Both the position numbers and the translations under genes were made by a program. From positions 1 to 64,000 of the forward strand of contig CAWGJO010000037.1 in the NCBI GenBank assembly GCA_963822945.1: a stretch of DNA of 64,000 nt, given 5' to 3'. This DNA is from an uncultured Gemmatimonadaceae bacterium (GTDB lineage: Bacteria; Gemmatimonadota; Gemmatimonadetes; Gemmatimonadales; Gemmatimonadaceae). The notes beneath the pieces were generated by a model. It was not told the origin of the DNA and searched no databases. It was given only the letters and a program-made list of their open reading frames with translations. Positions 1-64,000 of this stretch are shown here, piece after piece (within the stretch, counting starts at the first letter, position 1; each line of letters starts with the position of its first letter).

Positions 1-1055
1 CGCACTCCGTTGGTGGGCATGAACACGATCGACGCGATGAGCGGCATCATCACCGGCGACTGTGCCTGCTGGAAATGTTTTCGCCGATCGCTCACCATAA
101 AACCCACGGCCGCGAACAGCGACGTGTAGAACATGAAGCCGAGCACGAAGAAGAGGAGCAGCGCCACGCCCACGCCCAGGAAGACGCTGGGCATGTGGAT
201 GCCGGAGGCGTCGGCCGTCGGGCCGGCCACGGCGTGCACGATCTGCACGCCGAACGACGCGAGGTAGACGGCCGAGAGCACCCACACCGCTACCTGCGTG
301 AGCGCCACGGCGCCGATGCCCAGAATCTTTCCGGCCAGCAGGGCGTCGGGTTTCACGCTCGACACGACCACTTCGGCCACACGGGTCGTCTTCTCCTCGA
401 GCACCCCGCGCAGCATGTTCTGCCCGTAGAGCGCGATCATCATGTAGAGCAGGAAGGCGACGGCGTATCCGAAGATGATGCCGGAGATGCCGCCACCCGA
501 CTCGAGTCCCTTGTCGGTGATCTTGTCGGTTCTGAGGTCGAACCTGACCCCGGTGAGTTTGGCGACGCTGTCGGCGTTCATGCCCGCGCGTTCCAGCCGC
601 ATGTCGAGCAGCGTCCGCTGCAGGGTGCTCTTCAGCGTCGCGATGTCGGTGAGCGAGGTCGCGTTGCGCCCCGCATAGCGCACGCTGGTCCCGGCCAGGG
701 AGCTGTCGTCGAGCACGAGATAGCCCTGGATGCCGTGGTGCATCACGACCGTGGTGGCGCTGTCGACGGCGGCCTGCAAGTGCGCCGGCGCCACCTGCTC
801 CACCTGCGGCCTGGGGCCGGTGGAATCGGCCTTGACGAGGGCCTGGGCCACCCGCTGGCCGAGGTCCGCGCCCGTGGCGTCGAGCACGAGCACGTTGGCC
901 AGGTTCGACGATGCCCTGGTCCGGCTCGCCAGCAGACTCGGGCCGATGGCGATCGCCGCCAGGAAGATCGGTCCGAGTACCGTGGCGACGATGAACCAGC
1001 GCGAGCGCACGCGCTCCAGGTATTCGCGCTTGAAGACGACGAAGACTTTACCCAT
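1..1055 (-). CDS. ABC-2/NatB-like exporter permease (runs off the left edge)
   Basis: Read manually: MGKVFVVFKREYLERVRSRWFIVAT..., later EEKTTRVAEVVVSSVKP..LLAGKILG, typical of this family; overlaps the stop of the upstream ATPase. Confidence 0.85.
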   Translation of the reverse strand, partial: MGKVFVVFKREYLERVRSRWFIVATVLGPIFLAAIAIGPSLLASRTRASSNLANVLVLDATGADLGQRVAQALVKADSTGPRPQVEQVAPAHLQAAVDSATTVVMHHGIQGYLVLDDSSLAGTSVRYAGRNATSLTDIATLKSTLQRTLLDMRLERAGMNADSVAKLTGVRFDLRTDKITDKGLESGGGISGIIFGYAVAFLLYMMIALYGQNMLRGVLEEKTTRVAEVVVSSVKPDALLAGKILGIGAVALTQVAVWVLSAVYLASFGVQIVHAVAGPTADASGIHMPSVFLGVGVALLLFFVLGFMFYTSLFAAVGFMVSDRRKHFQQAQSPVMMPLIASIVFMPTNGV

Positions 1056-2013
1056 TGCCACTCATCCCCGGCTCGACGCCCTTGGCGCCAACCCGATCGA
1101 GGAAGATCTGGTGCAGTGACGGCTGGATCAGCTCGAAGCGGCTCAGCCGCGCGCCGCCGCCCACCACGCGATGCAACAACTCCTGCGCGTCGGCGCCCGG
1201 CGCCAGCTCGATCTCGAAGTACTGATTCTGGTCGTCGAATTTGGCCACCAGGGCCGGGTCCTCGAGCACCGGCATTACGATTCCGCGCCCGTCGCCGTCG
1301 AGGGCCAGTGCCACGTTCCGGATGCCGTGCTCCGCCTTCACGTCCGCCACCCGGCCGTCCAGCACCTTCTTGCCCTTGGCGATGATGCACACCGAATCGC
1401 AGATGCGTTCGGCGTTGTCCATCATGTGCGTGCTGAAGATGACGGTCTTGCCCGCGTCGCGGAGCGCGATCACGGTGTCCTTCAGCGCCTGGGCGTTGAC
1501 CGGATCGAGGCCGCTGAACGGCTCGTCGAGGATCACGAGGTCGGGCTCGTGCAGCAGGGTGCCGATGAACTGGACCTTCTGCTGCATGCCGCGCGACAGC
1601 TCGTCGATCTTGGCCGCGCCCCAGTCGCGCTCCGCGGTGCGGAGCTGCAGCCGGTCGAGCCACTCGTCGATGCGCTGGTCGGCGGTCTTCGCCTTCACGC
1701 CCTTGAGCTGGGCCAGGAACCGCAGCGCGCGGCGCACCTGCATCTTCTTGTAGAGCCCGCGTTCCTCGGGCAGGTAGCCCACCCGGTCGAGCACCTTGCT
1801 GCCGCGCGCCGACTGGCCGAGGATGGAGATGGAACCCTCGTCGGGTTCGAGAATGTCGAGCACCATACGGATGGTGGTCGTCTTGCCGGCGCCGTTGGGG
1901 CCGAGCAGGCCGTACACCGTTCCGCGCGGCACCTGGAGCGAGAAATCGCTGACCGCGACGTGCTCCTCGTACCGCTTCACGACATTGCGGATGTCGATCG
2001 CGAAGTCAGTCAT
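1048..2013 (-). CDS. ABC transporter ATP-binding protein
   Basis: Walker A GPNGAGKTT, signature LSRGMQQK, Walker B LVILDEPF; start placed at MTDF. Confidence 0.92.
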   Translation of the reverse strand: MTDFAIDIRNVVKRYEEHVAVSDFSLQVPRGTVYGLLGPNGAGKTTTIRMVLDILEPDEGSISILGQSARGSKVLDRVGYLPEERGLYKKMQVRRALRFLAQLKGVKAKTADQRIDEWLDRLQLRTAERDWGAAKIDELSRGMQQKVQFIGTLLHEPDLVILDEPFSGLDPVNAQALKDTVIALRDAGKTVIFSTHMMDNAERICDSVCIIAKGKKVLDGRVADVKAEHGIRNVALALDGDGRGIVMPVLEDPALVAKFDDQNQYFEIELAPGADAQELLHRVVGGGARLSRFELIQPSLHQIFLDRVGAKGVEPGMSGNG

Positions 2014-2085
2014 GTCCGGAGGGAAATGGGAAGGGGATCGTTCATTATAGCGCAACGCACCGGGGCCCAGCCATACTTATCAGTC

Positions 2086-3047
2086 ATGCGCAGACTACGC
2101 TTCGGTCTCCAGATCGGCCTCGCCGCATTCGCCGTGACGGCGTGCACCACCCGTGAAACGGCACGCACGGCCGCCGGCCGCGACACCGTGGTGGTGTACG
2201 CGGCCGCCAGCCTGGCGGCGCCGCTGCGCGCCCTCGCCGATTCCTACGCCGTGCGTACCGGCACGGTTTCGCAGATCGAGATCGGGGGTTCGCTGGAGCA
2301 CGCCCGCAAGCTCACCGAGCTGCATCGGATTCCCGACGTGCTGGTCCTGGCCGACTACGAGGTGCTCGCCTCGCTGATGCCCAGATACCTGCACTGGTAT
2401 CTGAGTTCGCCAACAACCGGATGGTCATCGCGTACACCGCCCAGTCGCACGGCGCGCGCCGGATCGACAGTACCAATTGGAGCGGCGTGCTCTCCGAACC
2501 CGGGGTGCGCATCGGCCGGCCCGACCCGTCCACCGCGCCGGCCGGCTACCGGGCGCTGCATCATGCTCCAGCTCGCCGAGCGCGACTTCGGCGAACCGGG
2601 GCTCGCCGCGCGCGTGCTGGCCAACGCCCCGTCGCGGTTCATCCGCCCCAACGCGTCGGAGCTCGCGGCATTGCTCGACGCCGGCGAGGTGGACTACATC
2701 CTGGACTACGAATCGGTGGCGCGCGCCCACCACTTCCGGTTCGTGACCCTCCCCGCCTCGATCGATCTCAGCGATCCCGACAGCGACGGCCACGTACGCG
2801 CGGGCCGTCGGTGCGCGTCCGCGGGGCCACCGGCGACACGGTGACGATGCGCGGCCAGCCGATTCTGTACGCCCTGGCCATTCCCGACAGCGCGCCGCAT
2901 CCCGCCGCGGCGCGCCGATGGGTGGCGGCCTTGCTCGGCCCCGCCGGCACGCGCGATCTGCGCAACGCGTTCGTGGACGTGCTCGCCACGCCGCGGCTCA
3001 CCGGCACCGGCGCTCCCCCAGAGGTCACCGCGCGTGTCGTCCACTGA
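2086..3047 (+). CDS. Tungstate/molybdate ABC substrate-binding lipoprotein, WtpA/ModA-like (frameshifted near 2400, 2560 and 2790)
   Basis: Lipobox-like AVTAC; YAAASL, GGSLEHARKLTE, PDVLVLADY, DPSTAPAGYR, GEVDYILDYESVA and GQPILYALAIP spread over two alternating frames. Confidence 0.75.
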
Positions 3048-3856
3048 CGCGGCGCGCCGGCGCGGGCTGCAGCGCGCCTTCACCGTGCTCACGGCGGCTG
3101 CGGCGTCGCTGCTCCTGCTCTTCCTCGTGGCGCCGCTGGCCGGCATCGTCGGCGGGTGGGGCGTGGCGGGCATTCGTGCCCTGGGCACCGACGCCGAACT
3201 GCGCGCCTCGCTCTGGCTCACCCTGGTGTCGGCCACGCTCGCGACCGTGCTGGGCGCGGCCGGCGGCGTGCCGCTGGCCTACCTGCTGTCGCGGAAGCGA
3301 TTCCGCGGCCGCGGCCTCGTGGCGGCGCTGCTCGATCTGCCGCTCGTCGTGCCGCACCCGGTGGCCGGCATCGCGTTGTTGCTCGTGCTCGGCGCGCGAC
3401 ACGCCCATGGGCCACGCGATGCTGAAGGCGGGGCTGGAAATCACCGGCTCGACCACCGGCATCGTCTGCGCGATGATGTTCGTGTCGGCGCCGCTGCTGG
3501 TGAGCGCGGCGCGCGAGGCGTTCGACCGCGTCGATCCGCGGCTCGAGGCGGTGGCGCGCACGCTGGGCGACACGCCGTGGCGTGCAGCGCGCCGCGTGAC
3601 GCTCCCGCTGGCGGCGCGCGGCCTGGTGGCCGCCGGCGTCGTGATGTGGGCGCGCGCGATCAGCGAGTTTGGCGCAATCGTCGTGCTGACTTACAATCCG
3701 AAGGTGGCGAGCGTGCTCAGCTACGAGCGGTTCACCGCGTTCGGCCTCAAGAGCGCCCTCCCCGTGGCGGCCGTGCTCGTGTTGCTCGCCCTCGTGCCCA
3801 TCACCGTGCTGCGCACGGTGCACTCGCCCGACTCTCTCCCGGAGCGCCGAGGATGA
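3034..3856 (+). CDS. Tungstate/molybdate ABC permease, WtpB/ModB-like (frameshift near 3395)
   Basis: DLPLVVPHPVAGIALL, then EAVARTLG (EAA loop) and WARAISEFGA in the next frame. Confidence 0.8.
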
Positions 3857-4896
3857 TCCAGTTGGACCGCGTCACCGCCACCGTCGGCGACTTCTCCCTG
3901 CGCGACGTGTCCTTCGCCGTCGACCAGGGCACGTACGGCGTGGTGATCGGTCCCGCGGGCTCCGGCAAGACGACGCTGCTCGAGACCATCGGCGGCATCG
4001 TGCCGGTGCGGTCGGGCGCGGTGCGGCTGCGAGGCGCCGACGTCACGCGGCAGGCGCCGGAGCTGCGGCGGATCGGGATCGTGTACCAGCACGCGTATCT
4101 GTTCCCGCATCTGTCGGTGGCCCGGAACGTGGGGTACGGCACCGACGATCGCGCGATGGCGCGCGAGATGGTCGAGCGCTTCCGCCTGGAGGCATTGCTG
4201 GACCGCGACGTGAAGTCGCTGAGCGGCGGCGAGCGGCAGCTCGTGGCGCTGGCCCGCGCGCTGGCCACGCGCCCCGACATCCTCCTGCTCGACGAGCCGT
4301 TCGCGGCGCTCGATCCGCGCACCCGGATCATCGTGCGGCGGCAGGTGCGCGCGCTGCACGCCGAGCGCGGCATGACGGTGCTCCACGTGACGCACGACTT
4401 CAACGAAGCAGGGCGGTTGGGACACCAGGTGGTGCTGCTCGAGCGCGGCCGCGTGCTCCAGGTGGGGAGTCCCGACGACGTGTTCCGGCGGCCGGTGTCT
4501 CCGGCGGTGGCCGAATTCATCGGCGCCGAGAACGTGATTCCGGGCCGCGTGCGCGGCGTGGAGCGGGCGAGTGGGGACGAACGCGTGGTGGAGTTCAGCA
4601 GCGGCGGGCTGACGCTGCACGCCGTGAGCGACCTGCCCGACGGCGAGGGACACGCCGTGATCCGCGCCGACGAGATCGCGCTCTCGCCCGAGCGCCGCGA
4701 ATCGTCGATGCGCAATCAGCTGGACGCGCGGGTCCTCGAAGTCGCGCCGAGCGGCGTGCTCACCCGCGTGACGGTGGATTCCGGCGGCGTGGAGCTGGTG
4801 GCCGCGATCACCACCCGGTCGGCGGAGGACCTCGGGCTCGAGCCCGGCCGCGAGGTGGTGGCGGCGCTCAAGGCGACCGCCGTGCATCTGTGTTGA
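3853..4896 (+). CDS. Tungstate/molybdate ABC ATP-binding protein with C-terminal TOBE domain
   Basis: GPAGSGKTT, LSGGERQ, LLLDEPF; C-terminal SMRNQL...ITTRSAEDLGL...KATAV; ATGA overlap with the permease. Confidence 0.88.
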   Translation: MIQLDRVTATVGDFSLRDVSFAVDQGTYGVVIGPAGSGKTTLLETIGGIVPVRSGAVRLRGADVTRQAPELRRIGIVYQHAYLFPHLSVARNVGYGTDDRAMAREMVERFRLEALLDRDVKSLSGGERQLVALARALATRPDILLLDEPFAALDPRTRIIVRRQVRALHAERGMTVLHVTHDFNEAGRLGHQVVLLERGRVLQVGSPDDVFRRPVSPAVAEFIGAENVIPGRVRGVERASGDERVVEFSSGGLTLHAVSDLPDGEGHAVIRADEIALSPERRESSMRNQLDARVLEVAPSGVLTRVTVDSGGVELVAAITTRSAEDLGLEPGREVVAALKATAVHLC

Positions 4897-4920
4897 GCGG
4901 CTGACGGAGCTGCCGTCGGC

Positions 4921-6169
4921 CTAGCCGAACAGCGTTCGCGCCCGCTCCACGCCCGCCCCGAGTGCCTCGATATCGGCGGCATCGTTGTACACGTACACGC
5001 TGGCCCGTGCCGTGGCCGGCACCTTGAGCCGCCGCATGAGAGGCTGCGCGCAATGGTGACCCGCGCGTACGCAGACGCCGTCCTGGTCGAGAATGGTCGC
5101 CAGGTCGTGCGGATGCACGCCCTGCGAGCGTGAAACTCACGACGCCGCTCCGATCCTCGATCGCCGCCGGCCCGTAGATCCTGACGCCCGGGATGCCGCC
5201 GAGCGTCTTCTGCGCCAGCGACAGCAGCGCCTGCTCGTGCGTTCGGACGGCGGCCATGCCGATTCCGTCCAGGTAGTCGCACGCCGCCGCGAGGCCCACC
5301 GCGCCGGCCACGTTCGGCGTGCCGGCCTCGAACTTGTGCGGGAGCACGTTCCACGTCGTCCGGTCGTCGTACACGAACTCGATCATGTCGCCGCCCATCT
5401 GGTAGGGCGGCATGGCCTCCAGGATCTCGCGGCGGCCGGCGAGCACGCCGATCCCCATCGGGCCGCACATCTTGTGCCCGCTGAAGGCGTAGAAGTCCAC
5501 GTCGAGCGCATCGATGTTCAACGCCAGATGCGGCGCCGCCTGCGCGCCGTCGCACACCACCAGCGCGCCCACGCTCCGGGCGAGCGCCGCGATTTCCGTT
5601 ACCGGATTGATCGTCCCCAGCGCGTTCGACACGTGGCTGAACGCCACGACGCGGGTCTTCGCGTTCACCAGCCGGCGGAGCTGGGCGACGTCGATCCGCC
5701 CGTCGTCGGTCAGCTCGCAGATGATCAGGGTGGCGCCCTGCTCGATGGCCAGCTGCTGCCAGGGCACGAAGTTCGCGTGGTGCTCGAGCCCCGTGATCAG
5801 GATCTCGTCGCCCGCCTTCACGTTGGCCCGCCCCCACGCTGTCGCCACCAGGTTCAGCGACTCGGTGGTGCCGCGGGTGAAGATCAGCGTGTCGGCATCC
5901 TGCACGCCCACGAACTGCGCCACGCGGCGGCGCGCCCGGTCGTACCGGTCGGTGGAGCGCGCCGACAGGTCGTAGGCCCCGCGGTGCGGGTTGGCGTAGT
6001 CGGTCTCGTAGTACTCGCGGATCGCGTCGAGCACGGCGGCCGGCTTCTGCGCCGTGGCCGCGGAGTCCAGGTAGTGCAGCCCGGGATTCCGCGCCAGCAA
6101 GGGAAAATCCGCCCGCCGCGAGGCGAAGGCCTTGCCGGCCAGCGCGGCCGCCGCGCGGAGCGTGGTCAC
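4921..6169 (-). CDS. sufS: SufS cysteine desulfurase (frameshift near 5120)
   Basis: [17 protein letters not shown] (PLP lysine), FEAGTP; catalytic RAGHHCAQP lies in ORF 4921..5118. Confidence 0.9.
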
Positions 6170-6510
6170 GTCACCGCCTCCTCGCTTGCGGACCGGCGCG
6201 GCCCGACGAGGATCTTTCCCGCCTCCACGCGCACGTCGTACATCGGCACCGGGTCCACGGCCGGTCCCTTCCGGACGGCGCCCGTCAGGCACTCGAACCG
6301 CGCGCCGTGCCAGACGCACTCCACGGTGCCGTCGCGGTGGATCACGCCGTCCGACAGCAGGAACTCGGCGTGCGTGCAGCAGTCGTGCATGGCGGCAATG
6401 CGCCCGCCCACGTTCATCAGGCACACCGGATCGCCGGACGACGTGGTGACGCCGAGCAGCCCGCCTTCCGGGAGGTCTTCCACGTCGGCCAGCGGCTCGA
6501 ACTCGCTCAC
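6166..6510 (-). CDS. Rieske [2Fe-2S] ferredoxin
   Basis: CTH...CVWHG Rieske ligands; GTGA overlaps with both neighbours. Confidence 0.88.
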   Translation of the reverse strand: MSEFEPLADVEDLPEGGLLGVTTSSGDPVCLMNVGGRIAAMHDCCTHAEFLLSDGVIHRDGTVECVWHGARFECLTGAVRKGPAVDPVPMYDVRVEAGKILVGPRRSASEEAVT

Positions 6511-6968
6511 GCCTGCTCCGTGGTCACCACGGCCGCGGCGTTGTGCTCGTCCAGCGCCGACCGGAGCGCATGCCAGGGCAGGCTGGCGCACTTCACGCGA
6601 ATCGGAAACTTGGACACGCCGCTCAGTGCCGCCAGCGAACCCAGCGCCTCGCGTTCCTGCTCGATGTCGAGTTTACCCGTCACCAGGTCGTGCATGTGTT
6701 CGGCCAGCGCGCGGGCCTCGGCCACCGTCTTGTTCTTGACGGCGGCGGTCATCATGGAGGCCGAGGCCTTGGAGATCGCGCACCCGATGCCCTGGAAGCT
6801 CACGTCGGCCACGCGGTCGCCGTCGAGCCGGACCCACAGCGTGATCTGGTCGCCGCAGAGCGGGTTGTTGCCCTCGACTTTGCGATTCGCATCCGGCATG
6901 ACGCGGAAGTTCCGCGGCTTCCGGTTGTGCTCGAGGATGATTTCCTGGTAGAGCGCGTCGAGGGACAT
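6507..6968 (-). CDS. sufU: SufU/NifU-family sulfur-transfer protein
   Basis: LYQEIILEH, NPLCGD, GCAIS, RVKCA. Confidence 0.92.
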   Translation of the reverse strand: MSLDALYQEIILEHNRKPRNFRVMPDANRKVEGNNPLCGDQITLWVRLDGDRVADVSFQGIGCAISKASASMMTAAVKNKTVAEARALAEHMHDLVTGKLDIEQEREALGSLAALSGVSKFPIRVKCASLPWHALRSALDEHNAAAVVTTEQA

Positions 6969-7005
6969 GGGGACGACGGTTGGCAGTCAGCAGTTGGCGG
7001 CAGCG

Positions 7006-8315
7006 CTACACGGCCCCGGTAAACCTAGCCAGACTCATCGCTTCCAGCCCCTCCCGTACGACGTCGTTCTCGATGGTCTCGAGCACGTCCGCCGCGAAGG
7101 CGTAGGTCAGGAGCTTGCGGGCTTCCTCGGCCCCCACGCCGCGGCTCTTCATATAGAACAGCGACACATCGTCCAGCCGGCCCACCGTGGCGCCGTGCGT
7201 GCACTTCACGTCGTCGGCGAAGATCTCGAGCTGCGGCTTGGTATCGATCTGCGCACGCTCCGAGAGCAGCAGGTTGTTGTTGGTCTGCTTGCCGTCGGTC
7301 TTCTGCGCGATCGGATGCACGTACACCTTGCCGTTGAACACGCCGTGCGACTCGCCGTCCAGCACGCCCTTGTACAGCTCGCGGCTGAAGCAGTTGGGCT
7401 GCGCGTGCTCGATCCGGGTCTGGTGGTCGCCGTGCTGCGTGCCGTCGAGCATGTAGAGGCCGTTGAGCGTGGCGCCGCACCCCTCGCCGCCGAGCACGGT
7501 GCTGATGTTCGTGCGCGACAGGGCGCCGCCGATGGCGAGCGAGAACGAGACGTAGTGGCTGTCCCGCGCCTGCGCGACCTCGGCCGTGCCGACGTGGTAC
7601 GCCTGGCGTCCCTCGCGCTGCAGCTTGTAGTGGGAGAGCGTCGCGCCCGCCTCCACCACCACCTCGCTCACCGCGTTGGTGAAGTACGGCACGTCGCCAA
7701 GTCCCACGTAGCTCTCGATCACGGTCGCGCGCGAATGCCGCCCGGCGACGATCAGGTTGCGTGGGTACGAGACGCCGTTGACGCCGTGGCGGTCGGTGAC
7801 GAACACCAGGTGGATGGGGTGCTCCAGGACCTGATCCGCGGGCACGTGGATCACGATGCCGTCGTGCACGAAGGCCGTGTTGAGCGCCGTGAACGACTGG
7901 CTGTCGGTGCGGGCGATGGTGCCCATCCGCTCGGCCAGCTCCGGCGCTTCGGCCCACGCGCGCGCGAGCGGCAGCACGCGCACGCCCTCGGGCAGCTTTT
8001 CGAGGTGCGACAGTTCGGGCGCGAACCGGCCGTTGACGAACACCGCCAGATGCCAGTCGTCGGTGTCCGCGAACAGATAGGGCTCGAGGTCGGTGCGCCG
8101 CACATCGCCGCTGACCGCCGTGAACGGCACGAACTGCCGCTCGGCGATCGGTGCCACGCTCGTGAAGTGCCAGTCCTCGTTCTTGGTGGTCGGGAACCCG
8201 AGCTGGGTGAACCGCTCCAGTGCCGAACTGCGCAGGGCGCGCACCCACTCCGGCGCCTCGCCGCCACCGTTCGCCGCGAACTTCTGGAACTGCTCCACGT
8301 ACTGCACCGCGTCCG

Positions 8316-8319
<4 letters not shown>
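7006..8319 (-). CDS. sufD: Fe-S assembly protein SufD
   Basis: [38 protein letters not shown]. Confidence 0.93.
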
Positions 8320-9080
<761 letters not shown>

Positions 9081-9095
9081 GGTCGTCCGAGTGTT

Positions 9096-9142
9096 GACTG
9101 TCCGACTGTCTGACAGTCCGACAGTCGGACAGTCTGACAGTC
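9096..9142. repeat. 8-bp-unit repeat (GACTGTCY / GACAGTCN) forming a palindrome in the sufB-sufC gap
   Basis: GACTGTCC GACTGTCT GACAGTCC GACAGTCG GACAGTCT GACAGTC read directly. Confidence 0.85.
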
Positions 9143-9155
9143 ACGGCGTTGTTGG

Positions 9156-10589
9156 TTACCCGACGCTCCCTTCCAACGTGATCCCCAGGAGCTGTTGCGC
9201 TTCCAACGCGAACTCCATCGGCAGCTCCTTGAACACTTCCTTGCAGAAGCCGCTCACGATCATGCTCACCGCCTGCTCGGCGCTGAGCCCGCGCTGCTTG
9301 AGGTAGAAGATCTGGTCTTCCCCGATCTTCGACGTGCTGGCCTCGTGCTCCACCTGGGCCGTGTTGTTCTTGACCTCGATGTACGGGAAGGTGTGCGCGC
9401 CGCAGCGGTTGCCCACCAGCATCGAGTCGCACTGCGTGTAGTTGCGCGCGCCGGTGGCCTTGGGTGCCACGTACACGCGCCCGCGGTACGAGTTGTTGCC
9501 CTGGCCGGCGCTGATGCCCTTGGACACGATGTTGCTCTTCGTGTTCTTGCCCAGGTGCAGCATCTTGGTGCCGGTGTCGGCCTGCTGGTGGTTGTTCACC
9601 ACGGCCACCGAGTAGAACTCGCCCACCGAGTTGTCGCCCTGCAGGATCACGCTCGGGTACTTCCAGGTGATGGCCGAGCCGGTCTCCACCTGGGTCCACG
9701 AGATCTTGGCGTTCTCGAACGCCTTACCCCGCTTGGTGACGAAGTTGTAGATGCCGCCCTTGCCCTCGCTGTCACCGGCGAACCAGTTCTGCACCGTGGA
9801 GTACTTGATGGTCGCGCCCTTGAGCGCCACCAGTTCCACCACCGCCGCGTGCAGCTGGTTGGTGTCGCGCTTGGGCGCCGTGCACCCCTCGAGGTAGCTC
9901 ACGTACGCCCCCTCGTCGGCCACGATCAGCGTGCGCTCGAACTGCCCGGTGTCGGCCGAGTTGATGCGGAAGTACGTGGACAGCTCGATCGGGCAGCGCA
10001 CCCCCTTGGGCACGTACACGAACGATCCGTCGCTGAACACCGCGGAGTTGAGTGCCGCGAAGAAGTTGTCGCTATAGGGCACCACCGACCCGAGATACTT
10101 CTCCACCAGGTCGGGATGATTCTGGACGGCGTCCCCCAGGGAGCAGAAGATGATCCCGTATTCGGAAAGCTGGGCGCGCATCGTCGTGCCCACCGACACG
10201 GAGTCGAAGATGGCGTCCACCGCCACGCCGGCCAGCAGCTTCTGCTCCTGCAGCGGAATCCCGAGCTTCGCGTACGTCTTGAGCAGCTCCGGGTCCACCT
10301 CGTCCAGCGACTGCTTGGGCTTCACCGACCGGGGCGCCGAGTAGTAGCTCGCCTTCTGGTAGTCGATCGTGTCGTAGTGGACGTTCGGCCAATGCGGCTC
10401 CTTCATGGTCTCCCACCGGCGGAAGGCCTTCAGCCGCCAGTTCAGCATGAACTCCGGCTCGTTCTTCTTCTGGGAGATCAGGCGGATCACGTCCTCGTTG
10501 AGACCGGGCGGGATGGTGTCCGCCTCGACGTCCGTCACGAAGCCGTACTGGTACTCCTTGCTGACCAGGGTATCGATGGAACTACTCAT
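9156..10589 (-). CDS. sufB: Fe-S assembly protein SufB
   Basis: [39 protein letters not shown]; start placed at MSSSIDTL. Confidence 0.96.
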
Positions 10590-10712
10590 GCCAACTCCGA
10601 AAACGGCGCGATGCGCAAGCCGTTGTGTCGAATAGTCTTGAGTCGTCACGGACCGGGTCGTGCCGGCCGTGGTCCGCGACTGGGAAGTTAGCGCGTTCCG
10701 CGCCGCTTCACG

Positions 10713-10736
10713 ATGCTGACAAAATTACTCGGTTTT
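10713..10736. promoter_or_regulatory. Putative Rrf2/IscR-type operator upstream of the suf operon
   Basis: AT-rich imperfect palindrome ATGCTGACAAAATTACTCGGTTTT about 125 bp before sufB, resembling type-1 IscR boxes. Confidence 0.5.
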
Positions 10737-10893
10737 GGGCGCTGGTCAAAGCGAGTGTCGCCCCAGGCGGTCCAATTGCGCCGCGCGGCCAGCCGGAAAT
10801 CAAACGGATTGTCGGGTGGATGGGCAACGCCGGGTCCTGGACGTCCGCCAATCGGCCCTCTTGCCGCCGGGCGAATCGCCGGCGGAGTGGCGA

Positions 10894-11856
10894 TCAGCCC
10901 GTCAACTCCCGCATCGCCTGGCGGAGCAGCGCGCCCGCCATCTGGACCTTGTAGCCGTTCTTCGACAGCGGCGTCACGTCGTACAGCGCCCGCTCGGCCA
11001 GCGAGGCGATCGAGTCGTCGTCCAGGCCCCCCGACGACACGTCTTCCTCCACGGAGGAGTTCACGCGCCAGGGCGCCGGCGCCATGCCGCCCATCACCAG
11101 CCGGACCTCCCCCGACTCTCGTCTCGCCCCCGCGATGCTGACCAGGGCGAAGTCCCACGCCTCGCGCTGCATCAGTTTGTAGTAGAACTGCGTCCCGCCC
11201 GCCGACTCCGCCGGCACGAGCACCGCGCTCACGAACTCGCCCGGCTCCACCACGGTCTCCCGGTCCACCCGCTCGCCCGGCAGGACGAAGAACTCGTCCA
11301 CCGGCACCACGCGGGTCGCACCGCGGCGGGCGATCTCCACCGTGGCGGCCAGTGCGGCCAGCGCCACCGCGGGATCGCTGGGGTGCACGGCATGGCATGG
11401 GCCCCCGTTCACGACCGCGAGGTACTGATTCTCCCCTTCCAGGGCGGGGCAGCTGTCTCCCCCGTTCTTGTGGCAGGCGATGCCCTGCCGGAAGTACCAG
11501 CACCGCGGACGCTGGCAGAGGTTGCCGCCCAGGGTGCCCATCTGCCGCAGGGTGGGCGAACCGACGGCGTCGCACGCCTGTGCCAGGGCGGGCCAGCGTT
11601 CGCGAACCACCGGGTGCGCGGCCACGTCGTGCAGCCGGGCCGCGCCGCCGATGCGCAACGAGCCGTCGGGCTGTTCGGTGACGTCGGCCGCGCCCGCGAT
11701 GCCGCGCAGGTCCACCAGCTCCGCGGGCGCCGCGATGCCCTCCTCGATCGAGACCAGCAGGTCGGTGCCGCCGCCCAGCGGCATCGAGCGCTCGCCGGCG
11801 AGCCGGTCCGCGGCGTCGGCGAGTGATGCGGCGCGATGATACGTGAATGGCGTCAT
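10894..11856 (-). CDS. Xanthine dehydrogenase family FAD-binding subunit, PaoB/YagS-like
   Basis: GGGTDL, RQMGTLGGNLCQRPRCWYFR, Cys-rich insert, HPSD, NGYKV. Confidence 0.9.
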   Translation of the reverse strand: MTPFTYHRAASLADAADRLAGERSMPLGGGTDLLVSIEEGIAAPAELVDLRGIAGAADVTEQPDGSLRIGGAARLHDVAAHPVVRERWPALAQACDAVGSPTLRQMGTLGGNLCQRPRCWYFRQGIACHKNGGDSCPALEGENQYLAVVNGGPCHAVHPSDPAVALAALAATVEIARRGATRVVPVDEFFVLPGERVDRETVVEPGEFVSAVLVPAESAGGTQFYYKLMQREAWDFALVSIAGARRESGEVRLVMGGMAPAPWRVNSSVEEDVSSGGLDDDSIASLAERALYDVTPLSKNGYKVQMAGALLRQAMRELTG

Positions 11857-11966
11857 GGGGCGCGAACTGAGGGTATCGAGGGATGGCAGCGCTGCACGCC
11901 GCTTGCGCGAGTCGCTAGATAGAAGATGGCGGGCGTTCGCTCGCCCGAGCAAGTGAAGAGGTACCG

Positions 11967-12521
11967 ATGCAGACAACGACGTTTGAGTTGGACGTGGCGC
12001 GTTGGGAAGCGGCGCCGACGTTCACCGAATGGCTGCCCACGGCGCAGAAGAACGCCGAGCTGTGGCAGGCCGTCTACAAACACGCCACGATTCCCGATGA
12101 GTTCGTGGCGCGGGCCAGGCTGCTCGGCGGGCCCTGGCACCTGCTGGTGTTGAGCGCCGACTGGTGCGGCGATGCCGTGAACACCGTGCCGGTGGTGCAG
12201 CGGCTCGTGGAGCGGGTGCTCGGAATCGATCTCCGGATCCTCGACCGCGACGCCAACCCCGACATCATGGACGCGCACCTCACCGGGAAGTCGCGTTCGA
12301 TTCCCGTGGTGATGGCATTCAACGCGCAGTTCAGGGAGTTGGGATGGTGGGGGCCGCGTCCCAGCGAGTTGCAGGCGTGGGTCCTGGGGCCCGGGCGGGC
12401 CATGGCGAGCGACGACCGATATCGCGAGACCCGCCGCTGGTACGCGCGGGACCATGGACGCACGACGCTCGATGAAGTGATCTCGATGCTGGAACGGGGA
12501 GCGGCCGCGGCCGACGTCTGA
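11967..12521 (+). CDS. Thioredoxin-family protein (WCGD type)
   Basis: SADWCGDA, RDANPDIMD, SRSIPV, WGPRP. Confidence 0.85.
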   Translation: MQTTTFELDVARWEAAPTFTEWLPTAQKNAELWQAVYKHATIPDEFVARARLLGGPWHLLVLSADWCGDAVNTVPVVQRLVERVLGIDLRILDRDANPDIMDAHLTGKSRSIPVVMAFNAQFRELGWWGPRPSELQAWVLGPGRAMASDDRYRETRRWYARDHGRTTLDEVISMLERGAAAADV

Positions 12522-12553
12522 CGCTGCTCTCGGACCGCCGGAGGCAGAGAACG

Positions 12554-12583
12554 AAAGAGCGGCGGGCTCAGGGCCCGCCGCTC
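12554..12583. terminator. Hairpin terminator between convergent genes
   Basis: GAGCGGCGGGC-TCAGG-GCCCGCCGCTC (11-bp stem), with a short T-tract on the minus strand. Confidence 0.6.
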
Positions 12584-12614
12584 GCGCATGCTTCACGCCG
12601 GAACTGCGTCCGGC

Positions 12615-12788
12615 CTAATCGACCTGTCCGCCCTTGGCGTGAAAGGTCAAATCGTTGGGCGACTTGTACGTGGTCTTGTGGATGTACGTCGCCATCGTGA
12701 CGAGCGCCGCAACCAGCAGGATGGTCAGCAACGCGGCTCCCCATCCCTGATTCTTGTTGACTTCGATGTGCCGGTCCTGATGTGCCAT
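12615..12788 (-). CDS. 57-aa single-pass membrane protein (absent from the ORF track)
   Basis: MAHQDRHIEVNKNQGWGAALLTILLVAALVTMATYIHKTTYKSPNDLTFHAKGGQVD; purine-rich leader, GC3-biased codons, downstream hairpin. Confidence 0.6.
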   Translation of the reverse strand: MAHQDRHIEVNKNQGWGAALLTILLVAALVTMATYIHKTTYKSPNDLTFHAKGGQVD

Positions 12789-12924
12789 GGTTCTTCTTCA
12801 TCCCTTATGCGTGAGACGACCCAAAGATAACGTTGCCGGTCGCGCGGCGCGAGCGGCAAACCGGCGTCGCGTGCCACCCGACGCTCGTTGCCTTGCCGGG
12901 GGGCGGTGCGTCGCTCTCGCAGAT

Positions 12925-13614
12925 ATGTCCCGTCCCTCTCGAATTCCCGCGGTGCTGGCCGGCGCGCTTCTGGCCACGGGGTGCCTCCAGAGCCCCGCAC
13001 CGATCGTGATCCCCGGGCCCGAGGCCGCGCCGGTGGCGTCCCGCGCCCCCGCCGCCGCCGATGCGAACCCCTCGCCGGACGCGGCTGCCGCCCGTCCGGC
13101 GGCGAACGATGCGCCCGCGAACTACGCCCTCGGGACGACCGCGGAAGCGATCCTCGCGTCCCACGACCTGCAGCTCCCCGTGGCCGGCGTGTCTCCGGAC
13201 CAGCTCCAGGACTCGTTCAACTCCCCGCGCGAGGGCAACCGGTTCCACCACGCCATCGACATCATGGCGCCGCGCGGGACGCCGGTGCTGGCGGCCGACG
13301 ACGGGCGGGTGCTCCGGGTGTCGAGCAACACCCTGGGCGGACTCACGGTCTACACCATCGACCGCAGCGGGCAGTTCGTGTACTACTACGCGCACCTCGA
13401 GGGGTACGCCCGCGGCCTCAAGGCCGGCCGGATCGTGTTCAAGGGCGACACCCTCGGCTTCGTGGGCACCACCGGCGACGCGCCCGACAACGCCCCCCAC
13501 CTGCACTTCCAGATCCTCCGTATGCCGCCCAATGGCAAGTACTGGGAAGGCGATCCCATCGATCCCTTCCCGTTACTTTCCGAGCGTGGCACACGCATCG
13601 TCGGCAATCGCTGA
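12925..13614 (+). CDS. M23 family metallopeptidase, probable lipoprotein
   Basis: HHAIDI (HxxxD), YYAHL, PHLHF (HxH); lipobox-like LATGC. Confidence 0.9.
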   Translation: MSRPSRIPAVLAGALLATGCLQSPAPIVIPGPEAAPVASRAPAAADANPSPDAAAARPAANDAPANYALGTTAEAILASHDLQLPVAGVSPDQLQDSFNSPREGNRFHHAIDIMAPRGTPVLAADDGRVLRVSSNTLGGLTVYTIDRSGQFVYYYAHLEGYARGLKAGRIVFKGDTLGFVGTTGDAPDNAPHLHFQILRMPPNGKYWEGDPIDPFPLLSERGTRIVGNR

Positions 13615-14338
13615 ACTCCTGAGCCGGGGCATCGCGGTCGTGGGGCGCGGGCGCATGGGCCGCGCGCTCGCCTCCGCGCTTCCGGCGGCCGGCGTTCCGG
13701 TGCGCGGTCCGCTGGGCCGTGGCGAGCGGTGCCGGGCCGACACGGTCGTGTTGCTCTGCGTGCCCGACCGCGAGATTGCCGCGGCGGCGGCTGCCGTGGG
13801 GGCCGGGTGCCTGGTGGGGCACTGCAGCGGCGCCGCCACGCTCGAGCCGCTTCGCCCGCATGAAGCCTTCTCCCTGCACCCGCTGATGACGGTCGCGTCG
13901 GGGCGTCCGGCGGCCTTTGCCGGCGCGGGGTGCGCGATCGCGGGCTCCAGCCACCGGGCACTGGACGTGGCCCGCGGCCTCGCCTCGGCGCTCCGCATGC
14001 ATGCCGTGGTCGTCGCCGATGCCGATCGTGCGCTGTACCATGCCGCCGCCTCCATGGCTTCCAACTATCTGGTGACGCTGGAGAGCACCGCCGAGCGGCT
14101 CGCCGCCGGCGCGGGCGTGCCGCGCGAGTTGCTGGTGCCGCTGGTACGGGCGGCGGTGGAGAACTGGGCCGCGGGCGGGGCGGGGGCGCTCACCGGGCCC
14201 ATCGCACGCGGGGACCGGGAGACGGTGGCCCGCCAGCGCGCGGCAATCGCCGAACGCGCGCCGGAGTTGCTCCCCCTCTGGGACGCCTTCGTGGAACGCA
14301 CGGGCGCGCTCGTCCGATCCGACACGCCGAAGGCATGA
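13586..14338 (+). CDS. Rossmann-like/DUF2520 oxidoreductase, probable PanG-type ketopantoate reductase
   Basis: GRGRMG, LCVPD, HCSGA, SLHPLMT, YHAAASMASN, LTGPIARGD; directly upstream of panC. Confidence 0.8.
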   Translation: MAHASSAIAELLSRGIAVVGRGRMGRALASALPAAGVPVRGPLGRGERCRADTVVLLCVPDREIAAAAAAVGAGCLVGHCSGAATLEPLRPHEAFSLHPLMTVASGRPAAFAGAGCAIAGSSHRALDVARGLASALRMHAVVVADADRALYHAAASMASNYLVTLESTAERLAAGAGVPRELLVPLVRAAVENWAAGGAGALTGPIARGDRETVARQRAAIAERAPELLPLWDAFVERTGALVRSDTPKA

Positions 14339-15189
14339 AGACCGTCCGCACGGTGGCGGAGGTCCGCGCCGCGGTTCGCGACGCGCGCGCGCAGGGGCGA
14401 ACCGTCGGGTTCGTGCCCACCATGGGCGCCTTTCACGACGGCCACCTGTCGCTCATGCGGCGCGCGCGCCAAGCGTGCGGATTCGTGGTCGTGTCGCTGT
14501 TCGTGAACCCCACGCAGTTCAACGAAGCGTCGGACCTCGCCGCCTATCCGCGCGATGAAGCCGGCGACGCCGATATGGCCGCCGCCGAGGGTGTGGATCT
14601 GCTCTTCGCGCCCGCCGTGGAGGAGATCTACCCTGCCGGTGACAGCACGACGGTGGCGGTGCACGGCCTCACCGAGATGCTCGAAGGCGCGTCGCGCGGC
14701 GCCGGCCACTTCCGCGGCGTGACCACCGTGGTGGCCCGCCTGTTCAACATCGTGCAGCCCGACGTCGCCTTCTTCGGCCAGAAGGACGCGCAGCAGGCGC
14801 TGATCGTCCGGCGCATGAGCCGCGATCTGGCGTTCCCGTTGCGCGTGGAGGTGTGTCCGACGGTGCGCGAACCGGACGGTCTGGCCATGTCGAGCCGCAA
14901 CGTGCGGCTCACCGGCGCCGACCGGCGGAATGCGCTGGCGCTCCGGCACGGGCTCGCCGTGGCCGAGGCGGCCATCGCGGCCGGCGAACGCGACGGTGCG
15001 CGTGTAGAAGGGGCGGCCGTGGCGGCGATGCGCGACCGCGGCGTGGAGCCCGAGTATCTTGCGGCGGTGTCCGCCGAGACGCTGCGACCCGTGACTCCCC
15101 TTGCCGGCCGCATTCTCGTGGCCGTTGCCGCCCGCGTCGGCCCGGTGCGGCTCATCGACAACGTCATCGTGGAAATTCCCGACGCATGA
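14335..15189 (+). CDS. panC: Pantoate--beta-alanine ligase
   Basis: FVPTMGAFHDGH, FVNPTQF, FGQKDAQQ, GLAMSSRN, RLIDN. Confidence 0.96.
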   Translation: MKTVRTVAEVRAAVRDARAQGRTVGFVPTMGAFHDGHLSLMRRARQACGFVVVSLFVNPTQFNEASDLAAYPRDEAGDADMAAAEGVDLLFAPAVEEIYPAGDSTTVAVHGLTEMLEGASRGAGHFRGVTTVVARLFNIVQPDVAFFGQKDAQQALIVRRMSRDLAFPLRVEVCPTVREPDGLAMSSRNVRLTGADRRNALALRHGLAVAEAAIAAGERDGARVEGAAVAAMRDRGVEPEYLAAVSAETLRPVTPLAGRILVAVAARVGPVRLIDNVIVEIPDA

Positions 15190-16037
15190 GCGACTCCCGC
15201 TTCGAAGCACTGGCCGCGCTCGCGCGTGAGCGCACCCCCATCGTGATGGTCACGGCGTACGACATCGTTTCGGCGCGCGTGGCCGAGGCCGCCGGCGTGG
15301 ACATCGTGCTGGTGGGAGACTCGGGCGCCAACGTCGTGCTCGGCTACGAGTCGACGCGCGAGGTGAGCGTGGACGAACTGATCGTGCTGGGTCGCGCGGT
15401 GCGGCGCGGCCTGCAGACGCCGTTGCTCGTGTGCGACCTGCCCTTCGGCAGCTACGAGGCGTCCAACGAACTGGCGGTGGCCACCTCGCGGCGCTTCCGC
15501 GACGAGGTAGGGTGCGAGGCCGTGAAGATCGAAGGGGGCGGCGTGATCGCCGAACGCGCGCGGGCGGTGATCGAGGCCGGGATTCCGGTGATGGGGCATG
15601 TGGGCCTGCTGCCGCAGCACCTGGAACCGGGCACGCCGCCCAAGGCGCAGGGCCGCGGCGTGGACGAAGCGCTGGAGATCGCGCGTTCGGCACGCGAACT
15701 CGAGGACGCCGGCTGTTTCTCGATCGTCTTCGAAGCGGTACCCGCCGATGTGGCCAGAGCGATCGCCGCTACCCTCACCGTGCCCACCATCGGCATTGGC
15801 GCCGGCGGCGACACCAGCGGGCAGGTGCTCGTGTTCCACGACCTCATGGGGCTCAGCAAGGGGCGAACGGCCCGCTTCGCCAAGCGGTACGCGCAGCTGT
15901 TCGATCCGATGGTGAATGCCATGCGCGCGTTCGCCGACGACGTGCGGGCGCGCCGCTATCCCGCGACCGAGCACACCTATCCCGTGGACCCCGTGCAGTT
16001 GAAGGCCTTTCTCGCGCGGCTCCCCGACGCGCGGTGA
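15186..16037 (+). CDS. panB: 3-methyl-2-oxobutanoate hydroxymethyltransferase
   Basis: TAYD, LVGDS, DLPFGSY, VKIEGG, GHVGLLPQ, GQVLVFHD. Confidence 0.96.
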   Translation: MSDSRFEALAALARERTPIVMVTAYDIVSARVAEAAGVDIVLVGDSGANVVLGYESTREVSVDELIVLGRAVRRGLQTPLLVCDLPFGSYEASNELAVATSRRFRDEVGCEAVKIEGGGVIAERARAVIEAGIPVMGHVGLLPQHLEPGTPPKAQGRGVDEALEIARSARELEDAGCFSIVFEAVPADVARAIAATLTVPTIGIGAGGDTSGQVLVFHDLMGLSKGRTARFAKRYAQLFDPMVNAMRAFADDVRARRYPATEHTYPVDPVQLKAFLARLPDAR

Positions 16038-16067
16038 ACGTTCGGTGACTCTCACTCTCTCCGCCTC

Positions 16068-16379
16068 ATGGCTCTGAACTCGAAGCAGCGCGCCGAACTG
16101 CGCGCCGAAGCGCATCACCTGTCGGCGTCCGTGCACCTGGGCCACCAGGGCGCGACGCCGGCGGTGGTGAAATCCGTGGACGACGCGCTGCGCACGCACG
16201 AGCTGGTGAAGGTCCAACTGAACCGCACGGCCGAGGCGACGCCCAAGGACGTGGCCAATCAACTCGCTCAGGCGGTGAAGGCGGACGTGGTGCAGGTCAT
16301 CGGGCGAACGGCCACGCTCTACCGCGAGAACCCGGAGATCAAGAAGAAGGAAGGCGAGCTGCCGGTGTGGCGGCGGTAG
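16068..16379 (+). CDS. yhbY: YhbY/CRM RNA-binding protein
   Basis: LNSKQRAELRAEAHHL, HELVKV, VQVIGRTATLYR. Confidence 0.88.
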   Translation: MALNSKQRAELRAEAHHLSASVHLGHQGATPAVVKSVDDALRTHELVKVQLNRTAEATPKDVANQLAQAVKADVVQVIGRTATLYRENPEIKKKEGELPVWRR

Positions 16380-16385
16380 ACGCGG

Positions 16386-18731
16386 TCAGCGTCCCACCGC
16401 TTCCAACACCCGCCACGGCGTCAGCGGAATCTCCGGGCACTCCGCTCCGATGGCATCGGCCACGGCGGCCGCGATGGCCGGCGCTACGGGAATGATCGGG
16501 GGCTCGGCCAGCCCCTTGGCGCCGGTGTGGTTCGCCACCACGTCCGCCGCGTCGAGAAAGAAGCCCTCGATGTGCGGCAGGTCGGCCATGGTCGGAATCT
16601 TGTAGTCGTGCATGGACGGATTCATCTGCAGACCGAGCATGGCGTCCATCACCCGCTCCTCGAACAGGGCGTAGCCCATGCCCTGCAGCACGGCGCCCTC
16701 GAGCTGGCTCTCGGCGAGCGTCGGATTGATGATCCGCCCGCTGTCGTGCGCGGCGACGATGCGCACCACCCGCACGCGGCCGGTCTCCACGTCCACCTCG
16801 ACTTCGGCAAAGTGCGCGCCGAACGCCGAGACGGCGGTCCCGTCGGGGTTCGGACCGCGGCTGCCCTGGCCGATGATCATCACGTCGCCCAGCTTGCCGC
16901 ACACCTCGGCAAAGGTCATCGACCGCCCGGTGGCCCGCACGGCGATCACGCCGTCCTGCGCGGAGAGTTCGTTGACGCCGGCGTCGAGCATCGCCGCGGC
17001 GGCCTCGAACAGGCGGTCGCGCGCCTCTTCGGCGGCCGCGCGCACTGCAGGCCCCACCGACGCCGTGGTGATCGAGCCCCAGGAGTTCGACGCAAAGGGC
17101 AGCCGCTCCGTGTCGCCGAGCACCGTGCGCACGTCGTCCACGCGGGCGCCGAGCGTCTCGGCGGCGATCTGCGCCATCACGGTGCGTGATCCGGTGCCCA
17201 GGTCCTGGGCGCCGGTGAGCACCTCCACCGTGCCGTCGCGATTGAGGCGCACCGTGGCGTAGGCCGGCGGACCGCCGCCGGCGCCCCAGGTGCCGGCCGC
17301 CATGCCGAATCCGCGACGGAAGCGGGGCGCGGACGCGTGCGCCCGCCGCCCTTCGCGCTCGCTCCACCCGAATCGCTCCGCGCCCTGCCGGTAGCATTCG
17401 TCCAGGTGCTTGGCGGAGTAGGGGCGCGAGCGCGACTGATCGGCGGTGGCGTAGTTCCGGCGGCGCAGTTCGAGGGGATCGATGTTCAGCTCGCGGGCCA
17501 GCGCGTTCATGGCGCTCTCGAGGCCGAACGCGCCCTCGGTGTGTCCCGGCGCGCGGAACGACGCCATCGCCCCGGCGTTCGTGTACACGAAGGTCTCGCT
17601 GGTGCGGACGTGCTCGCACGCGTGCAGCTCGTGGTAGATGCGGCCGGGCCCGGCTTCCCAGCCGCCCACGCCCATCGGAATGGTGGCGTCCATGCGGATG
17701 GCGGTGAGCGTACCGTCGCGCCGGGCGCCCAGCGTGACGCGCTGCACCGTGGCACTGCGGTTGCCGGCGTCGACCTGCTCGCCGTAGCGGTCGAACACGC
17801 AGCGGACCGGGCGGCCGATCTTCCGCGACAGCGCGGCGGCGATGTAGGCCGCGGCCGACGCGCCGTTCTTGGCCCCGAAGCCGCCGCCCATGTAGTCCTT
17901 CATCACGCGCACGTTCGTGAGCTTGAGCTCGAACGCCGCCGCCAGGTCGCGGCGCGTCATGAAGATGCCCTGCGTGGACTCCCACACGGTCAGCCGGTCG
18001 CCCTCCCACTCGGCCACCGCGCCGTGCGGTTCCAGGGCGGTGTGCAGCGCCACCGGGGTCCGGTACTCGCGGGTGATCGTCACGTCGGCGGCGCGCAGCC
18101 CGGCGTCCACGTCGCCGCGCTGGATGATGCGCGGCGAGCGCGGCGACACGTTGCCCCGCGACCGGACCTTGGGCGCGTCTTCGGCGAGTGCCTGGTCGGC
18201 GGTGACCACGTGCGGGGCGGGCTCGATGGAGAGCTTCACCGCGGCGGCGGCGGCGCGGGCGGCGCCGAACGTGTCCGCACACACCACGCACAGCGGCTGG
18301 CCGGCGTAGCGAATGGTATCGTCGAGCAGTTGGCCGGCATCGGCGCGGATGCCGCGCACGTCGTCCAGGGTGAGCAGTGCGCGCACGCCCGGCATGGCGA
18401 GGGCCGCCGAGGCGTCGATGGCGGCCAGGTGCCCCGCCGGCGCGGGCGAGCGGACGATCACCGCGAAGGTCATGCCCGGGCGGTGCAGGTCGGCGGTGAA
18501 TCGCGCCGCGCCGGTAACCTTCTCCAGGGCGTCCATGCGTGGAACGCGCGTGCCGACGACGTGCAGATCGGCGCCGGCTTTCCAGGGTTCCGGATTGCGG
18601 TCCGGGAGTTCGACGATCTTGGTCTCCTCCCGGCCCTCGATCTCGACCTTGGTGGCCACGAAGCGCCGGGCACGCGGCGCTTCCACCGGTGCCGCGTCAC
18701 GCGGGGCCGGCGCACGCTTGTCAGGCGCCAT
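16386..18731 (-). CDS. Xanthine dehydrogenase family molybdopterin-binding subunit
   Basis: KVTGAARF, MGGGFGAK, FRAPG, DLGTG, GAKGLAEPP. Confidence 0.93.
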   Translation of the reverse strand: MAPDKRAPAPRDAAPVEAPRARRFVATKVEIEGREETKIVELPDRNPEPWKAGADLHVVGTRVPRMDALEKVTGAARFTADLHRPGMTFAVIVRSPAPAGHLAAIDASAALAMPGVRALLTLDDVRGIRADAGQLLDDTIRYAGQPLCVVCADTFGAARAAAAAVKLSIEPAPHVVTADQALAEDAPKVRSRGNVSPRSPRIIQRGDVDAGLRAADVTITREYRTPVALHTALEPHGAVAEWEGDRLTVWESTQGIFMTRRDLAAAFELKLTNVRVMKDYMGGGFGAKNGASAAAYIAAALSRKIGRPVRCVFDRYGEQVDAGNRSATVQRVTLGARRDGTLTAIRMDATIPMGVGGWEAGPGRIYHELHACEHVRTSETFVYTNAGAMASFRAPGHTEGAFGLESAMNALARELNIDPLELRRRNYATADQSRSRPYSAKHLDECYRQGAERFGWSEREGRRAHASAPRFRRGFGMAAGTWGAGGGPPAYATVRLNRDGTVEVLTGAQDLGTGSRTVMAQIAAETLGARVDDVRTVLGDTERLPFASNSWGSITTASVGPAVRAAAEEARDRLFEAAAAMLDAGVNELSAQDGVIAVRATGRSMTFAEVCGKLGDVMIIGQGSRGPNPDGTAVSAFGAHFAEVEVDVETGRVRVVRIVAAHDSGRIINPTLAESQLEGAVLQGMGYALFEERVMDAMLGLQMNPSMHDYKIPTMADLPHIEGFFLDAADVVANHTGAKGLAEPPIIPVAPAIAAAVADAIGAECPEIPLTPWRVLEAVGR

Positions 18732-19191
18732 GGGCCGCCTCCAGTACACGGGCCGCGTCGAGCACGGCCTTCACGATCTTGGGGTAGGCGCCGCAGCGGC
18801 AGAGGTTGCCGCTCATCCCGTGCCGCACCTCGGCTTCGGTGGGATGCGGATTCTCGGCCAGGAGCGCCGCCGCCGCCATGATCTGGCCCGGCGTGCAGAA
18901 GCCGCATTGCAGCGCGTCGTGCCGGATGAACGCCTCCTGGAGCGCGTGGAGCTGCTCGGGGCGTCCCATGCCCTCGATGGTGGTGACGGCCACTCCGTCG
19001 CACGCGGCGGCCAGCGTGAGGCACGCGTACGCGGGCTTGCCGTCGAGCAGGACCGTGCAGGCCCCACATTCTCCCCGCCCGCACACCAGCTTGGTGCCGG
19101 TCATGGCCAGCCGGCCGCGGAGGACGCCGAGCAGGGTTTCGGGGCCGGAGACGGCCACCTCGTACGCGTTTCCGTTGATCGTGAGCCGCAT
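18721..19191 (-). CDS. Xanthine dehydrogenase family (2Fe-2S) subunit
   Basis: CGRGECGACT, QCGFCTPG, GNLCRC. Confidence 0.94.
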   Translation of the reverse strand: MRLTINGNAYEVAVSGPETLLGVLRGRLAMTGTKLVCGRGECGACTVLLDGKPAYACLTLAAACDGVAVTTIEGMGRPEQLHALQEAFIRHDALQCGFCTPGQIMAAAALLAENPHPTEAEVRHGMSGNLCRCGAYPKIVKAVLDAARVLEAAHGA

Positions 19192-19297
19192 GTGCGATGG
19201 GTGGCGGAGGGCGGTGGACGGCGGGCCCTGTTGGCTCCGGCCTCAACGATTATCTTAGTCGAACCGCGGTAGCTTCGCAGCCATTTTCGAGGCCCCC

Positions 19298-19560
19298 ATG
19301 CCCTACGTGATCACTGAAGCTTGTATCGGCGTCAAGGACCGCGCCTGCGTAGATGTCTGTCCCGTGGACTGCATCTATGAGGGCGAGGATCAGTTGTACA
19401 TTCACCCCGACGAATGCATCGACTGCGGGGCCTGCGAGCCCGAGTGTCCGGTGACCGCGATCTTCCCCGAGGAAGACGTGCCCGGGAACCTCAAGTCGTA
19501 CATCGAGAAGAACAAGACCGTCTTCGAGGGCAGCGATCCGCCGGGGCGGCCGCAGCGGCG
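19298..19560 (+). CDS. Dicluster (FdxA-like) ferredoxin; stop codon apparently lost near 19560
   Basis: [17 protein letters not shown] and [12 protein letters not shown]; sequence after PPGRPQR looks like off-frame readthrough. Confidence 0.85.
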
Positions 19561-19616
19561 ATGCAGCCCCCACTGCCGATCCCATGCGGCCAGGCGTTCG
19601 CGATGGGCAGTCGGTG

Positions 19617-22600
19617 GTGAGCAGGAACAAACGAGGGGCGGTGCTGGCTGTCGTCGCCGCCGGCATCGCCCTCTCCGTTTCCAGCGGACGGGCCGGTCCC
19701 GCCCGCTACGGACAGTCCGACCGCGTCGAGCGCCACATGCTGCCCGCGGTCACCACGGGGCCCCTCGATCCCGCCTTCAGTCCCGACGGCCGGTGGATCG
19801 CGTTCTCCATGCGCGGGGACATCTGGAAGATCCCCGCCGGCGGCGGCGAGGCCGTCGCCCTCACGCAGGGGCCGCACTACTACTTCGAGCCCGCGTGGAG
19901 CCCGGACGGCAAGCGGCTGGCGCTGACGATGGACCGCGTGGACGGCAACCTCGACATCGGCGTCGTGAGCGCGGATGGCGGCGCGGGTGGAGCGGCTCAC
20001 CCGCGACCCGCACAAGCGACGTGGAACCCGCGTGGAGCCACGACGGCGGCGGGATCTACTTTGCCAGCGACCGCGGCGGCCCGGCTTCCACGTGTTCCGC
20101 CACGATCTGGGCACCCGGCTCGATGACACCGACGGTGCCGCGACCAGTTCCAACCGGCGGTGTCCCCTGATGGAACGCAGCTCGCCTACGTGGCACCGTA
20201 CGCGGCTACCTCGGCACCGGCGGCATCTGGACGAGGTGCCCCCGGACGGCGGCACGCCGAGGCTCGTGCACTACGAGGAGAGCGAGTACCACACCAAGCC
20301 GGCGTGGACGCCAGACGGGCGGGGTCGTTCCTGTACGTGCCGAGGGAGATCGGGGGTTCCAACGACGTGGACATCACCCGGTCGTCGGGTGGAAATCACG
20401 GTGCTTCTGGCTCTACGGCCGACGCACTGGATTACGCGAGTTCGCACCCTCGCCGAGTCCCGACGGCACGCGGTTCGCGTTCGTGTCCGACCGCACGGGA
20501 CCGACGGTGCTCTAACGGCTGGACGCCGGCGGCGGTCCGTTCCCGTCGTGGCACGCCGTGGGCCCATCCGATCGCGACGGTCGCGCGTGGCCACGGGCCG
20601 CGTGCACGTGACGGTGGTGGGCGCCGACGGCCCGCGTGCTGCCGGCGCGCATCTACCTGCAGGCATCCGACGGCTGTTCGTACGCGCCCGACGGCGGCTT
20701 CCATCGGGTGCTCTCGGCTCTACCGAGACGCACTACTTCGACACGATGGGCCTCGTTCTACGGTCGAGGTGCCGGCGGGGAGACCGCCGTCGAGGCGATG
20801 CACGGCTTCGAGTACGAACCCGCCGCGCGCGGTGGGTGGACGTGCCGGCCGGCGGCACGCGCGCCACGACCATTCGTCTGCGGCGGATGGCGAATCTGCC
20901 GGCGGCCGGCTGGTATTCGGGCGACACGCACATCCACGATCTGCACCAGGGACGCTGGGGCCTCAGCCACCGGCAGTTCTTCGACGAACTCGTGGCCGAG
21001 GACATCCACGTGACCAACGCGCTGATCCACATGGACGGCTACGCGGATCATGGGGCGGTGGAGCGACCTCACCGGGAAACCGAGCCCGCTGTCCACGCGC
21101 GACTACATCCTGCAGTACGGCGAGGAGTTCCGGGGATCGCTGGGGCACATCGCGATGCTCGGCATCAACCACTTCGTGCTGCCCTTCGAGTCGGGACTGC
21201 CGCATTCGGCGTACGCCCAGCCCGTGCTGGATTACACGTACATCGACTCAACGGTGGCGCAGGGCGGAATGGCCGGGTACGCGCACCCGTACCACGACGC
21301 GGTCACGACGCCGGCGTCCGGGGCCAACTCGCTGATCCCCGTGGACGTGGCGCTCGGACGCGGGCAGTTCTACGACGTGTCGTCGGACTACTCCGACGAA
21401 CTGGCGTCGGACGCGATGTACTTCCGCCTCCTCAACGCCGGCTTCCGCCTGCCCGCCACCGGCGGCACCGACAACTTCAGCGACGTGTGGCGCGATCCGC
21501 CGCCGGGCACCGACCGCAGCTACGTGCACGTGCGCGGCCCGCTGACGCTGGCCAACTGGTTCGCGGGCATCCGCGCCGGCCATTCGTATTCGTCCACGGC
21601 GCCGCTGATGACGTTCACGGCGAACGGCCGCGAAATGGGCGACGAGATCCGCCTGCCGGCCAACGGGCCTGCCGGCGTGCGCGTGCACGCCGATGCGCGC
21701 TCCATCGCGCCGATGGCGGTGCTGGACATCATCGTCAACGGCCGAGTGGTGCAGTCGGTGGCGGCGGGCGACTCGGCGCACCTCGTCTTCGACGGCTCGG
21801 TGCCGATGCCCGAGGGCGGGTGGGTGGCCGCGCGCGTCACCGGCCCCGTGTCGCGGTACGTGGGCGACAGCTACGTATTTGCGCAGACGACGCCGGTGTA
21901 CGTGGTGCGCGGCGGCCATCGATTCACCTCCCCCGACGACGCGCGCTTCCTGGCCGAACTGGTGCGCGACATCTGGACGCGTACCGACCGGACGGCCCAA
22001 TGGCGCTCTCCCGACGAGCGCGCGCGCTTCCGCGCCGGCATCGCGCGCGCCCGCGGCATCTACGAGCGGATCGCGGATCCGGTGGACACGGTGCCGCTGC
22101 TCGACCCGTCGAGCCCGGCGATGCACGAACGCGCACCCGACCACTTCCGCGTCCGCTTCGAGACGACGAGCGGCGATTTCGTGGTGGACGTCCCGCGCGC
22201 TTGGTCGCCGCACGGCGCCGACCGGCTGTACGACCTCGTGCGCCACGGCTTCTACGACGACACCCGTATCTCGCGCGTGGTGCCGCACTTCATCGCCCAG
22301 TTCGGGCTCAACGGCAGCCCGCGGGTGATCGCCGCCTGGAAGCACGCCACGATTCCCGACGATTCTGTCCGCGCGAGCAACGTGCGCGGCACCTTCGCCT
22401 TCGCGATGACAGGACCGAATACGCGGACCACGCAGATCTACATCAATCTCGTGGACAACCGGCGGCTGGACGCGCAGGGATTCTCACCGGTCGGCCGGGT
22501 GGTGGAGGGAATGGACGTGGTGGACTCGCTGTATTCGGGCTACGGCGAGCGGGCCGGGGGCGGGGTCAGGGCCGGGAAGCAGGGACCGATCGAGGCCGAG

Positions 22601-22684
22601 GGGAATAGATGGCTGGATCGGAATTATCCGAGGTTGGATGGGATAATTCGGGCAAGCATCGAAAGGGCGAAAACCGATAAGTAG
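19617..22684 (+). CDS. Secreted multidomain protein: TolB-like beta-propeller, CehA/McbA-type PHP metallohydrolase and cyclophilin domain (many frameshifts in 19980-21050)
   Basis: Signal peptide; [12 protein letters not shown] and PAWSPDGK repeats; [26 protein letters not shown]-terminal [28 protein letters not shown]. Confidence 0.7.
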
Positions 22685-22975
22685 CGCAGGGCCGATACGA
22701 CGCAGGGCCGGTACAGCGTAACCACGCTACGACGCAGGGCCGAGACTACGCAGGGCCGGTACGGCGCAGGACCGAAACGGCGCAGGACCGAAACGGCGCA
22801 GGACCGGTCAGGCGGGGAATCGGATCCGGGCCTTCGGCCCCCAAACGGCGAATGGATGATGAAGCGTCGCCCGCCCCATCATCCATTCGCTTTTTGCGTG
22901 CTTCCCTTTCCCCGCAGTATCGGCCCTGCGTAGTATCGGCCCTGCGTGGTATCGGCCCTGCGCTGTATCGCCGTG
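22685..22975. repeat. Structured intergenic element, copy A
   Basis: Left arm of about six CGCAGG(G/A)CCG(A/G)(T/A)AC.. 16-mers, a ~100-bp hairpin core, and inverted 16-mers (GTATCGGCCCTGCG) on the right. Confidence 0.85.
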
Positions 22976-22982
22976 TCGTCGC

Positions 22983-23609
22983 TCAGTAGTACCGCTGCTT
23001 CACCACGAACAACACTGCCAACACCGCATACTGCGCGAACGTGCTGATCTCGCTTTTCCATGCCTCGCCCCAGTGGTGCGGCCCCGTCTCGGGCTTGGCG
23101 GGCGGACGCGGAATCCAGCGCGGCGTGGCTCGCTTGTAGGCCAGGTACTCGGCGCCGAAGATCGATTCCAGCACGCCTTCCTCGTAGCGCACGATGAGCG
23201 TGTACTCCACGGCGAAGAGCACCACGGCCACGGGCAGGAACCAGTACACGCCCGAGATCACCACGAAGCCCATCCAGATCAGGAAGTTCCCGTTGTAGAG
23301 CGGATTGCGGGACCAGCCGAAGATGCCGTAGGTCACCAGCCGCTGCACGTCGCGCGACCGGCGGCGGGTGACGGTGCCGGCGGCGGCGACGCCGGCCAGG
23401 CGGATCGCCTCACCCACGGCCAGCAGCAGCGCACCCACGAGCCACTGCCTGGCACTCTCTCTGCCGGGCACCAGCAAGGGCACGAGCACGAAGGGCACCG
23501 GCAACCAGCCGCGGTTGCGAAATAGGACTGCCCCGATCCGGGCCATGGATCTCCGCTCGGCCGCGGAGAGGGAACTCGGGGCCGGGGGTTGATTCGTGTC
23601 AGGGGTCAT
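22983..23609 (-). CDS. Isoprenylcysteine carboxylmethyltransferase/PEMT-family membrane protein
   Basis: LVTYGIFGWSRNPLYNGN, EEGVLESIFGAEYLAY, PRWIP. Confidence 0.85.
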   Translation of the reverse strand: MTPDTNQPPAPSSLSAAERRSMARIGAVLFRNRGWLPVPFVLVPLLVPGRESARQWLVGALLLAVGEAIRLAGVAAAGTVTRRRSRDVQRLVTYGIFGWSRNPLYNGNFLIWMGFVVISGVYWFLPVAVVLFAVEYTLIVRYEEGVLESIFGAEYLAYKRATPRWIPRPPAKPETGPHHWGEAWKSEISTFAQYAVLAVLFVVKQRYY

Positions 23610-23783
23610 GAGCGAGGATAATCTAACTCCCGGCGGCGCCCCTACGGCAAATGCGGCGGCGTCGGGGCGGGCGCCGGGTGTCGCGCGCTGGGGTGGGCGT
23701 TGCCTGCGCCGGCGCCGAGTGTCGCAAGCTGGGCGGGCGTCGCCTACACTGGCCGTGAGTATCGCGCGCTGGGCCGGTGTGAC

Positions 23784-24200
23784 CTACGCCGGCTGCGGCC
23801 ACATCGGCATGTCGGTCTTCCAACTGTCGGGCACCGGCACGGGCTTTCCAGACCGGTCGATGGCGACGATCACGAGATTCGCCTCCGCCACGACTTGCCC
23901 GGAAGCGAGATTTCGCGCCTCCTGCCGGATCGTGTAGCTGGTGTTCCCCACCTTGAGGATTCCCGACCGGATGGACAGGTCCTCGCCGGGGAGCGTCTGG
24001 GCGCGGTACCCGATGTCCACATGGCGGACGACCGGAAACACCGGCTGGCGCACCAGTTCGTGCGCGGTCATCCGGTGGTCGAACAGCGCCCAGCGGGCCC
24101 GTTCGAGAAAGCCGAGCATGCTGGCGTGATTCAGGTGTCCCAGCATGTCGCAGTCGGTGGGATAGATGTGGAAGACGACGTCGGGCAGCGGTTCGGTCAT
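23784..24200 (-). CDS. 4HBT-like acyl-CoA thioesterase
   Basis: DCDMLGHLNHASMLGFLERAR hot-dog-fold motif. Confidence 0.85.
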   Translation of the reverse strand: MTEPLPDVVFHIYPTDCDMLGHLNHASMLGFLERARWALFDHRMTAHELVRQPVFPVVRHVDIGYRAQTLPGEDLSIRSGILKVGNTSYTIRQEARNLASGQVVAEANLVIVAIDRSGKPVPVPDSWKTDMPMWPQPA

Positions 24201-24282
24201 CGGGGTCTCGGAGAACGGGGGACGCGTGAGCGGCGGCACCGTGCGCTAGATTGTCGGCAGTTCACCCGAAACCAGGACTGGC

Positions 24283-25461
24283 GTGGCCCAACCCGAGCCC
24301 CACACCCCGCACTTTCTGGACACTCCGGAATCGACGGCGCGGTTCCTGCGCGAGATCTCCACCGCGCGCGAACTGGCCGTCGACACCGAGGGTGCGAGCT
24401 TCCACCGCTTCGTGGATCGAATCTACCTCCTGCAGATCTCGACGCGCGACCGGTCGGCGATCATCGACCCGCTGGCGGTGCCGCAGCTGGACGGCCTCGG
24501 CGCGCTGATGGAGCGCGAGGACGTGGAGGTCGTCTTCCACGACGCCGACTACGATCTGCGGCTGCTGCGCCAGGACTATGGCTGGGAAGTGGTGCGCGTG
24601 TTCGACACGCGCGTGGCCGCGCAGCTCCTGGGCATCCGGGCGTTCGGACTGGCGGCGCTGCTCGATCGCTACTTCGGCGTGAAGCTGGAGAAGAAGTACC
24701 AGCGGGCCGACTGGTCGCTGCGCCCGCTCACCCAGGGCATGCTCGACTACGCGGCGCAGGACACGATGCACCTGCTCGACCTGCGCGACCGGATGCGCGA
24801 CGATCTCGAACGCGCCGGCCGGCTGGCGTGGGCCGAGGAGGAATTCGCGATCGTGCAGAACGTGCGATGGGCGCCGGACGAGGCCGGGCTGGCCTTCCTC
24901 CGTATCAAGGGCACGCGCGACCTCAACCGCCGGGAGCTGGCGGTGTTCCGGGAACTCGTGCACTGGCGCGACGGCGTGGCGGCGGAACTCGATCGCGCCA
25001 CGTTCCGCGTGGTCGGCAACGAGCCCCTGCTCGAACTCGCCCGCCGCCGGCCCACCGCGCGCCAGGAGTTGAGCCACGTGAAGGGCATGCCCCGCGGCAT
25101 CATCGAGCAGCGCGGCGGCGAGATCCTCGAAGCGATCGCGCGCGGCCAGGCGGTGCCCGAGGCCGAGTTGCCGCGCTTCCCCAAGGCCCGCCGCTGGGAG
25201 CGCGACCCCGACTTCGACGTCCGCGTGTCGGCGCTCAAGACGGCACGCGACGCCGTGGCCCAGCGGCTGGACATGGACCCCGGGGTGGTGTGCGCCAAGG
25301 ATCGCATCGAGGCGGTGGCGCGGCGCAATCCGCTCACGCAGGCGGAGCTGGAAGAGGTGACGGAACTTCGACGGTGGCAGTGCGAAGTGCTGGGCGAGGC
25401 GTATCTGGCGGCGCTGAAGCCGCACCGGAAGGCGGGAGAGGAGTCGCCATACAAAGACTAG
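24283..25461 (+). CDS. rnd: Ribonuclease D with HRDC domain
   Basis: AVDTE, VFHDADYD, FDT, ADWSLRPL, YAAQD (DEDDy), HRDC segment WRDGVA..LDR. Confidence 0.9.
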   Translation: MAQPEPHTPHFLDTPESTARFLREISTARELAVDTEGASFHRFVDRIYLLQISTRDRSAIIDPLAVPQLDGLGALMEREDVEVVFHDADYDLRLLRQDYGWEVVRVFDTRVAAQLLGIRAFGLAALLDRYFGVKLEKKYQRADWSLRPLTQGMLDYAAQDTMHLLDLRDRMRDDLERAGRLAWAEEEFAIVQNVRWAPDEAGLAFLRIKGTRDLNRRELAVFRELVHWRDGVAAELDRATFRVVGNEPLLELARRRPTARQELSHVKGMPRGIIEQRGGEILEAIARGQAVPEAELPRFPKARRWERDPDFDVRVSALKTARDAVAQRLDMDPGVVCAKDRIEAVARRNPLTQAELEEVTELRRWQCEVLGEAYLAALKPHRKAGEESPYKD

Positions 25462-25480
25462 AAACGGCGATAACTGAGCA

Positions 25481-25740
25481 ACGGCGCAGGACCGATACTA
25501 CGCAGGACCGGTACGGCGCAGGGCCGATACCACGCAATGCCGATACGGCGGAAAAAAGGAAGCACGCAAACAGCGAATGGGTGATGAAGCGTCCGTACGC
25601 CTCATCACCCATTCGCGGTTTCTGGCCGAAGGCCACACCGAATCCCCGCTGCACCGTTGTTGCGTCGTTGCGGTCCTGCGTAGTATCGGCCCTGCGCCGT
25701 CTCGGTCCTGCGTAGTTTCGGCCCTGCGCCGTTACTCGGT
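25481..25740. repeat. Structured intergenic element, copy B (core inverted relative to copy A)
   Basis: Same 16-mer arms; core is the reverse complement of the copy A core, with compensatory stem changes. Confidence 0.85.
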
Positions 25741-25749
25741 TCCCGCTTC

Positions 25750-26145
25750 TTATAGGCCCATGTACGCCCTGACTCTCGGCTCGATCCGCTCCGGGGTCCA
25801 GTACGGTTCCCACACCAGATTCATCAGCACGTCCTCCACGCCCGGCATGTTGCGCACCGTGCGCTCCACGTCGTTCATGATCTGCGGGCCGGCCGGACAT
25901 CCCGGCGAGGTGAGGGTCATGTTGATCACCACCGTGCGGTCTTCCACCAACACGTCGTAGACCAGCCCCAGATCCATGATGTTCAGATTCAACTCGGGGT
26001 CCTTCACCTTGCGAAGGGCGAGCTTGATCTGCTCGGTGTTCAGGGCGCCGGTCGGGTCGGCGGGTACTGGTGGCGCGGCGGGAGTGGCGGGTGCGGCGGG
26101 ATCGTTGGAAGGTGCTGGCGCTTCGGTTCGCGGCTCGTCGGTCAT
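25750..26145 (-). CDS. DUF59/SufT-like metal-sulfur cluster assembly factor
   Basis: VKDPELNLNIMDLGLVY, TLTSPGCP, VWEPYW. Confidence 0.9.
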   Translation of the reverse strand: MTDEPRTEAPAPSNDPAAPATPAAPPVPADPTGALNTEQIKLALRKVKDPELNLNIMDLGLVYDVLVEDRTVVINMTLTSPGCPAGPQIMNDVERTVRNMPGVEDVLMNLVWEPYWTPERIEPRVRAYMGL

Positions 26146-26203
26146 GGTCGCAACATTATCGAATCGAGTGCGAGGGGGAAGCGGGGGGTGGAAACCCGAG
26201 CCG

Positions 26204-27529
26204 TCAGCCGCCCTTCTTGCGGGTGGACAGCGGCTTGGCCGTCGTCTTGCGGTGGGTTGCCTTGTGCCGCGTGCGGCGCGGCACGTGGTTCCAGCCGAGT
26301 TGCCGGTCGGTGCGCCACCCCGCCGGCATCGCGATCGGCGCGTCGGGATCGTCCTCGACCGCGAGCACCGCCGCGTCGGCCAGATCGGCGCGCACGTCGG
26401 CGATGGCCGTCATGCTGTAGCGGACCTTCGGATCGTACACCCGGTTGGTGAGCAGGATGACGAACATCTGCCGGTCGGGATCGATCCAGATGGACGTGCC
26501 GGTGAAGCCGGTGTGGCCGTAGGCGCTGCTGCCCATGAACTGTCCGCACCCGCCGTCGCCGTTGCAGGTGTCCCACCCCAGCGCGCGGGTGCCCGCGTGC
26601 GGCGCGCGGGTCGTGAACAGCTTCACCGTGCTGTCGGCCACGATGCGCACGCCGTTGAAGGTGCCGCCGTTCAGCATCATCTGCGCGAAGATGGCCAGGT
26701 CGGACGCCGAGCTGAACAGCCCGGCGTGTCCGGCCACGCCGCCCAGCGCGTAGGCGTTGTCGTCGTCCACCTCGCCCTGCAGCGGATGGCCGCGCCGCGA
26801 CCAGGACTCGGTGGGCGCGATGCGCCCGTCGAGCGATGGGTCGGGGCGGAACTCCGTGTCGTGCATGCCGAGCGGCTCGAAGACGTGCTCGGCCACGAAC
26901 TGGTCGAGCGGTTCGCCGCTGATGCGCTCGACGATGAAGCCGAGCATGTCGGCGCCGAGGTCCGAATACTCGAACAGCGCGTCCGGGCGGTAGTACAGGT
27001 GCGTGGCGATCACCTGCTCGCGTGCCTCGGCCGTGGAATGCGCCGTCTTCCAGAGGTTGCGGCCCGGCGGGAGCCCCGACCGGTGTTCGAGCAGCATGCG
27101 GATGGTGACGCGCGCCTTGAGGCCGCCCTTGAACTCCGGGATGTACTTCTGGACCGGGTCGTCGAGGCCGATCTTCCCCTGATCGTACAGCACCATGATC
27201 GCCGTGGTGGTGGCGATCACCTTGGTGAGCGAGGCCAGGTCGTAGATCGTGCGGTCGGGCTCCACCGGGGCGCTGTTCCGGCCCCAGGAGAGGTGGCCGA
27301 ACCCCTCCTCGAGCACCGCGTACCCCTGGCGCCCGACGAAGACGGACGCTCCCGGGTAGGCGCCGGCGCGGATGCCGCTGTTCACCACCTCGTCGATCGC
27401 GCTGAGCCGCCGGGCCGACATTCCGACGTCGCTGGGCAGCGCCGGCGGGAGCCCCTCGCCGGGCGTGCGCAACGCCCCGGGATTCCCGGCGGCAAGGCTG
27501 AGGGCAGCGAACACCGAGGTCAGGAGCAC
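26204..27529 (-). CDS. Serine hydrolase, beta-lactamase class C-like (start uncertain)
   Basis: SLTK (SxxK), LLEHRSGL, YSD, GHAGLFS, GHTGFTG. Confidence 0.88.
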   Translation of the reverse strand: MLLTSVFAALSLAAGNPGALRTPGEGLPPALPSDVGMSARRLSAIDEVVNSGIRAGAYPGASVFVGRQGYAVLEEGFGHLSWGRNSAPVEPDRTIYDLASLTKVIATTTAIMVLYDQGKIGLDDPVQKYIPEFKGGLKARVTIRMLLEHRSGLPPGRNLWKTAHSTAEAREQVIATHLYYRPDALFEYSDLGADMLGFIVERISGEPLDQFVAEHVFEPLGMHDTEFRPDPSLDGRIAPTESWSRRGHPLQGEVDDDNAYALGGVAGHAGLFSSASDLAIFAQMMLNGGTFNGVRIVADSTVKLFTTRAPHAGTRALGWDTCNGDGGCGQFMGSSAYGHTGFTGTSIWIDPDRQMFVILLTNRVYDPKVRYSMTAIADVRADLADAAVLAVEDDPDAPIAMPAGWRTDRQLGWNHVPRRTRHKATHRKTTAKPLSTRKKGG

Positions 27530-27759
27530 CAGACGGTGGGGAGTGTGGTGAAGAGTGTGGGGCGAGGCGGGCGAGACGCACCCGAACCCCGGAAATGCGG
27601 AGTTCGGGCGGCCGCACAAAGTGCCTCGGCGTAGCGAAACGAGCAAGAGGCAGTGAGCGTCACGCGAACCCCCCGGTCAAAACATATGGTCACCCCGCCC
27701 GATGGCGTCCGGGCCAGTAAACCCTTTTCATACGGGGGGCTGACCAATTCCACGAACTC

Positions 27760-28335
27760 ATGAGCGAAGAGCAACTCACCATCCGACGGGCCGTCCAGGG
27801 CGATGAAACGGCGATGCGGGCGTTGTGGAGCCGGCACGCGCCGCACATCGACATGGTCGTCCGCCGCCTGGTGGGGCCGGATACCGACACGGCGCAGGAC
27901 ATCGCGCAGGAGGTCTGGATCCAGATCTTCCGCGCCCTGCCCACGTACCGCGGCGATTCCAAGTTCGCCACCTGGGCGCACCGCATCGCCGTGAATCGCA
28001 CACTCAACGCGCTGCGTCGCACCCGCCGGCTCGCCAAGCTCGAAGTTGACGTGGATACGGAGACCATCGCAGTGACGCCCGACACGGACGGGTCGTTCGT
28101 CCTGGCGTCCATCGAGCAGGCGGCGGCGCAGTTGTCGCCGGGCGCACGCACGGTGTTCCTGCTGCACGATGTCGAGGGATATACGCACGAAGAGATCGCC
28201 GCCGAGCTCGGCATCACGGCCGGCGGATCGAAATCGCAGTTGTTCAAGGCGCGGGCCAAACTCCGCAGGCTGCTCGCGCATCTGGTCGAGGTACCCGAAC
28301 ACATGGAAGTGGAACATGTCGCACCTGTCTCCTGA
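27760..28335 (+). CDS. ECF RNA polymerase sigma factor
   Basis: DIAQEVW, FATWAHRIAVN, LHDVEGYTHEEIA, SKSQLFKAR. Confidence 0.93.
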   Translation: MSEEQLTIRRAVQGDETAMRALWSRHAPHIDMVVRRLVGPDTDTAQDIAQEVWIQIFRALPTYRGDSKFATWAHRIAVNRTLNALRRTRRLAKLEVDVDTETIAVTPDTDGSFVLASIEQAAAQLSPGARTVFLLHDVEGYTHEEIAAELGITAGGSKSQLFKARAKLRRLLAHLVEVPEHMEVEHVAPVS

Positions 28336-29032
28336 ACGACTTGCCGCGCTGGCCGATGCAGAGCCCACGGCCCCCGAACTCGCGCACCTGAGCGCGTGTC
28401 CGGCGTGCGCCGCCGAACGCGAGGCCCAGCGCGCGCTGCTCGGGCTGGCGGCGGCAGAGCGCGCCAGCATCGGGCTGCCGCTCACCCGCTGGGAATCGCT
28501 GTCGCCGGCGCTGTACGACGCGGGGCTCACCACGCAGGGTTCCGGGGCACGCCGGCCGGCGCGCAGCCGCGGCGGACGCGTCTGGCTGCAGGCGGCGGCG
28601 GCGGTGTTGTTCGTCGCCGGCGGCACGATGTTCGGACGGTACACGGCCGGCGCCGCCCCGCTCCCGGGGTTCACCGCCGGCGTTGCGCAGGTCTCGCCGG
28701 CCACCGATACCATGGCCAGCATCCCCGTCACCTTCCACGACGTGAACCAGGCCCGCGCCGCGCGTACGCGCGCCCAGTCCATCTACCAGAACGCCTCGGC
28801 GTTCCTGGCGCAGTATGACACGGCCGCCGCCGGCACCGAGAGCCCGTCGGCAATGCGCACGCGGCTCGCGGCGCTCGACCAGGTGTCGACCGCGATGCGG
28901 CAGGCGCTCAACGATGCTCCCTACGATCCGGTCATCAACGACTACTACCTCACCACGCTCGGCCAGCGCGAAGCCACGCTGCGCCAGTTGAACACCGCGC
29001 TGCCCGTCGGGCTGCGGGTCAACAGCTTCTGA
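28316..29032 (+). CDS. Putative zinc-finger anti-sigma factor
   Basis: HLSACPAC (HxxxCxxC), one transmembrane segment, overlaps the sigma gene. Confidence 0.7.
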   Translation: MSHLSPERLAALADAEPTAPELAHLSACPACAAEREAQRALLGLAAAERASIGLPLTRWESLSPALYDAGLTTQGSGARRPARSRGGRVWLQAAAAVLFVAGGTMFGRYTAGAAPLPGFTAGVAQVSPATDTMASIPVTFHDVNQARAARTRAQSIYQNASAFLAQYDTAAAGTESPSAMRTRLAALDQVSTAMRQALNDAPYDPVINDYYLTTLGQREATLRQLNTALPVGLRVNSF

Positions 29033-30220
29033 TGCCTGCCATGCTGAACACGATGTACTACTCGATGAAGAAACCCGGCCGCGCGATGGCGCTTGCCCTC
29101 GCCCTGGCGCCGCTGGGGGCCGCCTCGGCGCGCGCCCAGCAGAACCAGCACACGGTTCAGGGTGCGTACGCAGGTGTGCGCCAACAGCCAGTGCCTCGAC
29201 GACACGACGCGCGTGATCGTCTCGCGGTTGATGGACCGAATCGATTCCCTGCAGCACATCTTTCTCGGGCAGCCCATCGCACCCGAGCAGCGCGACAGCA
29301 TGAAGCAGGAACTCGCGGACATGCTCCGGCACCTGAGCGATCTGCAAAGCAAAGCGGTGGTGTTCGGGCTGCAGCAGGCCGAGGAGGGCATGCGCCAGGC
29401 GATGGCCGACCAGGATCCCCGCATCGCCACCTTCCAGGTGGCCCCCCGGATTCCGGACGATGCCGCGCCCAAGGGATGGATCGGCATCACGTTCGTCGGC
29501 GCGCCGGTGGAAGAGGTGCGCGACGGCGAGTACTACGTGCGCTTTCTCGACTACCCCGAGGTGGAATCGGTGGAGCCGGCGTCGCCCGCCGAGCGGGCGG
29601 GAATCCTGCACGGCGACCTGCTGCTGGCCTTCAACGGACAGGACGTGACCACGCGCGCGATCTCGATGACGCGCCTGCTGCGTCCCGATCACAAGATCGT
29701 GGTGCGGCTCGAGCGAAACGGGCGGCCCCACGACTACTCGCTGGTCGTCGTGCGCGCGCCGCAGAGCTACGCGTCGCGCATGGGCGACTTCACGGCGCCC
29801 AGGGCGCCGGCCGCCGTGCCCGCGGCGCCGGCCACCCCTGAACCCGCTCGCGCACCACGTGTCGTGTTCTACGGCACGCCGGCGCCACCCGCGGCCGTGG
29901 CACCCGCGGGGTCGGGCTTCAGCTTCAACTTCGACGGTGGAGTGGCGGGTGCGGAGTTGAGCACCATCAATTCGGATCTCGCCCGGAATCTCAATCTCGG
30001 CGTGGACCACGGGGTGATCGTCCTCAAGGCGCCGGAGGGTACGCCGGCGGCCCGTTCGGGGCTGAGGGCCGGCGACATCATCGTGCAGGCGGCGGGGCAG
30101 GACGTGGGGTCGGTGCGTGACTTCCGGCGCGTCCTCGAGCGACACAGCGCCGATGCGAGCGTGGACCTGCAGGTGGTCCGCGACAAGCACACCCGCACCA
30201 TCAAGTTCAAGAACGACTGA
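29032..30220 (+). CDS. Exported two-PDZ-domain protein (frameshift near 29160)
   Basis: Signal peptide; GWIGI..VEPASPAERAGI..GD and GTPAARSGLRAGDII PDZ motifs. Confidence 0.78.
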
Positions 30221-30237
30221 CCGCCGCCTGAGCGGCG

Positions 30238-30822
30238 TTACTCGCGGCCCTCCACGTCGAACAGCGCGCGGAGGGCCGCGCTGTCTTGGGCCGCCAGCGC
30301 GCGCACGTGCACCACGGGCGACATGATGCTGCGGGCGTCGTCGGTGTGGGCGAGCCCCAGCAGGTGCCCCACCTCGTGCATCGCCAGCGCGCGCATCGCG
30401 TCGCCCGTCACCGGGCGACCGTCGGGGTGTCGCACGGCAAGGGTCACCGACGCGTCGAGCACCCGGCCGGCGGCGTCGCGCACCACGCGCGCGCGCCCGG
30501 TCATCGGCTCCTCGAAGCGCTCGCGCCAACCCACGTGCACGGGCGCGTCGGCCGAGTCGTCGGTGAAGTAGAAGTGGACCGACGGCACGATGCCGTTCCA
30601 CGCGGCGAAGGCGCGCTGCACCTGTGTGGTGTCGTCCGGGCGCCAGCCATCGAGATCGGCGTGCGGCTGAATCCAGACGTAGATCGCGCCGAGGTCCGGC
30701 GCTGGCGAGGGGAGTGGGGGTGGGGGGGCCGGTGCGGGTCCCGGTCTCACCGCGCGCGCCAGGCCCGCGCCACCGAGGGCGAGGAGGGCGAGCGCGAGCG
30801 AGGTACGGACGGTCCGGGTCAC
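30238..30822 (-). CDS. Matrixin-family metalloprotease
   Basis: HEVGHLLGLAH, SIM Met-turn, signal peptide. Confidence 0.85.
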   Translation of the reverse strand: MTRTVRTSLALALLALGGAGLARAVRPGPAPAPPPPLPSPAPDLGAIYVWIQPHADLDGWRPDDTTQVQRAFAAWNGIVPSVHFYFTDDSADAPVHVGWRERFEEPMTGRARVVRDAAGRVLDASVTLAVRHPDGRPVTGDAMRALAMHEVGHLLGLAHTDDARSIMSPVVHVRALAAQDSAALRALFDVEGRE

Positions 30823-30829
30823 GCTGCAG

Positions 30830-31729
30830 TTACGCGAGAAACTCCGAAATGGCTGCGAAGAACTCCGCCGGCGCCTCCCAGAACGGAAAGTGGCCGCTGT
30901 GCGGCAGCAGCACCCGGCGGGCGCGCGGAATCGTGACCGCCAATTCTTCGGCTACCGCGGGCGACAGCGCGTCGCCGTCGCCGTGCAGCACGAGGGTCGG
31001 CGCCTGGATGGCACGCACCCGCTCGCGCCAGTCGTACCCGTCGCGGCGCAACCGCGCGAGCGCGGCGGTGCCGGTGGGGCTCGCCACCTTCGGCATGGGG
31101 AAGGTGGCCGCGAACGCCCGGTCCACGAACCACGCCTCGTACGAGGCGCGCAGGTGCGCCAGGTGTACGTCGGGGTCGGGCTCGCCGAGCATCGCATCGG
31201 TGATTCCCGACAGCACCGCCCGGTCGGCGTCGTTGGCACGGGCCAGCGCTTGGGCGCGCAGCGGCGCCATCCATGAACTCGTCGGGCCCACCGAGTCCGC
31301 CAGCACCAGACGGCGTACCCCGGCCGGATCCTGCGACGCCGCGAGCATTGCGACGCCGCCTCCCCACGAATGCCCCAGCACGTCCCACTGCCTGAGCCCG
31401 AGGGCGCGCCGCAGCGCCGGAACGTCGGCCGCATCGTCTTCGATGCGCGACGCCGACGGATCGGCCGGAGCCTCCGATTCACCGCGGCCCCGCTGGTCGT
31501 AGAGAATCAACTGGCGGTGCTGAGCCAGCGGCGAGAGCGCGGGCCAGAGCATGGCGTGATCCACGATCAGCCCGCCGTTCACGCACAGCAGCGGAGGCGC
31601 GCCGTCCACCGGCGGCGAGGTGAACACCGCGAACGCCAGTCCGCGCGCACGCACCGTCTGGCGTTCCAGATGGGGCGCGCGGGGAATGGTGCGGCGAAAG
31701 GCGAAGAAGCGTTGGCGGGCAGACGTCAC
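30830..31729 (-). CDS. Alpha/beta hydrolase, proline iminopeptidase-like
   Basis: YDQRGRG, GHSWGG, HGDGD, SGHFP. Confidence 0.88.
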   Translation of the reverse strand: MTSARQRFFAFRRTIPRAPHLERQTVRARGLAFAVFTSPPVDGAPPLLCVNGGLIVDHAMLWPALSPLAQHRQLILYDQRGRGESEAPADPSASRIEDDAADVPALRRALGLRQWDVLGHSWGGGVAMLAASQDPAGVRRLVLADSVGPTSSWMAPLRAQALARANDADRAVLSGITDAMLGEPDPDVHLAHLRASYEAWFVDRAFAATFPMPKVASPTGTAALARLRRDGYDWRERVRAIQAPTLVLHGDGDALSPAVAEELAVTIPRARRVLLPHSGHFPFWEAPAEFFAAISEFLA

Positions 31730-31817
31730 GCCGCGAAAGCTATCGCGGCGGCTCCCGCACGGCGGCCAGACGAACTTCCCTAGGCTGGACCGCCGGCGGT
31801 GCCCATGTCAAGGCAGG

Positions 31818-32558
31818 TCAGATTCCGAAGTTGACGAACTGCCCGAATCCCGCGAAGAAGTGCGACAGGATGGTGAAGCGGCCGGTGAACAGCAGCACGC
31901 CGAGTACCACCATCAACGTGCCGGCGGTGAGTTCGATGGGCCGCAGCCAGCGCCGGAGCCGCTGCGCGCCGGCCAGGTACCAGTTGAATGCCACGGCGGC
32001 CACGAAGAACGGCACGCCGAGCCCCAGCGCGTACGCCCCGAGCAGCAGCATGCCGCGCACCATGGTGGTCGTGGTGCCGGCGTACAACAGGATCGAGGCG
32101 AGCACCGGCCCCACGCACGGCGTCCACCCCGCGCCGAACGCCACGCCCACGAGCACCGAGCCCACCAGCCCGGCAGGCTTGGACGAGAGCTGCACCCGAC
32201 GCTCCCGCATGAGCGCCGGCAGCTTGAGAACGCCCACCATGTACAGGCCGAACAGCGCGATCACCACGCCGCCGAGTTGCTGCAGCAGCGGCAGCGAACG
32301 GCGCAGCGTGGCCCCGATGGCAGTGGCGCCGGCGCCGAGCGCCACGAACAGCAGCGTGAATCCGAAGATGAACAGCGCCGCGTGCAGTGCCGCGCGCCGG
32401 CGGGCGGCGTCGCGTCCCTTGGCCCCAAGTTCATCCAGCGTCATGCCGGTGATGAAGGTGACGTAACTGGGCACCAGCGGCAGCACGCACGGCGAGGCGA
32501 ACGAGACCAGCCCCGCCGCGAAGGCCAGCCCCAGTGACACGGTGGCGGCGTCGCTCAT
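31818..32558 (-). CDS. ccdA: Cytochrome c biogenesis protein CcdA
   Basis: SPCVLPLVP and GWTPCVGPVL. Confidence 0.92.
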   Translation of the reverse strand: MSDAATVSLGLAFAAGLVSFASPCVLPLVPSYVTFITGMTLDELGAKGRDAARRRAALHAALFIFGFTLLFVALGAGATAIGATLRRSLPLLQQLGGVVIALFGLYMVGVLKLPALMRERRVQLSSKPAGLVGSVLVGVAFGAGWTPCVGPVLASILLYAGTTTTMVRGMLLLGAYALGLGVPFFVAAVAFNWYLAGAQRLRRWLRPIELTAGTLMVVLGVLLFTGRFTILSHFFAGFGQFVNFGI

Positions 32559-33136
32559 CGAACGCCCAGCGGCGGGGTCACCGGCGCCGGCTCATCGAGT
32601 AGATGCTTTACCGCCTGGTCGAGCGCGATGGCCGTGAAAACGCCCTGCACCTGATTCCGCACGCGTCCCTGCCGGTCGATGAGGAACGACGTGGGCAGCA
32701 GGTTCACGTTGCCGAAGGTCTGCACCACCGGCGCCGACGCCATGGCGACCGGATAGGTGATGTGGTGCTCGGCCAGGAACTGCTGCACGGGGGCGGTGCC
32801 GTCGGCGTCCATGGCCACGCCGAGCACCACGAAGCCGCGGTTCTTGTTGAGTTCGTAGACGGACTCGAACCCCGGCATCTCGAGCCGGCAGGGCGGGCAC
32901 CAGGTGGCCCAGAAGTTCAGGAGCACCACCTTGCCCTTGAGCTGGTCGCTGGTGACGACGTTGCCGTCGAGGGTGGTGAGCTGGAAGGCGGGGCCGGCGG
33001 CGCTGGCGTTGGGTGAGGAGGCCACCCCCACCGCGGCTGCGGCCTGAGGCCAGATGCGGTATCCGACGAAGGCGGCCAGGGCGACCCAGAAGAGGGCCTG
33101 CCAGCGGAAGCGCTTGAGCATTCGAGGAATCGACAT
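32555..33136 (-). CDS. TlpA/ResA thiol-disulfide reductase
   Basis: NFWATWCPPCRLEMP, LPTSFLIDRQG. Confidence 0.92.
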   Translation of the reverse strand: MSIPRMLKRFRWQALFWVALAAFVGYRIWPQAAAAVGVASSPNASAAGPAFQLTTLDGNVVTSDQLKGKVVLLNFWATWCPPCRLEMPGFESVYELNKNRGFVVLGVAMDADGTAPVQQFLAEHHITYPVAMASAPVVQTFGNVNLLPTSFLIDRQGRVRNQVQGVFTAIALDQAVKHLLDEPAPVTPPLGVR

Positions 33137-33411
33137 GACTATAGTCGTGAGTGGTTATATGGTAATGTTATCGCCTTCATCGATCGGGGCAAGCCTCGGG
33201 TGCGGGCCGGGCGGAGGCCCCTCCCGCCCCGGTTTCCGGGCCAAACGGCCGGGCTCGGGGGCCTCAGGTGACCAACGACGGGTCAACCGCCTATCTTCAT
33301 TAATCGTTCCCGGGCCCGCCCGGGCCGACTATCGTATCCGTTGCAACAACACCGGCTTCCAAGCCTGGCTGGCCGTCGCCGCCGGCGCGGAGCGTTGCGG
33401 TCGAGGAGCAT

Positions 33412-35811
33412 ATGGCAAGCACCAACGCAGAGATCACCGGGTTGGCAGGATCGCTCACCCCCGAAGACATCCTGAACGACTACCGGATCGCCTGGCGGAG
33501 CCGTCAGGTGAGCCTGCTGGCCCGCGGCGAAGTGATGTTGGGCCGCGCGATGTTCGGCATCTTCGGGGACGGTAAAGAGGTCGCGCAGGTTGCCCTGGCC
33601 CGGGCATTCCGGAATGGGGACTTCCGCTCCGGCTACTATCGCGACCAGACGCTGATGATGGCGCTGGGCCTGCTCACGGTGCAGGAGTTCTTCGCCCAGC
33701 TCTACGCCCATACCGATGTCGAGGCCGATCCCGCCTCGGCCGGCCGGGGGATGAACGCGCACTTCGGGACCCGCACGCTCGACGCCGAGGGGCGGTGGGT
33801 GAACCTGCTGGAATCGGCGCAGTCAGCGGCCGACAGCTCGCCCACCGGCTCGCAGATGCCGCGGCTCTTGGGGCTGGCCTACGCCTCCAAGCTCTATCGC
33901 GAGCTGCCGGGGCTGCACGATTTCACGGATTTCTCGCGCAACGGCGATGAGGTGGCCTTCGGCACCATCGGCAACGCGTCGTGCGCCGAAGGGGTGTTCT
34001 GGGAGACGGTGAACGCGGCGGGAGTGCTGCAGGTGCCGATGCTGCTCTCCATCTGGGACGACGGCTACGGCATCTCGGTGCCCAACGACCTACAGGTCAC
34101 CAAGTCCGACATCGGCGCGCTGCTCGAAGGCTTCCGCCGGTCCCCCGGCAAGAAGCAGCTCGGCTTCGAGATCGCCAAGGTGCGCGGGTGGGATTACGCG
34201 GCGCTCGTCGAGACCTACCAGCGCGTGGCCGATCTCGTTCGCCACGAGCACGTGCCGGCGGTGGTGCACGTTACCGAACTCACGCAGCCGCAGGGCCACT
34301 CCACCTCGGGCAGCCACGAGCGCTACAAGTCCAAGAAGCGGCTCCAGTGGGAAAAGGAGCACGACGGGCTGGTGAAGCTGCGCCAGTGGATGATCGACAA
34401 CGAGATCGCCACGGCCGAAGAACTCGACGCGCTGCAGGACGAGGAGAAGGCGGCGGTGCTCGCCGGGCGCGACGAAGCGTGGGCCGCGTACGAAGAGCCG
34501 ATCCGCGCCGAGGCGCAGGGTGTCATCGAACTGCTGAACGCCGCGGCGGCCGCCGCGAGTGAGGGAACGCGGCCGCGCGTCGAAGCGTTGCGCGACGAAT
34601 TGGCGCGCCGGAAGGATCCGCTCCGCCGCGACGTCGCCGTGGCGGCCCGCCGGGCACTGGCCGCGGTGCGCGCCGAGGGCGACGCGGTGGCCGGTTCGCT
34701 GGCGCAGTGGATGGAGGAGCAGAAGCCGCTCAACGACGATCGCTATCACACGCACCTCTACGCCGAAGGCGACGACTCGGCGCTCCGCGTGGCGGTGGAA
34801 GCGCCCGAGTACGCCGACGACGCGTCAGAGGTGGACGGGTTCAGGGTGGTGAACGCCTGCTTCGACGCGGCGCTCGCGCGCGACCCGCGCGTCATCGCCT
34901 TCGGCGAGGACGTGGGCAAGTTGGGCGACGTGAACCAGGGCTTCGCCGACCTGCAGGCCAAGTACGGCGAGCTGCGGGTGGGCGACACCGGCATCCGCGA
35001 GGCCACCATCGTCGGCCAGGCCATCGGCATGGCGACGCGGGGGCTGCGGCCGATTGCCGAGATCCAGTACATCGACTACCTGCTGTATGCGCTGCAGGTC
35101 CTGTCGGACGACCTGGCGACGCTTCGCTACCGCACCGCAGGCGGGCAGAAGGCGCCCGTGATCGTGCGGACGCGCGGGCACCGGCTGGTGGGCATCTGGC
35201 ACTCGGGCTCGCCCATGGGGATGATCATCAACTCGCTGCGCGGCGTGCACGTGCTGGTGCCGCGCGACATGACGCGGGCGGCGGGGTTCTACAACACGCT
35301 GCTGCAGTCGGGCGATCCCGGGCTCGTGGTCGAGGTGCTGAACGCGTACCGCGTGAAGGAACGGATGCCGAGCAACATCGGCACGATGACCGTGCCGCTC
35401 GGCGTACCCGAGGTGCTGCGCGAGGGCACCGACGCGACGATCGTGACCTACGGGGCCTGCTGCCCGGTGGCGCTCGAGGCGGCGCGGTTGCTGCATGAGA
35501 ACGCGGGCATCGAGGCGGAAGTGATCGACGTGCAGTCGCTGCTCCCGTTCGACGTGAACGGCATGATCCTGGAGTCGCTGAAGAAGACGAACCGCGTGCT
35601 CTTCCTGGACGAGGATGTGCCCGGCGGGGCCAGTGCCTACATGATGCGCGAAGTGCTGGAGCGTCAGGGCGGCTTCTACTGGCTCGACGCCACGCCGCGC
35701 ACGCTCACTGCAGCGGCACACCGGCCGGCCTACGGTCGCGACGGGGACTACTGGTCCAAGCCCGGTGTGGAGGACGTGTACGAGGCGGTGTTCGGCCTGG
35801 TCGGGGAGTAG
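33412..35811 (+). CDS. Fused alpha/beta E1 subunit of a 2-oxoacid (probably branched-chain) dehydrogenase
   Basis: GYYRDQ, GNASCAEG, GHSTSG, FGEDVG, AEIQY, EVIDVQSLLP in a single 799-aa ORF. Confidence 0.9.
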   Translation: MASTNAEITGLAGSLTPEDILNDYRIAWRSRQVSLLARGEVMLGRAMFGIFGDGKEVAQVALARAFRNGDFRSGYYRDQTLMMALGLLTVQEFFAQLYAHTDVEADPASAGRGMNAHFGTRTLDAEGRWVNLLESAQSAADSSPTGSQMPRLLGLAYASKLYRELPGLHDFTDFSRNGDEVAFGTIGNASCAEGVFWETVNAAGVLQVPMLLSIWDDGYGISVPNDLQVTKSDIGALLEGFRRSPGKKQLGFEIAKVRGWDYAALVETYQRVADLVRHEHVPAVVHVTELTQPQGHSTSGSHERYKSKKRLQWEKEHDGLVKLRQWMIDNEIATAEELDALQDEEKAAVLAGRDEAWAAYEEPIRAEAQGVIELLNAAAAAASEGTRPRVEALRDELARRKDPLRRDVAVAARRALAAVRAEGDAVAGSLAQWMEEQKPLNDDRYHTHLYAEGDDSALRVAVEAPEYADDASEVDGFRVVNACFDAALARDPRVIAFGEDVGKLGDVNQGFADLQAKYGELRVGDTGIREATIVGQAIGMATRGLRPIAEIQYIDYLLYALQVLSDDLATLRYRTAGGQKAPVIVRTRGHRLVGIWHSGSPMGMIINSLRGVHVLVPRDMTRAAGFYNTLLQSGDPGLVVEVLNAYRVKERMPSNIGTMTVPLGVPEVLREGTDATIVTYGACCPVALEAARLLHENAGIEAEVIDVQSLLPFDVNGMILESLKKTNRVLFLDEDVPGGASAYMMREVLERQGGFYWLDATPRTLTAAAHRPAYGRDGDYWSKPGVEDVYEAVFGLVGE

Positions 35812-35845
35812 ACTGAAACCTCGGCCCACGACGGCCCGTTGGGAG

Positions 35846-35882
35846 AACGTCGGCGCGGATCAGTTCCGTGCCGGCGTTTTTC
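35846..35882 (+). terminator. Intrinsic terminator after the E1 gene
   Basis: AACGTCGGCGCGGA-TCAGT-TCCGTGCCGGCGTT followed by TTT. Confidence 0.65.
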
Positions 35883-36033
35883 ATATCTTCGTGCGCCGTG
35901 GAGCCCATCGTCGGCCGCGGTTCAAACCGGGAGGCCGCGTCCGCTGTCTCAGGACTTCCGCGGTCCCGGCACATCCACCAGGCCGTCGAGGCACTCGACC
36001 CGAACACCAACACCCCTCACCAGGACCCCAGTC

Positions 36034-36609
36034 ATGCTCGGTTACAACGTCGCGCTGTTCGTCCACTTGATGGCGCTGCTCTCGGCCACCGCTGCCTCCG
36101 CCATCGTCCATTTTGCGGCGCACCGGCGCGCCGCCGCACCGACGCTGCGTGAGGCGATGGACTGGGGGCGGCTGATCGCCACCACGTCGCGCGTGTTCCC
36201 GATCGCGGTGGTCGCGCTCATCCTGACCGGCGGGTACATGGTGGGAGCCCACTGGAGCTGGCAGGCCGGCTGGGCGCAGGCGGGAATCGGCGGCGCGGTC
36301 GTGCTGCTGGTCGTCGGGGCAGTGATCGGCAAGCGCGGTGCCGCCGAGGCGAAGCGGAACGTCGCCCGGCTGCAGCAGGCCGGGCACAACCTGCCCAACG
36401 ACGGCGCGCCCGATCGCGTAGCCGCGGTGCTGGGCGACATGAATACCTGGCTGGCGCTTTCGATCGTGCTCGTGATGACGGTCAAGCCGGCGCTGCCGGG
36501 GTCGCTGACGCTCCTGGCAATCGGGGGGGCCATCGGCGCCATGCGCGGCGCGCGCCGGCGTCGCGTGCCGGAGGCAGTGTCTGCGGACGTGAAGGCCGAA
36601 GCGGCCTGA
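36034..36609 (+). CDS. Membrane protein (DUF2269-like)
   Basis: [19 protein letters not shown]; several transmembrane helices. Confidence 0.6.
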
Positions 36610-36663
36610 CGCCCGAGCGCGTTGGCGCGAAGGACTGGAAGCCTTCGCGCCAACGACCCACGC

Positions 36664-39320
36664 CTAGTCGGCGCGCAGCGCGATCACAGGATCCACCTTC
36701 ACCGCACGCATGGCCGGAATGCCCGTCGCGGCCACGGCCACGACCACCATGGTGCACGCCGCGGCGGCAAACACCGTCAGGTTGCCGGCCCCGACCGAGA
36801 ACAGCATCGCCGACACCACGCGCCCCAGCGCCGCGGCGCCGACGAGTCCCACGGCCAGCCCGCCCAGGAGCAGTACGCCGGCCTGCGAGGCGATCACGCG
36901 CAGCACGTCGGACCGCCGCGCGCCCAGGGCAATGCGCACGCCGATCTCCTTGGTGCGTTGCGCCACGGAGTAGGCGATGACGCCGTAGAGGCCGATCGCG
37001 GCAAGGAACAGCGCCACGCCGGCCAGCATGCCGAGCATCTGCGCCGCGGCCTGCTGTCCGCGGAGCGGACCGGAGATGTAGTCGGCGAGCGGCATGGTGT
37101 TGTATACCGGCACCGTGGGGTCGGCGGACTTCACCGCCGACGCGATGATGCTCGTGGCCTGCGCGGCGGGTTCGGCCGACCGCACCACGAAGGTGTAGCC
37201 GTACTCGGGCCGATACACCTGGCGCACGGGCACGTAGAAGTACGGGGTGGGAGGATCGGTGAGACGGAAGTTCTTCACGTCCCCGGCCACGCCCACGATG
37301 GTGAACCACCGCCCCCACCCGTGCACCTTCACGCCCAGCGGCGCCCGGCCGTGCAGGAAGCGGTCGACGAACGCCCGGTTCACGATCATCACCGGTGTGT
37401 GCGTGGAGTCGTCGTCCTGCCGGAAGTCGCGGCCGGCGACGAGCGGAATCTTCATCGCGCCGAAGTAGCCGGGCCCGATGGCCGCGCGATGGATCTTCAT
37501 GTTCTCGCCGGTCTGTGGCGCATAGCCTTCCACCCGCAGGTCCTCCCACGATCCCTCGTCCACGCTCAGCGGTACGTGGTCGGTGTAGCTCACGGCCGAG
37601 ATGCCCGGCTGACGGCGGATGTCGTCGGATACGTTGCGCAGGAACGCGTCGGCGGCGGCCGAATCGTACCCGGCGAGCGTGAGGCTCACCGAGCCGATGG
37701 CCACGTGGTCTGCCGAGAACCCGGGCGAGACGGCGCGGGTCTGGCGGAAGCTGCTGTAGAACAGTCCGGCGCCCACCAGCGACACCACCGCCAACGCCAT
37801 CTCGGCGGCCACGAGCACGCCGCGAAGGCGCGTGGCGTGCACCCCGCCGCCCACGGCGGCGCGGCCGCCGGCGTTGAGCGCGTCGCCCACCCGTTCGCGC
37901 GAGCCGTGCAGCGCCGGCGCGATGCCCGGCCACGAGCGTCACGGCCGCGGCCAGCGCAGCCGTGAAGCCGAGCACGCCCAGATCCACGTGCGGATCGAGC
38001 AGCGACGGGACGGAGAACGCGGGCACGAGCCAGCGCAGCGACCGCGCGAGCCAGACCGTGCACAGCAATCCCAGCGCCGAGCCGGCCACGGCGAGGATGG
38101 AGGCCTCGGTGAGCAGCTGCCGTACGAGTCGCCGTCGCGGCGCGCCAAGGGCCAACCGGAGTCCGAATTCGCGCCGGCGGCCCGTGGCGCGGGCCAGCAG
38201 CAGGTTGGCCATGTTGGCGCAGGCGATGAGCAGCACCAGCCCGCACGCACCGAGCAGCACGACGAGTGGCGCGCGCAGCGTGTCCTGCATGCCGAAGTGC
38301 GATTCCCACAGCGGCAGCAGTTGGCCGCCCATGCCCTCGCTCACGGCGCCGTTGGCCCGCGCCATGAACGCGCCGAACTGACGCACCTCGTTGCGGGCGA
38401 TGGCGGGCGCGACGCGGGGCGAGATGCGCGCCAGCACGCGGAACATGCGCGTGCCGCGATCGCGGAGCATCCATCCGCCGGTGGGCACGATCTGGCCGAG
38501 CGTGGTGGCCGGAATCCAGAGCTGGAACTCCTGGCCCGCCATGCGACCCGTGGAACGCGGGCGGCGCCACGCCGATGATGGTGAACGGATAGCGGTTGAT
38601 CTGCACCACGCTGCCGATGGCCGAGCGGTCGCCGTGCCAGCGCGTCTTCCAGTAGTCGTAGCTGATGACGGCCTCGGGCGCCGCGCCCTGTGCGTCGTCC
38701 AGCTTGGCCGGGAAGAACCGGCCCACGGCCGGCCGCACCTGGAGCACGTCGAAGAAGTTGGCCGAGACGAGCTCGCCCCAGCGGCGCTCGGTATGATCGG
38801 CGTCGCCCAGGGCGAGCGAGGTGGGATACGCGGCGGCCAGGCCGTCGAACGACTTGAGGTACCGGCGGTAGTCGCGGTAGTCGAGCCATGAGGTGCCCAC
38901 CGCACTTCCGGAGGCCGTCGTCGATTCCAGCGCCCACACGCGCCCCGGATTGCCGGCTCCCGGCAGCGGGTCGAGCAGGATGGCGCGCGTCCAGCTGAAC
39001 ACGGTGGTCGTGGCGGCGATGCCGATGGCGAGCGTGACGACGATGACCGCGGTGAGCGCCGGCGCGCGACGCAGTTGGCGCAGCGCGTACCGGGCGTCCA
39101 TGAGGAACGACTCGAAGGTGGGCCACTGCCAGGGGTCGCGGGCCTCCTCCTTGAGCCGCGTGACGTTGCCGAACGCGCGATGCGCGGCGGCGGTGGCGTC
39201 GGCGCGCGACATGCCCTGCGCGACGAGTTCGTCGATGCGCTCTTCGAGATGCGCCTGCATCTCGCGCGCCAGATCGTCGTAGATGCGCCGGCGGCGGAAC
39301 AGTCGATCGATCCAGGTCAT
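36664..39320 (-). CDS. ADOP-family duplicated ABC permease (frameshifts near 38555 and 37930)
   Basis: [52 protein letters not shown]. Confidence 0.88.
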
Positions 39321-39658
39321 GCGTCCCCCAGCGCGAGCACGAGGTTGATGCCCTCGAACATCCGCGTGAAGCTCGACACCTGTGCGCCGAGGTGTTTGGC
39401 GCCGGCAGGCGTGAGGCGGTAAATGCGCACGCGCCGGTTGTTGGCCGATACGCCCCACGCCGCGTCCACCAGGCCTTCCTTGAGCAGACGCTGGAGCGCG
39501 GGATAGAGGGATCCCTCTTCCACCTGGAGCAGGTTGTTGGACGCCTGCTGGATGCGTTGCACGAGCGCGTAGCCGTGCATCGGCTCTTGCTTGAGCAGGC
39601 GCAGGACCATCATCTCCAGCGCGCCGGGAAACAGATCGCGTGATTTGGAAGCGGGCAT
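39317..39658 (-). CDS. PadR-family regulator (acidobacterial type)
   Basis: HGYAL, EEGSLYPALQRL, NNRRVRIYRLT; ATGA overlap with the permease. Confidence 0.92.
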   Translation of the reverse strand: MPASKSRDLFPGALEMMVLRLLKQEPMHGYALVQRIQQASNNLLQVEEGSLYPALQRLLKEGLVDAAWGVSANNRRVRIYRLTPAGAKHLGAQVSSFTRMFEGINLVLALGDA

Positions 39659-39928
39659 GTCGTGGTCCGGGAATTGGTCGCGGCAAGATCAGATGACACT
39701 TGGTTCCTCAATGCCTAGACCAAAATAGTATCGATCCGCCGACGGCGTCAAGCGCCACCGGTCGAGGTGTTGCCGGAGTGGCACTCCGCGAACGTCGCGA
39801 ATCGCTGGGCGGCTCCCGTGTGGCTGCGGGGCAGGCACCGGTGCGGAAAATGCCTACGGACCGTAGGGCGGCTGCCTCTGTCCCTTCCCCGAGCCGACCC
39901 GCTATTTGATGCCCGGAGGTCCCTCCCC

Positions 39929-40318
39929 ATGCGCCAAATCGCCGAGACGTTCAAGGCACTGTCCGACGAAGTTCCCATCGAGATCATGACCCTCCTCTTC
40001 CGCCACGGCGAGTTGTGTCTGTGCGACGTGGAGGCGATTCTGGCGCCGCCGGAATCCGAAGCAACCCGTCACCTGCATGCGCTCTGCGCCGCCGGATTGC
40101 TGGAGGAACGCGGCGAGGGCTTCTGGGCGCACTATCGCATACCCCCCCGACCCTCACCGGACTCGCGAGTCGTGCTCGACGCATTGCGCGCCCTGGTCAC
40201 GGACGCGCGCGCGGCCGACCTCAATGCCCGGTACGAGCGTTGGATGGCGGAGAAGGAGTTCGCGGGCCTGGTGATGCCCGGCGAGTGCTGCCACCGGGCT
40301 CGCGAGACGAACGCGTAA
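39929..40318 (+). CDS. ArsR/SmtB-family regulator
   Basis: FKALSD, ELCLCD, RHL..L..AGLL, C-terminal CC. Confidence 0.78.
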   Translation: MRQIAETFKALSDEVPIEIMTLLFRHGELCLCDVEAILAPPESEATRHLHALCAAGLLEERGEGFWAHYRIPPRPSPDSRVVLDALRALVTDARAADLNARYERWMAEKEFAGLVMPGECCHRARETNA

Positions 40319-40508
40319 CGCGCGAAGTCGGTCTCCCAGATCACCCGAAGGCAACACGCGGTTCTCCGCCGCCGATCCGCGCGGCCGGGTCCCATTCAGC
40401 CGCGCCTGTTGAGCCGACGCAAGCCGCGGGACGGTTGCGGACGGCGCCGTTCCGATGCAGCATCCACGCGATCGGCCCCCGCACGCCATTTCATTGGAGA
40501 GTCCCGTC

Positions 40509-41309
40509 ATGAAGGCGCCCGCCGCCATTGCCGTCCTGTTGCTCGTCTGCGCCGCCGCCCCGGCCACTGCGCAGGGTACCAAGCCCCGTCCCGAAGACAC
40601 CGAGGTCTGGAAGCCCGTCCCCCGCGTCGTCACGCCGGGCCGCACGGATCTCGATGCGCCATCCGACGCAGTCGTCCTCTTCAACGGCCACGACGAGAGC
40701 CAGTGGGTGGATGTGCGCGATCACTCGCCCGCCAAGTGGGACGTGCACGACGGCATCCTCACGGTGAACAAGCACGCCGGGAACATCGAGACCAAGCGCT
40801 CGTTCACCAACTACCAGTTGCACCTCGAGTGGCGTGTGCCCGAGGGGATCACCGGTTCCGGGCAGGCGCGCGGCAACAGCGGTGTCTTTCTCGCGTCCAC
40901 CGGGCCGGGCGACGACGGCTACGAGATCCAGGTGCTCGACTCGTACGACAACGCCACGTACGTGAACGGACAGGCGGCGGCGATCTACAAACAGTACCCG
41001 CCGCTGGTGAACGCCATGCGCAAGCCGGGCCAGTGGAACGTGTACGACATCATCTGGACGGCGCCCACGTTCAAGGCCGACGGCTCGCTGGACACGCCGG
41101 CGTACGTGACCGCGTTCCAGAACGGCGTGCTGGTGCAGGACCACGTGCCCCTGTTGGGACCCACGCTCTACATCGGCAAGCCGTCGTACAAGGCGCACGG
41201 GCCGGAACCAATCAAGCTGCAGGCGCACGGCGATCCGAGCGCGCCGATCAGCTTCCGCAACATCTGGGTGCGGCCGCTGCCCGACAAACCGCAGGTGCAC
41301 GTGCCGTAG
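40509..41309 (+). CDS. DUF1080 (3-keto-disaccharide hydrolase family) protein
   Basis: PSDAVVLFNG, LHLEW, GNSGVF, YEIQVLDS, LQAHG..ISFRNIW. Confidence 0.9.
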   Translation: MKAPAAIAVLLLVCAAAPATAQGTKPRPEDTEVWKPVPRVVTPGRTDLDAPSDAVVLFNGHDESQWVDVRDHSPAKWDVHDGILTVNKHAGNIETKRSFTNYQLHLEWRVPEGITGSGQARGNSGVFLASTGPGDDGYEIQVLDSYDNATYVNGQAAAIYKQYPPLVNAMRKPGQWNVYDIIWTAPTFKADGSLDTPAYVTAFQNGVLVQDHVPLLGPTLYIGKPSYKAHGPEPIKLQAHGDPSAPISFRNIWVRPLPDKPQVHVP

Positions 41310-41416
41310 CTCACTGACGAAACGCCGGGCCGGTACTAGTTCCGGGGGCGGTCTTTTCGGGCACCGGGGCGGACGCGCGTCACCTCGCCCGACGCTCGCT
41401 CGTCATCCTCGCGTCT

Positions 41417-42640
41417 ATGCTGAAGCAGAAGCTGAGGGCCCTCGTCTTCCCCGAGGGCGTCCTGCTCGCCGCCGTGGTGGCGCTGGTCCATTGGGGTGCG
41501 GCGGATCCCTCGGCGGCGCCCATCGTCCGGGCCTACCCCATCGTCGTCCTCGTCGCGGGCACGCTGCTCGCCTGGCGCTTCCGGCGCGGGCGTCTGGTGG
41601 TGGCGCTCGCCGCGCTCGTGCTCGCCGATGGCGCCATGCTCCGCCTCACCCCGCTCGCTCCGGAGGCGGTGCACGCCGCGCCGGCCGTGGTGCGGGCGGT
41701 GGCAATCCTGCTCCCCTTCACGTTCGCGATCCTGGCATTTCTCGGGGAACGCGGGCTGTTCACGAAGCCGGGGCTGCGCCGGCTCGCCATGCTCGCCCTC
41801 CCGGCGGCGATGGTGGTGGGCGTGTGGGTGGCCTCCGACGCCTACCCGCAGCGTACCGCGCGCGTGGTCGACTTCGCGATCCTCCCGCCGCAGTCGGTGG
41901 CCTGGCTGCCCCTCGGGCAGATCGCGACCCTGGGCGCGCTGCTGGCCGTTGCCGCGCTCGTGGTGCGCACGCTGTGGCGCCCCGACTTCGAGAGCCGGGG
42001 ATTCCTCTGGGCAGCGGTGGGGAGCGTCATCGCCGCGAGCGTGGTCGCGGCGGGCGGGCAGACCACGTTGTACCTGGCCAACGCGGGGCTCGTGCTCGTG
42101 GTCGCCACCGTCGAGGCCGCCTACACCATGGCGTACCACGACGAACTCACCGGCCTGCCGGCCCGCCGCGCGCTGCGCGACGAGCTGATGCAGATGAACG
42201 GCACGTACACGATTGCCATGGTCGACGTGGATCACTTCAAGCGCTTCAACGACGACCACGGCCACGCCGCCGGCGACCAGGTGCTGCGTCTCGTAGCAGC
42301 CTGTCTCGGCCGCGTGGGCGGTGGGCGCGCCTACCGGTACGGAGGTGAGGAGTTCGCCGTGCTGTTTCGCGGCAAGAACGTCATCGAGAGCGCACCGTAT
42401 CTGGAGAAGCTGCGCGAGTCGGTGGCCGAGTCGGCATTCATGGTTCGTGGGCCCGGACGCCCCCGCCGCAAGCCGAAGTCGGGGCGCGCCCGTGCGTCGA
42501 AGACCCGTCGCGTCGTGGTCACGGTGAGCATCGGTGCGGCCCACTCGCGCGGCACCGCCGCGCCCTCCGACGTGCTCAAGGCGGCGGACAAGGCCCTCTA
42601 CCGGGCGAAGGAGGGCGGGCGCAATCGCGTGGAGTGGTGA
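41417..42640 (+). CDS. Membrane-bound diguanylate cyclase
   Basis: Multiple transmembrane segments; DELTGL, DVDHFKRFND, RYGGEEF, ADKALYRAK. Confidence 0.92.
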   Translation: MLKQKLRALVFPEGVLLAAVVALVHWGAADPSAAPIVRAYPIVVLVAGTLLAWRFRRGRLVVALAALVLADGAMLRLTPLAPEAVHAAPAVVRAVAILLPFTFAILAFLGERGLFTKPGLRRLAMLALPAAMVVGVWVASDAYPQRTARVVDFAILPPQSVAWLPLGQIATLGALLAVAALVVRTLWRPDFESRGFLWAAVGSVIAASVVAAGGQTTLYLANAGLVLVVATVEAAYTMAYHDELTGLPARRALRDELMQMNGTYTIAMVDVDHFKRFNDDHGHAAGDQVLRLVAACLGRVGGGRAYRYGGEEFAVLFRGKNVIESAPYLEKLRESVAESAFMVRGPGRPRRKPKSGRARASKTRRVVVTVSIGAAHSRGTAAPSDVLKAADKALYRAKEGGRNRVEW

Positions 42641-42750
42641 GCGCGCCCCCCGATTCGCCTGCAGGGCATGGTCCGAACGCCGCGGTGTGGTCGAAAATCA
42701 AGGTATGATACGCGACCCCGTGGCTACGGCCGGGCTCTTGCCGGCCGCCG

Positions 42751-45210
42751 CTATTCCGCCCGCAGCACGGCGTTCGGGTTCACCCGCGTCGCCCGGCGCG
42801 CCGGCAGCAGACAGGCCAGCGTGGCGGCGAGCAGCACCGCGCCCGCCGCCGTACCGAGGGGCAGCGCATTGTGGGCGCCGATGCCGTAGAGCAGGCTCTG
42901 CAACAGGCGACCGCCGGCCAGCGCAGCGACCAGTCCCACCAGCGTCCCCAGCCCCACGGGCGCCAGGGCCTGGCGGGCGATCAACCCGCGAATGGCACCG
43001 GCCGGCGCGCCGAGCGCGAGCCGGATCGCCAATTCCTTGCGGCGCTGCGCCACGTTGTGGGCCACCAGCGCGTACACCCCGATTGCAGCGAGCAGCAGCG
43101 CCAGACCGGCAAAGGTCAGGAGCAGCGTGAACTGATAGCGCTGCGGCGCCGTCGCCGTGTTCCGCAGCGCGTCCAGGGGCCCGATCTCGGGAATCGGCGC
43201 GTTCGGCGCCAGCTTCCAAACCGCCGCGCGCAGCGGGCCCGCGATCGCGCTCACCGGGAGGGAGGTCCGCAGCACCAGGGAGAACGAGCCGGGATCCCAG
43301 TTCCAGTATGGCTCATACAGCACCGGAGGCGCGGCCGAGGTGAGGGTGCCGTCCAGGACGTCGGCCGCCACGCCCACGATCTCCGCCGTCGCATCGTTGA
43401 CCACGATGGGCTGCCCCACCAGGGTGCGCGGGTCGCGGCCCGGCCAGAGCATCCGTGCCGTCGCCGCGGATATGACCACCGTCTGGTGCATTCGCTGCCT
43501 GGCGGAGTCGGACTTGGGGGGCCAGCCCGCCGGTCGGTCGCTCTCGCGGAAATCCCGCCCCGCGATCATCGGAATCTTCATCGTCGCGAAGTACCGGCCG
43601 CCGATGAATCGCACATTCACACCGGGCTGCTGCCCCGTGGGATATCGCTTGCCCGGCACTCCCGCGAAGTCGATCCAGGTCTCGCCCTGCAGCGGCAGGT
43701 GCGAGGTCAGCCCCGCGGCCTGCACGCCCGGGATCGCCTCCACCGCACCGGTGATCTGCTGCAGGATCCGGTCGCGCCCCGCGGCGTCGTAGCTCCAGGT
43801 CACCACGCGCGCCTCGACCGCCTGCGCGCTCGAGAATCCGACCGGCCTGGTCATCAGCTGGTAGAGGCTGAGACCGAGCAGCCCGGCCGCGGCCATGAGC
43901 AGCGTCGTGAGCGCCGCCTGCAGAGCGATCAGTCCCTGACGCGAGCGCACGCTCGCCGGGCCCGAGGTGGTGGCCGTGGCCGTCGCCTTGAGCGAATCCT
44001 GCGGATCGCCGCGTCCCACACGCAGTGCCGGCAGCAATCCGGTGAGCAGTCCGGAAATGGCCGAGAGGAGCAGTCCGACCGCCAGCACGCGCCAGTCGAC
44101 GTGCACCTGGGCCAGCCGCGGAATGTCCGCGGGTGCGAGCGCCAGCAGCCCCCGGAGGCCGATCGCCGCGAACGCCATGCCGGCTATGCCGCCCACCAGC
44201 CCGAGCGCGAGCCCCTCGCCCAGCACCTGCCGCGCCAGCCGTGTCGGGTCCGCGCCGAGTGCGATCCTGATGGCCCAGTCCCGCCGGCGGTCGACGACAC
44301 GGCTCACCCAGAGGCCGCCAAGGTTGACGCTGATGATCAGAAGGACGGCGCCCACCGCACCGAGCAGGAGCCAGAGCGCCTGCCGGGAGCTCTGCGTGGC
44401 GTAGACGAGCACTGGCATGACCTCGCCCTCCAGGGTCATGCCGGGCGCGGGGTCGGGTGCATTGGCCGCCAGGTTCCGCTGAATCACGTTGATCTGGGCC
44501 AGCGCCTGTTCGACGGTGACGCCCTGCTTCAGCCGTCCGATGACGGTGTAGTTGAAGTTCGACCACACCGACTTCAGGTCGGTGCCGAGGTTCGGCGAGA
44601 ATGCGAAGGGGAGGAAGAATTCGGTCGGCTTGCCGGCCGTCATCGGTCCCAGCACGCTGCCCGCGAAGCGAAAGTTCGCCGGCAGAACGCCGATCACGCG
44701 CGCTTCGTGTCCCGGCGCTCCCACCATGCGCCCGACGATCGTGGGATCGGCGTCGAAGGCCGACCGCCAGAGCGCGTCGGTGATCACCATCGGGCGGCTG
44801 CTGTCGCCGGCATCCGCGGCAGCGAACAGGCGTCCGATCTCCGGTTTCGCCTTGAGGACGTCGAAGAAGCCGGCGGTGACCCGCACGCCATCGAGTACGC
44901 GTGGCGCGCCGTGTCCGGCGAGCGTGAACGACGTGCTCTGCAGCGCGGCCATTGCCTGAAAGTCCGTGGCCTGCGACTGCCACGCCGTGAATGCCGAGGG
45001 GGTATCGAAGAAGTGGAACTGCGCGGACTGCTGCGGTCTGTTCGGAACGCTCTCGCCCACGAGCACGAGCTGCTGCGGGTCGGGGAACGGCAGCGGGCGA
45101 AGCAGCACGCCGTTCACCACCGAGAAGATGGCCGTGGTGGCACCGACTCCGACGGCCAGCATCGCCACCGCCAGGACGTGAAACGCAGAAATCCGACGCA
45201 ACATTCGCAT
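42751..45210 (-). CDS. ADOP-family duplicated ABC permease
   Basis: GATTAIFSVVNGVLLRPLPF, ELAIRLALGA, VNPNAVLRAE. Confidence 0.9.
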   Translation of the reverse strand: MRMLRRISAFHVLAVAMLAVGVGATTAIFSVVNGVLLRPLPFPDPQQLVLVGESVPNRPQQSAQFHFFDTPSAFTAWQSQATDFQAMAALQSTSFTLAGHGAPRVLDGVRVTAGFFDVLKAKPEIGRLFAAADAGDSSRPMVITDALWRSAFDADPTIVGRMVGAPGHEARVIGVLPANFRFAGSVLGPMTAGKPTEFFLPFAFSPNLGTDLKSVWSNFNYTVIGRLKQGVTVEQALAQINVIQRNLAANAPDPAPGMTLEGEVMPVLVYATQSSRQALWLLLGAVGAVLLIISVNLGGLWVSRVVDRRRDWAIRIALGADPTRLARQVLGEGLALGLVGGIAGMAFAAIGLRGLLALAPADIPRLAQVHVDWRVLAVGLLLSAISGLLTGLLPALRVGRGDPQDSLKATATATTSGPASVRSRQGLIALQAALTTLLMAAAGLLGLSLYQLMTRPVGFSSAQAVEARVVTWSYDAAGRDRILQQITGAVEAIPGVQAAGLTSHLPLQGETWIDFAGVPGKRYPTGQQPGVNVRFIGGRYFATMKIPMIAGRDFRESDRPAGWPPKSDSARQRMHQTVVISAATARMLWPGRDPRTLVGQPIVVNDATAEIVGVAADVLDGTLTSAAPPVLYEPYWNWDPGSFSLVLRTSLPVSAIAGPLRAAVWKLAPNAPIPEIGPLDALRNTATAPQRYQFTLLLTFAGLALLLAAIGVYALVAHNVAQRRKELAIRLALGAPAGAIRGLIARQALAPVGLGTLVGLVAALAGGRLLQSLLYGIGAHNALPLGTAAGAVLLAATLACLLPARRATRVNPNAVLRAE

Positions 45211-45236
45211 GCTCCCTCTTCCGAGAATTGGCCCCA

Positions 45237-45264
45237 GTACGGGCGCGATCGCGCGGCAGTTTCA
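45237..45264 (-). promoter_or_regulatory. Putative ECF-type promoter
   Basis: Minus strand TGAAAC-N17-CGTA about 27 bp before the permease ATG. Confidence 0.35.
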
Positions 45265-45408
45265 GGCCGGGCTGGTGCCGGATCGCGGGGTCCGGGATTG
45301 CCGGGCTGGCGGGCGCTCCCGAGTGTCCGACAGCACTCGGGAGCGAAAGGTTTGATTCCGGGGCGGTGCGGTGGTCGTCGGCTGGTCCGGGGCCTGGCCG
45401 CCCCAATT

Positions 45409-47913
45409 TCACTCAGCGCCGAGCGTACTCGCCGGATCGACATGAGCGGCTCGGGCCGCAGGCGCATATGCGGCGACGCCGGCGGTAACGACCAGCGCCA
45501 CGACCACGCCGGCGAACGTCAGCGGATCCGTCGTGCGCACCTCGTACAGCACCGACCCGAGTAACCGCGTTCCTGCGTAAGAGAGCGCCGTCCCGACAAC
45601 GATGCCGAGTGCCAGGATATACGCCGCCTGCCGCACGATCAGCGCCCGCACCTCGGCCGGCGTCGCGCCGAGCGCGATTCGGATGGCGATCTCTCGCCGA
45701 CGCTCGCGGACCGCCGCGGCGAGCAGTCCGTACAGGCCGACGGCCGAGAGGAACAGGGCCGCACCGGCCAGGGCAACGAGGGTGTCCGCCAGAAAGCGTG
45801 GCCTGGAGAGCTGTTGGCCGACCAGCGCACCGCCGGTGGTGACGTCGCGGATACCGAACGACGGGTTGCTATGGCGGAGAATACGCTTGAGCGGTGCGAG
45901 CGCGACGCTCGGGTCGTCGCCGCTGGTCCGTACGGCGAGGAACATCGGGGCCGCTGCCGTTTGCCGCACGGGCACATAGACCGTGGGCTCGGGCGGGGAC
46001 GTGACGCCTCGGAAGCGCGTGTTCGCCGCCATGCCGATCACGGTGCGCCAGGGTTGGGTGCTGTCCGACGGATTGAGCCGCACCCGGAGCCCGATCGGGT
46101 CGCGTCCCGGCCACTCTCTCCGGGCGAATGCCTCGTTGACCACGGCCACGGCCGGCGCGCCGGCGCGATCACCCGCCGCAAAATCCCGCCCTCGGAGCAG
46201 GGCAATGCCCATGGTGCGGAAGTGCGAAGGGAGCCCTGCCTGCCACGCGACGCGCGGCAATTGCGACGTGTCGCGAGCCGTCGCGCCACTGGCGACAACC
46301 GGCAGCTCGTATGCCGTGCCGGACAGCGGCCGCACGAGGAGTGTGGTCACGCCGACGATCCCGTGCACCTTCGGAAGTTGGGACGACATGGCGTCGAGCA
46401 CGGCGTCGTACCGGGCTGCGCCCAGCGCCCAGCTCTGCGTATGCGCGTCGAAGGGCGTCATGTCCTCGAGCCCGACAACGAGCAGCGACTGCGGCGTGAA
46501 CCCAAGGTCAACCCGCTGGAGGCGGTCGAGGCTTCGCGCCAGGAGGCCGGCGCCCGTGAGCACGACGACGGCCAGCGCGACCTGCGCGGCGACGATCAGC
46601 CGCCGACCGCGCTCCTCGTGGCGGCGGCCGCTGATCCTGCTGCCCCCGGTGCGGAGGCCGACCTCGGGATCCGACCGCGTGGCAAGGAGCGCGGGGGCGA
46701 AACCGAACGCGAGCACGGCGGCGAGCGTGAGCGCCACGGCGAAGGCGAGCACCGGAAAGTCGAGGCGGATGCCTGCGGGAGGGAGGAGCCCCGATGGTGC
46801 TACGCGTGGCGCGATTCGCAGTAGTGCGACCGCCATCCACACGCCCAGCGCTCCCGCGCTGGCGCCGAGCAGCGCGTGTTCGGTGAGCAATTGGCGGATG
46901 AGCCGGCCGCGGCCGGCCCCCAGCGCCGACCGGAGGGCCAACTCGGAACGCCGCGCGAGGCCGCGCGTCACGAGCAAACCGGCGGCGTTGGTGAGCGCGA
47001 TCAACAGCACGAGCGCCACCGCAAGCGAGAGAATCACGAGCGCGGGTCGCACATTCCCGACCACGCGTTCCGCGAACAACTGGGCGTGCGCGACGCGAGC
47101 AGTGGAGTCACCGAGCGATCGGGCCGGATAGCGCTCGAGGTAGCTCGCGAATGCGGCACGTGCCTGCGCGAGTGTGACGCCCGGGCGCAGTCGAGCCACG
47201 ACTTGCGTGGGGAACCCGGCGTCGGGGCCGGGCGCGCCGGGGAACATGCGCTCAACCGGAGCCATGGCCACCCAGACGTCGGTTCCAGCGGGATAGTCGA
47301 AGCCCGCCGGCGCGACGCCGACGATGGTCTCCGGTCCGTTGATCATGGCAATGGACGTTCCGATCACCGAGCTGTCGCCGCCGAAGTCGCGTTGCCACGC
47401 ACGGTAGCTGAGGACCACGGATGGGCCTGCCCCCGGCGCATCGTCGGCCGAACTCAGCAGACGGCCGGCGGCGGGGAGCGCGCCGAGGACGGGGAAGAAC
47501 TCGCCGCCGACGAACATCGCCGTCACCGGGAACAGCCGATCGCCGAAGCGCGCCGCGAACGGCACCGTTCCCTGCAGGGCGATGGGAGCGACTCGCGCGA
47601 ACGCATGGCTCGATTCGGCGAGGCTGGCCACTCCGGAACTCGGCAGGCCGATGGGCGTGTTGCCCCGGGCGGCGTTGGTGGCCGAGAGGACGACGACTCG
47701 GTTCTGATCGCGAATGGGGAGCGGGCGTAGGAGGACCGCATCGATGACACCGAACGCAGCGGTCGTGGCGCCGATCCCGATGGCCAGCGTCAGCAGCAGG
47801 ACGAGGGTGAGGCCGCGGCTCTTGAGCAGTATCCGGACGCCGAAGAGAAGATCGTGGCGCAGTGCATCGAAGTGTCGCGGGCGGTTCTGCGGCGTAGCGG
47901 AATTCTTGGGCAT
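45409..47913 (-). CDS. ADOP-family duplicated ABC permease
   Basis: DLLFGVRILLK, VLLRPLP, EIAIRIALGA, VDPASTLGAE. Confidence 0.9.
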   Translation of the reverse strand: MPKNSATPQNRPRHFDALRHDLLFGVRILLKSRGLTLVLLLTLAIGIGATTAAFGVIDAVLLRPLPIRDQNRVVVLSATNAARGNTPIGLPSSGVASLAESSHAFARVAPIALQGTVPFAARFGDRLFPVTAMFVGGEFFPVLGALPAAGRLLSSADDAPGAGPSVVLSYRAWQRDFGGDSSVIGTSIAMINGPETIVGVAPAGFDYPAGTDVWVAMAPVERMFPGAPGPDAGFPTQVVARLRPGVTLAQARAAFASYLERYPARSLGDSTARVAHAQLFAERVVGNVRPALVILSLAVALVLLIALTNAAGLLVTRGLARRSELALRSALGAGRGRLIRQLLTEHALLGASAGALGVWMAVALLRIAPRVAPSGLLPPAGIRLDFPVLAFAVALTLAAVLAFGFAPALLATRSDPEVGLRTGGSRISGRRHEERGRRLIVAAQVALAVVVLTGAGLLARSLDRLQRVDLGFTPQSLLVVGLEDMTPFDAHTQSWALGAARYDAVLDAMSSQLPKVHGIVGVTTLLVRPLSGTAYELPVVASGATARDTSQLPRVAWQAGLPSHFRTMGIALLRGRDFAAGDRAGAPAVAVVNEAFARREWPGRDPIGLRVRLNPSDSTQPWRTVIGMAANTRFRGVTSPPEPTVYVPVRQTAAAPMFLAVRTSGDDPSVALAPLKRILRHSNPSFGIRDVTTGGALVGQQLSRPRFLADTLVALAGAALFLSAVGLYGLLAAAVRERRREIAIRIALGATPAEVRALIVRQAAYILALGIVVGTALSYAGTRLLGSVLYEVRTTDPLTFAGVVVALVVTAGVAAYAPAARAAHVDPASTLGAE

Positions 47914-48069
47914 GGGCCATCCCCACGTGAAGGACGACTGTGCACAAAATCGTATGCGCTGCACAGCATACGAGTTCGCCGCGTCGATCGCCAGGTGCGG
48001 CTGGAGTCGCGGGCCGGCCCTCGATTGTCGCGGAAGTGGCAGCGTGGGTTACAACGAGCCCAGTTGTTC

Positions 48070-48116
48070 GTTATAGAAGACGACTGTATGTTATAAAAGA
48101 CGTTCGTCTCTTATAC
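48070..48116. promoter_or_regulatory. Three-box operator upstream of the HTH gene
   Basis: GTTATAGAAGACG (48070), GTTATAAAAGACG (48090) and inverted CGTCTCTTATAC (48105). Confidence 0.65.
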
Positions 48117-48141
48117 AACACACTCCGTCCAACCATCACCC

Positions 48142-49131
48142 ATGCGACCACCCGCCAAGCACCAGAGCGCCCGGCGCTATCCGCTGAACGCCATGCTCGG
48201 CACTGAAGCGAACGTCCGTCTGCTCCGGGTGCTGTTCGCGGCCGGGGATGAGCCGCTCGGGGCCGGTGAGTTGGCCCGCCGAGCGGCGCTCGGCCGCACG
48301 TCCATCTACAAGGCATTGCGCCATCTGGAGGAGGCCGGGATCGTGAGCCACGTCGGCACCGGGGCCCAGCGTCAGATCCGCATACGGGACGAGCACCCGT
48401 TGGTGCCGGTGCTGCATGCGCTGTTCGAGGGGGAGGCGTCGGTGTTCGACGGATTACTCGCCGCGCTACGTGAGGCCGCGGCGAAGGTCCCCGACGCTAC
48501 GTCGGTCTGGCTCGAAGGGCCGGTCACCACCGGCACGGATGCTCCGGATGAACTGGTGACGTGCACCGTGCTCGGAACGTCCGATGCCCTGCCACGCCTC
48601 ACGGCCGGACTCCGGGACGCCTTCGCTCCGATCGAGCGTGCCTTCGACGTGACGATCTCCATCCATGGCACGACGCGCGCGGAGTTGGCAATGCGATCGG
48701 GGGGCGGTGTGCGCGCGCTAAGCGACGCCATTCTGCTCGCGGGCACGCCGCCCGCGGCGTTTCACGCCGCGACCCGATCGCAGCCTGCAAAGCGCCGGCA
48801 CGTCGGGGCACACAGTGACCTCGACACGCAGGCCGTGGCACTCGGTGCCGCGCTCGCGAAGCTGATCAGGCGCGATCCCGGCCTCGTCGATCGTGCGCGG
48901 CGCGACGTCGAGCGCCGCATGCGGCGTGCGTCACCGCGCGAGCGGCACGAACTCGAGGAGTGGTCCCAGTTGCTCCGTAACACGTCTCCACACCGCCTTC
49001 GCGCGCTGCTCATCGATCCGGGGGAACGCATGACGCGACTGCGGCAGACGCTGCCGTTCATGCGCGTGCTTGCAGCAGACGAGCGCGCGAGTCTGGCGAA
49101 GCTGACGCGAGAGGTGAGGGGCAAGGAATGA
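48142..49131 (+). CDS. wHTH + degenerate nucleotidyltransferase-like + helical domain protein, putative antitoxin
   Basis: ELARRAALGRTSIYKALRHLEEAGIV HTH; SVWLEGPVTTG resembles a decayed MNT motif; C-terminal RLRQTLPF. Confidence 0.6.
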   Translation: MRPPAKHQSARRYPLNAMLGTEANVRLLRVLFAAGDEPLGAGELARRAALGRTSIYKALRHLEEAGIVSHVGTGAQRQIRIRDEHPLVPVLHALFEGEASVFDGLLAALREAAAKVPDATSVWLEGPVTTGTDAPDELVTCTVLGTSDALPRLTAGLRDAFAPIERAFDVTISIHGTTRAELAMRSGGGVRALSDAILLAGTPPAAFHAATRSQPAKRRHVGAHSDLDTQAVALGAALAKLIRRDPGLVDRARRDVERRMRRASPRERHELEEWSQLLRNTSPHRLRALLIDPGERMTRLRQTLPFMRVLAADERASLAKLTREVRGKE

Positions 49132-49682
49132 CGCGAGATCAGTTGGAGCACGCGATCCGCGCGGCCTGCGACGTCGCCGAAGACACCGAAGTGTTCGTCT
49201 TCGGTTCACAGGCGATCCTGGGGCAGTATCCCGATGCGCCGGAGGCGCTGCGGCAGTCCGCGGAGGCGGACATCGCGCCGGCGCATGCCGCCGGCAACGT
49301 CGATCTGATCGATGCGATGCTCGGCATGGAGTCCGCATTTCACGCGCAGTTCGGCTTCTACGTGCACGGCGTGCCGATCCAGGCAGCGGTACTTCCCGCT
49401 GGTTGGGAGCGGCGAGCCGTGGTAGTGCAGAACGCGAACACGCGTCACCTGATCGGGCGCTGTGTCGAAGCCCATGATCTTGCGGCTAGCAAGCTGGTCG
49501 CATTTCGGGAAAAGGACCGGGATTTCGTCCGGGTGCTGCTCGGCGAGGGGTTGGTTCAGGCGCGAAAGCTCAGGTTGCGGATCACGCAGCTTCCGGTAGT
49601 GCCGGGACGGTTTGGTGAGGAACAACGGGCGCACCTGATGGAATGGCTGCGGGGCACGAGCGGCGAACCGGGGCGGGGCTGA
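49128..49682 (+). CDS. Nucleotidyltransferase-fold protein (DUF6036-like), putative toxin
   Basis: MTRDQLEHAIRAA, FGSQAIL, SAEADI, DLAASKL..REKD; ATGA overlap with the HTH gene. Confidence 0.7.
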   Translation: MTRDQLEHAIRAACDVAEDTEVFVFGSQAILGQYPDAPEALRQSAEADIAPAHAAGNVDLIDAMLGMESAFHAQFGFYVHGVPIQAAVLPAGWERRAVVVQNANTRHLIGRCVEAHDLAASKLVAFREKDRDFVRVLLGEGLVQARKLRLRITQLPVVPGRFGEEQRAHLMEWLRGTSGEPGRG

Positions 49683-49888
49683 CGGGCACCGGGGCGTTCT
49701 CCTCGACCACGGCACCGTGCATCATGAACTTGGGCGGTAGCCTGCCAACTGCGCTCGGCGCGGCGAAGGCACGTCTGCCGCACGCGGCATTAGCGGTCCG
49801 CCACGGCTCCGTTTGTCATCAGCGCAAGTCGAGGCCGACCGGTGGTTCCGCTTCGCCGACCCGTCACTCCCACCGCGCCAACCATATC

Positions 49889-51571
49889 TCAGCGGCGCAC
49901 GAGCACCCCCGCATCGTGCACGATGCGGCCGCCGAGCACGGTGAGGACGCTGGTGATGCGGGGGAGCTGGGCGGCCGGGACAGTGAGCGGGTCCGCCGAA
50001 AGCACCGCGAGGTCGGCCAGCATGCCGGGGGCGAGCATGCCGCGCTCGGCCTCGCGTCCCTCCACATAGGCGCCGCCACGCGTATAGGCGAGGAGCGCCT
50101 GTTCGCGTGTGAGCGCCTGATCCGGACGGAACGGGTCGCGGATGGCGATCATCATGTTGAGCCACGGGCTCGCCTCGGGGCCGCCATTCGTGTCGGAGCC
50201 AAGCGCGTGGAGGACTCCGGCGTTCAGCAGGTTGCGCAGCGGCTGATAGACGGCACGCCGTTCGGGTCCCAACCGCACTTCCAATGTGCTGTCGGCGGTG
50301 TGCAATGGGTTCTGGGTCACGACCACCCCCAGCCGTTTCGCGATCGGGATGAGGTCGGGCATGAGCCCGTCGCCATGCTCCATGCGCACCCGCTTGGCGC
50401 GCCACCGTTCGGCGGGGGCCAGCGCCTGCATCGTATGCAGCACCAGCGCGGCGGTGGAGTCGCCGGCCACGTGCAGCGCCACCGACACGTTGGAATCGAG
50501 CACATGGCGCAGGATGCGCCGGATGGCGTCGGGCGAAAAGTTGACGGTGCCATACCAGCCCGGGGTCTGCGCGTACGGAGCGCGCAGGGCCGCGTTTCGA
50601 TCGGGCTGCGTGCCGTCGAGGATCCACTTCATGCCGGCCACCCGCACGAGCGGCGACGTGGGCCGCGGCCAGGGATGCGCCCACGCTTCCGCGACGTCCT
50701 TCTTCGGAAGGTACAGGCGGTAGAGGGTCCACCGCAGGGGCGCGTTGGCGGCGTCGAGCGCCGCGACCAGCCGGTCGAACGCGAGGGGCTCGCCCATGGT
50801 GTGCACGCTCGTGACGCCCCACGCCGACTCCTGCTCGGCGTACCGGCGGAGCGCCGCCACCGCCGAATCCTGCGGCAGGTTCTGCCGCAAGTGCGCCGCG
50901 GCATTCCAGATTGAGTATTCGTACAGGCGGCCGTTGAGGCGGCCGGTGGCGGGATCCCGTCCCAACCTTCCCCCGTCGGGCGCGACCGAGCGGTCGCTGA
51001 ACCCTGCTGCGCGCAGCGCCGCCGAGTTCATGATCACGCCGTGTCCGGTGAAGTACGCGAGCTCGACCGGGTTGTTCGGTGCAACGCGATCGAGCCAACT
51101 GCGATCGATGGCCGAATCGTCCAGCACGAGGGGGCCGATCTCTGCCGCAATGAACTGCCCGGGGGCGGCGCGGCCGACGGCAGCGCGAAGGGCGGCCTCC
51201 AGTTGTTGCGGGTTCGGTCCGGGGTCCGGCGGGCCTTGGGGCGGGAGCGTGAGTACGCCCGGAATGGGGATTGCCGGATGCATGTGTGCGTCGGTGAGCC
51301 CGGGAACGACGAACCGCCCGCCGAGCGCGATCCGGCGGGTGTGCGGGCCGGCCAGCCGTTCGATCGTCGAGTCCGCGCCGACCGCTTCGATGCGGTCGCC
51401 GCGAATCGCCACGGCCTGGGCCCAGGGATGTGTGGAGTCCGCGGTGAACACGCGGCCGCCGGTGAGCAGAAGGTCCGCCGGCTGCTGCGCACCGGCAATG
51501 GCGGGAGTGGATGCCGCGAGGGCAATCAGGGTGAGAACCACCGGGAGTGCAGAACGCGGGAACCGGGCCAT
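49889..51571 (-). CDS. Secreted amidohydrolase-3 (YtcJ-like)
   Basis: PGLTDAHMH, KWILDG, HVAGD, RMEHG, LGSD, GMLADLAVLS. Confidence 0.9.
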   Translation of the reverse strand: MARFPRSALPVVLTLIALAASTPAIAGAQQPADLLLTGGRVFTADSTHPWAQAVAIRGDRIEAVGADSTIERLAGPHTRRIALGGRFVVPGLTDAHMHPAIPIPGVLTLPPQGPPDPGPNPQQLEAALRAAVGRAAPGQFIAAEIGPLVLDDSAIDRSWLDRVAPNNPVELAYFTGHGVIMNSAALRAAGFSDRSVAPDGGRLGRDPATGRLNGRLYEYSIWNAAAHLRQNLPQDSAVAALRRYAEQESAWGVTSVHTMGEPLAFDRLVAALDAANAPLRWTLYRLYLPKKDVAEAWAHPWPRPTSPLVRVAGMKWILDGTQPDRNAALRAPYAQTPGWYGTVNFSPDAIRRILRHVLDSNVSVALHVAGDSTAALVLHTMQALAPAERWRAKRVRMEHGDGLMPDLIPIAKRLGVVVTQNPLHTADSTLEVRLGPERRAVYQPLRNLLNAGVLHALGSDTNGGPEASPWLNMMIAIRDPFRPDQALTREQALLAYTRGGAYVEGREAERGMLAPGMLADLAVLSADPLTVPAAQLPRITSVLTVLGGRIVHDAGVLVRR

Positions 51572-51654
51572 CGGCCGCTCCGTGTCGAGGGTGAGGAGGG
51601 GGGCGGGTTGAACAAATTGTCGGATTACCGCGGGCCCGAACAAGCGCACGAGGT

Positions 51655-51770
51655 GCGGAGAAACGGCGCGAGCCGCGCACCCTTGCCGGCAATCGTGCCG
51701 CGCGCCTGAAACCGTGGCTCGGTCACTTCCCACGCGGCCTTCAGACATGCACACGTCCCCGGCCCGAGGG
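51655..51770 (-). pseudogene. queG: queG 3' fragment, decayed
   Basis: Translates ..DVC..LKAAWEVTEPRFQARGTIAGKGARLA; aligns with the 53230-53465 copy (shared CGCGCCTGAA). Confidence 0.55.
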
Positions 51771-51845
51771 GTGTGATCTTCCGTGCGCTCGCGCGAATCA
51801 CATGTTGAGACCAGCAACGACCCGTCGTGAGCGGAACGGAGGCAC

Positions 51846-52355
51846 GTGCAGACACCGGGAGCCGAGAGCGAGTTCACCACCTTGCTGGACGCCCACAAGG
51901 GGATCCTCTACAAGGTGGGGAACGCGTATGCCACCAACGCGGAGGACCGCGCCGATCTGATGCAGGAGATCGCCGCGCAGTGGTGGCGCTCGTTTCCGCG
52001 CTACGACCGCCGGTTTCGCTTCTCTACATGGGCCTACCGCATCGCACTCAACGTGGGGATCTCGTTCTGCCGGCGCGAACGCCGAAGGGAGCGGACCTAC
52101 GTCGAGGCCGGCGACTCGGTGCTCGAAATCGTGGGGGATGATCCCCGAGTCTCTGCAGACGACGGTCGGGTGCGGGCATTGCACGGGTTCATAGCCACGC
52201 TGCCACCACTCGACCGGGCGCTCATTCTCCTGTATCTCGACGGCCATCGGTATGACGAGATCGCCGAGGTGCTCGGGATTTCCGTGAGCAACGTTGGCAC
52301 ACGCTTCGGGCGCATCAAACAGAGACTTCGCGGCGAGTTCTCCGCGGCAACTTGA
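51846..52355 (+). CDS. ECF RNA polymerase sigma factor
   Basis: DLMQEI, FSTWAYRIALNV, LYLDG..YDEIAEVLGIS.SNVGT. Confidence 0.9.
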   Translation: MQTPGAESEFTTLLDAHKGILYKVGNAYATNAEDRADLMQEIAAQWWRSFPRYDRRFRFSTWAYRIALNVGISFCRRERRRERTYVEAGDSVLEIVGDDPRVSADDGRVRALHGFIATLPPLDRALILLYLDGHRYDEIAEVLGISVSNVGTRFGRIKQRLRGEFSAAT

Positions 52356-53076
52356 ATGGGAGACGACATGGAACTGGACGACTTGAAGCGAAGGTGGGAG
52401 GAACAGGACCGGAAGCTGCAGGCGTCGCTGAGAATTCAGCGACTGAGTCTGCGCGAACTCGGCCGGGCCGAGGCGGCGATGGGGCGTCTGACACTCGGGC
52501 TCGAATTCGAAGTCGCGCTCGCGACGCTGTTCGCCGTCGCGCTCGGGTCCTTTGCGGCGAGCCACGTCGCCCCGCTCCGCGTATTCGCCTCCTCGATGGT
52601 GGTGGACCTCTACGTGCTCGCACTCGGCGCACTCGCGGCGCGGCAGATCTTCGCCATCCGCAGGCTCGACTGGTCGCGGCCCGTGACCGCCATACAGACC
52701 AGGCTGGAGTCGTTGCGGCTGGAACGGGCCAGAACCGCGTTGGCGGCCGTGCTGGTGGGAACCCTCCTCTGGATTCCGGCCGTCGCGGTCGTGGTGGCGG
52801 CGGTTGCCGGGGTGGACCTCTATGCCCGCGTCTCGCCGGCTTGGCTGGCGGCGAACTTTGCCTTCGCAGCCGGAGCGATCGTGGCGGTTCTATGGTGGGC
52901 CCGGCGCCGAGCGGCAAGGGGAGCGACGATGAACGGGTGGCTGGTGGCCGCGCTGAGCGGCACCGAGCCTGCGGTCGGCCCTCACCGTGCTGGCCGAGCT
53001 CCGGGAATTCGAAGGAACGAGCGGTGCACCGGGCACGGACGCCAGCGCCGACGCCGAGGGATGGGGGGAACCGTGA
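52356..53076 (+). CDS. Membrane protein, putative anti-sigma partner (frameshift near 52965)
   Basis: MELDDLKRRW, several transmembrane segments; alternative frame ends SLRSALTVLAELREFE.. Confidence 0.65.
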
Positions 53077-53229
53077 TCGCCAAGCGGTGGGCGCGGGACC
53101 ATCGGTGGCAAGCGATGCCGCGCTCAGCGGGCCCGCGGTGATGATCGAGCTTCAACTGGGGCGGTTCTGAAGCATTGGCCGCTGGGGGGACTCGCGAGCG
53201 AATGGTCCCGCGTGCGCGGCGCCATGCGT

Positions 53230-53465
53230 ACCCGATCGAGGCGTTTCGCATGAGGCCCGCCAGCATCGCCCGCTTCATCGCCGAGGCTTTGAACGCGGCG
53301 CGGAACTCGTTTTCGTTCATTGCGAGGATCTCAGTCGCGAGCGCCTTCGCGTACTTCTCCGTGATCACCGGCCGCGCCTGAATCGTAGCGTCCCGCAGGT
53401 CCCGCGTCCCGCGCGACTCCAGGTTCTACCGGCACACCTCCTGGGACGTGTGTCGACAGACCTGC
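53230..53465 (-). pseudogene. queG: queG 3' fragment (longest copy)
   Basis: QEVCR*N..IQARPVITEKYAKALATEILAMNENEFRAAFKASAMKRAMLAGLMRNA resembles the QueG CQEVCPWN...F...FKGS.MKR....L.RNA region. Confidence 0.75.
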
Positions 53466-53700
53466 ATTGCGATCGCGTTGGAGACGGGTGGGCGAACCAT
53501 CGCCAGGAGAGGGAGCTAGTGCGGCATCGCTGCAGAAGCCTTGCGTCCGCAGGGCGGCAGTGTGTGAGATTGCTGATGCGACGTGGGTATTGCCTCGCGC
53601 CGCCAGACAACTTGACGTCGGGAGCCAGCCGCTGATAGACTCGCTCCGTGGCTTCACGCAGCCGCATGAATCCGGCGACGACACCCATTCGCGATCACCG

Positions 53701-56106
53701 ATGACCCTCTTTGGAGAGGCGGTCTGGACGCTTCGGTCGCTCCGGCGCAATCTGACCTTCGCCGTAACGTTCGTCGCGGTGTTCGCCATCGGGCTCGGCG
53801 CCGGTACCGCCGTGGTCGCTGCCACCCGGGCGATCTATGGCGAGCGGCTGCCGGCACCGGCGCGTTGACGCTGGTCCGGATCTACACCGGGAATGCCGGC
53901 GCACCTGCCGCCAGCCCGGAGCGATTCGGCCGTAGCTCGATGCCGGAGATTCGCGCGTACGCCGAGGACAGCGCCGTGTTCCGTGCGGTCATCGCCACGA
54001 ACAACTTCTCGGCGACGGTGGGCGTCGGCGAACGGCGGCTGGCCGCTACGGGCTCCCTGGTGAGCGGCAACCACTTCTCCGTGCTCGGCCAGCGCGCGCA
54101 GCTCGGCCGCCTGATCGACCCCGACGACGATGCGGCGCGCGGGCGCGCCACCGTCGTGGTGCTGAGCGATGCGTTCTGGCACGCCTATTTCGGAGGACGC
54201 CGCAGCGCGGTCGGCGCCGTACTGCGGGTGAACGGATACCCGTTCACCGTGGTCGGCGTGGCGGCGCCGGACTTCCGCGGGACGGCGTTCGACTACACGC
54301 CCGGGTTCTGGGTCCCCATTGCCGCGCAGTCGGAGGCGTACGGCTCGCCCTGGGTGGTCGATTATCCCGATGCCTGGATGTTCGATACCTTCGCGCTGCT
54401 CCAACCGGGGGTCACACCCGTGCGCGCGGACGGGCACTGCAATCGCTGAAGCGGGGGCTCCACGCGCGGGCGACGACTGGTATGACCAGCGCGTCGCCAC
54501 GGTGCGATCAGGCCTCGACCTCGCTTGGCGCCTTCGACCGGCTGCGCCCACTCGTCGACCGGGTCAGCTGGCTTGTCGGCGCCGTCGCCATGCTTCTCAT
54601 TCTCATCGTGACAGCGAACCTGGCCATGCTTCTCGCCCGGCGCTTCGCACAGCACCAGCAGATCGCATCCAACTCGGCACTTGCGGCGACACACGAGCAA
54701 CTAGTGCGACAGCGGCGATCGAGACACTAGTCCTCACGTTCCCCGCCGTGGGCGCCGGGATCGTCGTCGCCCTGAGGCTCTCCGCGGTGTGGCCGCGCTC
54801 TTCCTCATGGCTTCCCCGGCCAGTCGGTTGTCGGCACCGCTGGCCGCCGGGCGGCCGCGACCGGGCTGGTGAGCGCGGCGTAGATGGCATCGCCTTAGCG
54901 TGGCGTGCGCCGCCCCGCTCACGGCCTGGCGCGCGGCCGGATGGGAGCACGGGTCGCGCGGCCGGCAGGTGCGTCACAGCTTCATGATCGCGCAGGTGGC
55001 CCTGGCGTTCGTGGTCGTACTCGTCGCGGCGTTCCTGCAACGGAGCGCCCACGCGCTCGCATCGGTGATCCGGGATCGACGTCGCAGACGTCCTACGGGC
55101 CGCGTCTACCTCTGGAACCGGGCGGGGTTCGACGCGGGCTCGATCGCTCGGTACGACGGAGTAGTGCGGCGACTGCGTCTGGATTCCCAGGTGGTGGACG
55201 CCTCCTCGGCTGCGCGCAAGTCCTTCGGGCTATGAAAACCGAACGGCGATGAGCGTACCGGGGCGTGCGCGGATTCGGGACAGGACAGCGTCGTCGCCTC
55301 GGCCACTGTCGGCATCCCAATACTCGCCACGCTGGGCGTTCCGATTCTCGAGGGGCGGGATTCGACCTGCGGGACACGGTCGGAGCGCCAGGGCAATCGT
55401 CGTCGATCGGGCGGCCGCACGGAACTCTGGTCAGGCGCAAGCGCGCTCGGTCAGGTGGTCCTCCATGCCGGCCAGCGCTTTGCAGTCGTCGGTGTCGTCG
55501 GCGACGCCGCCGCGCAAGACTGGACGCGCCTCACGTGCCGCGAGTCTACTTCGCGACTCCAGGCCCAGGGCTTCGCACCGCCGCACCAGAAGCTGTTCAT
55601 TCGGGTTCGCGGTCGGCGGACGCGGCCGGATCGCGCGCACGATCCAGCGCATCGCCCCGGGCCCCGCACGCGTCGAGCTGCGGACGTGGGGTCGATCCGC
55701 GACGATCAGTTCGGCGCGCTCGATGCGCTCGCGATCTCGTGGCGTCGATCGCGATCGTGGAGACGCTGTTGGCAGCGCTTGGCCTGGCCGGGCTCATGGC
55801 CTGTCTCGTCGGCCAGCGACTGCGCGAGACTGCCATCCGCCTGACGCTCGGCACCAAGCGGCGCTCGATTTTCTGGCTGCTGCTGCGCGATGCCGCGCGC
55901 TCAGTGCTCGCCGGAGCTGTGCTCGGCGCATTACTCTGGGGTCGTACGGCACGACTGGTCGCTTAGTTCCTCGCCCGAGCAAAGGGGTCGATCGATCCCG
56001 TGAGCGTCACCGCGTCGCTGGTGACGGTCATGACGGCCACGCTGGGGCTCGCAGCGCTGCCCTGCCTGAGCGGATCGCGACGGGCGCCCGTGTACCGGGG
56101 GAGTGA
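53701..56106 (+). pseudogene. ADOP-family permease, heavily disrupted
   Basis: LRSLRRNLTF, VSGNHFSVLG, ANLAMLLARR, AQVALAFV, ETAIRLTLG, DPVS scattered over all frames with stops. Confidence 0.7.
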
Positions 56107-56213
56107 GGAGGGGCGATCAATGCTGGACAGTGGGTCCACGTGCTTCGCTCCCACGGTTCGAAGGGAGCGAATGAGGCTTGCCATATGGCGAACCCCATGG
56201 GTACGCTTGGGGC

Positions 56214-56953
56214 ATGCGCAACTTCGCGTACAATCTGGTTCGGCGCGCGGCGGTCGTGGTCGCCGCGGTGCTGTGCCTGGGCGCTCCCAGCGTCGCCGCG
56301 CAGCAAGCTCCCGTGCGAGGTCGCGTCGTCGACTCCGCGGGCACTGCGGTGTCGCAGGCCGATGTCATTCTGCTGCCCGACAGCCTCCACACCACAACCG
56401 ATGGCACCGGCCGTTTCTCGTTCGGGCCGCTGGCCGCCGGCAAGCACATTCTGCGCGTGCGGCGTTTGGGGTTCGCCCCGGCATTCGTCCCGTTCATTGC
56501 GCCGCTGAACAGTGCCCTGGTCGTCGAACTGCCGCCGCTCCCGTAACGCTGCAGACGATCGTGACCAACGCGCTTTCAGGACGCCTGCCTCGCGTGATAC
56601 AGCGCGAAGAGGAACACCTGGGTGTGCAGCTCTATGGGCCGCGCCTGGACAGCCTGTTGCACCGCCACGAGGGCATGACCGTCGGGGAACTGCTGCCCTG
56701 GGATCGCGCTGTGGCGCTCAAGCTGATGTCATCCAGAGGGTGCCAAAAGGCGATCTATGTGGACGGCGACTCGGCCCGAGCGCCGATCCAATTCTACATC
56801 AGCAAGGATGAGATCGGGGCCATCGAGGTGTTCAATTCGCCCGACTTCATCCACGAGCCGTTCCTACCCCCGGATACCAAGGCCGGAAAGTGCGTGCAAC
56901 TCATCCTGATCTGGTCCAAGTACTACCAACAGCAGCCGTGGGGCGGTAAATGA
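56214..56953 (+). CDS. Secreted carboxypeptidase-regulatory-like domain protein (frameshift near 56540)
   Basis: Signal peptide, VRGRVVDSAG, TTDGTGRF, LRVRRLGF; C-terminal YVDG..IGAIEVF..C..ILIWSK. Confidence 0.65.
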
Positions 56954-56989
56954 ACAGCGCCGGACGGCCGTCGCGGTTCCGCTGAAGTC

Positions 56990-57095
56990 GTGCCGGCACA
57001 CCTCCCGGGAGGTGTGCCGACACACTGTATTGAGATCTCGTTGGCGAGCGGGCGGGAACTCCTGCGAGGACAAGCTGTTGGCGCGGAATCAAGGC
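56990..57095 (-). pseudogene. queG: queG-derived fragments including a perfect 26-bp palindrome
   Basis: CGGCACACCTCCCGGGAGGTGTGCCG (56994-57019; reads TSREVCR) next to VLAGVPARS/LANEI. Confidence 0.5.
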
Positions 57096-57245
57096 GATGC
57101 CGACCCGAAGGAACGGCTTGACGGTCCCCGATGGCTTTAGCAAAATGGAATCCGGTGCCGCGGAGCAGGGCACGATGAACTCCGCCGGAGTTCGTGCGCC
57201 GTCGGATCGCGATTGGCGCGAAGGCCGCAGCCTGGGGGAATCGCC

Positions 57246-59635
57246 GTGAAGGCCCTGGTGGACCGTTCCACGTTGCGCGCGCTCGCCCGCACACCGGGCT
57301 TCACGATCATGGTCATCGTGTCGCTGGCGCTGGCCGTGGGCCTCACGACCACCACCTACGGAATCGTTGACGCCGTGATGCATCCGTACGTGCCGTACCG
57401 TGCTCCCGAGCAGTTGTATGCGGTGCAGACCGATGCCTTCGACGTTTCGGATGACCTCCTGGCCGACATGGCGCGGTCACTGCGTGCCCAGCGTCAGCTC
57501 TACTCGGACTTCGCGATGGCCCTGGCGGCGCGGGCGCATCCGACGATCGGCGTTGCCGGACAGACGCTCGACGTCTTTCCCCAGGAAGCCAGCGTCAACT
57601 TCTTCGACGTGTTGGGTGTTCGCATGTTCGCTGGCCGCGGGTTCCGGCCGGAAGATCGCGACGCGCCCGACCGCGCGGGGGTGGTGGTGAGCTACCGGTT
57701 CTGGCGACGGTACCTGCACGGCGCCATGCCGCTGAGTTCGGTGCCCGTGATGGTGGACGGCCAGGCCTACACCGTGATCGGGGTGCTCGGGCCCGATGTG
57801 CGGCGCGGCGACGTGTTCCTCGCCATGCCGCGCGCCACCGAAGAGGGATGGTTCTTCGGCGCCGGGCCCGTCCTCAGGGTGCGGTCCGGCGTGACCGAAG
57901 CGCAGCTGACCGCGGCCCTCCGCCTGGCTGCGCGCCAACCTGAGCCGGAAGTACGGTCCCCAGCACGTGATTCGCTATGAGGTGCGCTCACTGGCCGGCG
58001 CCCCGCGGCAATTGCAACCCTTCCAATTCGCACTCTCCGGCGCCGCGCTGATCATTCTCCTGATCGCGTGCGCCAACGTCGCCAACCTGCTCATCGTCCG
58101 CGTCGTCACGCGGAGCGTGAAATTGCCGTGCGAATGGCGCTCGGCGCGTCGCGGCGTGACGTGGGGCGGTTCGTGTTCGGCGAAGCCATCGTGCTCGCCG
58201 TCGCGGGTGGTGCACTCGGGCTGCTGCTCGCGGCGTGGAGCATCCATCTGATCGAGTACCGGTTCACGATGGATGTGAGCCAGATCGGCCTCCTGCAGCC
58301 GCATTTCGACTGGCGGGTGGCAGCGGCATCTGCGCTGGCCAGCGCGCTCGTGGTGGTGCTCATCGCCTGGGGCGCGACGGTCCGCGCACGCGCCACGAAC
58401 GTGAACGAGGCGATGAAGGACGGCGCCGGCACGACGACGCAGCCGGCTCATCGCTCGCACGGATTGCTCGCGGTCACCGAGGTCGCCCTGTCCCTGGTGG
58501 TACTGATGGGGGCCGGCCTCTTGTTGCGCGCGAGTCAGGCCATCCGGCATTTCGACTTCGGCTACGACCCGCGGCACATAGTCTCGACGACGGTGGCGCG
58601 GCCGCGACGGGATTCGACCACGAGTCTCGGCGAGGAATTCTATGCCGACGTGCGCAACGGGATCCGCGCACTCCCCGGCGTGCGGGGCGTGGCCACGACC
58701 TACGAGGAAACGGTGCCGGCCAGCGCCGTGACCTCGGACGTGGGCGGTGCATCGCCGCGCGTGGCGCGCATCCCCACCTACTCGGTGGTCTCTCCGAGTT
58801 TTTCCATCTCGTCGGGATTGCGATCAAACAGGGGCGTGACTTCGAGCCCGGCGACGTGGACAGCGCCGGCGCGGCGATCGTGGACGAGACACTCGCCCGG
58901 ATGCTCTGGCCACACGAATCGCCGCTGCAACATCTGGTCAAGCTCGGTGGGCCGCGTTCCAACGGGCCCTGGGTCCGCGTGGTCGGCGTCGTCCCGCCCA
59001 TACGCTTCTCGTTCACGCCCGGCCGCGACCCCGACCAGGCAATGGCAGTGCATCCGAACGTCTGGGTAGCCAGGGCCGGGAGCGCGCACGGCGAGTACGA
59101 CGGACGGAAGCTGTTCATCCGTACCCGAGCAGACGAGGCCAGCGCCCTCGCCGGCGTGTCGCGGTATCTGCAGACCATCGAGCCGTGGAACCGACCCGTG
59201 TACCGGCCCATCCTCGAGCAATTCGACCAGGAGATGCAGCTCAGCCAATTTCTCGCGTCGCTGTTCGGGGCGCTCGCCGGCTTTGCCCTCCTTCTCTCGA
59301 CGGTCGGGTTGTACAGTCTGCTGAGCTACATCGTGGCGCGGCGCGGGCGCGAATTCGCCATGCGAGCCGCGCTCGGCGCCCGCTCGCGCGACCTGGTGCG
59401 GGTGGTCGTTCGCGATGCGATGCTGCTGATCCTGGGGGGTACTGCCGTCGGTGCGTTCGGCGCCATGTGGACCGGCCGAGTGATGGAGCACCTGCTGTTC
59501 ACGGTGAACCCGCTCGACGCACTCACCCTCGTGGCGGCCGAAGCCGTGCTCATCGTGATCTCGCTCGCCGCCGTCATCGGGCCGGCGTACCGGGCCACGC
59601 GGGCGGATCCCGTGGAACTCCTGCGAGCGACGTAA
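57246..59635 (+). CDS. ADOP-family permease (frameshifts near 57945, 58115 and 58800)
   Basis: LRALARTPGF, LLIACANVANLL, EIAVRMALGA, EFAMRAALGA, ADPVELLRAT. Confidence 0.82.
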
Positions 59636-59659
59636 AGGCGTGATGGCGCCGGTACCAGG

Positions 59660-59865
59660 GCTATCGGCTTCGCCCGCTTCATCGCCGAGCCTTTGAACGC
59701 GGCGCGAAAGTCGGCTTCTCTCATGGCGAGGGTCTCCGTCGCCGGTGTCTCACCGCGTCCTTCTCGCCGAGTGCCGCCCGCGCCTCGACCCTCGGCTCCC
59801 TCACATCCCTTGCGACTCCAGGATTCTACCGGCACGCGTCCGGGGAGGTGTGCCGACAAACCACA
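59660..59865 (-). pseudogene. queG: queG 3' fragment
   Basis: GEKDA/ATETLAMREADFRAAFKGSAMKRAK plus palindromic Cys-motif remnant at 59829-59856. Confidence 0.7.
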
Positions 59866-59960
59866 TCGAAATCGAACCGAGCACCGGACGCCGAGCCACC
59901 TCCGCCACATGAACTGAATCGACCAATCGCCCGTAACACGGCAACATTCCCGGCCGCGCG

Positions 59961-62600
59961 TTACCCCGCGTCGCCCTGAATGCTCCGTACCACGTCCTGG
60001 CGCAGCATGCGGCGGATCGGGAGCGCCATTCCGAACCCCATCACGACCAGCAGAGTGACCGCGACCACTCCCACCGGCACGAGCTGCATGGCGAACATCG
60101 GCTTTCCCGCGAACGGGTTCCGCAGGTAAGTGTCAGCGATGTAAACGGCGCGCGAGCCGAGGAGCAGCCCTCCAAGCGTCGCCAACAAGGCGACAGTGCC
60201 AAGGTCGGCGACGAGCGCACGGACCAGGCGGCGCGGAGTGGCGCCGAGAGCAACGCGGATGCCGAACTCCCGCGCCCGGAGCGCCACCGAGTAGGACGTA
60301 AGCCCATACACGCCTGCCACGGCGAGCACGAACGAGAGCGCCGCCATGAACGCGAAGAAGTAGGTCCGAGACCGTGCCTGCGCGCTCCAGCGGTCGACGA
60401 CGGCGGCGACGGGCTCCAGATCGCTCACGACGATGCGCGGGTCGATGCGCCCTACGGCTTCTTTCACGGCGCGGAGCCCGGTTGCCGGGTCTCCGACCGT
60501 TCGAATGCGGACTTCAGTCGTCGTGTGGCCGAGCGGTAGACTCTGTACGGTGTAGATCGGCGGCGTCAGGGGGTCGAAGTTCGGCATGTCGCGCACATCG
60601 GGTACGACACCGACCACGGTGAACCAGGTGACGCGGGCGGAGCCGTCGAGCGCGAGTCCGACTCGCCGGCCGATGGGAGCCCGATCGCCAAAGGTCCAGT
60701 GGGCCGTCGTCTTGGAGAGCACGATCACAGGGGCGTGCGCTTCGGCCTCCGCCGCCGTTGGAAGCCGGCCCAGGATCGGTTTGAGGCCCAGCGTCTTGAA
60801 GTAGCTCAGCGAAACGTCCTTCCAGGCCTCGGCGGCGTACAGGTGTGGCCGCCAATCCGGGTAGAAGCGAGCAGCGCCCGGTATGGGCGTCCGCACCACA
60901 GCCGCGGACTGAATGCCGGGGATGCCTTCAACCGCCTGGACGAGCGACATGGCGGTCTCCTGCGATGCGACGGTGTCGGGGACGCTCAGCCGGGCCGTGA
61001 GGACTTGTGAATAGTCGAATCCCGGTCCGGCGCCCTGTGCATCCCGATTGGCGACCACCAGGGCCGCCAGCATGGCCATACACGCCAGCGACAGTCCGAG
61101 CTGAAGCGCGACGAGACCGCGTCGGTTGCGGATCTCTCGCGAACCGCCCGTTGATGAAGATGCGCCGGACAGCACGGCTCGAAGGTCGGCGCGCGCGAGA
61201 TCGATGGCGGGCGCAAGGCCAAACAGCAGGCCGACGAGGACGGTTCCGGCAACGCCGAACGCCACCGTTGGCCAGTTCATCCGCGGCACCACCAGCATGA
61301 AATCCCGTCCGAACCAGAGACGGCGCGCGTCGAGGAGCCACTTTGCGATGACGATGGCAGCGGCGCCGCCGGCGGCCGCCATGAGCGCCGCCTCGATGGT
61401 GAGCATGCCTACGATGCGTCGCCGGGACGCGCCCAGGGCTACGCGTACCGCGATCTCCTCTCGGCGCCGCATGCCACGCGCGAGCAGCATCGTCGTGAAG
61501 TTCACGGCACCGAGCAGGATGATTACGATTGCCGCCGCAATCCAGAGGCGAATCAGGTTGCGGTAAGGGGACGTGACATCCCGGGCCAGCGGCAAGAGAT
61601 CCGCCACCGGGGTTTTGGCCAACCCGGCGACGATGCCCGCCTGATGGAATGCGACCGACACGTCGGCCTGGGCGCGGGCCATCGGGACGCCCGGCCGGAG
61701 CCGGGCGATCACAACGTTATTCTGCCATTTCCTGTCGGCGGGTGGCGTGGCCAGCCGCCGAAGGCTGTCGTGACCCAACGGGAGCCAAATGTCGGTGCCG
61801 AGTGGCAGGCTGAACCCCTGCGGCATTACCCCAACGATCGTCGCGTGCTGTCCATCGACAGGCACCGTGGTGCCAATCACGTCCGATCGTCCACCGAACT
61901 CGGAATGCCAGATGTCGTAGGAAAGAATGACGGGCGGCACGGTTTCATGCGCATCGTCTTCCGTAAACGCGCGCCCGAGAAGCGGGCGCACACCGAGAAC
62001 GTCGAAATAGTTCGACGTCACCGGAACGGACGATACGCGGATCGCGTAGCCGCTGGGGCCGAGGTCCGAGCCGGGTCCGTACTCCTGCGCGACCGCGACG
62101 CCGGAGAAGGAGCGCACTCGCTGCGCGGCCAGCGCATCACGCGCGGGAAGCACGGAGAAGAGCGAATTCATCTGCGGGTCGCGCTCGCGGACGATGACCA
62201 GCTCTGCCTGGCTGGGAAAGGGTAGCGGACGCAGAAACAGCGCGACCACCATGCTGAACACGGCGGTGGCGAGCGCCATGCCAAGCGCGAGCGAAAGCGA
62301 TGCGCCACCCACCGCTCCCGGGTGCCGCCGCAAGCGCCGCGCCGCGCTCGCCGCCTCGGTGAGTGACCGCTCGATCCACGGGAGTCCGCGCTGGTCGCGG
62401 TAGGCGTCGCGTGCTGCCTCGAGGCCGCCCGCGTGTACCATCGCGAGACGGCGGGCTTCGGATGGCGCCATTCCGCGGCGCACAAGCTCGTCGGTCTCCA
62501 GGGCGAGGTGCGCGGCGAACTCTTCGTTCATGTCGCCGTCGCGATGCGCCCGGCGGAAGAATCCGCCGACCCGGACAATGATTTCCCGAACTTTGCTCAC
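59961..62600 (-). CDS. ADOP-family duplicated ABC permease
   Basis: EEFAAHL..RRGMAPSEARR, EIAVRVALGA, EFGIRVALGA; GTG start overlapping the PadR stop. Confidence 0.9.
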   Translation of the reverse strand: MSKVREIIVRVGGFFRRAHRDGDMNEEFAAHLALETDELVRRGMAPSEARRLAMVHAGGLEAARDAYRDQRGLPWIERSLTEAASAARRLRRHPGAVGGASLSLALGMALATAVFSMVVALFLRPLPFPSQAELVIVRERDPQMNSLFSVLPARDALAAQRVRSFSGVAVAQEYGPGSDLGPSGYAIRVSSVPVTSNYFDVLGVRPLLGRAFTEDDAHETVPPVILSYDIWHSEFGGRSDVIGTTVPVDGQHATIVGVMPQGFSLPLGTDIWLPLGHDSLRRLATPPADRKWQNNVVIARLRPGVPMARAQADVSVAFHQAGIVAGLAKTPVADLLPLARDVTSPYRNLIRLWIAAAIVIILLGAVNFTTMLLARGMRRREEIAVRVALGASRRRIVGMLTIEAALMAAAGGAAAIVIAKWLLDARRLWFGRDFMLVVPRMNWPTVAFGVAGTVLVGLLFGLAPAIDLARADLRAVLSGASSSTGGSREIRNRRGLVALQLGLSLACMAMLAALVVANRDAQGAGPGFDYSQVLTARLSVPDTVASQETAMSLVQAVEGIPGIQSAAVVRTPIPGAARFYPDWRPHLYAAEAWKDVSLSYFKTLGLKPILGRLPTAAEAEAHAPVIVLSKTTAHWTFGDRAPIGRRVGLALDGSARVTWFTVVGVVPDVRDMPNFDPLTPPIYTVQSLPLGHTTTEVRIRTVGDPATGLRAVKEAVGRIDPRIVVSDLEPVAAVVDRWSAQARSRTYFFAFMAALSFVLAVAGVYGLTSYSVALRAREFGIRVALGATPRRLVRALVADLGTVALLATLGGLLLGSRAVYIADTYLRNPFAGKPMFAMQLVPVGVVAVTLLVVMGFGMALPIRRMLRQDVVRSIQGDAG

Positions 62601-62941
62601 GGGGCGGCGGTCCGGGGGCCGAGGAACCAGGCCAGAATCTCCGTCGTGGCGTGCCACTGGCGGGCCTCGTGTGCGAGGTGTCGCCGCCCGGCGGCGGTGA
62701 GCGTGTAGAATTTGGCGCGCCGGTTGTTTTCCGACTGTCCCCAGGAGGACGTGACGAATCCCTGCTGTTCCAGCTTGAGCAGGGCGGGATAGAGCGTGCC
62801 GTAGTTGAGCGAGAGCCGGTCGCGGCTCGTCTCCTCGATGCGGCGCGCGATGCCGTAGCCGTGAAGCGGTCCGAGTACGTCGAGCGTGCGCAGCACCATG
62901 AGGGCGAGCGTACCCTGCCAGACGTCGAGTTGGGCGGGCAT
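62597..62941 (-). CDS. PadR-family regulator (acidobacterial type)
   Basis: QGTL, LHGYGIARRIE, GTLYPALLKLE, NNRRAKFY. Confidence 0.93.
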   Translation of the reverse strand: MPAQLDVWQGTLALMVLRTLDVLGPLHGYGIARRIEETSRDRLSLNYGTLYPALLKLEQQGFVTSSWGQSENNRRAKFYTLTAAGRRHLAHEARQWHATTEILAWFLGPRTAAP

Positions 62942-62947
62942 GAGATG

Positions 62948-62968
62948 TCCTATTGGAAAGCAATAGGA
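62948..62968. promoter_or_regulatory. Probable PadR autoregulatory operator
   Basis: Perfect inverted repeat TCCTATTG-GAAAG-CAATAGGA, 6 bp upstream of the padR ATG. Confidence 0.7.
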
Positions 62969-63029
62969 ACGTACGAATCGCCCCCGTGGGCGGCAAGAGG
63001 CCGGCGGCGGGTGCGTTCAGCGGCCGACG

Positions 63030-63150
63030 GTTTGTGTCACAAGGGCACCGTTGCGCCGGAGGCCCTTTACCTTCGCCCGCTTCATCGCCGAGCCTTTGAA
63101 CGCGGACCGGAATCGGCGGCGCCGCCGACCTCCGGCACGTGGTGTGGACC
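63030..63150 (-). pseudogene. queG: queG 3' fragment with internal deletion
   Basis: FRSAFKGSAMKRAKVKGLRRNGALV; 35 bp identical to the 59668-59702 copy. Confidence 0.7.
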
Positions 63151-63246
63151 TTTCCGGCGAAGCATGCTAGCGTGAGGACACCACGCGCGCCGGCCGCCGG
63201 GCGCGCGTCGGGTGGTGCCGAACAACTCCCACCGAATCGTTCGGGC

Positions 63247-64000
63247 ATGAACGCTGACGAACTGCGACGGGTCCAGGCCGTGTTCGACGCCGCAATCGAA
63301 CTTCCGCCGGATCAACGCGCCGAATTCCTCGATCGCACCTGCGCGTCCGACGCGGCCACCCGCGCCGCCGTCGAGCGGCTGCTACGCGCCGATGACGCCG
63401 TCCACGGCGGCACCTTCATCAGCGCTGCGGTGGACGAGGCCGCGAAGGAATTCGCGTCCGCGCCGGTCGCCCCGGCGCAGACCGTGGGCGCCTACCGGTT
63501 GCTGCACGAATTGGGACGCGGGGGCATGGGCACGGTGTGGCTGGCCGAACGCGCGGACGAGGCATACCGGGCGCGCGTTGCCATCAAGTTCGTGCGCGGC
63601 GGATTCGCGCACCCCGAACTCGAGCGGCGATTCCTCGCCGAGCGGCAGATTCTGGCCGATGTGCTGGACCATCCGAACATCGCGCGCCTGCTGGACGGCG
63701 GCGACGCACCGGACGGTTCGCCGTATCTGGTCATGGAGTACGTGGACGGTGAGCCGATCACCGAGCTACGCGACGCGCCACGCGCTGTCGATCGGAGACC
63801 GGCTGCGGATCTTCCGCCTGGCGTGCGAGGCGGTCCAGCACGCGCACAACTCCCTGGTGGTGCACCGGGACATCAAGCCGTCCAACATCCTGGTACAGGC
63901 CGACGGCGTGCCGAAGCTGCTGGACTTCGGCATCGCCAGGCCGCTGGCCCCCGGCGTTGGGCAGGAGACGACGGCGGCGGTGCGCCTCATGACCCCGTCG
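63247..64000 (+). CDS. Hanks-type Ser/Thr protein kinase (frameshift near 63765; runs off the right edge)
   Basis: [41 protein letters not shown]. Confidence 0.9.

What the first reader, a model, noticed from the sequence alone, without database searches (positions are those of the whole stretch)
51655..63150. Cassette-like array punctuated by co-oriented, decayed copies of the queG 3' end
Seen: the intergenic gaps at about 51655-51770, 53230-53465, 56990-57095, 59660-59865 and 63030-63150 are mutually homologous and all read on the minus strand. TCGCCCGCTTCATCGCCGAG(G/C)CTTTGAACGCGG occurs at 53266, 59670 and 63073. Their translations (QEVC..N; FQAR..IAGK.AR.LA.EILAM...FRAAFKGSAMKRAK..GL.RN) match, from my knowledge of the family, the segment of QueG from its second 4Fe-4S motif onward. 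Between the fragments lie self-contained 1.5-3.5 kb modules in mixed orientation: ECF+anti-sigma; ADOP+secreted protein; ADOP; PadR+ADOP. An amidohydrolase flanks the left end and a kinase the right. No integrase or transposase is in the window. Inference: DNA is repeatedly inserted into queG, each event restoring the gene and displacing the old 3' end, producing an integron-like array anchored on a tRNA-modification gene.
Basis: partly seen in the sequence, partly recalled or inferred. Interest (0 to 1): 0.9.

Follow-up and report, generated by a model that had tools for sequence, protein, structure and literature searches.

The report
Gene-cassette array anchored on queG
A soil bacterium has stacked some twenty small gene packages one after another behind the tRNA-modification gene queG, each package bringing its own replacement end for that gene, which shows how a housekeeping gene can serve as a docking site for swappable genes.

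Summary
Five minus-strand gaps in the window share a repeat. Three of them carry the C-terminal coding part of QueG, starting at its second 4Fe-4S motif.

The repeat occurs only on five of the genome's 45 contigs. The single intact queG (contig C31) heads one co-oriented run of copies. A same-genus genome without repeats (G014) has queG directly next to the genes at window 49.7-45.5 kb. The window is therefore the far end of an array of at least about 97 kb with about 20 boundaries.

A complete boundary has three parts: a conserved element-specific arm of about 95 nt, a 24-26 bp palindrome whose right half is queG sequence, and a queG 3' end.

Array blocks are shared between species at 98-99.6% identity, against an 86-88% backbone. 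In three junctions read at nucleotide level, the switch falls in the palindrome's centre, CCCAGG. A tyrosine integrase abuts such a site in two relatives. None was found in this 88%-complete genome.

Best reading: tandem site-specific accretion of small, mostly integrase-less integrative cassettes, with much PadR + ADOP permease cargo. It is integron-like in layout, not in machinery. This is a new variant of a known kind; the closest precedents are Dehalococcoides ssrA islands and CIME accretion.

The parts
45409..49682 (.). Native flank: ADOP permease (45409-47964, -), an HTH protein (48142-49131, +) and a DUF6036 nucleotidyltransferase-like protein (49128-49682, +). These are the ancestral downstream neighbours of queG.
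   Evidence: In G014, which has no repeats, their orthologues (75-92% aa) follow queG directly. DNA homology to G014 starts at about 49,682.
49685..49888 (.). Distal end of the array. About 200 nt lie between the native flank and the last cargo, with no recognisable queG remnant.
   Evidence: blastn with word size 7 against the G014 queG 3' end finds nothing here.
49889..51600 (-). Amidohydrolase, the terminal cargo of the array.
   Evidence: Pfam Amidohydro_3, E 1e-67. In G012 its orthologue (94% aa) is bounded by repeat copies on both sides.
51675..51758 (-). Weak remnant of a queG 3' end, without arm or palindrome.
   Evidence: nhmmer E 0.0025, profile positions 51-139. The sequence was read.
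51846..53141 (+). Cargo: an ECF sigma factor (51846-52355) and a 261-aa partner (52356-53141), a putative anti-sigma factor.
   Evidence: Pfam Sigma70_r2 and r4_2. NCBIfam sigma70-ECF, 75 bits. The partner has no Pfam match, so the anti-sigma role is inferred from position only.
53155..53430 (-). Displaced queG 3' end, decayed: a TAG stop follows the palindrome and there is a small insertion.
   Evidence: tblastn E 9e-10 to QueG residues 233-312. Translation. nhmmer E 3e-77.
53430..53519 (-). Palindromic core (53430-53455) and the conserved element arm (53456-53519).
   Evidence: arm profile E 6e-21.
53520..56990 (+). Cargo: remnants of an ADOP permease (54027-54428, 55625-56092) and a CarboxypepD_reg-domain protein (56178-56546).
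   Evidence: Public contigs carry 1-nt indels relative to the window at 55067-55520, so some of the frameshifts may be assembly errors.
56994..57079 (-). Palindromic core (56994-57019, a perfect 26-bp palindrome) and arm (57020-57079). No queG 3' end follows.
   Evidence: arm profile E 2e-17.
57264..59632 (+). Cargo: an ADOP permease whose frame changes near 58.8 kb.
   Evidence: tblastn with three intact ADOPs; the match moves from frame 3 to frame 2.
59617..59917 (-). A full boundary: arm (59856-59917), palindrome (59830-59855) and a displaced, decayed queG 3' end (59617-59830).
   Evidence: nhmmer E 4e-64. Arm profile E 3e-13. tblastn E 6e-6.
60204..62926 (-). Cargo: PadR regulator (62615-62926) and ADOP permease (60204-62573).
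   Evidence: tblastn. NCBIfam ADOP TIGR03434, 516 bits, which is below the family cut-off of 622.
63005..63113 (-). Truncated queG 3' end. It holds only the FKGSAMKRAK motif and the tail; the arm and palindrome are missing.
   Evidence: nhmmer profile positions 180-244, E 9e-13. The same truncated copy stands in G012.
63139..64000 (+). Cargo: a Ser/Thr protein kinase that runs past the window's end. The next arm and palindrome stand at contig position 66122-66212.
   Evidence: Pfam Pkinase, E 4e-9. Arm. The 3.1-kb block 63076-66185 is 98.0% identical to G012.

Best explanation
The window holds the far end of a large array of small integrative cassettes. The array was built by repeated site-specific integration into the 3' part of queG (epoxyqueuosine reductase).

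The attachment core is a 24-26 bp inverted repeat. Its right half is the queG sequence that encodes the Cys-Pro of the second 4Fe-4S motif. Strand exchange takes place in its centre (CCCAGG in the cassettes, CAGG in most queG genes of the genus).

In the direction of queG, a cassette consists of the core, its own copy of the last 80 or so codons of queG, 1.5-8 kb of cargo, and a conserved arm of about 95 nt. Integration joins the cassette's queG end to the gene and keeps it intact. The previous end is pushed downstream behind the cassette's arm. Repeating this gives the co-oriented series of arm + palindrome + old queG end seen here.

Older copies lose the queG part but keep the arm and palindrome. 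Cassettes and multi-cassette blocks still move between species.

The enzyme is most likely a tyrosine integrase supplied in trans. Such a gene abuts a core site in two relatives, and most cassettes encode none.

Shown: the anatomy, the restriction to one locus, the empty site in a relative, cargo turnover, the crossover position, and the conserved open frames of displaced ends. Inferred: the identity of the integrase, circular intermediates, and present-day activity in this genome.
For: 1. Restriction to one locus.
- Fragment-profile matches with E below 1e-3 lie only on C31, C19, C37 and C8 (4 of 45 contigs). Rows on C20, C21 and C26 have E of 0.05-0.99.
- Arm-profile matches lie only on C19, C31, C37, C7 and C8.
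- The palindrome, allowing up to 5 substitutions, occurs 12 times, all on C19, C31 and C37.

2. The intact gene heads the array. QueG at C31:17003-17944 scores 311.5 bits against TIGR00276 (cut-off 200). It is followed on the same strand by copies at 24.1, 26.2, 33.3, 41.6, 44.9, 48.3, 49.9 and 51.6 kb.

3. An empty site exists. Four same-genus genomes without arms have one queG and no fragments. In G014, queG is flanked upstream by orthologues of C31 genes and downstream by orthologues of window genes 49.7-45.5 kb.

4. The feature is genus-wide and variable. The arm occurs in 12 of 16 other genomes of the genus, with 1-15 matches each, and in 0 of 24 genomes of other genera. In G010, G009 and G011 the array is contiguous with queG on long contigs.

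5. Co-orientation. Arms point one way within every fetched stretch except two: the C31 foldback and G006 C8.

6. Cargo turnover.
- G012 has a 3.2-kb PadR+ADOP insert between queG and the response regulator that G000 lacks. The cassette between the next two fragments also differs.
- Array blocks are far more alike than the backbone. G000/G006 blocks are 98.9% (1.7 kb) and 98.0% (10.8 kb) identical, against 88% upstream of queG. G006/G012 blocks are 99.5-99.6%, against 86%.

7. Crossover position. Among the 93 alignments of at least 600 bp listed, at least eight left ends lie 3-45 nt before a palindrome centre and six right ends lie 10-30 nt after one (five of them at 10-15). Other ends lie elsewhere. 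In 3 of 3 junctions of blocks at 99.5% identity or more, the sequences switch within TCCCAGG.

8. The cassette carries the gene end.
- The live 3' end of G010 is 85% identical to a displaced fragment in G004 but only 76% to the nearest live gene. For G009 the figures are 89% and 78%.
- The same PRiA4-type cassette follows the live gene in G010 and a displaced fragment in G000, G006, G011 and G004.
- 25 of 30 full-length displaced ends keep an open frame of at least 70 codons.
- Among the open ones, dN/dS is 0.30, against 0.21 for live genes.

9. Integrase. A 480-aa tyrosine recombinase ends 46 nt before a palindrome + queG end in G012. It scores 30 bits against PF00589 and matches XerA 4a8e with the box II motif. 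Its 89% orthologue in G002 abuts the same kind of site. In G006 the identical downstream block starts exactly at the core without that island.
Against: - No cognate integrase was found in this genome. PF00589 gives one Xer-like hit on C24 and one weak hit on C6; no resolvase was found. tblastn with the G012 integrases finds no orthologue. The genome is 88% complete.
- The 480-aa integrase was found in only 2 of 17 genus genomes, plus one weak partial hit. It was found in none of 49 ORFs next to arms in 21 metagenome loci.
- The sequence beside that integrase lacks the conserved 95-nt arm, so the arm-type cassettes may use another enzyme that I did not find.
- In the alignment to XerA, the box I arginine position reads Asp. 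A second integrase of 372 aa, 3 kb away, has the usual motifs.
- Not all junctions sit at the palindrome. The G012 insert is flanked by a direct repeat of about 25 bp in the queG tail. Several copies are truncated to the FKGSAMKRAK motif.
- In the 98.9% cassette, both half-sites carry mismatches.
- No circular or excised form was seen. The public runs gave only short contigs.
- C31 and C37/C19 are not physically joined in the assembly.
Confidence: 0.72

Rival explanations
1. The array is a fossil. A few integrase-bearing islands integrated at queG long ago and lost their integrases. Everything seen since (cargo differences, shared blocks, truncated copies) comes from RecA-type homologous recombination and imported DNA, using the conserved arm, palindrome and FKGSAMKRAK stretch as short homologies. 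On this view no site-specific cassette mobility exists today.
For: - No integrase was found in G000 or next to arrays in 9 of the 10 relatives checked for PF00589; G012 is the exception, and in G002 the integrase beside a core site lies on a contig without arms.
- Some block ends fall in the 33-nt conserved motif rather than the palindrome.
- The G012 insert is flanked by a repeat of about 25 bp, as a single homologous crossover of a circle would leave.
- The conserved stretches are long enough (30-50 nt) for homologous exchange.
Against: - Three of three near-identical block junctions switch inside the same 7 nt of the core, although 45 nt or more of conserved arm lie beside it.
- Arm and palindrome stay 85-95% alike while the adjoining queG part is lost. 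This suggests selection on the site.
- Displaced queG ends keep open frames and a low dN/dS.
- An integrase island ends exactly at a core.
Confidence: 0.2
2. The repeats are not recombination sites. They are a regulatory or terminator element that travels with PadR-ADOP paralogues through local duplication, and the likeness to queG is incidental.
For: - Much of the cargo is PadR + ADOP.
- The core is a GC-rich hairpin.
- ADOP paralogues are numerous: 34 intervals genome-wide.
Against: - About 24 ADOP intervals outside the array contigs carry no arm or palindrome.
- Non-ADOP cargo has the same boundaries: sigma factor, kinases, NhaA, ArsP, amidohydrolase.
- Homology to queG runs about 250 nt to the stop codon, with E down to 1e-22.
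- No T-run follows the hairpin on either strand.
- Rfam gives no match, and no consensus fold was found.
Confidence: 0.03
3. The array is an artefact of metagenome assembly or binning: strain variants collapsed or chained at a repeat.
For: The assembly has defects around the array. C8 is an 89% copy of C31 24.1-33.3 kb with 292 gaps. C19 and C37 overlap by 6.5 kb. C31 ends in a 7.7-kb foldback. Contigs break at the repeat. Indels relative to public contigs are present.
Against: - Fourteen co-oriented arms lie within about 100 kb of a single 551-kb contig in G012.
- Contiguous queG + array stretches stand on contigs of 355 kb to 1.8 Mb in G009, G010 and G011.
- Within the window itself, five copies lie on one contig.
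Confidence: 0.03

Closest known systems
ssrA-specific genomic islands of Dehalococcoides (McMurdie et al. 2011, PMC3146451; abstract and the section 'ssrA Genomic Islands' read)
   Same: Tandem islands lie within about 100 kb downstream of one single-copy gene. Each is bounded by a direct repeat of the gene's 3' end with a short element-specific motif just upstream. Numbers vary per strain, cargo is strain-specific, and only part of the islands (16 of 31) carry an integration module.
   Different: - The target there is the tmRNA gene, with a 20-bp repeat. Here it is a protein-coding gene, with about 250 bp of replaced coding end.
- The integrase there is a serine recombinase (DsiB). Here the candidate is a tyrosine recombinase and the core is a palindrome.
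- Here the units are smaller and nearly all lack integration genes, and the conserved arm is about 95 nt.
Tandem accretion and cis-mobilizable elements (CIMEs) at the 3' end of a gene, as in ICESt1-type elements (review by Guedon et al. 2017, PMC5704250, passages read; Pavlovic 2004 and Bellanger 2011 seen only in its reference list)
   Same: An element integrates and decays to an att-flanked unit without an integrase. [quoted passage not shown] This gives tandem composites that can move together.
   Different: - Described cases join two or three elements. Here about 20 boundaries stand in one genome, and 14 arms on one contig of a relative.
- The units here are cassette-sized, share a long conserved arm, and carry a selected copy of the gene end.
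Genomic islands that target tRNA-modification genes: SGI1 at the 3' end of trmE, and dusA-targeting islands (PMC8409611 and PMC2297512, search listing and abstracts only)
   Same: Site-specific integration by a tyrosine integrase into a conserved gene for a tRNA-modifying enzyme. Tandem integration is reported for SGI1.
   Different: The target gene differs: I found no paper naming queG as an attachment site. Those islands are 20-40 kb, encode their own integrase and mobilisation functions, and do not form long arrays.
Integrons and integrase-less attC clusters (CALINs); comparison from my own knowledge
   Same: A long one-directional array of small, swappable gene cassettes grows at one end. 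Many arrays lack a nearby integrase. Cassettes are shared between species in different order.
   Different: - No IntI-type integrase was found.
- The sites are a symmetric core plus a one-sided arm, not folded attC hairpins.
- Cargo stands in both orientations and brings its own regulators.
- The docking site lies inside a housekeeping gene that each cassette must rebuild.
e14 / phage 21 integration into icd of E. coli (recalled, not checked here)
   Same: The element carries an alternative 3' end of the target gene, so integration keeps the gene intact and leaves the old end as a pseudo-fragment.
   Different: That is a single prophage with its own integrase. There is no array.

Membership tests
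Site-specific integrative elements in tandem (accretion / CIME type) | Units bounded by direct repeats derived from the 3' end of the target gene | tested here: met
   Fragments match QueG residues 233-312 and are co-oriented.
Site-specific integrative elements in tandem (accretion / CIME type) | Intact target gene at the proximal end; an empty site in relatives | tested here: met
   queG on C31 heads the array. G014 has queG directly beside the window's flank genes. The physical join of the G000 contigs is not assembled.
Site-specific integrative elements in tandem (accretion / CIME type) | Crossover confined to a short core shared by all sites | tested here: met
   Three of three near-identical block junctions switch inside TCCCAGG. 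Many block ends cluster at the palindrome.
Site-specific integrative elements in tandem (accretion / CIME type) | A cognate integrase next to an att site in at least some units | tested here: inconclusive
   Met in G012 and G002. Not met in G000. That integrase's arm differs from the cassette arm, and its box I Arg aligns to Asp.
Site-specific integrative elements in tandem (accretion / CIME type) | Excision to a circle and re-integration | not testable with these tools
   Only short contigs of public runs could be laid.
Integron | IntI-type tyrosine integrase beside the insertion site | tested here: not met
   No PF00589 hit on the queG contig. The only hits in G000 are a Xer-like gene on C24 and a weak one on C6.
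Integron | attC sites: imperfect, folded palindromes with paired R/L boxes | tested here: not met
   The site is a 24-26 bp symmetric core plus a one-sided arm. RNAalifold gave no consensus structure. ssDNA folds of five full copies showed no common long hairpin.
Integron | Promoterless, co-oriented cassettes read from one promoter | tested here: not met
   Cargo stands on both strands and brings its own PadR or sigma-factor regulators.
Xer-dependent elements (IMEX, dif modules) | Boundaries are dif-like 28-bp XerC/XerD sites | tested here: not met
   A dif-like site stands at C24:13823 and does not resemble the palindrome. The palindrome occurs nowhere outside the array.
QueG, epoxyqueuosine reductase (TIGR00276) | Full-length match above the family cut-off | tested here: met
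   Met by C31:17015-17941 only (311.5 bits, cut-off 200). The two fragments that the family search reports cover model positions 228-308 at 22-29 bits, so they are pieces, not genes.

The most novel reading that the evidence does not exclude
The genus maintains a working gene-cassette system that is a functional analogue of an integron but of separate origin.

- A palindromic core inside queG serves as the common docking site.
- The arm plus core of each cassette serves as its recombination site.
- Integrases are rare and act in trans.
- Each cassette carries a copy of the queG end that selection keeps functional, so that the cassette can take first place in the array.

The array would then be a shared, exchangeable store of PadR-ADOP permease and other accessory modules across species.
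Probability: 0.35. Interest if true: 0.78.

Novelty: new variant of a known kind. Interest (0 to 1): 0.62.

Why it matters
- It adds queG to the conserved genes used as docking sites. The target here is the DNA that encodes an iron-sulfur cluster motif.
- Tandem accretion is usually seen as two or three joined islands. Here it has grown into an array of about 100 kb, about 2.4% of the genome, made of cassette-sized units without integrases.
- Displaced gene ends that keep open frames suggest that selection acts on the cassette as well as on the host. This can be tested.
- The array gives a concrete route for the spread and turnover of the large ADOP permease family in Gemmatimonadaceae, a soil group whose mobile elements are little studied.
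- The repeat breaks assemblies of these genomes, which is of practical use to people who bin them.

Tried and rejected
- **Structured RNA.** Rfam gave no match at E up to 1 over 51000-64000. RNAalifold on 15 arms gave no pairs. By eye, a short hairpin of variable sequence lies at the 5' end of the arm, but its register shifts between copies, so I did not count pairs.
- **attC-like long hairpin.** ssDNA folds of five full copies, both strands, gave no shared arm-to-motif pairing. A 9-nt complementarity between arm and motif that I noticed by eye was not borne out.
- **Xer/dif.** Rejected.
- **Serine recombinase.** No PF00239 hit in G000.
- **Relatives of the 480-aa integrase in metagenome contigs.** Of 56 pattern matches, none was confirmed.
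- **Exact scan of genome contigs with the core.** One record only, the G012 contig. The pattern was too strict to show distribution.
- **Public runs.** Eleven runs hold parts of 52000-61000, with shares of 0.05-0.24. Four were laid and all are short Logan contigs. One contig joins 51655 to 56999, at the 57.0 kb palindrome, but with only 24 letters on one side. That is within the repeat, so I do not count it. Parts without cover mean nothing.
- **Phyletic match of any integrase with the arrays.** None is apparent in 10 relatives. A third recombinase of about 138 bits occurs in only some of them.
- **My first palindrome scan** used a faulty regex mode. I replaced it with a Hamming-distance scan.
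- **Not used.** The complex-prediction, structure-prediction and atlas tools, because no claim here rests on them.
Full report
**1. Observation**

None was expected by chance. Repeat finding recovers two repeat families in the gaps:
- a motif-bearing stretch of 64-76 nt;
- a palindrome-bearing stretch of 45 nt, whose copy at 56994-57019 is a perfect 26-bp palindrome.

On the minus strand the 53.4 kb gap reads as a decayed QueG C-terminus. The genome's own QueG matches three of the gaps by tblastn:

| Window position | E-value | QueG residues |
|---|---|---|
| 53449-53174 | 9e-10 | 233-312 |
| 59840-59668 | 6e-6 | 236-292 (two pieces) |
| 63097-62990 | 0.24 | 284-314 |

A DNA profile built from six copies finds all five gaps on the minus strand. 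The 57.0 kb copy has no queG part. The 51.7 kb copy is only a weak remnant.

**2. Where the intact gene is**

The window is G000:C37:1-64000. The genome has 45 contigs and is 88% complete.

The only full queG is C31:17003-17944 on the plus strand. It scores 311.5 bits against TIGR00276, whose cut-off is 200. Plus-strand copies follow it at 24.1, 26.2, 33.3, 41.6, 44.9, 48.3, 49.9 and 51.6 kb.

All significant profile matches lie on C31, C19, C37 and C8. The arm-only profile adds the 3.8-kb contig C7, which has copies at both ends. The palindrome occurs nowhere else in the genome.

The assembly is untidy around the array:
- C8 is an 89% copy of C31 24.1-33.3 kb with many gaps.
- C19 1-6548 overlaps C37 75002-81532 at 99.3% identity.
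- The last 7.7 kb of C31 is a foldback.
- Contigs end inside the repeat.

After removing these redundancies, the array is at least about 97 kb with about 20 boundaries.

**3. Proof that the window is the other side of the queG locus**

Four genomes of the same genus have no arm. Each has one queG and no fragments.

In one of them, G014, the genes upstream of queG are orthologues of C31 14.2-16.7 kb. The genes directly downstream are orthologues of window 49.7 to 45.5 kb: the DUF6036/HTH pair and an ADOP permease at 91.6% aa identity. DNA homology to G014 begins at about window 49,682, roughly 40 nt after the G014 queG stop codon.

So everything from queG on C31 to window position ~49,685 is inserted material. 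The amidohydrolase at 49889-51600 is therefore the last cargo, not the flank. In G012 its orthologue has repeat copies on both sides.

The join of the G000 contigs is inferred from this synteny. It is not assembled.

**4. Anatomy of a boundary**

An alignment of copies with queG and of 15 arms shows three parts.

- **Arm.** About 95 nt, conserved among copies and absent from queG.
- **Inverted repeat.** 24-26 bp. Its right half and the next bases are queG sequence (codons for ..EVCPWN of the second 4Fe-4S motif). Its left half is the mirror image and is not queG.
- **queG 3' end.** Homology runs about 250 nt to the stop codon.

In most queG genes of the genus the target reads GTGTGT-CAGG-AGGTGTGCCCG. 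It shares CAGG and the right half-site with the cassette core. Over 70 sites from 13 genomes, the core positions are the most conserved, at 80-99%.

Distal copies usually keep the arm and palindrome but not the queG part. A few copies keep only the FKGSAMKRAK motif and the tail.

**5. Relatives**

The arm is found in 12 of 16 other genomes of the genus, with 1 to 15 matches each. It is found in 0 of 24 genomes of other genera of the family and order.

Where contigs are long, the array is contiguous with queG and co-oriented:

| Genome | Fragments after queG | Span | Contig size |
|---|---|---|---|
| G010 | 2 | 6 kb | 1.8 Mb |
| G011 | 4 | 11 kb | 355 kb |
| G009 | several | about 21 kb | 715 kb |

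G012 has 14 arms within 100 kb of a single 551-kb contig. Within each fetched stretch all arms point one way. The two exceptions are the C31 foldback and G006 C8.

A record title for the G012 contig reads "uncultured Gemmatimonadaceae bacterium". This agrees with earlier notes of this scan on the same genome.

**6. Cargo turns over, and the unit of exchange ends at the core**

G000 and G012 are 96% identical around queG, yet their arrays differ:
- G012 has an extra 3.2-kb PadR + ADOP insert directly behind queG.
- The cassette between the second and third fragments is unrelated in the two genomes.

Conversely, array blocks are shared between species at identities far above the backbone:

| Pair | Block | Block identity | Backbone upstream of queG |
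|---|---|---|---|
| G000 / G006 | C31 48293-49967, 1.7 kb | 98.9% | 88% |
| G000 / G006 | 10.8 kb | 98.0% | 88% |
| G006 / G012 | 7.2 kb | 99.5% | 86% |
| G006 / G012 | 9.2 kb | 99.6% | 86% |

The backbone was measured only on the 3-8 kb upstream of queG.

Among the 93 cross-genome alignments of at least 600 bp, many ends sit at a palindrome at the same offset in both genomes. Left ends lie 3-45 nt before the centre. Right ends lie 10-15 nt after it, one at 30. This is what alignments running into the conserved arm and half-site would give if the true junction is the centre.

I read three junctions of the blocks at 99.5% identity or more at nucleotide level. In all three, the sequences are identical up to or from TCCCAGG and unrelated beyond it.

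The junction pattern also shows which parts travel together: core, queG end, cargo, arm, core. The arm belongs to the cassette on its upstream side.

**7. The cassette brings the gene's end**

- The live 3' segment of G010 is 85% identical to a displaced fragment in G004 and 81-82% to fragments in G011 and G012. It is only 76% identical to the nearest live gene.
- G009's live end is 89% identical to its own displaced copy, against 78% to the nearest live gene.
- The PRiA4-type cassette that follows the live gene in G010 follows a displaced fragment in G000 (C19 end), G006, G011 and G004.
- Of 30 full-length displaced ends, 25 keep an open frame of at least 70 codons with the QueG motifs. The five with stops, which include the window's 59.8 kb copy, were dropped before the next count.
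- Median dN/dS is 0.30 among open fragments, 0.27 between fragments and live genes, and 0.21 among live genes.

Most of the divergence therefore arose under protein-level constraint. This fits ends that have served as the working end of queG, or that are kept fit to serve. It cannot separate those two possibilities. The window's own copies at 53.4 and 59.8 kb are decayed.

**8. The enzyme**

G000 has one strong Phage_integrase hit, a Xer-like gene on C24, and one weak hit on C6. It has no resolvase. A dif-like site on C24 does not resemble the palindrome, so Xer is unlikely.

In G012 a 480-aa tyrosine recombinase ends 46 nt before a palindrome + queG end. It scores 30 bits against PF00589. It matches archaeal XerA (4a8e) at E 5e-4 with the RH...LGH...Y motif, but the box I arginine aligns to Asp. 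The island upstream of it holds a second integrase of 372 aa, a Fic protein and an OLD-type ATPase.

Its 89% orthologue in G002 abuts the same kind of site. In G006 the same downstream block begins exactly at the core, but behind a different, lower-GC island with Hsp70-like and AAA genes.

Several points weaken the case for this enzyme:
- It was found in 2 of 17 genus genomes, plus one weak partial hit.
- It was not found in G000.
- None of 49 ORFs in the 21 metagenome loci that hold an arm (up to 4 kb each side) is an integrase.
- The sequence beside it lacks the 95-nt arm.

I therefore infer a trans-acting tyrosine integrase but cannot name the one that serves the arm-type cassettes.

**9. 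Cargo**

Window cargo, in order from the distal end:
- amidohydrolase;
- ECF sigma factor plus partner;
- ADOP remnants plus a CarboxypepD_reg protein;
- frameshifted ADOP;
- PadR + ADOP;
- Ser/Thr kinase.

Cargo elsewhere in the G000 array includes more PadR + ADOP pairs, NhaA, ArsP, an amino-acid permease, a response regulator, kinases, and IS110 and IS3 elements.

In the metagenome loci, 15 of 49 ORFs are ADOP-type. ADOP genes are also common outside the array: of 34 intervals genome-wide, about 10 lie on array contigs.

Public contigs show 1-nt indels relative to the window at 55067-55520 in three or four runs. Some "broken" ADOPs may therefore be assembly errors.

**10. What does not fit**

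- The G012 insert behind queG is bounded by a repeat of about 25 bp in the queG tail, not by the palindrome. A single homologous crossover of a circle that carried a truncated queG end would give this, but that is only an inference.
- The kinase block (63076-66185) ends in the 33-nt motif and starts about 20 nt after the palindrome.
- Both half-sites at the ends of the 98.9% cassette carry mismatches.
- Homologous recombination between the conserved stretches surely contributes. It is the main rival for present-day shuffling.

**11. Comparison with what is known**

The closest described system is the set of tandem ssrA-specific islands of Dehalococcoides (PMC3146451; abstract and one section read). 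Those islands lie within 100 kb downstream of one gene. They are bounded by a 20-bp repeat of its 3' end with a 15-bp element motif beside it. Half of them lack the integration module, which there encodes a serine recombinase.

The general scheme is integration, decay to an att-flanked CIME, then further integration into the att site that holds the gene's end. It is laid out in PMC5704250 (passages read).

Islands at trmE and dusA show that tRNA-modification genes are used as targets (PMC8409611 and PMC2297512; listing and abstracts only).

I found no paper linking queG with an attachment site. The search for queG + integrase + attB returned 0 papers. The search for epoxyqueuosine reductase + integration site + genomic island returned one paper holding all three terms, and its only mention of the enzyme is an unrelated gene list. 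These searches cover only the held library.

What is new here:
- the target gene and its Fe-S-motif core;
- the long replaced coding end that stays open after displacement;
- the number and small size of integrase-less units with a long shared arm;
- the exchange of cassettes between species.

**12. Verdict**

The feature is a new variant of tandem site-specific accretion. It is integron-like in layout but fails each integron criterion that I could test.

Noticed in passing
G000 contigs C8, C19, C31, C37 (window contig) and C7: There are assembly defects around the array. C8 is a gap-rich 89% reverse copy of C31 24145-33306. C19 1-6548 repeats C37 75002-81532 at 99.3%. C31 48329-55999 is a self-inverted foldback that starts at a palindrome. 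C7 (3.8 kb) has repeat copies at both ends.
   Followed up: yes
window 55067-55520 and 63665-63765: Contigs from three or four public soil and salt-marsh runs carry the same single-base insertions or deletions relative to the window. Some frameshifts in the ADOP and kinase genes are therefore probably errors in the window's assembly.
   Followed up: partly
G000:C31:34104-35234 (locus L005:14104-15231): An IS110-family (DEDD) transposase sits about 500 nt behind the 33.3 kb boundary. Members of this family are known for site-specific insertion, so it may target the repeat.
   Followed up: no
C37 75094-76208 and 77500-77727 (L009), repeated at C19 93-1207 and 2503-2730: An IS3-family transposase pair lies inside the array, beyond the window's end. 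Near it is a 75-aa ORF with a CPxCGG zinc-finger-like motif that reminded me of IS91-type transposases. An ORF with a Y2_Tnp match also lies behind a boundary in metagenome locus L068.
   Followed up: no
G000:C24:13823 and C24:31324-31839: A dif-like site with 11-6-11 layout lies 17 kb from the only strong Xer-type recombinase gene. The second Xer gene, which every relative examined has, was not found in this 88%-complete genome.
   Followed up: partly
G012:C19:157845-161064 (L012:2845-6064): A 3.2-kb PadR + ADOP insert lies directly behind queG. It is flanked by a direct repeat of about 25 bp in the queG tail instead of by the palindrome. The ADOP gene precedes PadR, the reverse of the usual order.
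   Followed up: partly
G006:C8:20001-29400 (L024:1-9400): An island of lower GC content (59-63%) ends exactly at a core site. It encodes an Hsp70-like protein of 825 aa, an AAA ATPase and several ORFs with no family match. It may be a defence-type module.
   Followed up: no
G012:C18:141273-149876 (L011:11273-19876): The integrase island carries two tyrosine recombinases, a Fic-domain protein and an OLD-family ATPase with a TOPRIM domain. This is typical defence or addiction cargo.
   Followed up: partly
window 48142-49682: An HTH protein and a DUF6036 nucleotidyltransferase-like protein overlap by 4 nt. This pair is the conserved native neighbour of queG in G014. It looks like a toxin-antitoxin-type pair.
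   Followed up: no
metagenome loci L063 and L077: HipA kinase + HTH pairs occur as cargo next to arm-bearing boundaries. Array cargo therefore includes toxin-antitoxin modules as well as permeases.
   Followed up: no
queG of G000, G012, G006 and G001: Four of the array-bearing genomes examined have changed the CAGG of the target core inside the live queG to GAGG or GGGG (Gln to Glu or Gly); two of them, G012 and G000, have the most arm matches (15 each). The repeat-free genomes and the three examined array genomes with few arm matches (1-4 each) keep CAGG. This might reduce further integration at the gene itself.
   Followed up: no

Follow-up and report, generated by a model that had tools for sequence, protein, structure and literature searches.

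Palindromic junctions behind queG in Gemmatimonadaceae: probable attR-type sites of a large serine recombinase

The three 28-bp palindromes in the window, the whole 64,000-nucleotide stretch of DNA analysed here, are hybrid junction cores, in which the end of a mobile element meets a displaced 3′ end of queG. Very probably they are attR-type products of a large serine recombinase (LSR), which would cut at a central CA. The element arm seen in the window also ends LSR-bearing islands in related genera, and the junctions are likely the attR-type sites of cassettes without an integrase.

The 28-mers starting at 53429, 56993 and 59829 agree letter for letter with an initial annotation of this DNA, as does the perfect 26-bp palindrome at 56994–57019, of a kind that occurs 7 times in the whole 3.97-Mb genome. 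A covariance model finds the three sites in the 64-kb window with E-values of 3e-24, 1e-20 and 2e-18, and the next-best match, once reverse-strand echoes of the three are set aside, has E = 0.026. The initial annotation described two 11-bp arms around a 6-bp spacer. This layout does not hold: 11-bp arms match at 8.18 positions on average around a 2-nt spacer versus 6.99 around a 6-nt spacer (73 unique junctions out of 75 kept, after dropping those below 40 bits or near contig ends), and the geometry is 13-2-13 around CA on the queG strand.

Only the half after CA, which carries the QEVCP codons, originates from queG. The other half is a mobile-element end that runs ~45 bp past the palindrome; it matches queG at only 3–4 of 13 positions, or 10–11 of 40 over a longer stretch, and the conserved unit of ~75–90 bp is larger than the 28-bp palindrome. 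Alignment to the intact queG of the same genome (G000, contig C31, 17015–17941) mapped a single breakpoint rather than homology running well upstream. The breakpoint is thus fixed at the palindrome, as had been proposed, but not at its start, since local homology begins mid-palindrome (53442 and 59841). Likewise, the fragments do not begin with CQEVCP codons; they read QEVC(R/P) and lack the Cys codon before Q. Two further degenerate copies had been suspected. The one near 51749 is a decayed junction with a queG remnant in register, to which the model gives only E = 5.2; near 63132, a queG remnant stands but no site is recognisable. The perfect palindrome at 56993 is the product of a single ordinary A>G change. 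It and the site at 59829, with centres CG and CC, are probably locked; large serine integrases generally do not religate mismatched central dinucleotides (PMC11722253).

Table 1. Features of the queG array in the window (P, element arm)
Feature	Position	Strand	Remarks
3-keto-disaccharide hydrolase gene	40509..41309	+	Near inferred distal array boundary
Distal older array part	42751..51571		Amidohydrolase, HTH + DUF6036 nucleotidyltransferase pair, two permeases
Decayed junction	51668..51763	-	queG remnant 51668-51743 and residual queG-side arm; P arm lost
ECF sigma factor and membrane protein, cassette cargo	51846..53141	+	Membrane protein a candidate anti-sigma factor, from its position
Displaced decayed queG 3′ end	53241..53441	-	Stop and frameshift right after core
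att junction core, 13-2-13	53429..53456	-	CA at 53442-53443; queG-derived arm 53429-53441; element (P) arm 53444-53456
Predicted detachable recombinase C-terminal tail	53442..53519	+	25-codon frame WDVCRQTCIAIALETGGRTIARRGS and stop, in P arm
Outer element (P) arm, not queG	53457..53509	-	Same arm terminates LSR-bearing islands in other genera
Permease and secreted-protein gene in pieces, cassette cargo	53701..56953	+	
att junction core	56993..57020	-	CA>CG at 57006-57007 gives the perfect palindrome; queG remnant nearly gone
Outer P arm with single-base deletions	57021..57072	-	Covariance model
MacB/FtsX permease, cassette cargo	57246..59635	+	Split in this assembly
Displaced decayed queG 3′ end	59652..59841	-	queG comparison
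att junction core	59829..59856	-	Centre CA>CC at 59842-59843
Outer P arm, diverged	59857..59908	-	Covariance model
PadR regulator and MacB/FtsX permease, cassette cargo	59961..62941	-	88% identical copy directly behind queG in G004
Short queG 3′ remnant	63071..63112	-	Adjoining site near 63132 past recognition

Comparison of junctions with native queG sites narrows the crossover. The centre is CA in 66/73 junctions of the genus, in all 27 from other genera and in 27/32 native sites. Position −2 is C in 97/100 junctions and G in 32/32 native sites, and the codon variants of queG start at +2. One swap places the crossover between −2 and +3. By this comparison CA is the sole stretch common to both, a shared dinucleotide of 2 bp. 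The attP reconstructed from five islands forms an inverted repeat of 46 bp centred on CA; its arms pair at 16–21 of the first 30 positions, compared with 7–15 in attB. In G100, 21 of the first 22 positions pair, and the symmetry ends near position 22. The ~50-bp inverted-repeat attP and less symmetric attB of LSRs are thus recovered, weakly in G255 (16 versus 15), and in G145 and G169 from an attR that may not be the island's own.

The candidate enzyme is found in related genera. Among 20 LSR loci, which were picked for likely queG linkage and not at random, 8 (8 genomes, 6 genera) have an LSR gene that runs antisense through the 3′ end of the replacement queG as far as CA. The protein contains the Pfam domains Resolvase and Recombinase, and resolvase, recombinase and zinc-ribbon/coiled-coil parts beside attL are found at 8 loci in 6 other genera. 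The top Foldseek matches of its model, a weak one (pLDDT 53), are all serine integrases (best E = 8e-10), and a PDB sequence search yielded only weak matches to the SPbeta integrase (E = 0.001). The attR arms of these islands agree position by position with the arm in the window; 7 of 44 loci from other genera yielded no core by the search pattern. Remnants of the LSR that lack the N-terminus lie on queG ends at 8 loci (L143, L166, L173, L179–L183). No LSR of the queG-linked family was found in G000 or in 16 other genomes of the genus, and therefore the enzyme was assigned from other genera; G000 is 88% complete and also lacks xerC, so a copy may have been missed. A search for serine recombinases in 5 genomes of the genus returned only an unrelated one, in G011, and no LSR relative was found in viral contigs. 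In the three loci scanned, an ORF of 74–80 codons precedes the LSR; it has no Pfam match, and the analysis identified no directionality factor.

The LSR gene runs across its own site. Among 52 homologs, 27 end exactly at the crossover; in 19 the frame continues on the queG side, and 4 have a tail of P type. A conserved tail of 25 residues is encoded by the P arm in the LSR frame, with a stop at codon +25 in 31/75 junctions, and its variation is coding-like in that frame (synonymous fraction 0.50 versus 0.16–0.39 in the five other frames).

In G000, ~20 co-oriented junctions form one ~100-kb array behind the single intact queG, on contigs C31, C19, C37, C7 and C8; 15 non-duplicate junctions score above 40 bits. 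Inverted copies at C31:52681 and 54389 were left out of all counts and treated as an assembly artefact, as they form an inverted duplicate at a contig end. A profile search of the whole genome found nothing above 16 bits outside the array contigs, in line with the initial proposal of a crossover site and against a dispersed operator or REP. GC skew shows no terminus-like switch at the array. The model matches 15 of 41 related genomes and 12 of 16 within the genus. In most of the genus the queG fragments begin at TIGR00276 positions 236–238; at least two queG 3′ matches occur in 75/401 family genomes (counted by hand from a table). Cassettes have a median length of ~3.3 kb (n = 45 with both ends). 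The array elements retain att sites, encode no recombinase and stand in tandem behind a restored queG, as do CIME- and SCC-type elements.

We infer the following route, for which PMC3146451, PMC5704250, PMC13739063 and PMC11722253 offer precedents. A circular island with an attP made of P arm, CA and P′ arm would integrate at the C-Q codons of the QueG Fe-S motif, restore queG with its own 3′ end and push the old end downstream. The palindrome would result from the P arm being the mirror of P′, which has to encode QueG as well. Deletion would then remove the LSR from islands and leave the cargo between sites. A later LSR island could excise with a distal attR and carry neighbouring cassettes to a new host, a presumed co-excision, and its departure would regenerate attB; rounds of such accretion could build the array. 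The LSR would gain the 25-residue tail coded by the P arm only on the circle.

In a further, tentative reading, the att site acts as a switch on the protein and at the same time licenses hitch-hiking. Integration might truncate the recombinase through a TGA formed by the crossover dinucleotide and the host Cys codon, and excision might restore a Cys-containing 25-residue tail from the P arm that closes the circle. Because the tail would come from that P arm, cassettes without an integrase would be selected to supply a working tail to a passing helper. Perhaps the queG-side arms also evolve into P′ mimics, so that junctions would become the attP-like sites of minimal satellites, and hosts whose arrays are long may lock entry by mutating CA in queG.

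It is unlikely, by our estimate, that the LSR-made sites are now dead scars, each cassette being a decayed island that came with its own LSR and was moved since arrival only by deletion and ordinary gene transfer. The lack of the LSR in 17 genomes of the genus fits such scars, and the truncated remnants illustrate a route of decay; the coding-like arm variation could predate enzyme loss. In addition, A>G changes at the centre (5/73) are no rarer than those at the remaining A positions in the arm (3–4/73), so the centre is not visibly protected. Against this stand the native queG ends ahead of arrays, which are B′-type and hence indicate that attB has been regenerated. Identical cassettes also have different neighbours, with the switch falling inside the core; G000 and G012 carry cassettes in conflicting orders on contiguous DNA; and cassettes of G000 and G006 are 98–99% identical in hosts that share 90% identity in core DNA. 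Conflicting order and high identity establish that DNA moved but do not reveal the responsible enzyme, and homologous recombination between repeats could contribute. Of the 10 ends of the five array contigs, six lie within the core, which may be a sign that the population sampled holds mixed arrangements. Contig C7 spans a single cassette with a core at either end, but it is not a circle, since the two ends are different; no excised circle or informative joint was seen among the contigs of four contig sets.

The initial annotation likened the site to tyrosine-recombinase cores such as dif; a core of this type might be used by XerC/D, as in pdif modules and IMEX, or by the tyrosine integrase P0001. 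We consider this very improbable. Likeness to dif is confined to the 28-bp length and dyad symmetry; the sequence differs, the queG sites are all co-oriented, and junctions and native sites have only the central 2 bp in common rather than a 6-bp overlap, although heterology-tolerant tyrosine recombinases exist. The genome also has a different site at C24:13820, 17.5 kb from xerD, which was found with a dif motif and which we take to be the canonical dif. P0001 (PF00589) was the first enzyme candidate, as it ends ~50 bp before a site in G012 and G002. It was dropped because tRNA-Leu and a copy of the tRNA-Leu 3′ end flank its island in G012, and because of the contexts of its homologs in other genera, where 2/4 lie at tRNA genes and none of the 4 loci holds a queG site. 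It occurs in only 2/15 genomes of the genus and is not linked to the target across genomes, and a metagenome scan for it found nothing. The enzyme at the queG site in relatives is instead the LSR.

It had also been suggested that template switching perfected a quasi-palindrome in queG, a fragile site that would seed duplications of the queG 3′ end; we regard this as extremely improbable, and as the origin of the palindrome it is ruled out. One perfect palindrome exists, and queG-side arms have drifted towards symmetry, with C>G at position 12 in 26/29 and G>A at position 15 in 25/38 changed arms. Substitutions therefore moved mirror-ward at two positions in decayed arms, for which shared ancestry is also possible, but arms of the same site are no more symmetric than shuffled ones (p = 0.72), nor do a cassette's own ends covary (p = 0.53). 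Moreover, sites with QACCP or QSCCP codons lack the palindrome and still keep the left arm, and the non-queG arm that reaches 45 bp beyond the palindrome is conserved and matches LSR island ends. We give hardly any credence to a platform of integron type whose cassette sites fold as single strands, or to a dispersed operator or REP. Many small co-oriented cassettes without their own recombinase recall integrons, but the breakpoint lies inside queG, each unit has a queG 3′ copy, and the arm covariation that a folded attC site would need is missing. No tyrosine recombinase stands near the array in G000 and no IntI was found beside it, this 88% complete assembly having only xerD and one distant phage-type integrase; the operator or REP is contradicted by the confinement of the motif to the array.

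The logic of the array, stacked genomic islands, is already known, whereas queG as the target was not found in print. ICESt1/ICESt3-type elements use tyrosine integrases. Their accretion resembles the queG array in that decayed CIMEs retain att sites, have lost genes for integration, form tandem stacks and can be carried along by a neighbour that is functional; these elements differ in moving by conjugation (PMC5704250). The closest known systems are the Dehalococcoides ssrA islands with the serine recombinase DsiB (McMurdie et al, 2011; PMC3146451) and the staphylococcal SCC and composite islands at rlmH with CcrAB/CcrC (PMC13739063). In contrast to the former, the target here is a protein-coding Fe-S motif in mid-gene, and the island supplies ~250–450 bp of queG, which in antisense also codes for the LSR end. 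The LSR stop often lies at the crossover itself, and the P arm codes for a conserved tail of 25 residues. SCC elements insert at the 3′ end of rlmH and their composites hold few elements (PMC13739063); the queG array has ~20 small cassettes, each with a long displaced gene end, and its recombinase, one long protein, overlaps the target in antisense orientation. With the SPbeta, phiC31, Bxb1 and LI integrases, the LSR shares the catalytic, recombinase and zinc-ribbon/coiled-coil layout, and with phage large serine integrases in general a ~50-bp attP and a shorter, less symmetric attB (PMC11722253). It is only 13–18% identical to the phage integrases and has ~150–200 extra C-terminal residues antisense to queG, without a confident predicted structure.

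Outside subscription journals, supplements on bioRxiv and large tables of att sites kept elsewhere, our literature search found no mention of queG as an integration target; queG, epoxyqueuosine and Gemmatimonad are absent from 8 supplements of Durrant et al, and queG from its text. The analysis adds a serine-integrase family (52 protein clusters) whose defined att pair lies in the conserved Fe-S motif of queG, and a family-wide hot spot of gene capture in Gemmatimonadaceae. McMurdie et al did not settle whether a serine recombinase overlapping its own att site becomes complete only in the circular form (PMC3146451). With a stop that forms at the crossover and a conserved tail, the queG system makes this question sharply testable. 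The system also cautions that 28-bp palindromes taken for 11-6-11 can be 13-2-13 serine sites.

Cargo genes of the window are listed in Table 1. Several frameshifts near 55.0–55.5 kb look like assembly errors. The covariance model detected no sites in the distal older part of the array; in genomes that have few sites or none, the 3-keto-disaccharide hydrolase gene beyond this part is found close behind queG.

All three 28-bp sites that the initial annotation placed in the window are present as written, including the perfect palindrome within the second one (see table). A profile built from 14 copies finds them with E = 3e-24 to 2e-18, and its scan of the window gave no further match under E = 0.02 besides their own reverse strands. 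Of the two degenerate copies, that at 51749 is what remains of a junction, its queG remnant still in register, and that at 63132 is a remnant alone. Across the source genome (G000), the motif is confined to the contigs of the array behind queG (C31, C19, C37, C7, and C8). Homology to queG starts at the palindrome centre, and the other half belongs to a conserved non-queG arm that continues for ~45 bp. The palindrome is a true crossover site, as had been suggested. Its proposed division into two 11-bp arms and a 6-bp spacer, the tyrosine recombinase format, did not hold: symmetry among 73 unique junctions of the genus is highest with a 2-nt centre, and CA alone is common to the partners. The earlier reading was right about the crossover site and wrong about the recombinase class.

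Comparison of junctions with intact queG sites narrows the point of exchange. The queG-side arm tracks the codon variants QEVCP, QDVCP, QACCP, and QSCCP from position +2 relative to the CA centre, while position -2 is C in 97/100 junctions and G in 32/32 native sites; the overlap is therefore CA, with at most one additional base. One junction in the congener G006 joins the left arm of a cassette seen in G012 to the right arm of a cassette seen in G000, a switch that maps the exchange to the interval from -2 to +3. In the proposed mechanism, the P arm of attP mirrors P', and P' must encode QueG, so that P is the reverse complement of the QEVCP codons. The palindrome is this P arm mirroring QEVCP codons, and it is gone in QACCP and QSCCP arms; template switching as its source is unsupported and unneeded. 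Changes in decayed queG-side arms are biased toward the P mirror (C>G at position 12 in 26/29, G>A at position 15 in 25/38). True P' arms account for part of the latter, and other derived changes are common to several arms, so these changes may not be independent events.

The centre is CA at 53429, CG at 56993, and CC at 59829. The CG centre is real, since 56880-57034 is identical in an independent metagenome contig; in a second metagenome contig, the cassette of this region is joined to a different outer arm. Such centres reflect an A>G change at background rate (5/73 versus 3-4/73). Because centres that do not match are not, as a rule, religated by serine recombinases (PMC11722253), sites with CG or CC are probably locked. 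Five native sites carry GA or GG for CA, all in this genus (G000, where it is GA, G001, G006, G008, and G012). Long arrays occur in four of the five hosts, but three are close relatives, which makes this a lead only.

A family of large serine recombinases (LSRs) is the candidate enzyme. In 8 loci from 6 genera, out of 20 picked by hand after crossing PF07508 matches with queG matches, an LSR gene runs antisense through the queG 3' end up to CA, encoding 710-750 residues to that point (the ORF in locus L121 is partial). The class assignment is concordant between Pfam, the conserved motifs (catalytic and Cys), and Foldseek (model pLDDT 53; residues 501-711 below 50). The attR arms of these islands in other genera are the same as the window arm. 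Rebuilt attP is an inverted repeat centred on CA, with arms of ~22 bp, and attB is less symmetric, which fits the LSR sites in PMC11722253 and PMC13739063. The queG site passes the LSR-site tests that this analysis allowed. LSR remnants lacking the N-terminus occur in 8 loci. One of the LSRs, P0007, is listed by its source as a Gemmatirosa kalamazoonensis recombinase, and a small ORF upstream of the LSR gene is a candidate directionality factor. No family member was found among 17 genomes of the genus, and no serine recombinase in the 88% complete G000 assembly. Native queG ends fronting arrays are of the B' type, as expected if a helper island came and left.

The tyrosine recombinases of G000 are xerD and one distant phage-type integrase, with no others found; the latter adjoins tRNA-Gln and is unrelated to the array. 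A canonical dif-like site, located by a motif search, lies 17.5 kb from xerD; xerC is absent from this assembly and present in five relatives. Another candidate, the tyrosine integrase P0001, abuts a site in G012 and G002. It was rejected: in G012 its island runs between tRNA-Leu and a duplicate of the tRNA 3' end, and its homologs are not at queG. Genome G078 encodes a less closely related LSR (32% identity to the queG family) that is convergent with a 146-aa 5' gene copy; the full 771-aa copy, which we take to be malic-enzyme-like, lies 3.5 kb beyond. This LSR possibly represents a sister family that uses a different target.

On the LSR strand, the P arm provides 25 codons and a stop in 31/75 junctions of the genus. 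The LSR frame has the highest synonymous fraction of the six (0.50 and 0.55 in two data sets), followed by the opposite strand in the same phase (0.39 and 0.44). The 25-residue tail is a predicted conserved C-terminal extension of the LSR; phage Mx8 reportedly offers a parallel. Among 52 LSR homologs, 27 stop precisely at the crossover motif and 19 continue into the queG side; a P-type tail is present in 4, and the motif is missing from 2. In the fetched islands, a stop at the crossover accompanies TGT before CA, and read-through accompanies TGC. The same overlap was described, and left open, for DsiB (McMurdie et al, PMC3146451).

The system works like Dehalococcoides ssrA islands and SCC composites. 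Unlike these, the queG system targets a mid-gene Fe-S motif, has long antisense dual coding, and combines a crossover-made stop with a conserved tail. No publication on queG as an integration target was found in the accessible literature.

Several comparisons indicate cassette movement. A kinase cassette lies after a 14-kb block in G000 and before the same block in G012, on contiguous DNA in both. The PadR-permease cassette of the window is the one nearest to queG in G004, but it lies deep in the array in G000. Cassettes common to G000 and G006 are 98-99% identical, versus 90% core identity. This movement matches the accretion and cis-mobilization reviewed in PMC5704250. No excised circle was seen among the metagenome contigs compared. 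In G012, three queG-type cassettes lie inside the tRNA-Leu island, just behind its integrase, and they occupy a site with a left arm similar to the native queG B arm. This junction is also present in G002, behind an integrase with 89% identity, with no tRNA within the fetched part. A second mobile island may have a secondary landing site of its own and transport cassettes. G006 also has cassettes and a queG remnant well away from queG, amid several transposase genes of IS91 type (Y2), which may be a second route of movement.

The array in G000 spans ~100 kb with ~20 junctions, 15 of them above 40 bits, behind the sole intact queG. C19 overlaps the end of C37, the window contig, at 99%, and we infer the C31-C19 join. 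All junctions are oriented as queG, bar two in an inverted duplicate at the C31 end, left out as a likely artefact. Cargo comprises a PadR regulator with MacB/FtsX permeases, kinases, an ECF sigma factor, Fic, AAA proteins, and an amidohydrolase; the inserted transposase genes are presumably IS110-like and IS3-like. Several cargo frameshifts are probably assembly errors and not decay, because the same single-base insertions or deletions recur in two to four independent runs.

Coordinates of the features discussed
Feature	Location	Genome
28-bp site	window 53429	G000
28-bp site (perfect palindrome 56994-57019)	window 56993	G000
28-bp site	window 59829	G000
Recurrent single-base indels	window 55067-55520; 63665-63765	G000
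Intact queG	C31:17015-17941	G000
Transposase gene within array	C31:34104-35234	G000
Transposase gene within array	C31:38075-38491	G000
Transposase gene within array	C37:75094-76208	G000
Canonical dif-like site	C24:13820-13847	G000
Phage-type integrase at tRNA-Gln	L005:1947-3778 (C6)	G000
Cassettes in tRNA-Leu island	L012:1161-14713; L013 (C18:129-159 kb)	G012
Cassettes amid IS91-type genes	L075:13791-15119; L108; L109 (C8:29-71 kb)	G006
Distant LSR	L118:5754-12038	G078

Profile matches occur in 15/41 relatives, and at least two queG 3' matches in 75/401 family genomes (hand count, in which a per-genome count of 14 means at least 14). Genomes marked unpublished contribute to these tallies and underlie no claim otherwise. 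Several genomes of another genus, g20 (G041, G332, G352, G387, G401, and others), have at least 14, so long arrays exist there too; g20 also contains the LSR (G169 and G264) and is a better place for studying live activity. Six G000 contig ends, among C7, C8, C19, and C31, lie within the 28-bp core. C7 consists of precisely one additional cassette, which the main array lacks, and C8 repeats C31:24-33 kb in a variant form; this pattern may stem from different cassette orders coexisting in the sampled population or from the way the assembly was split.
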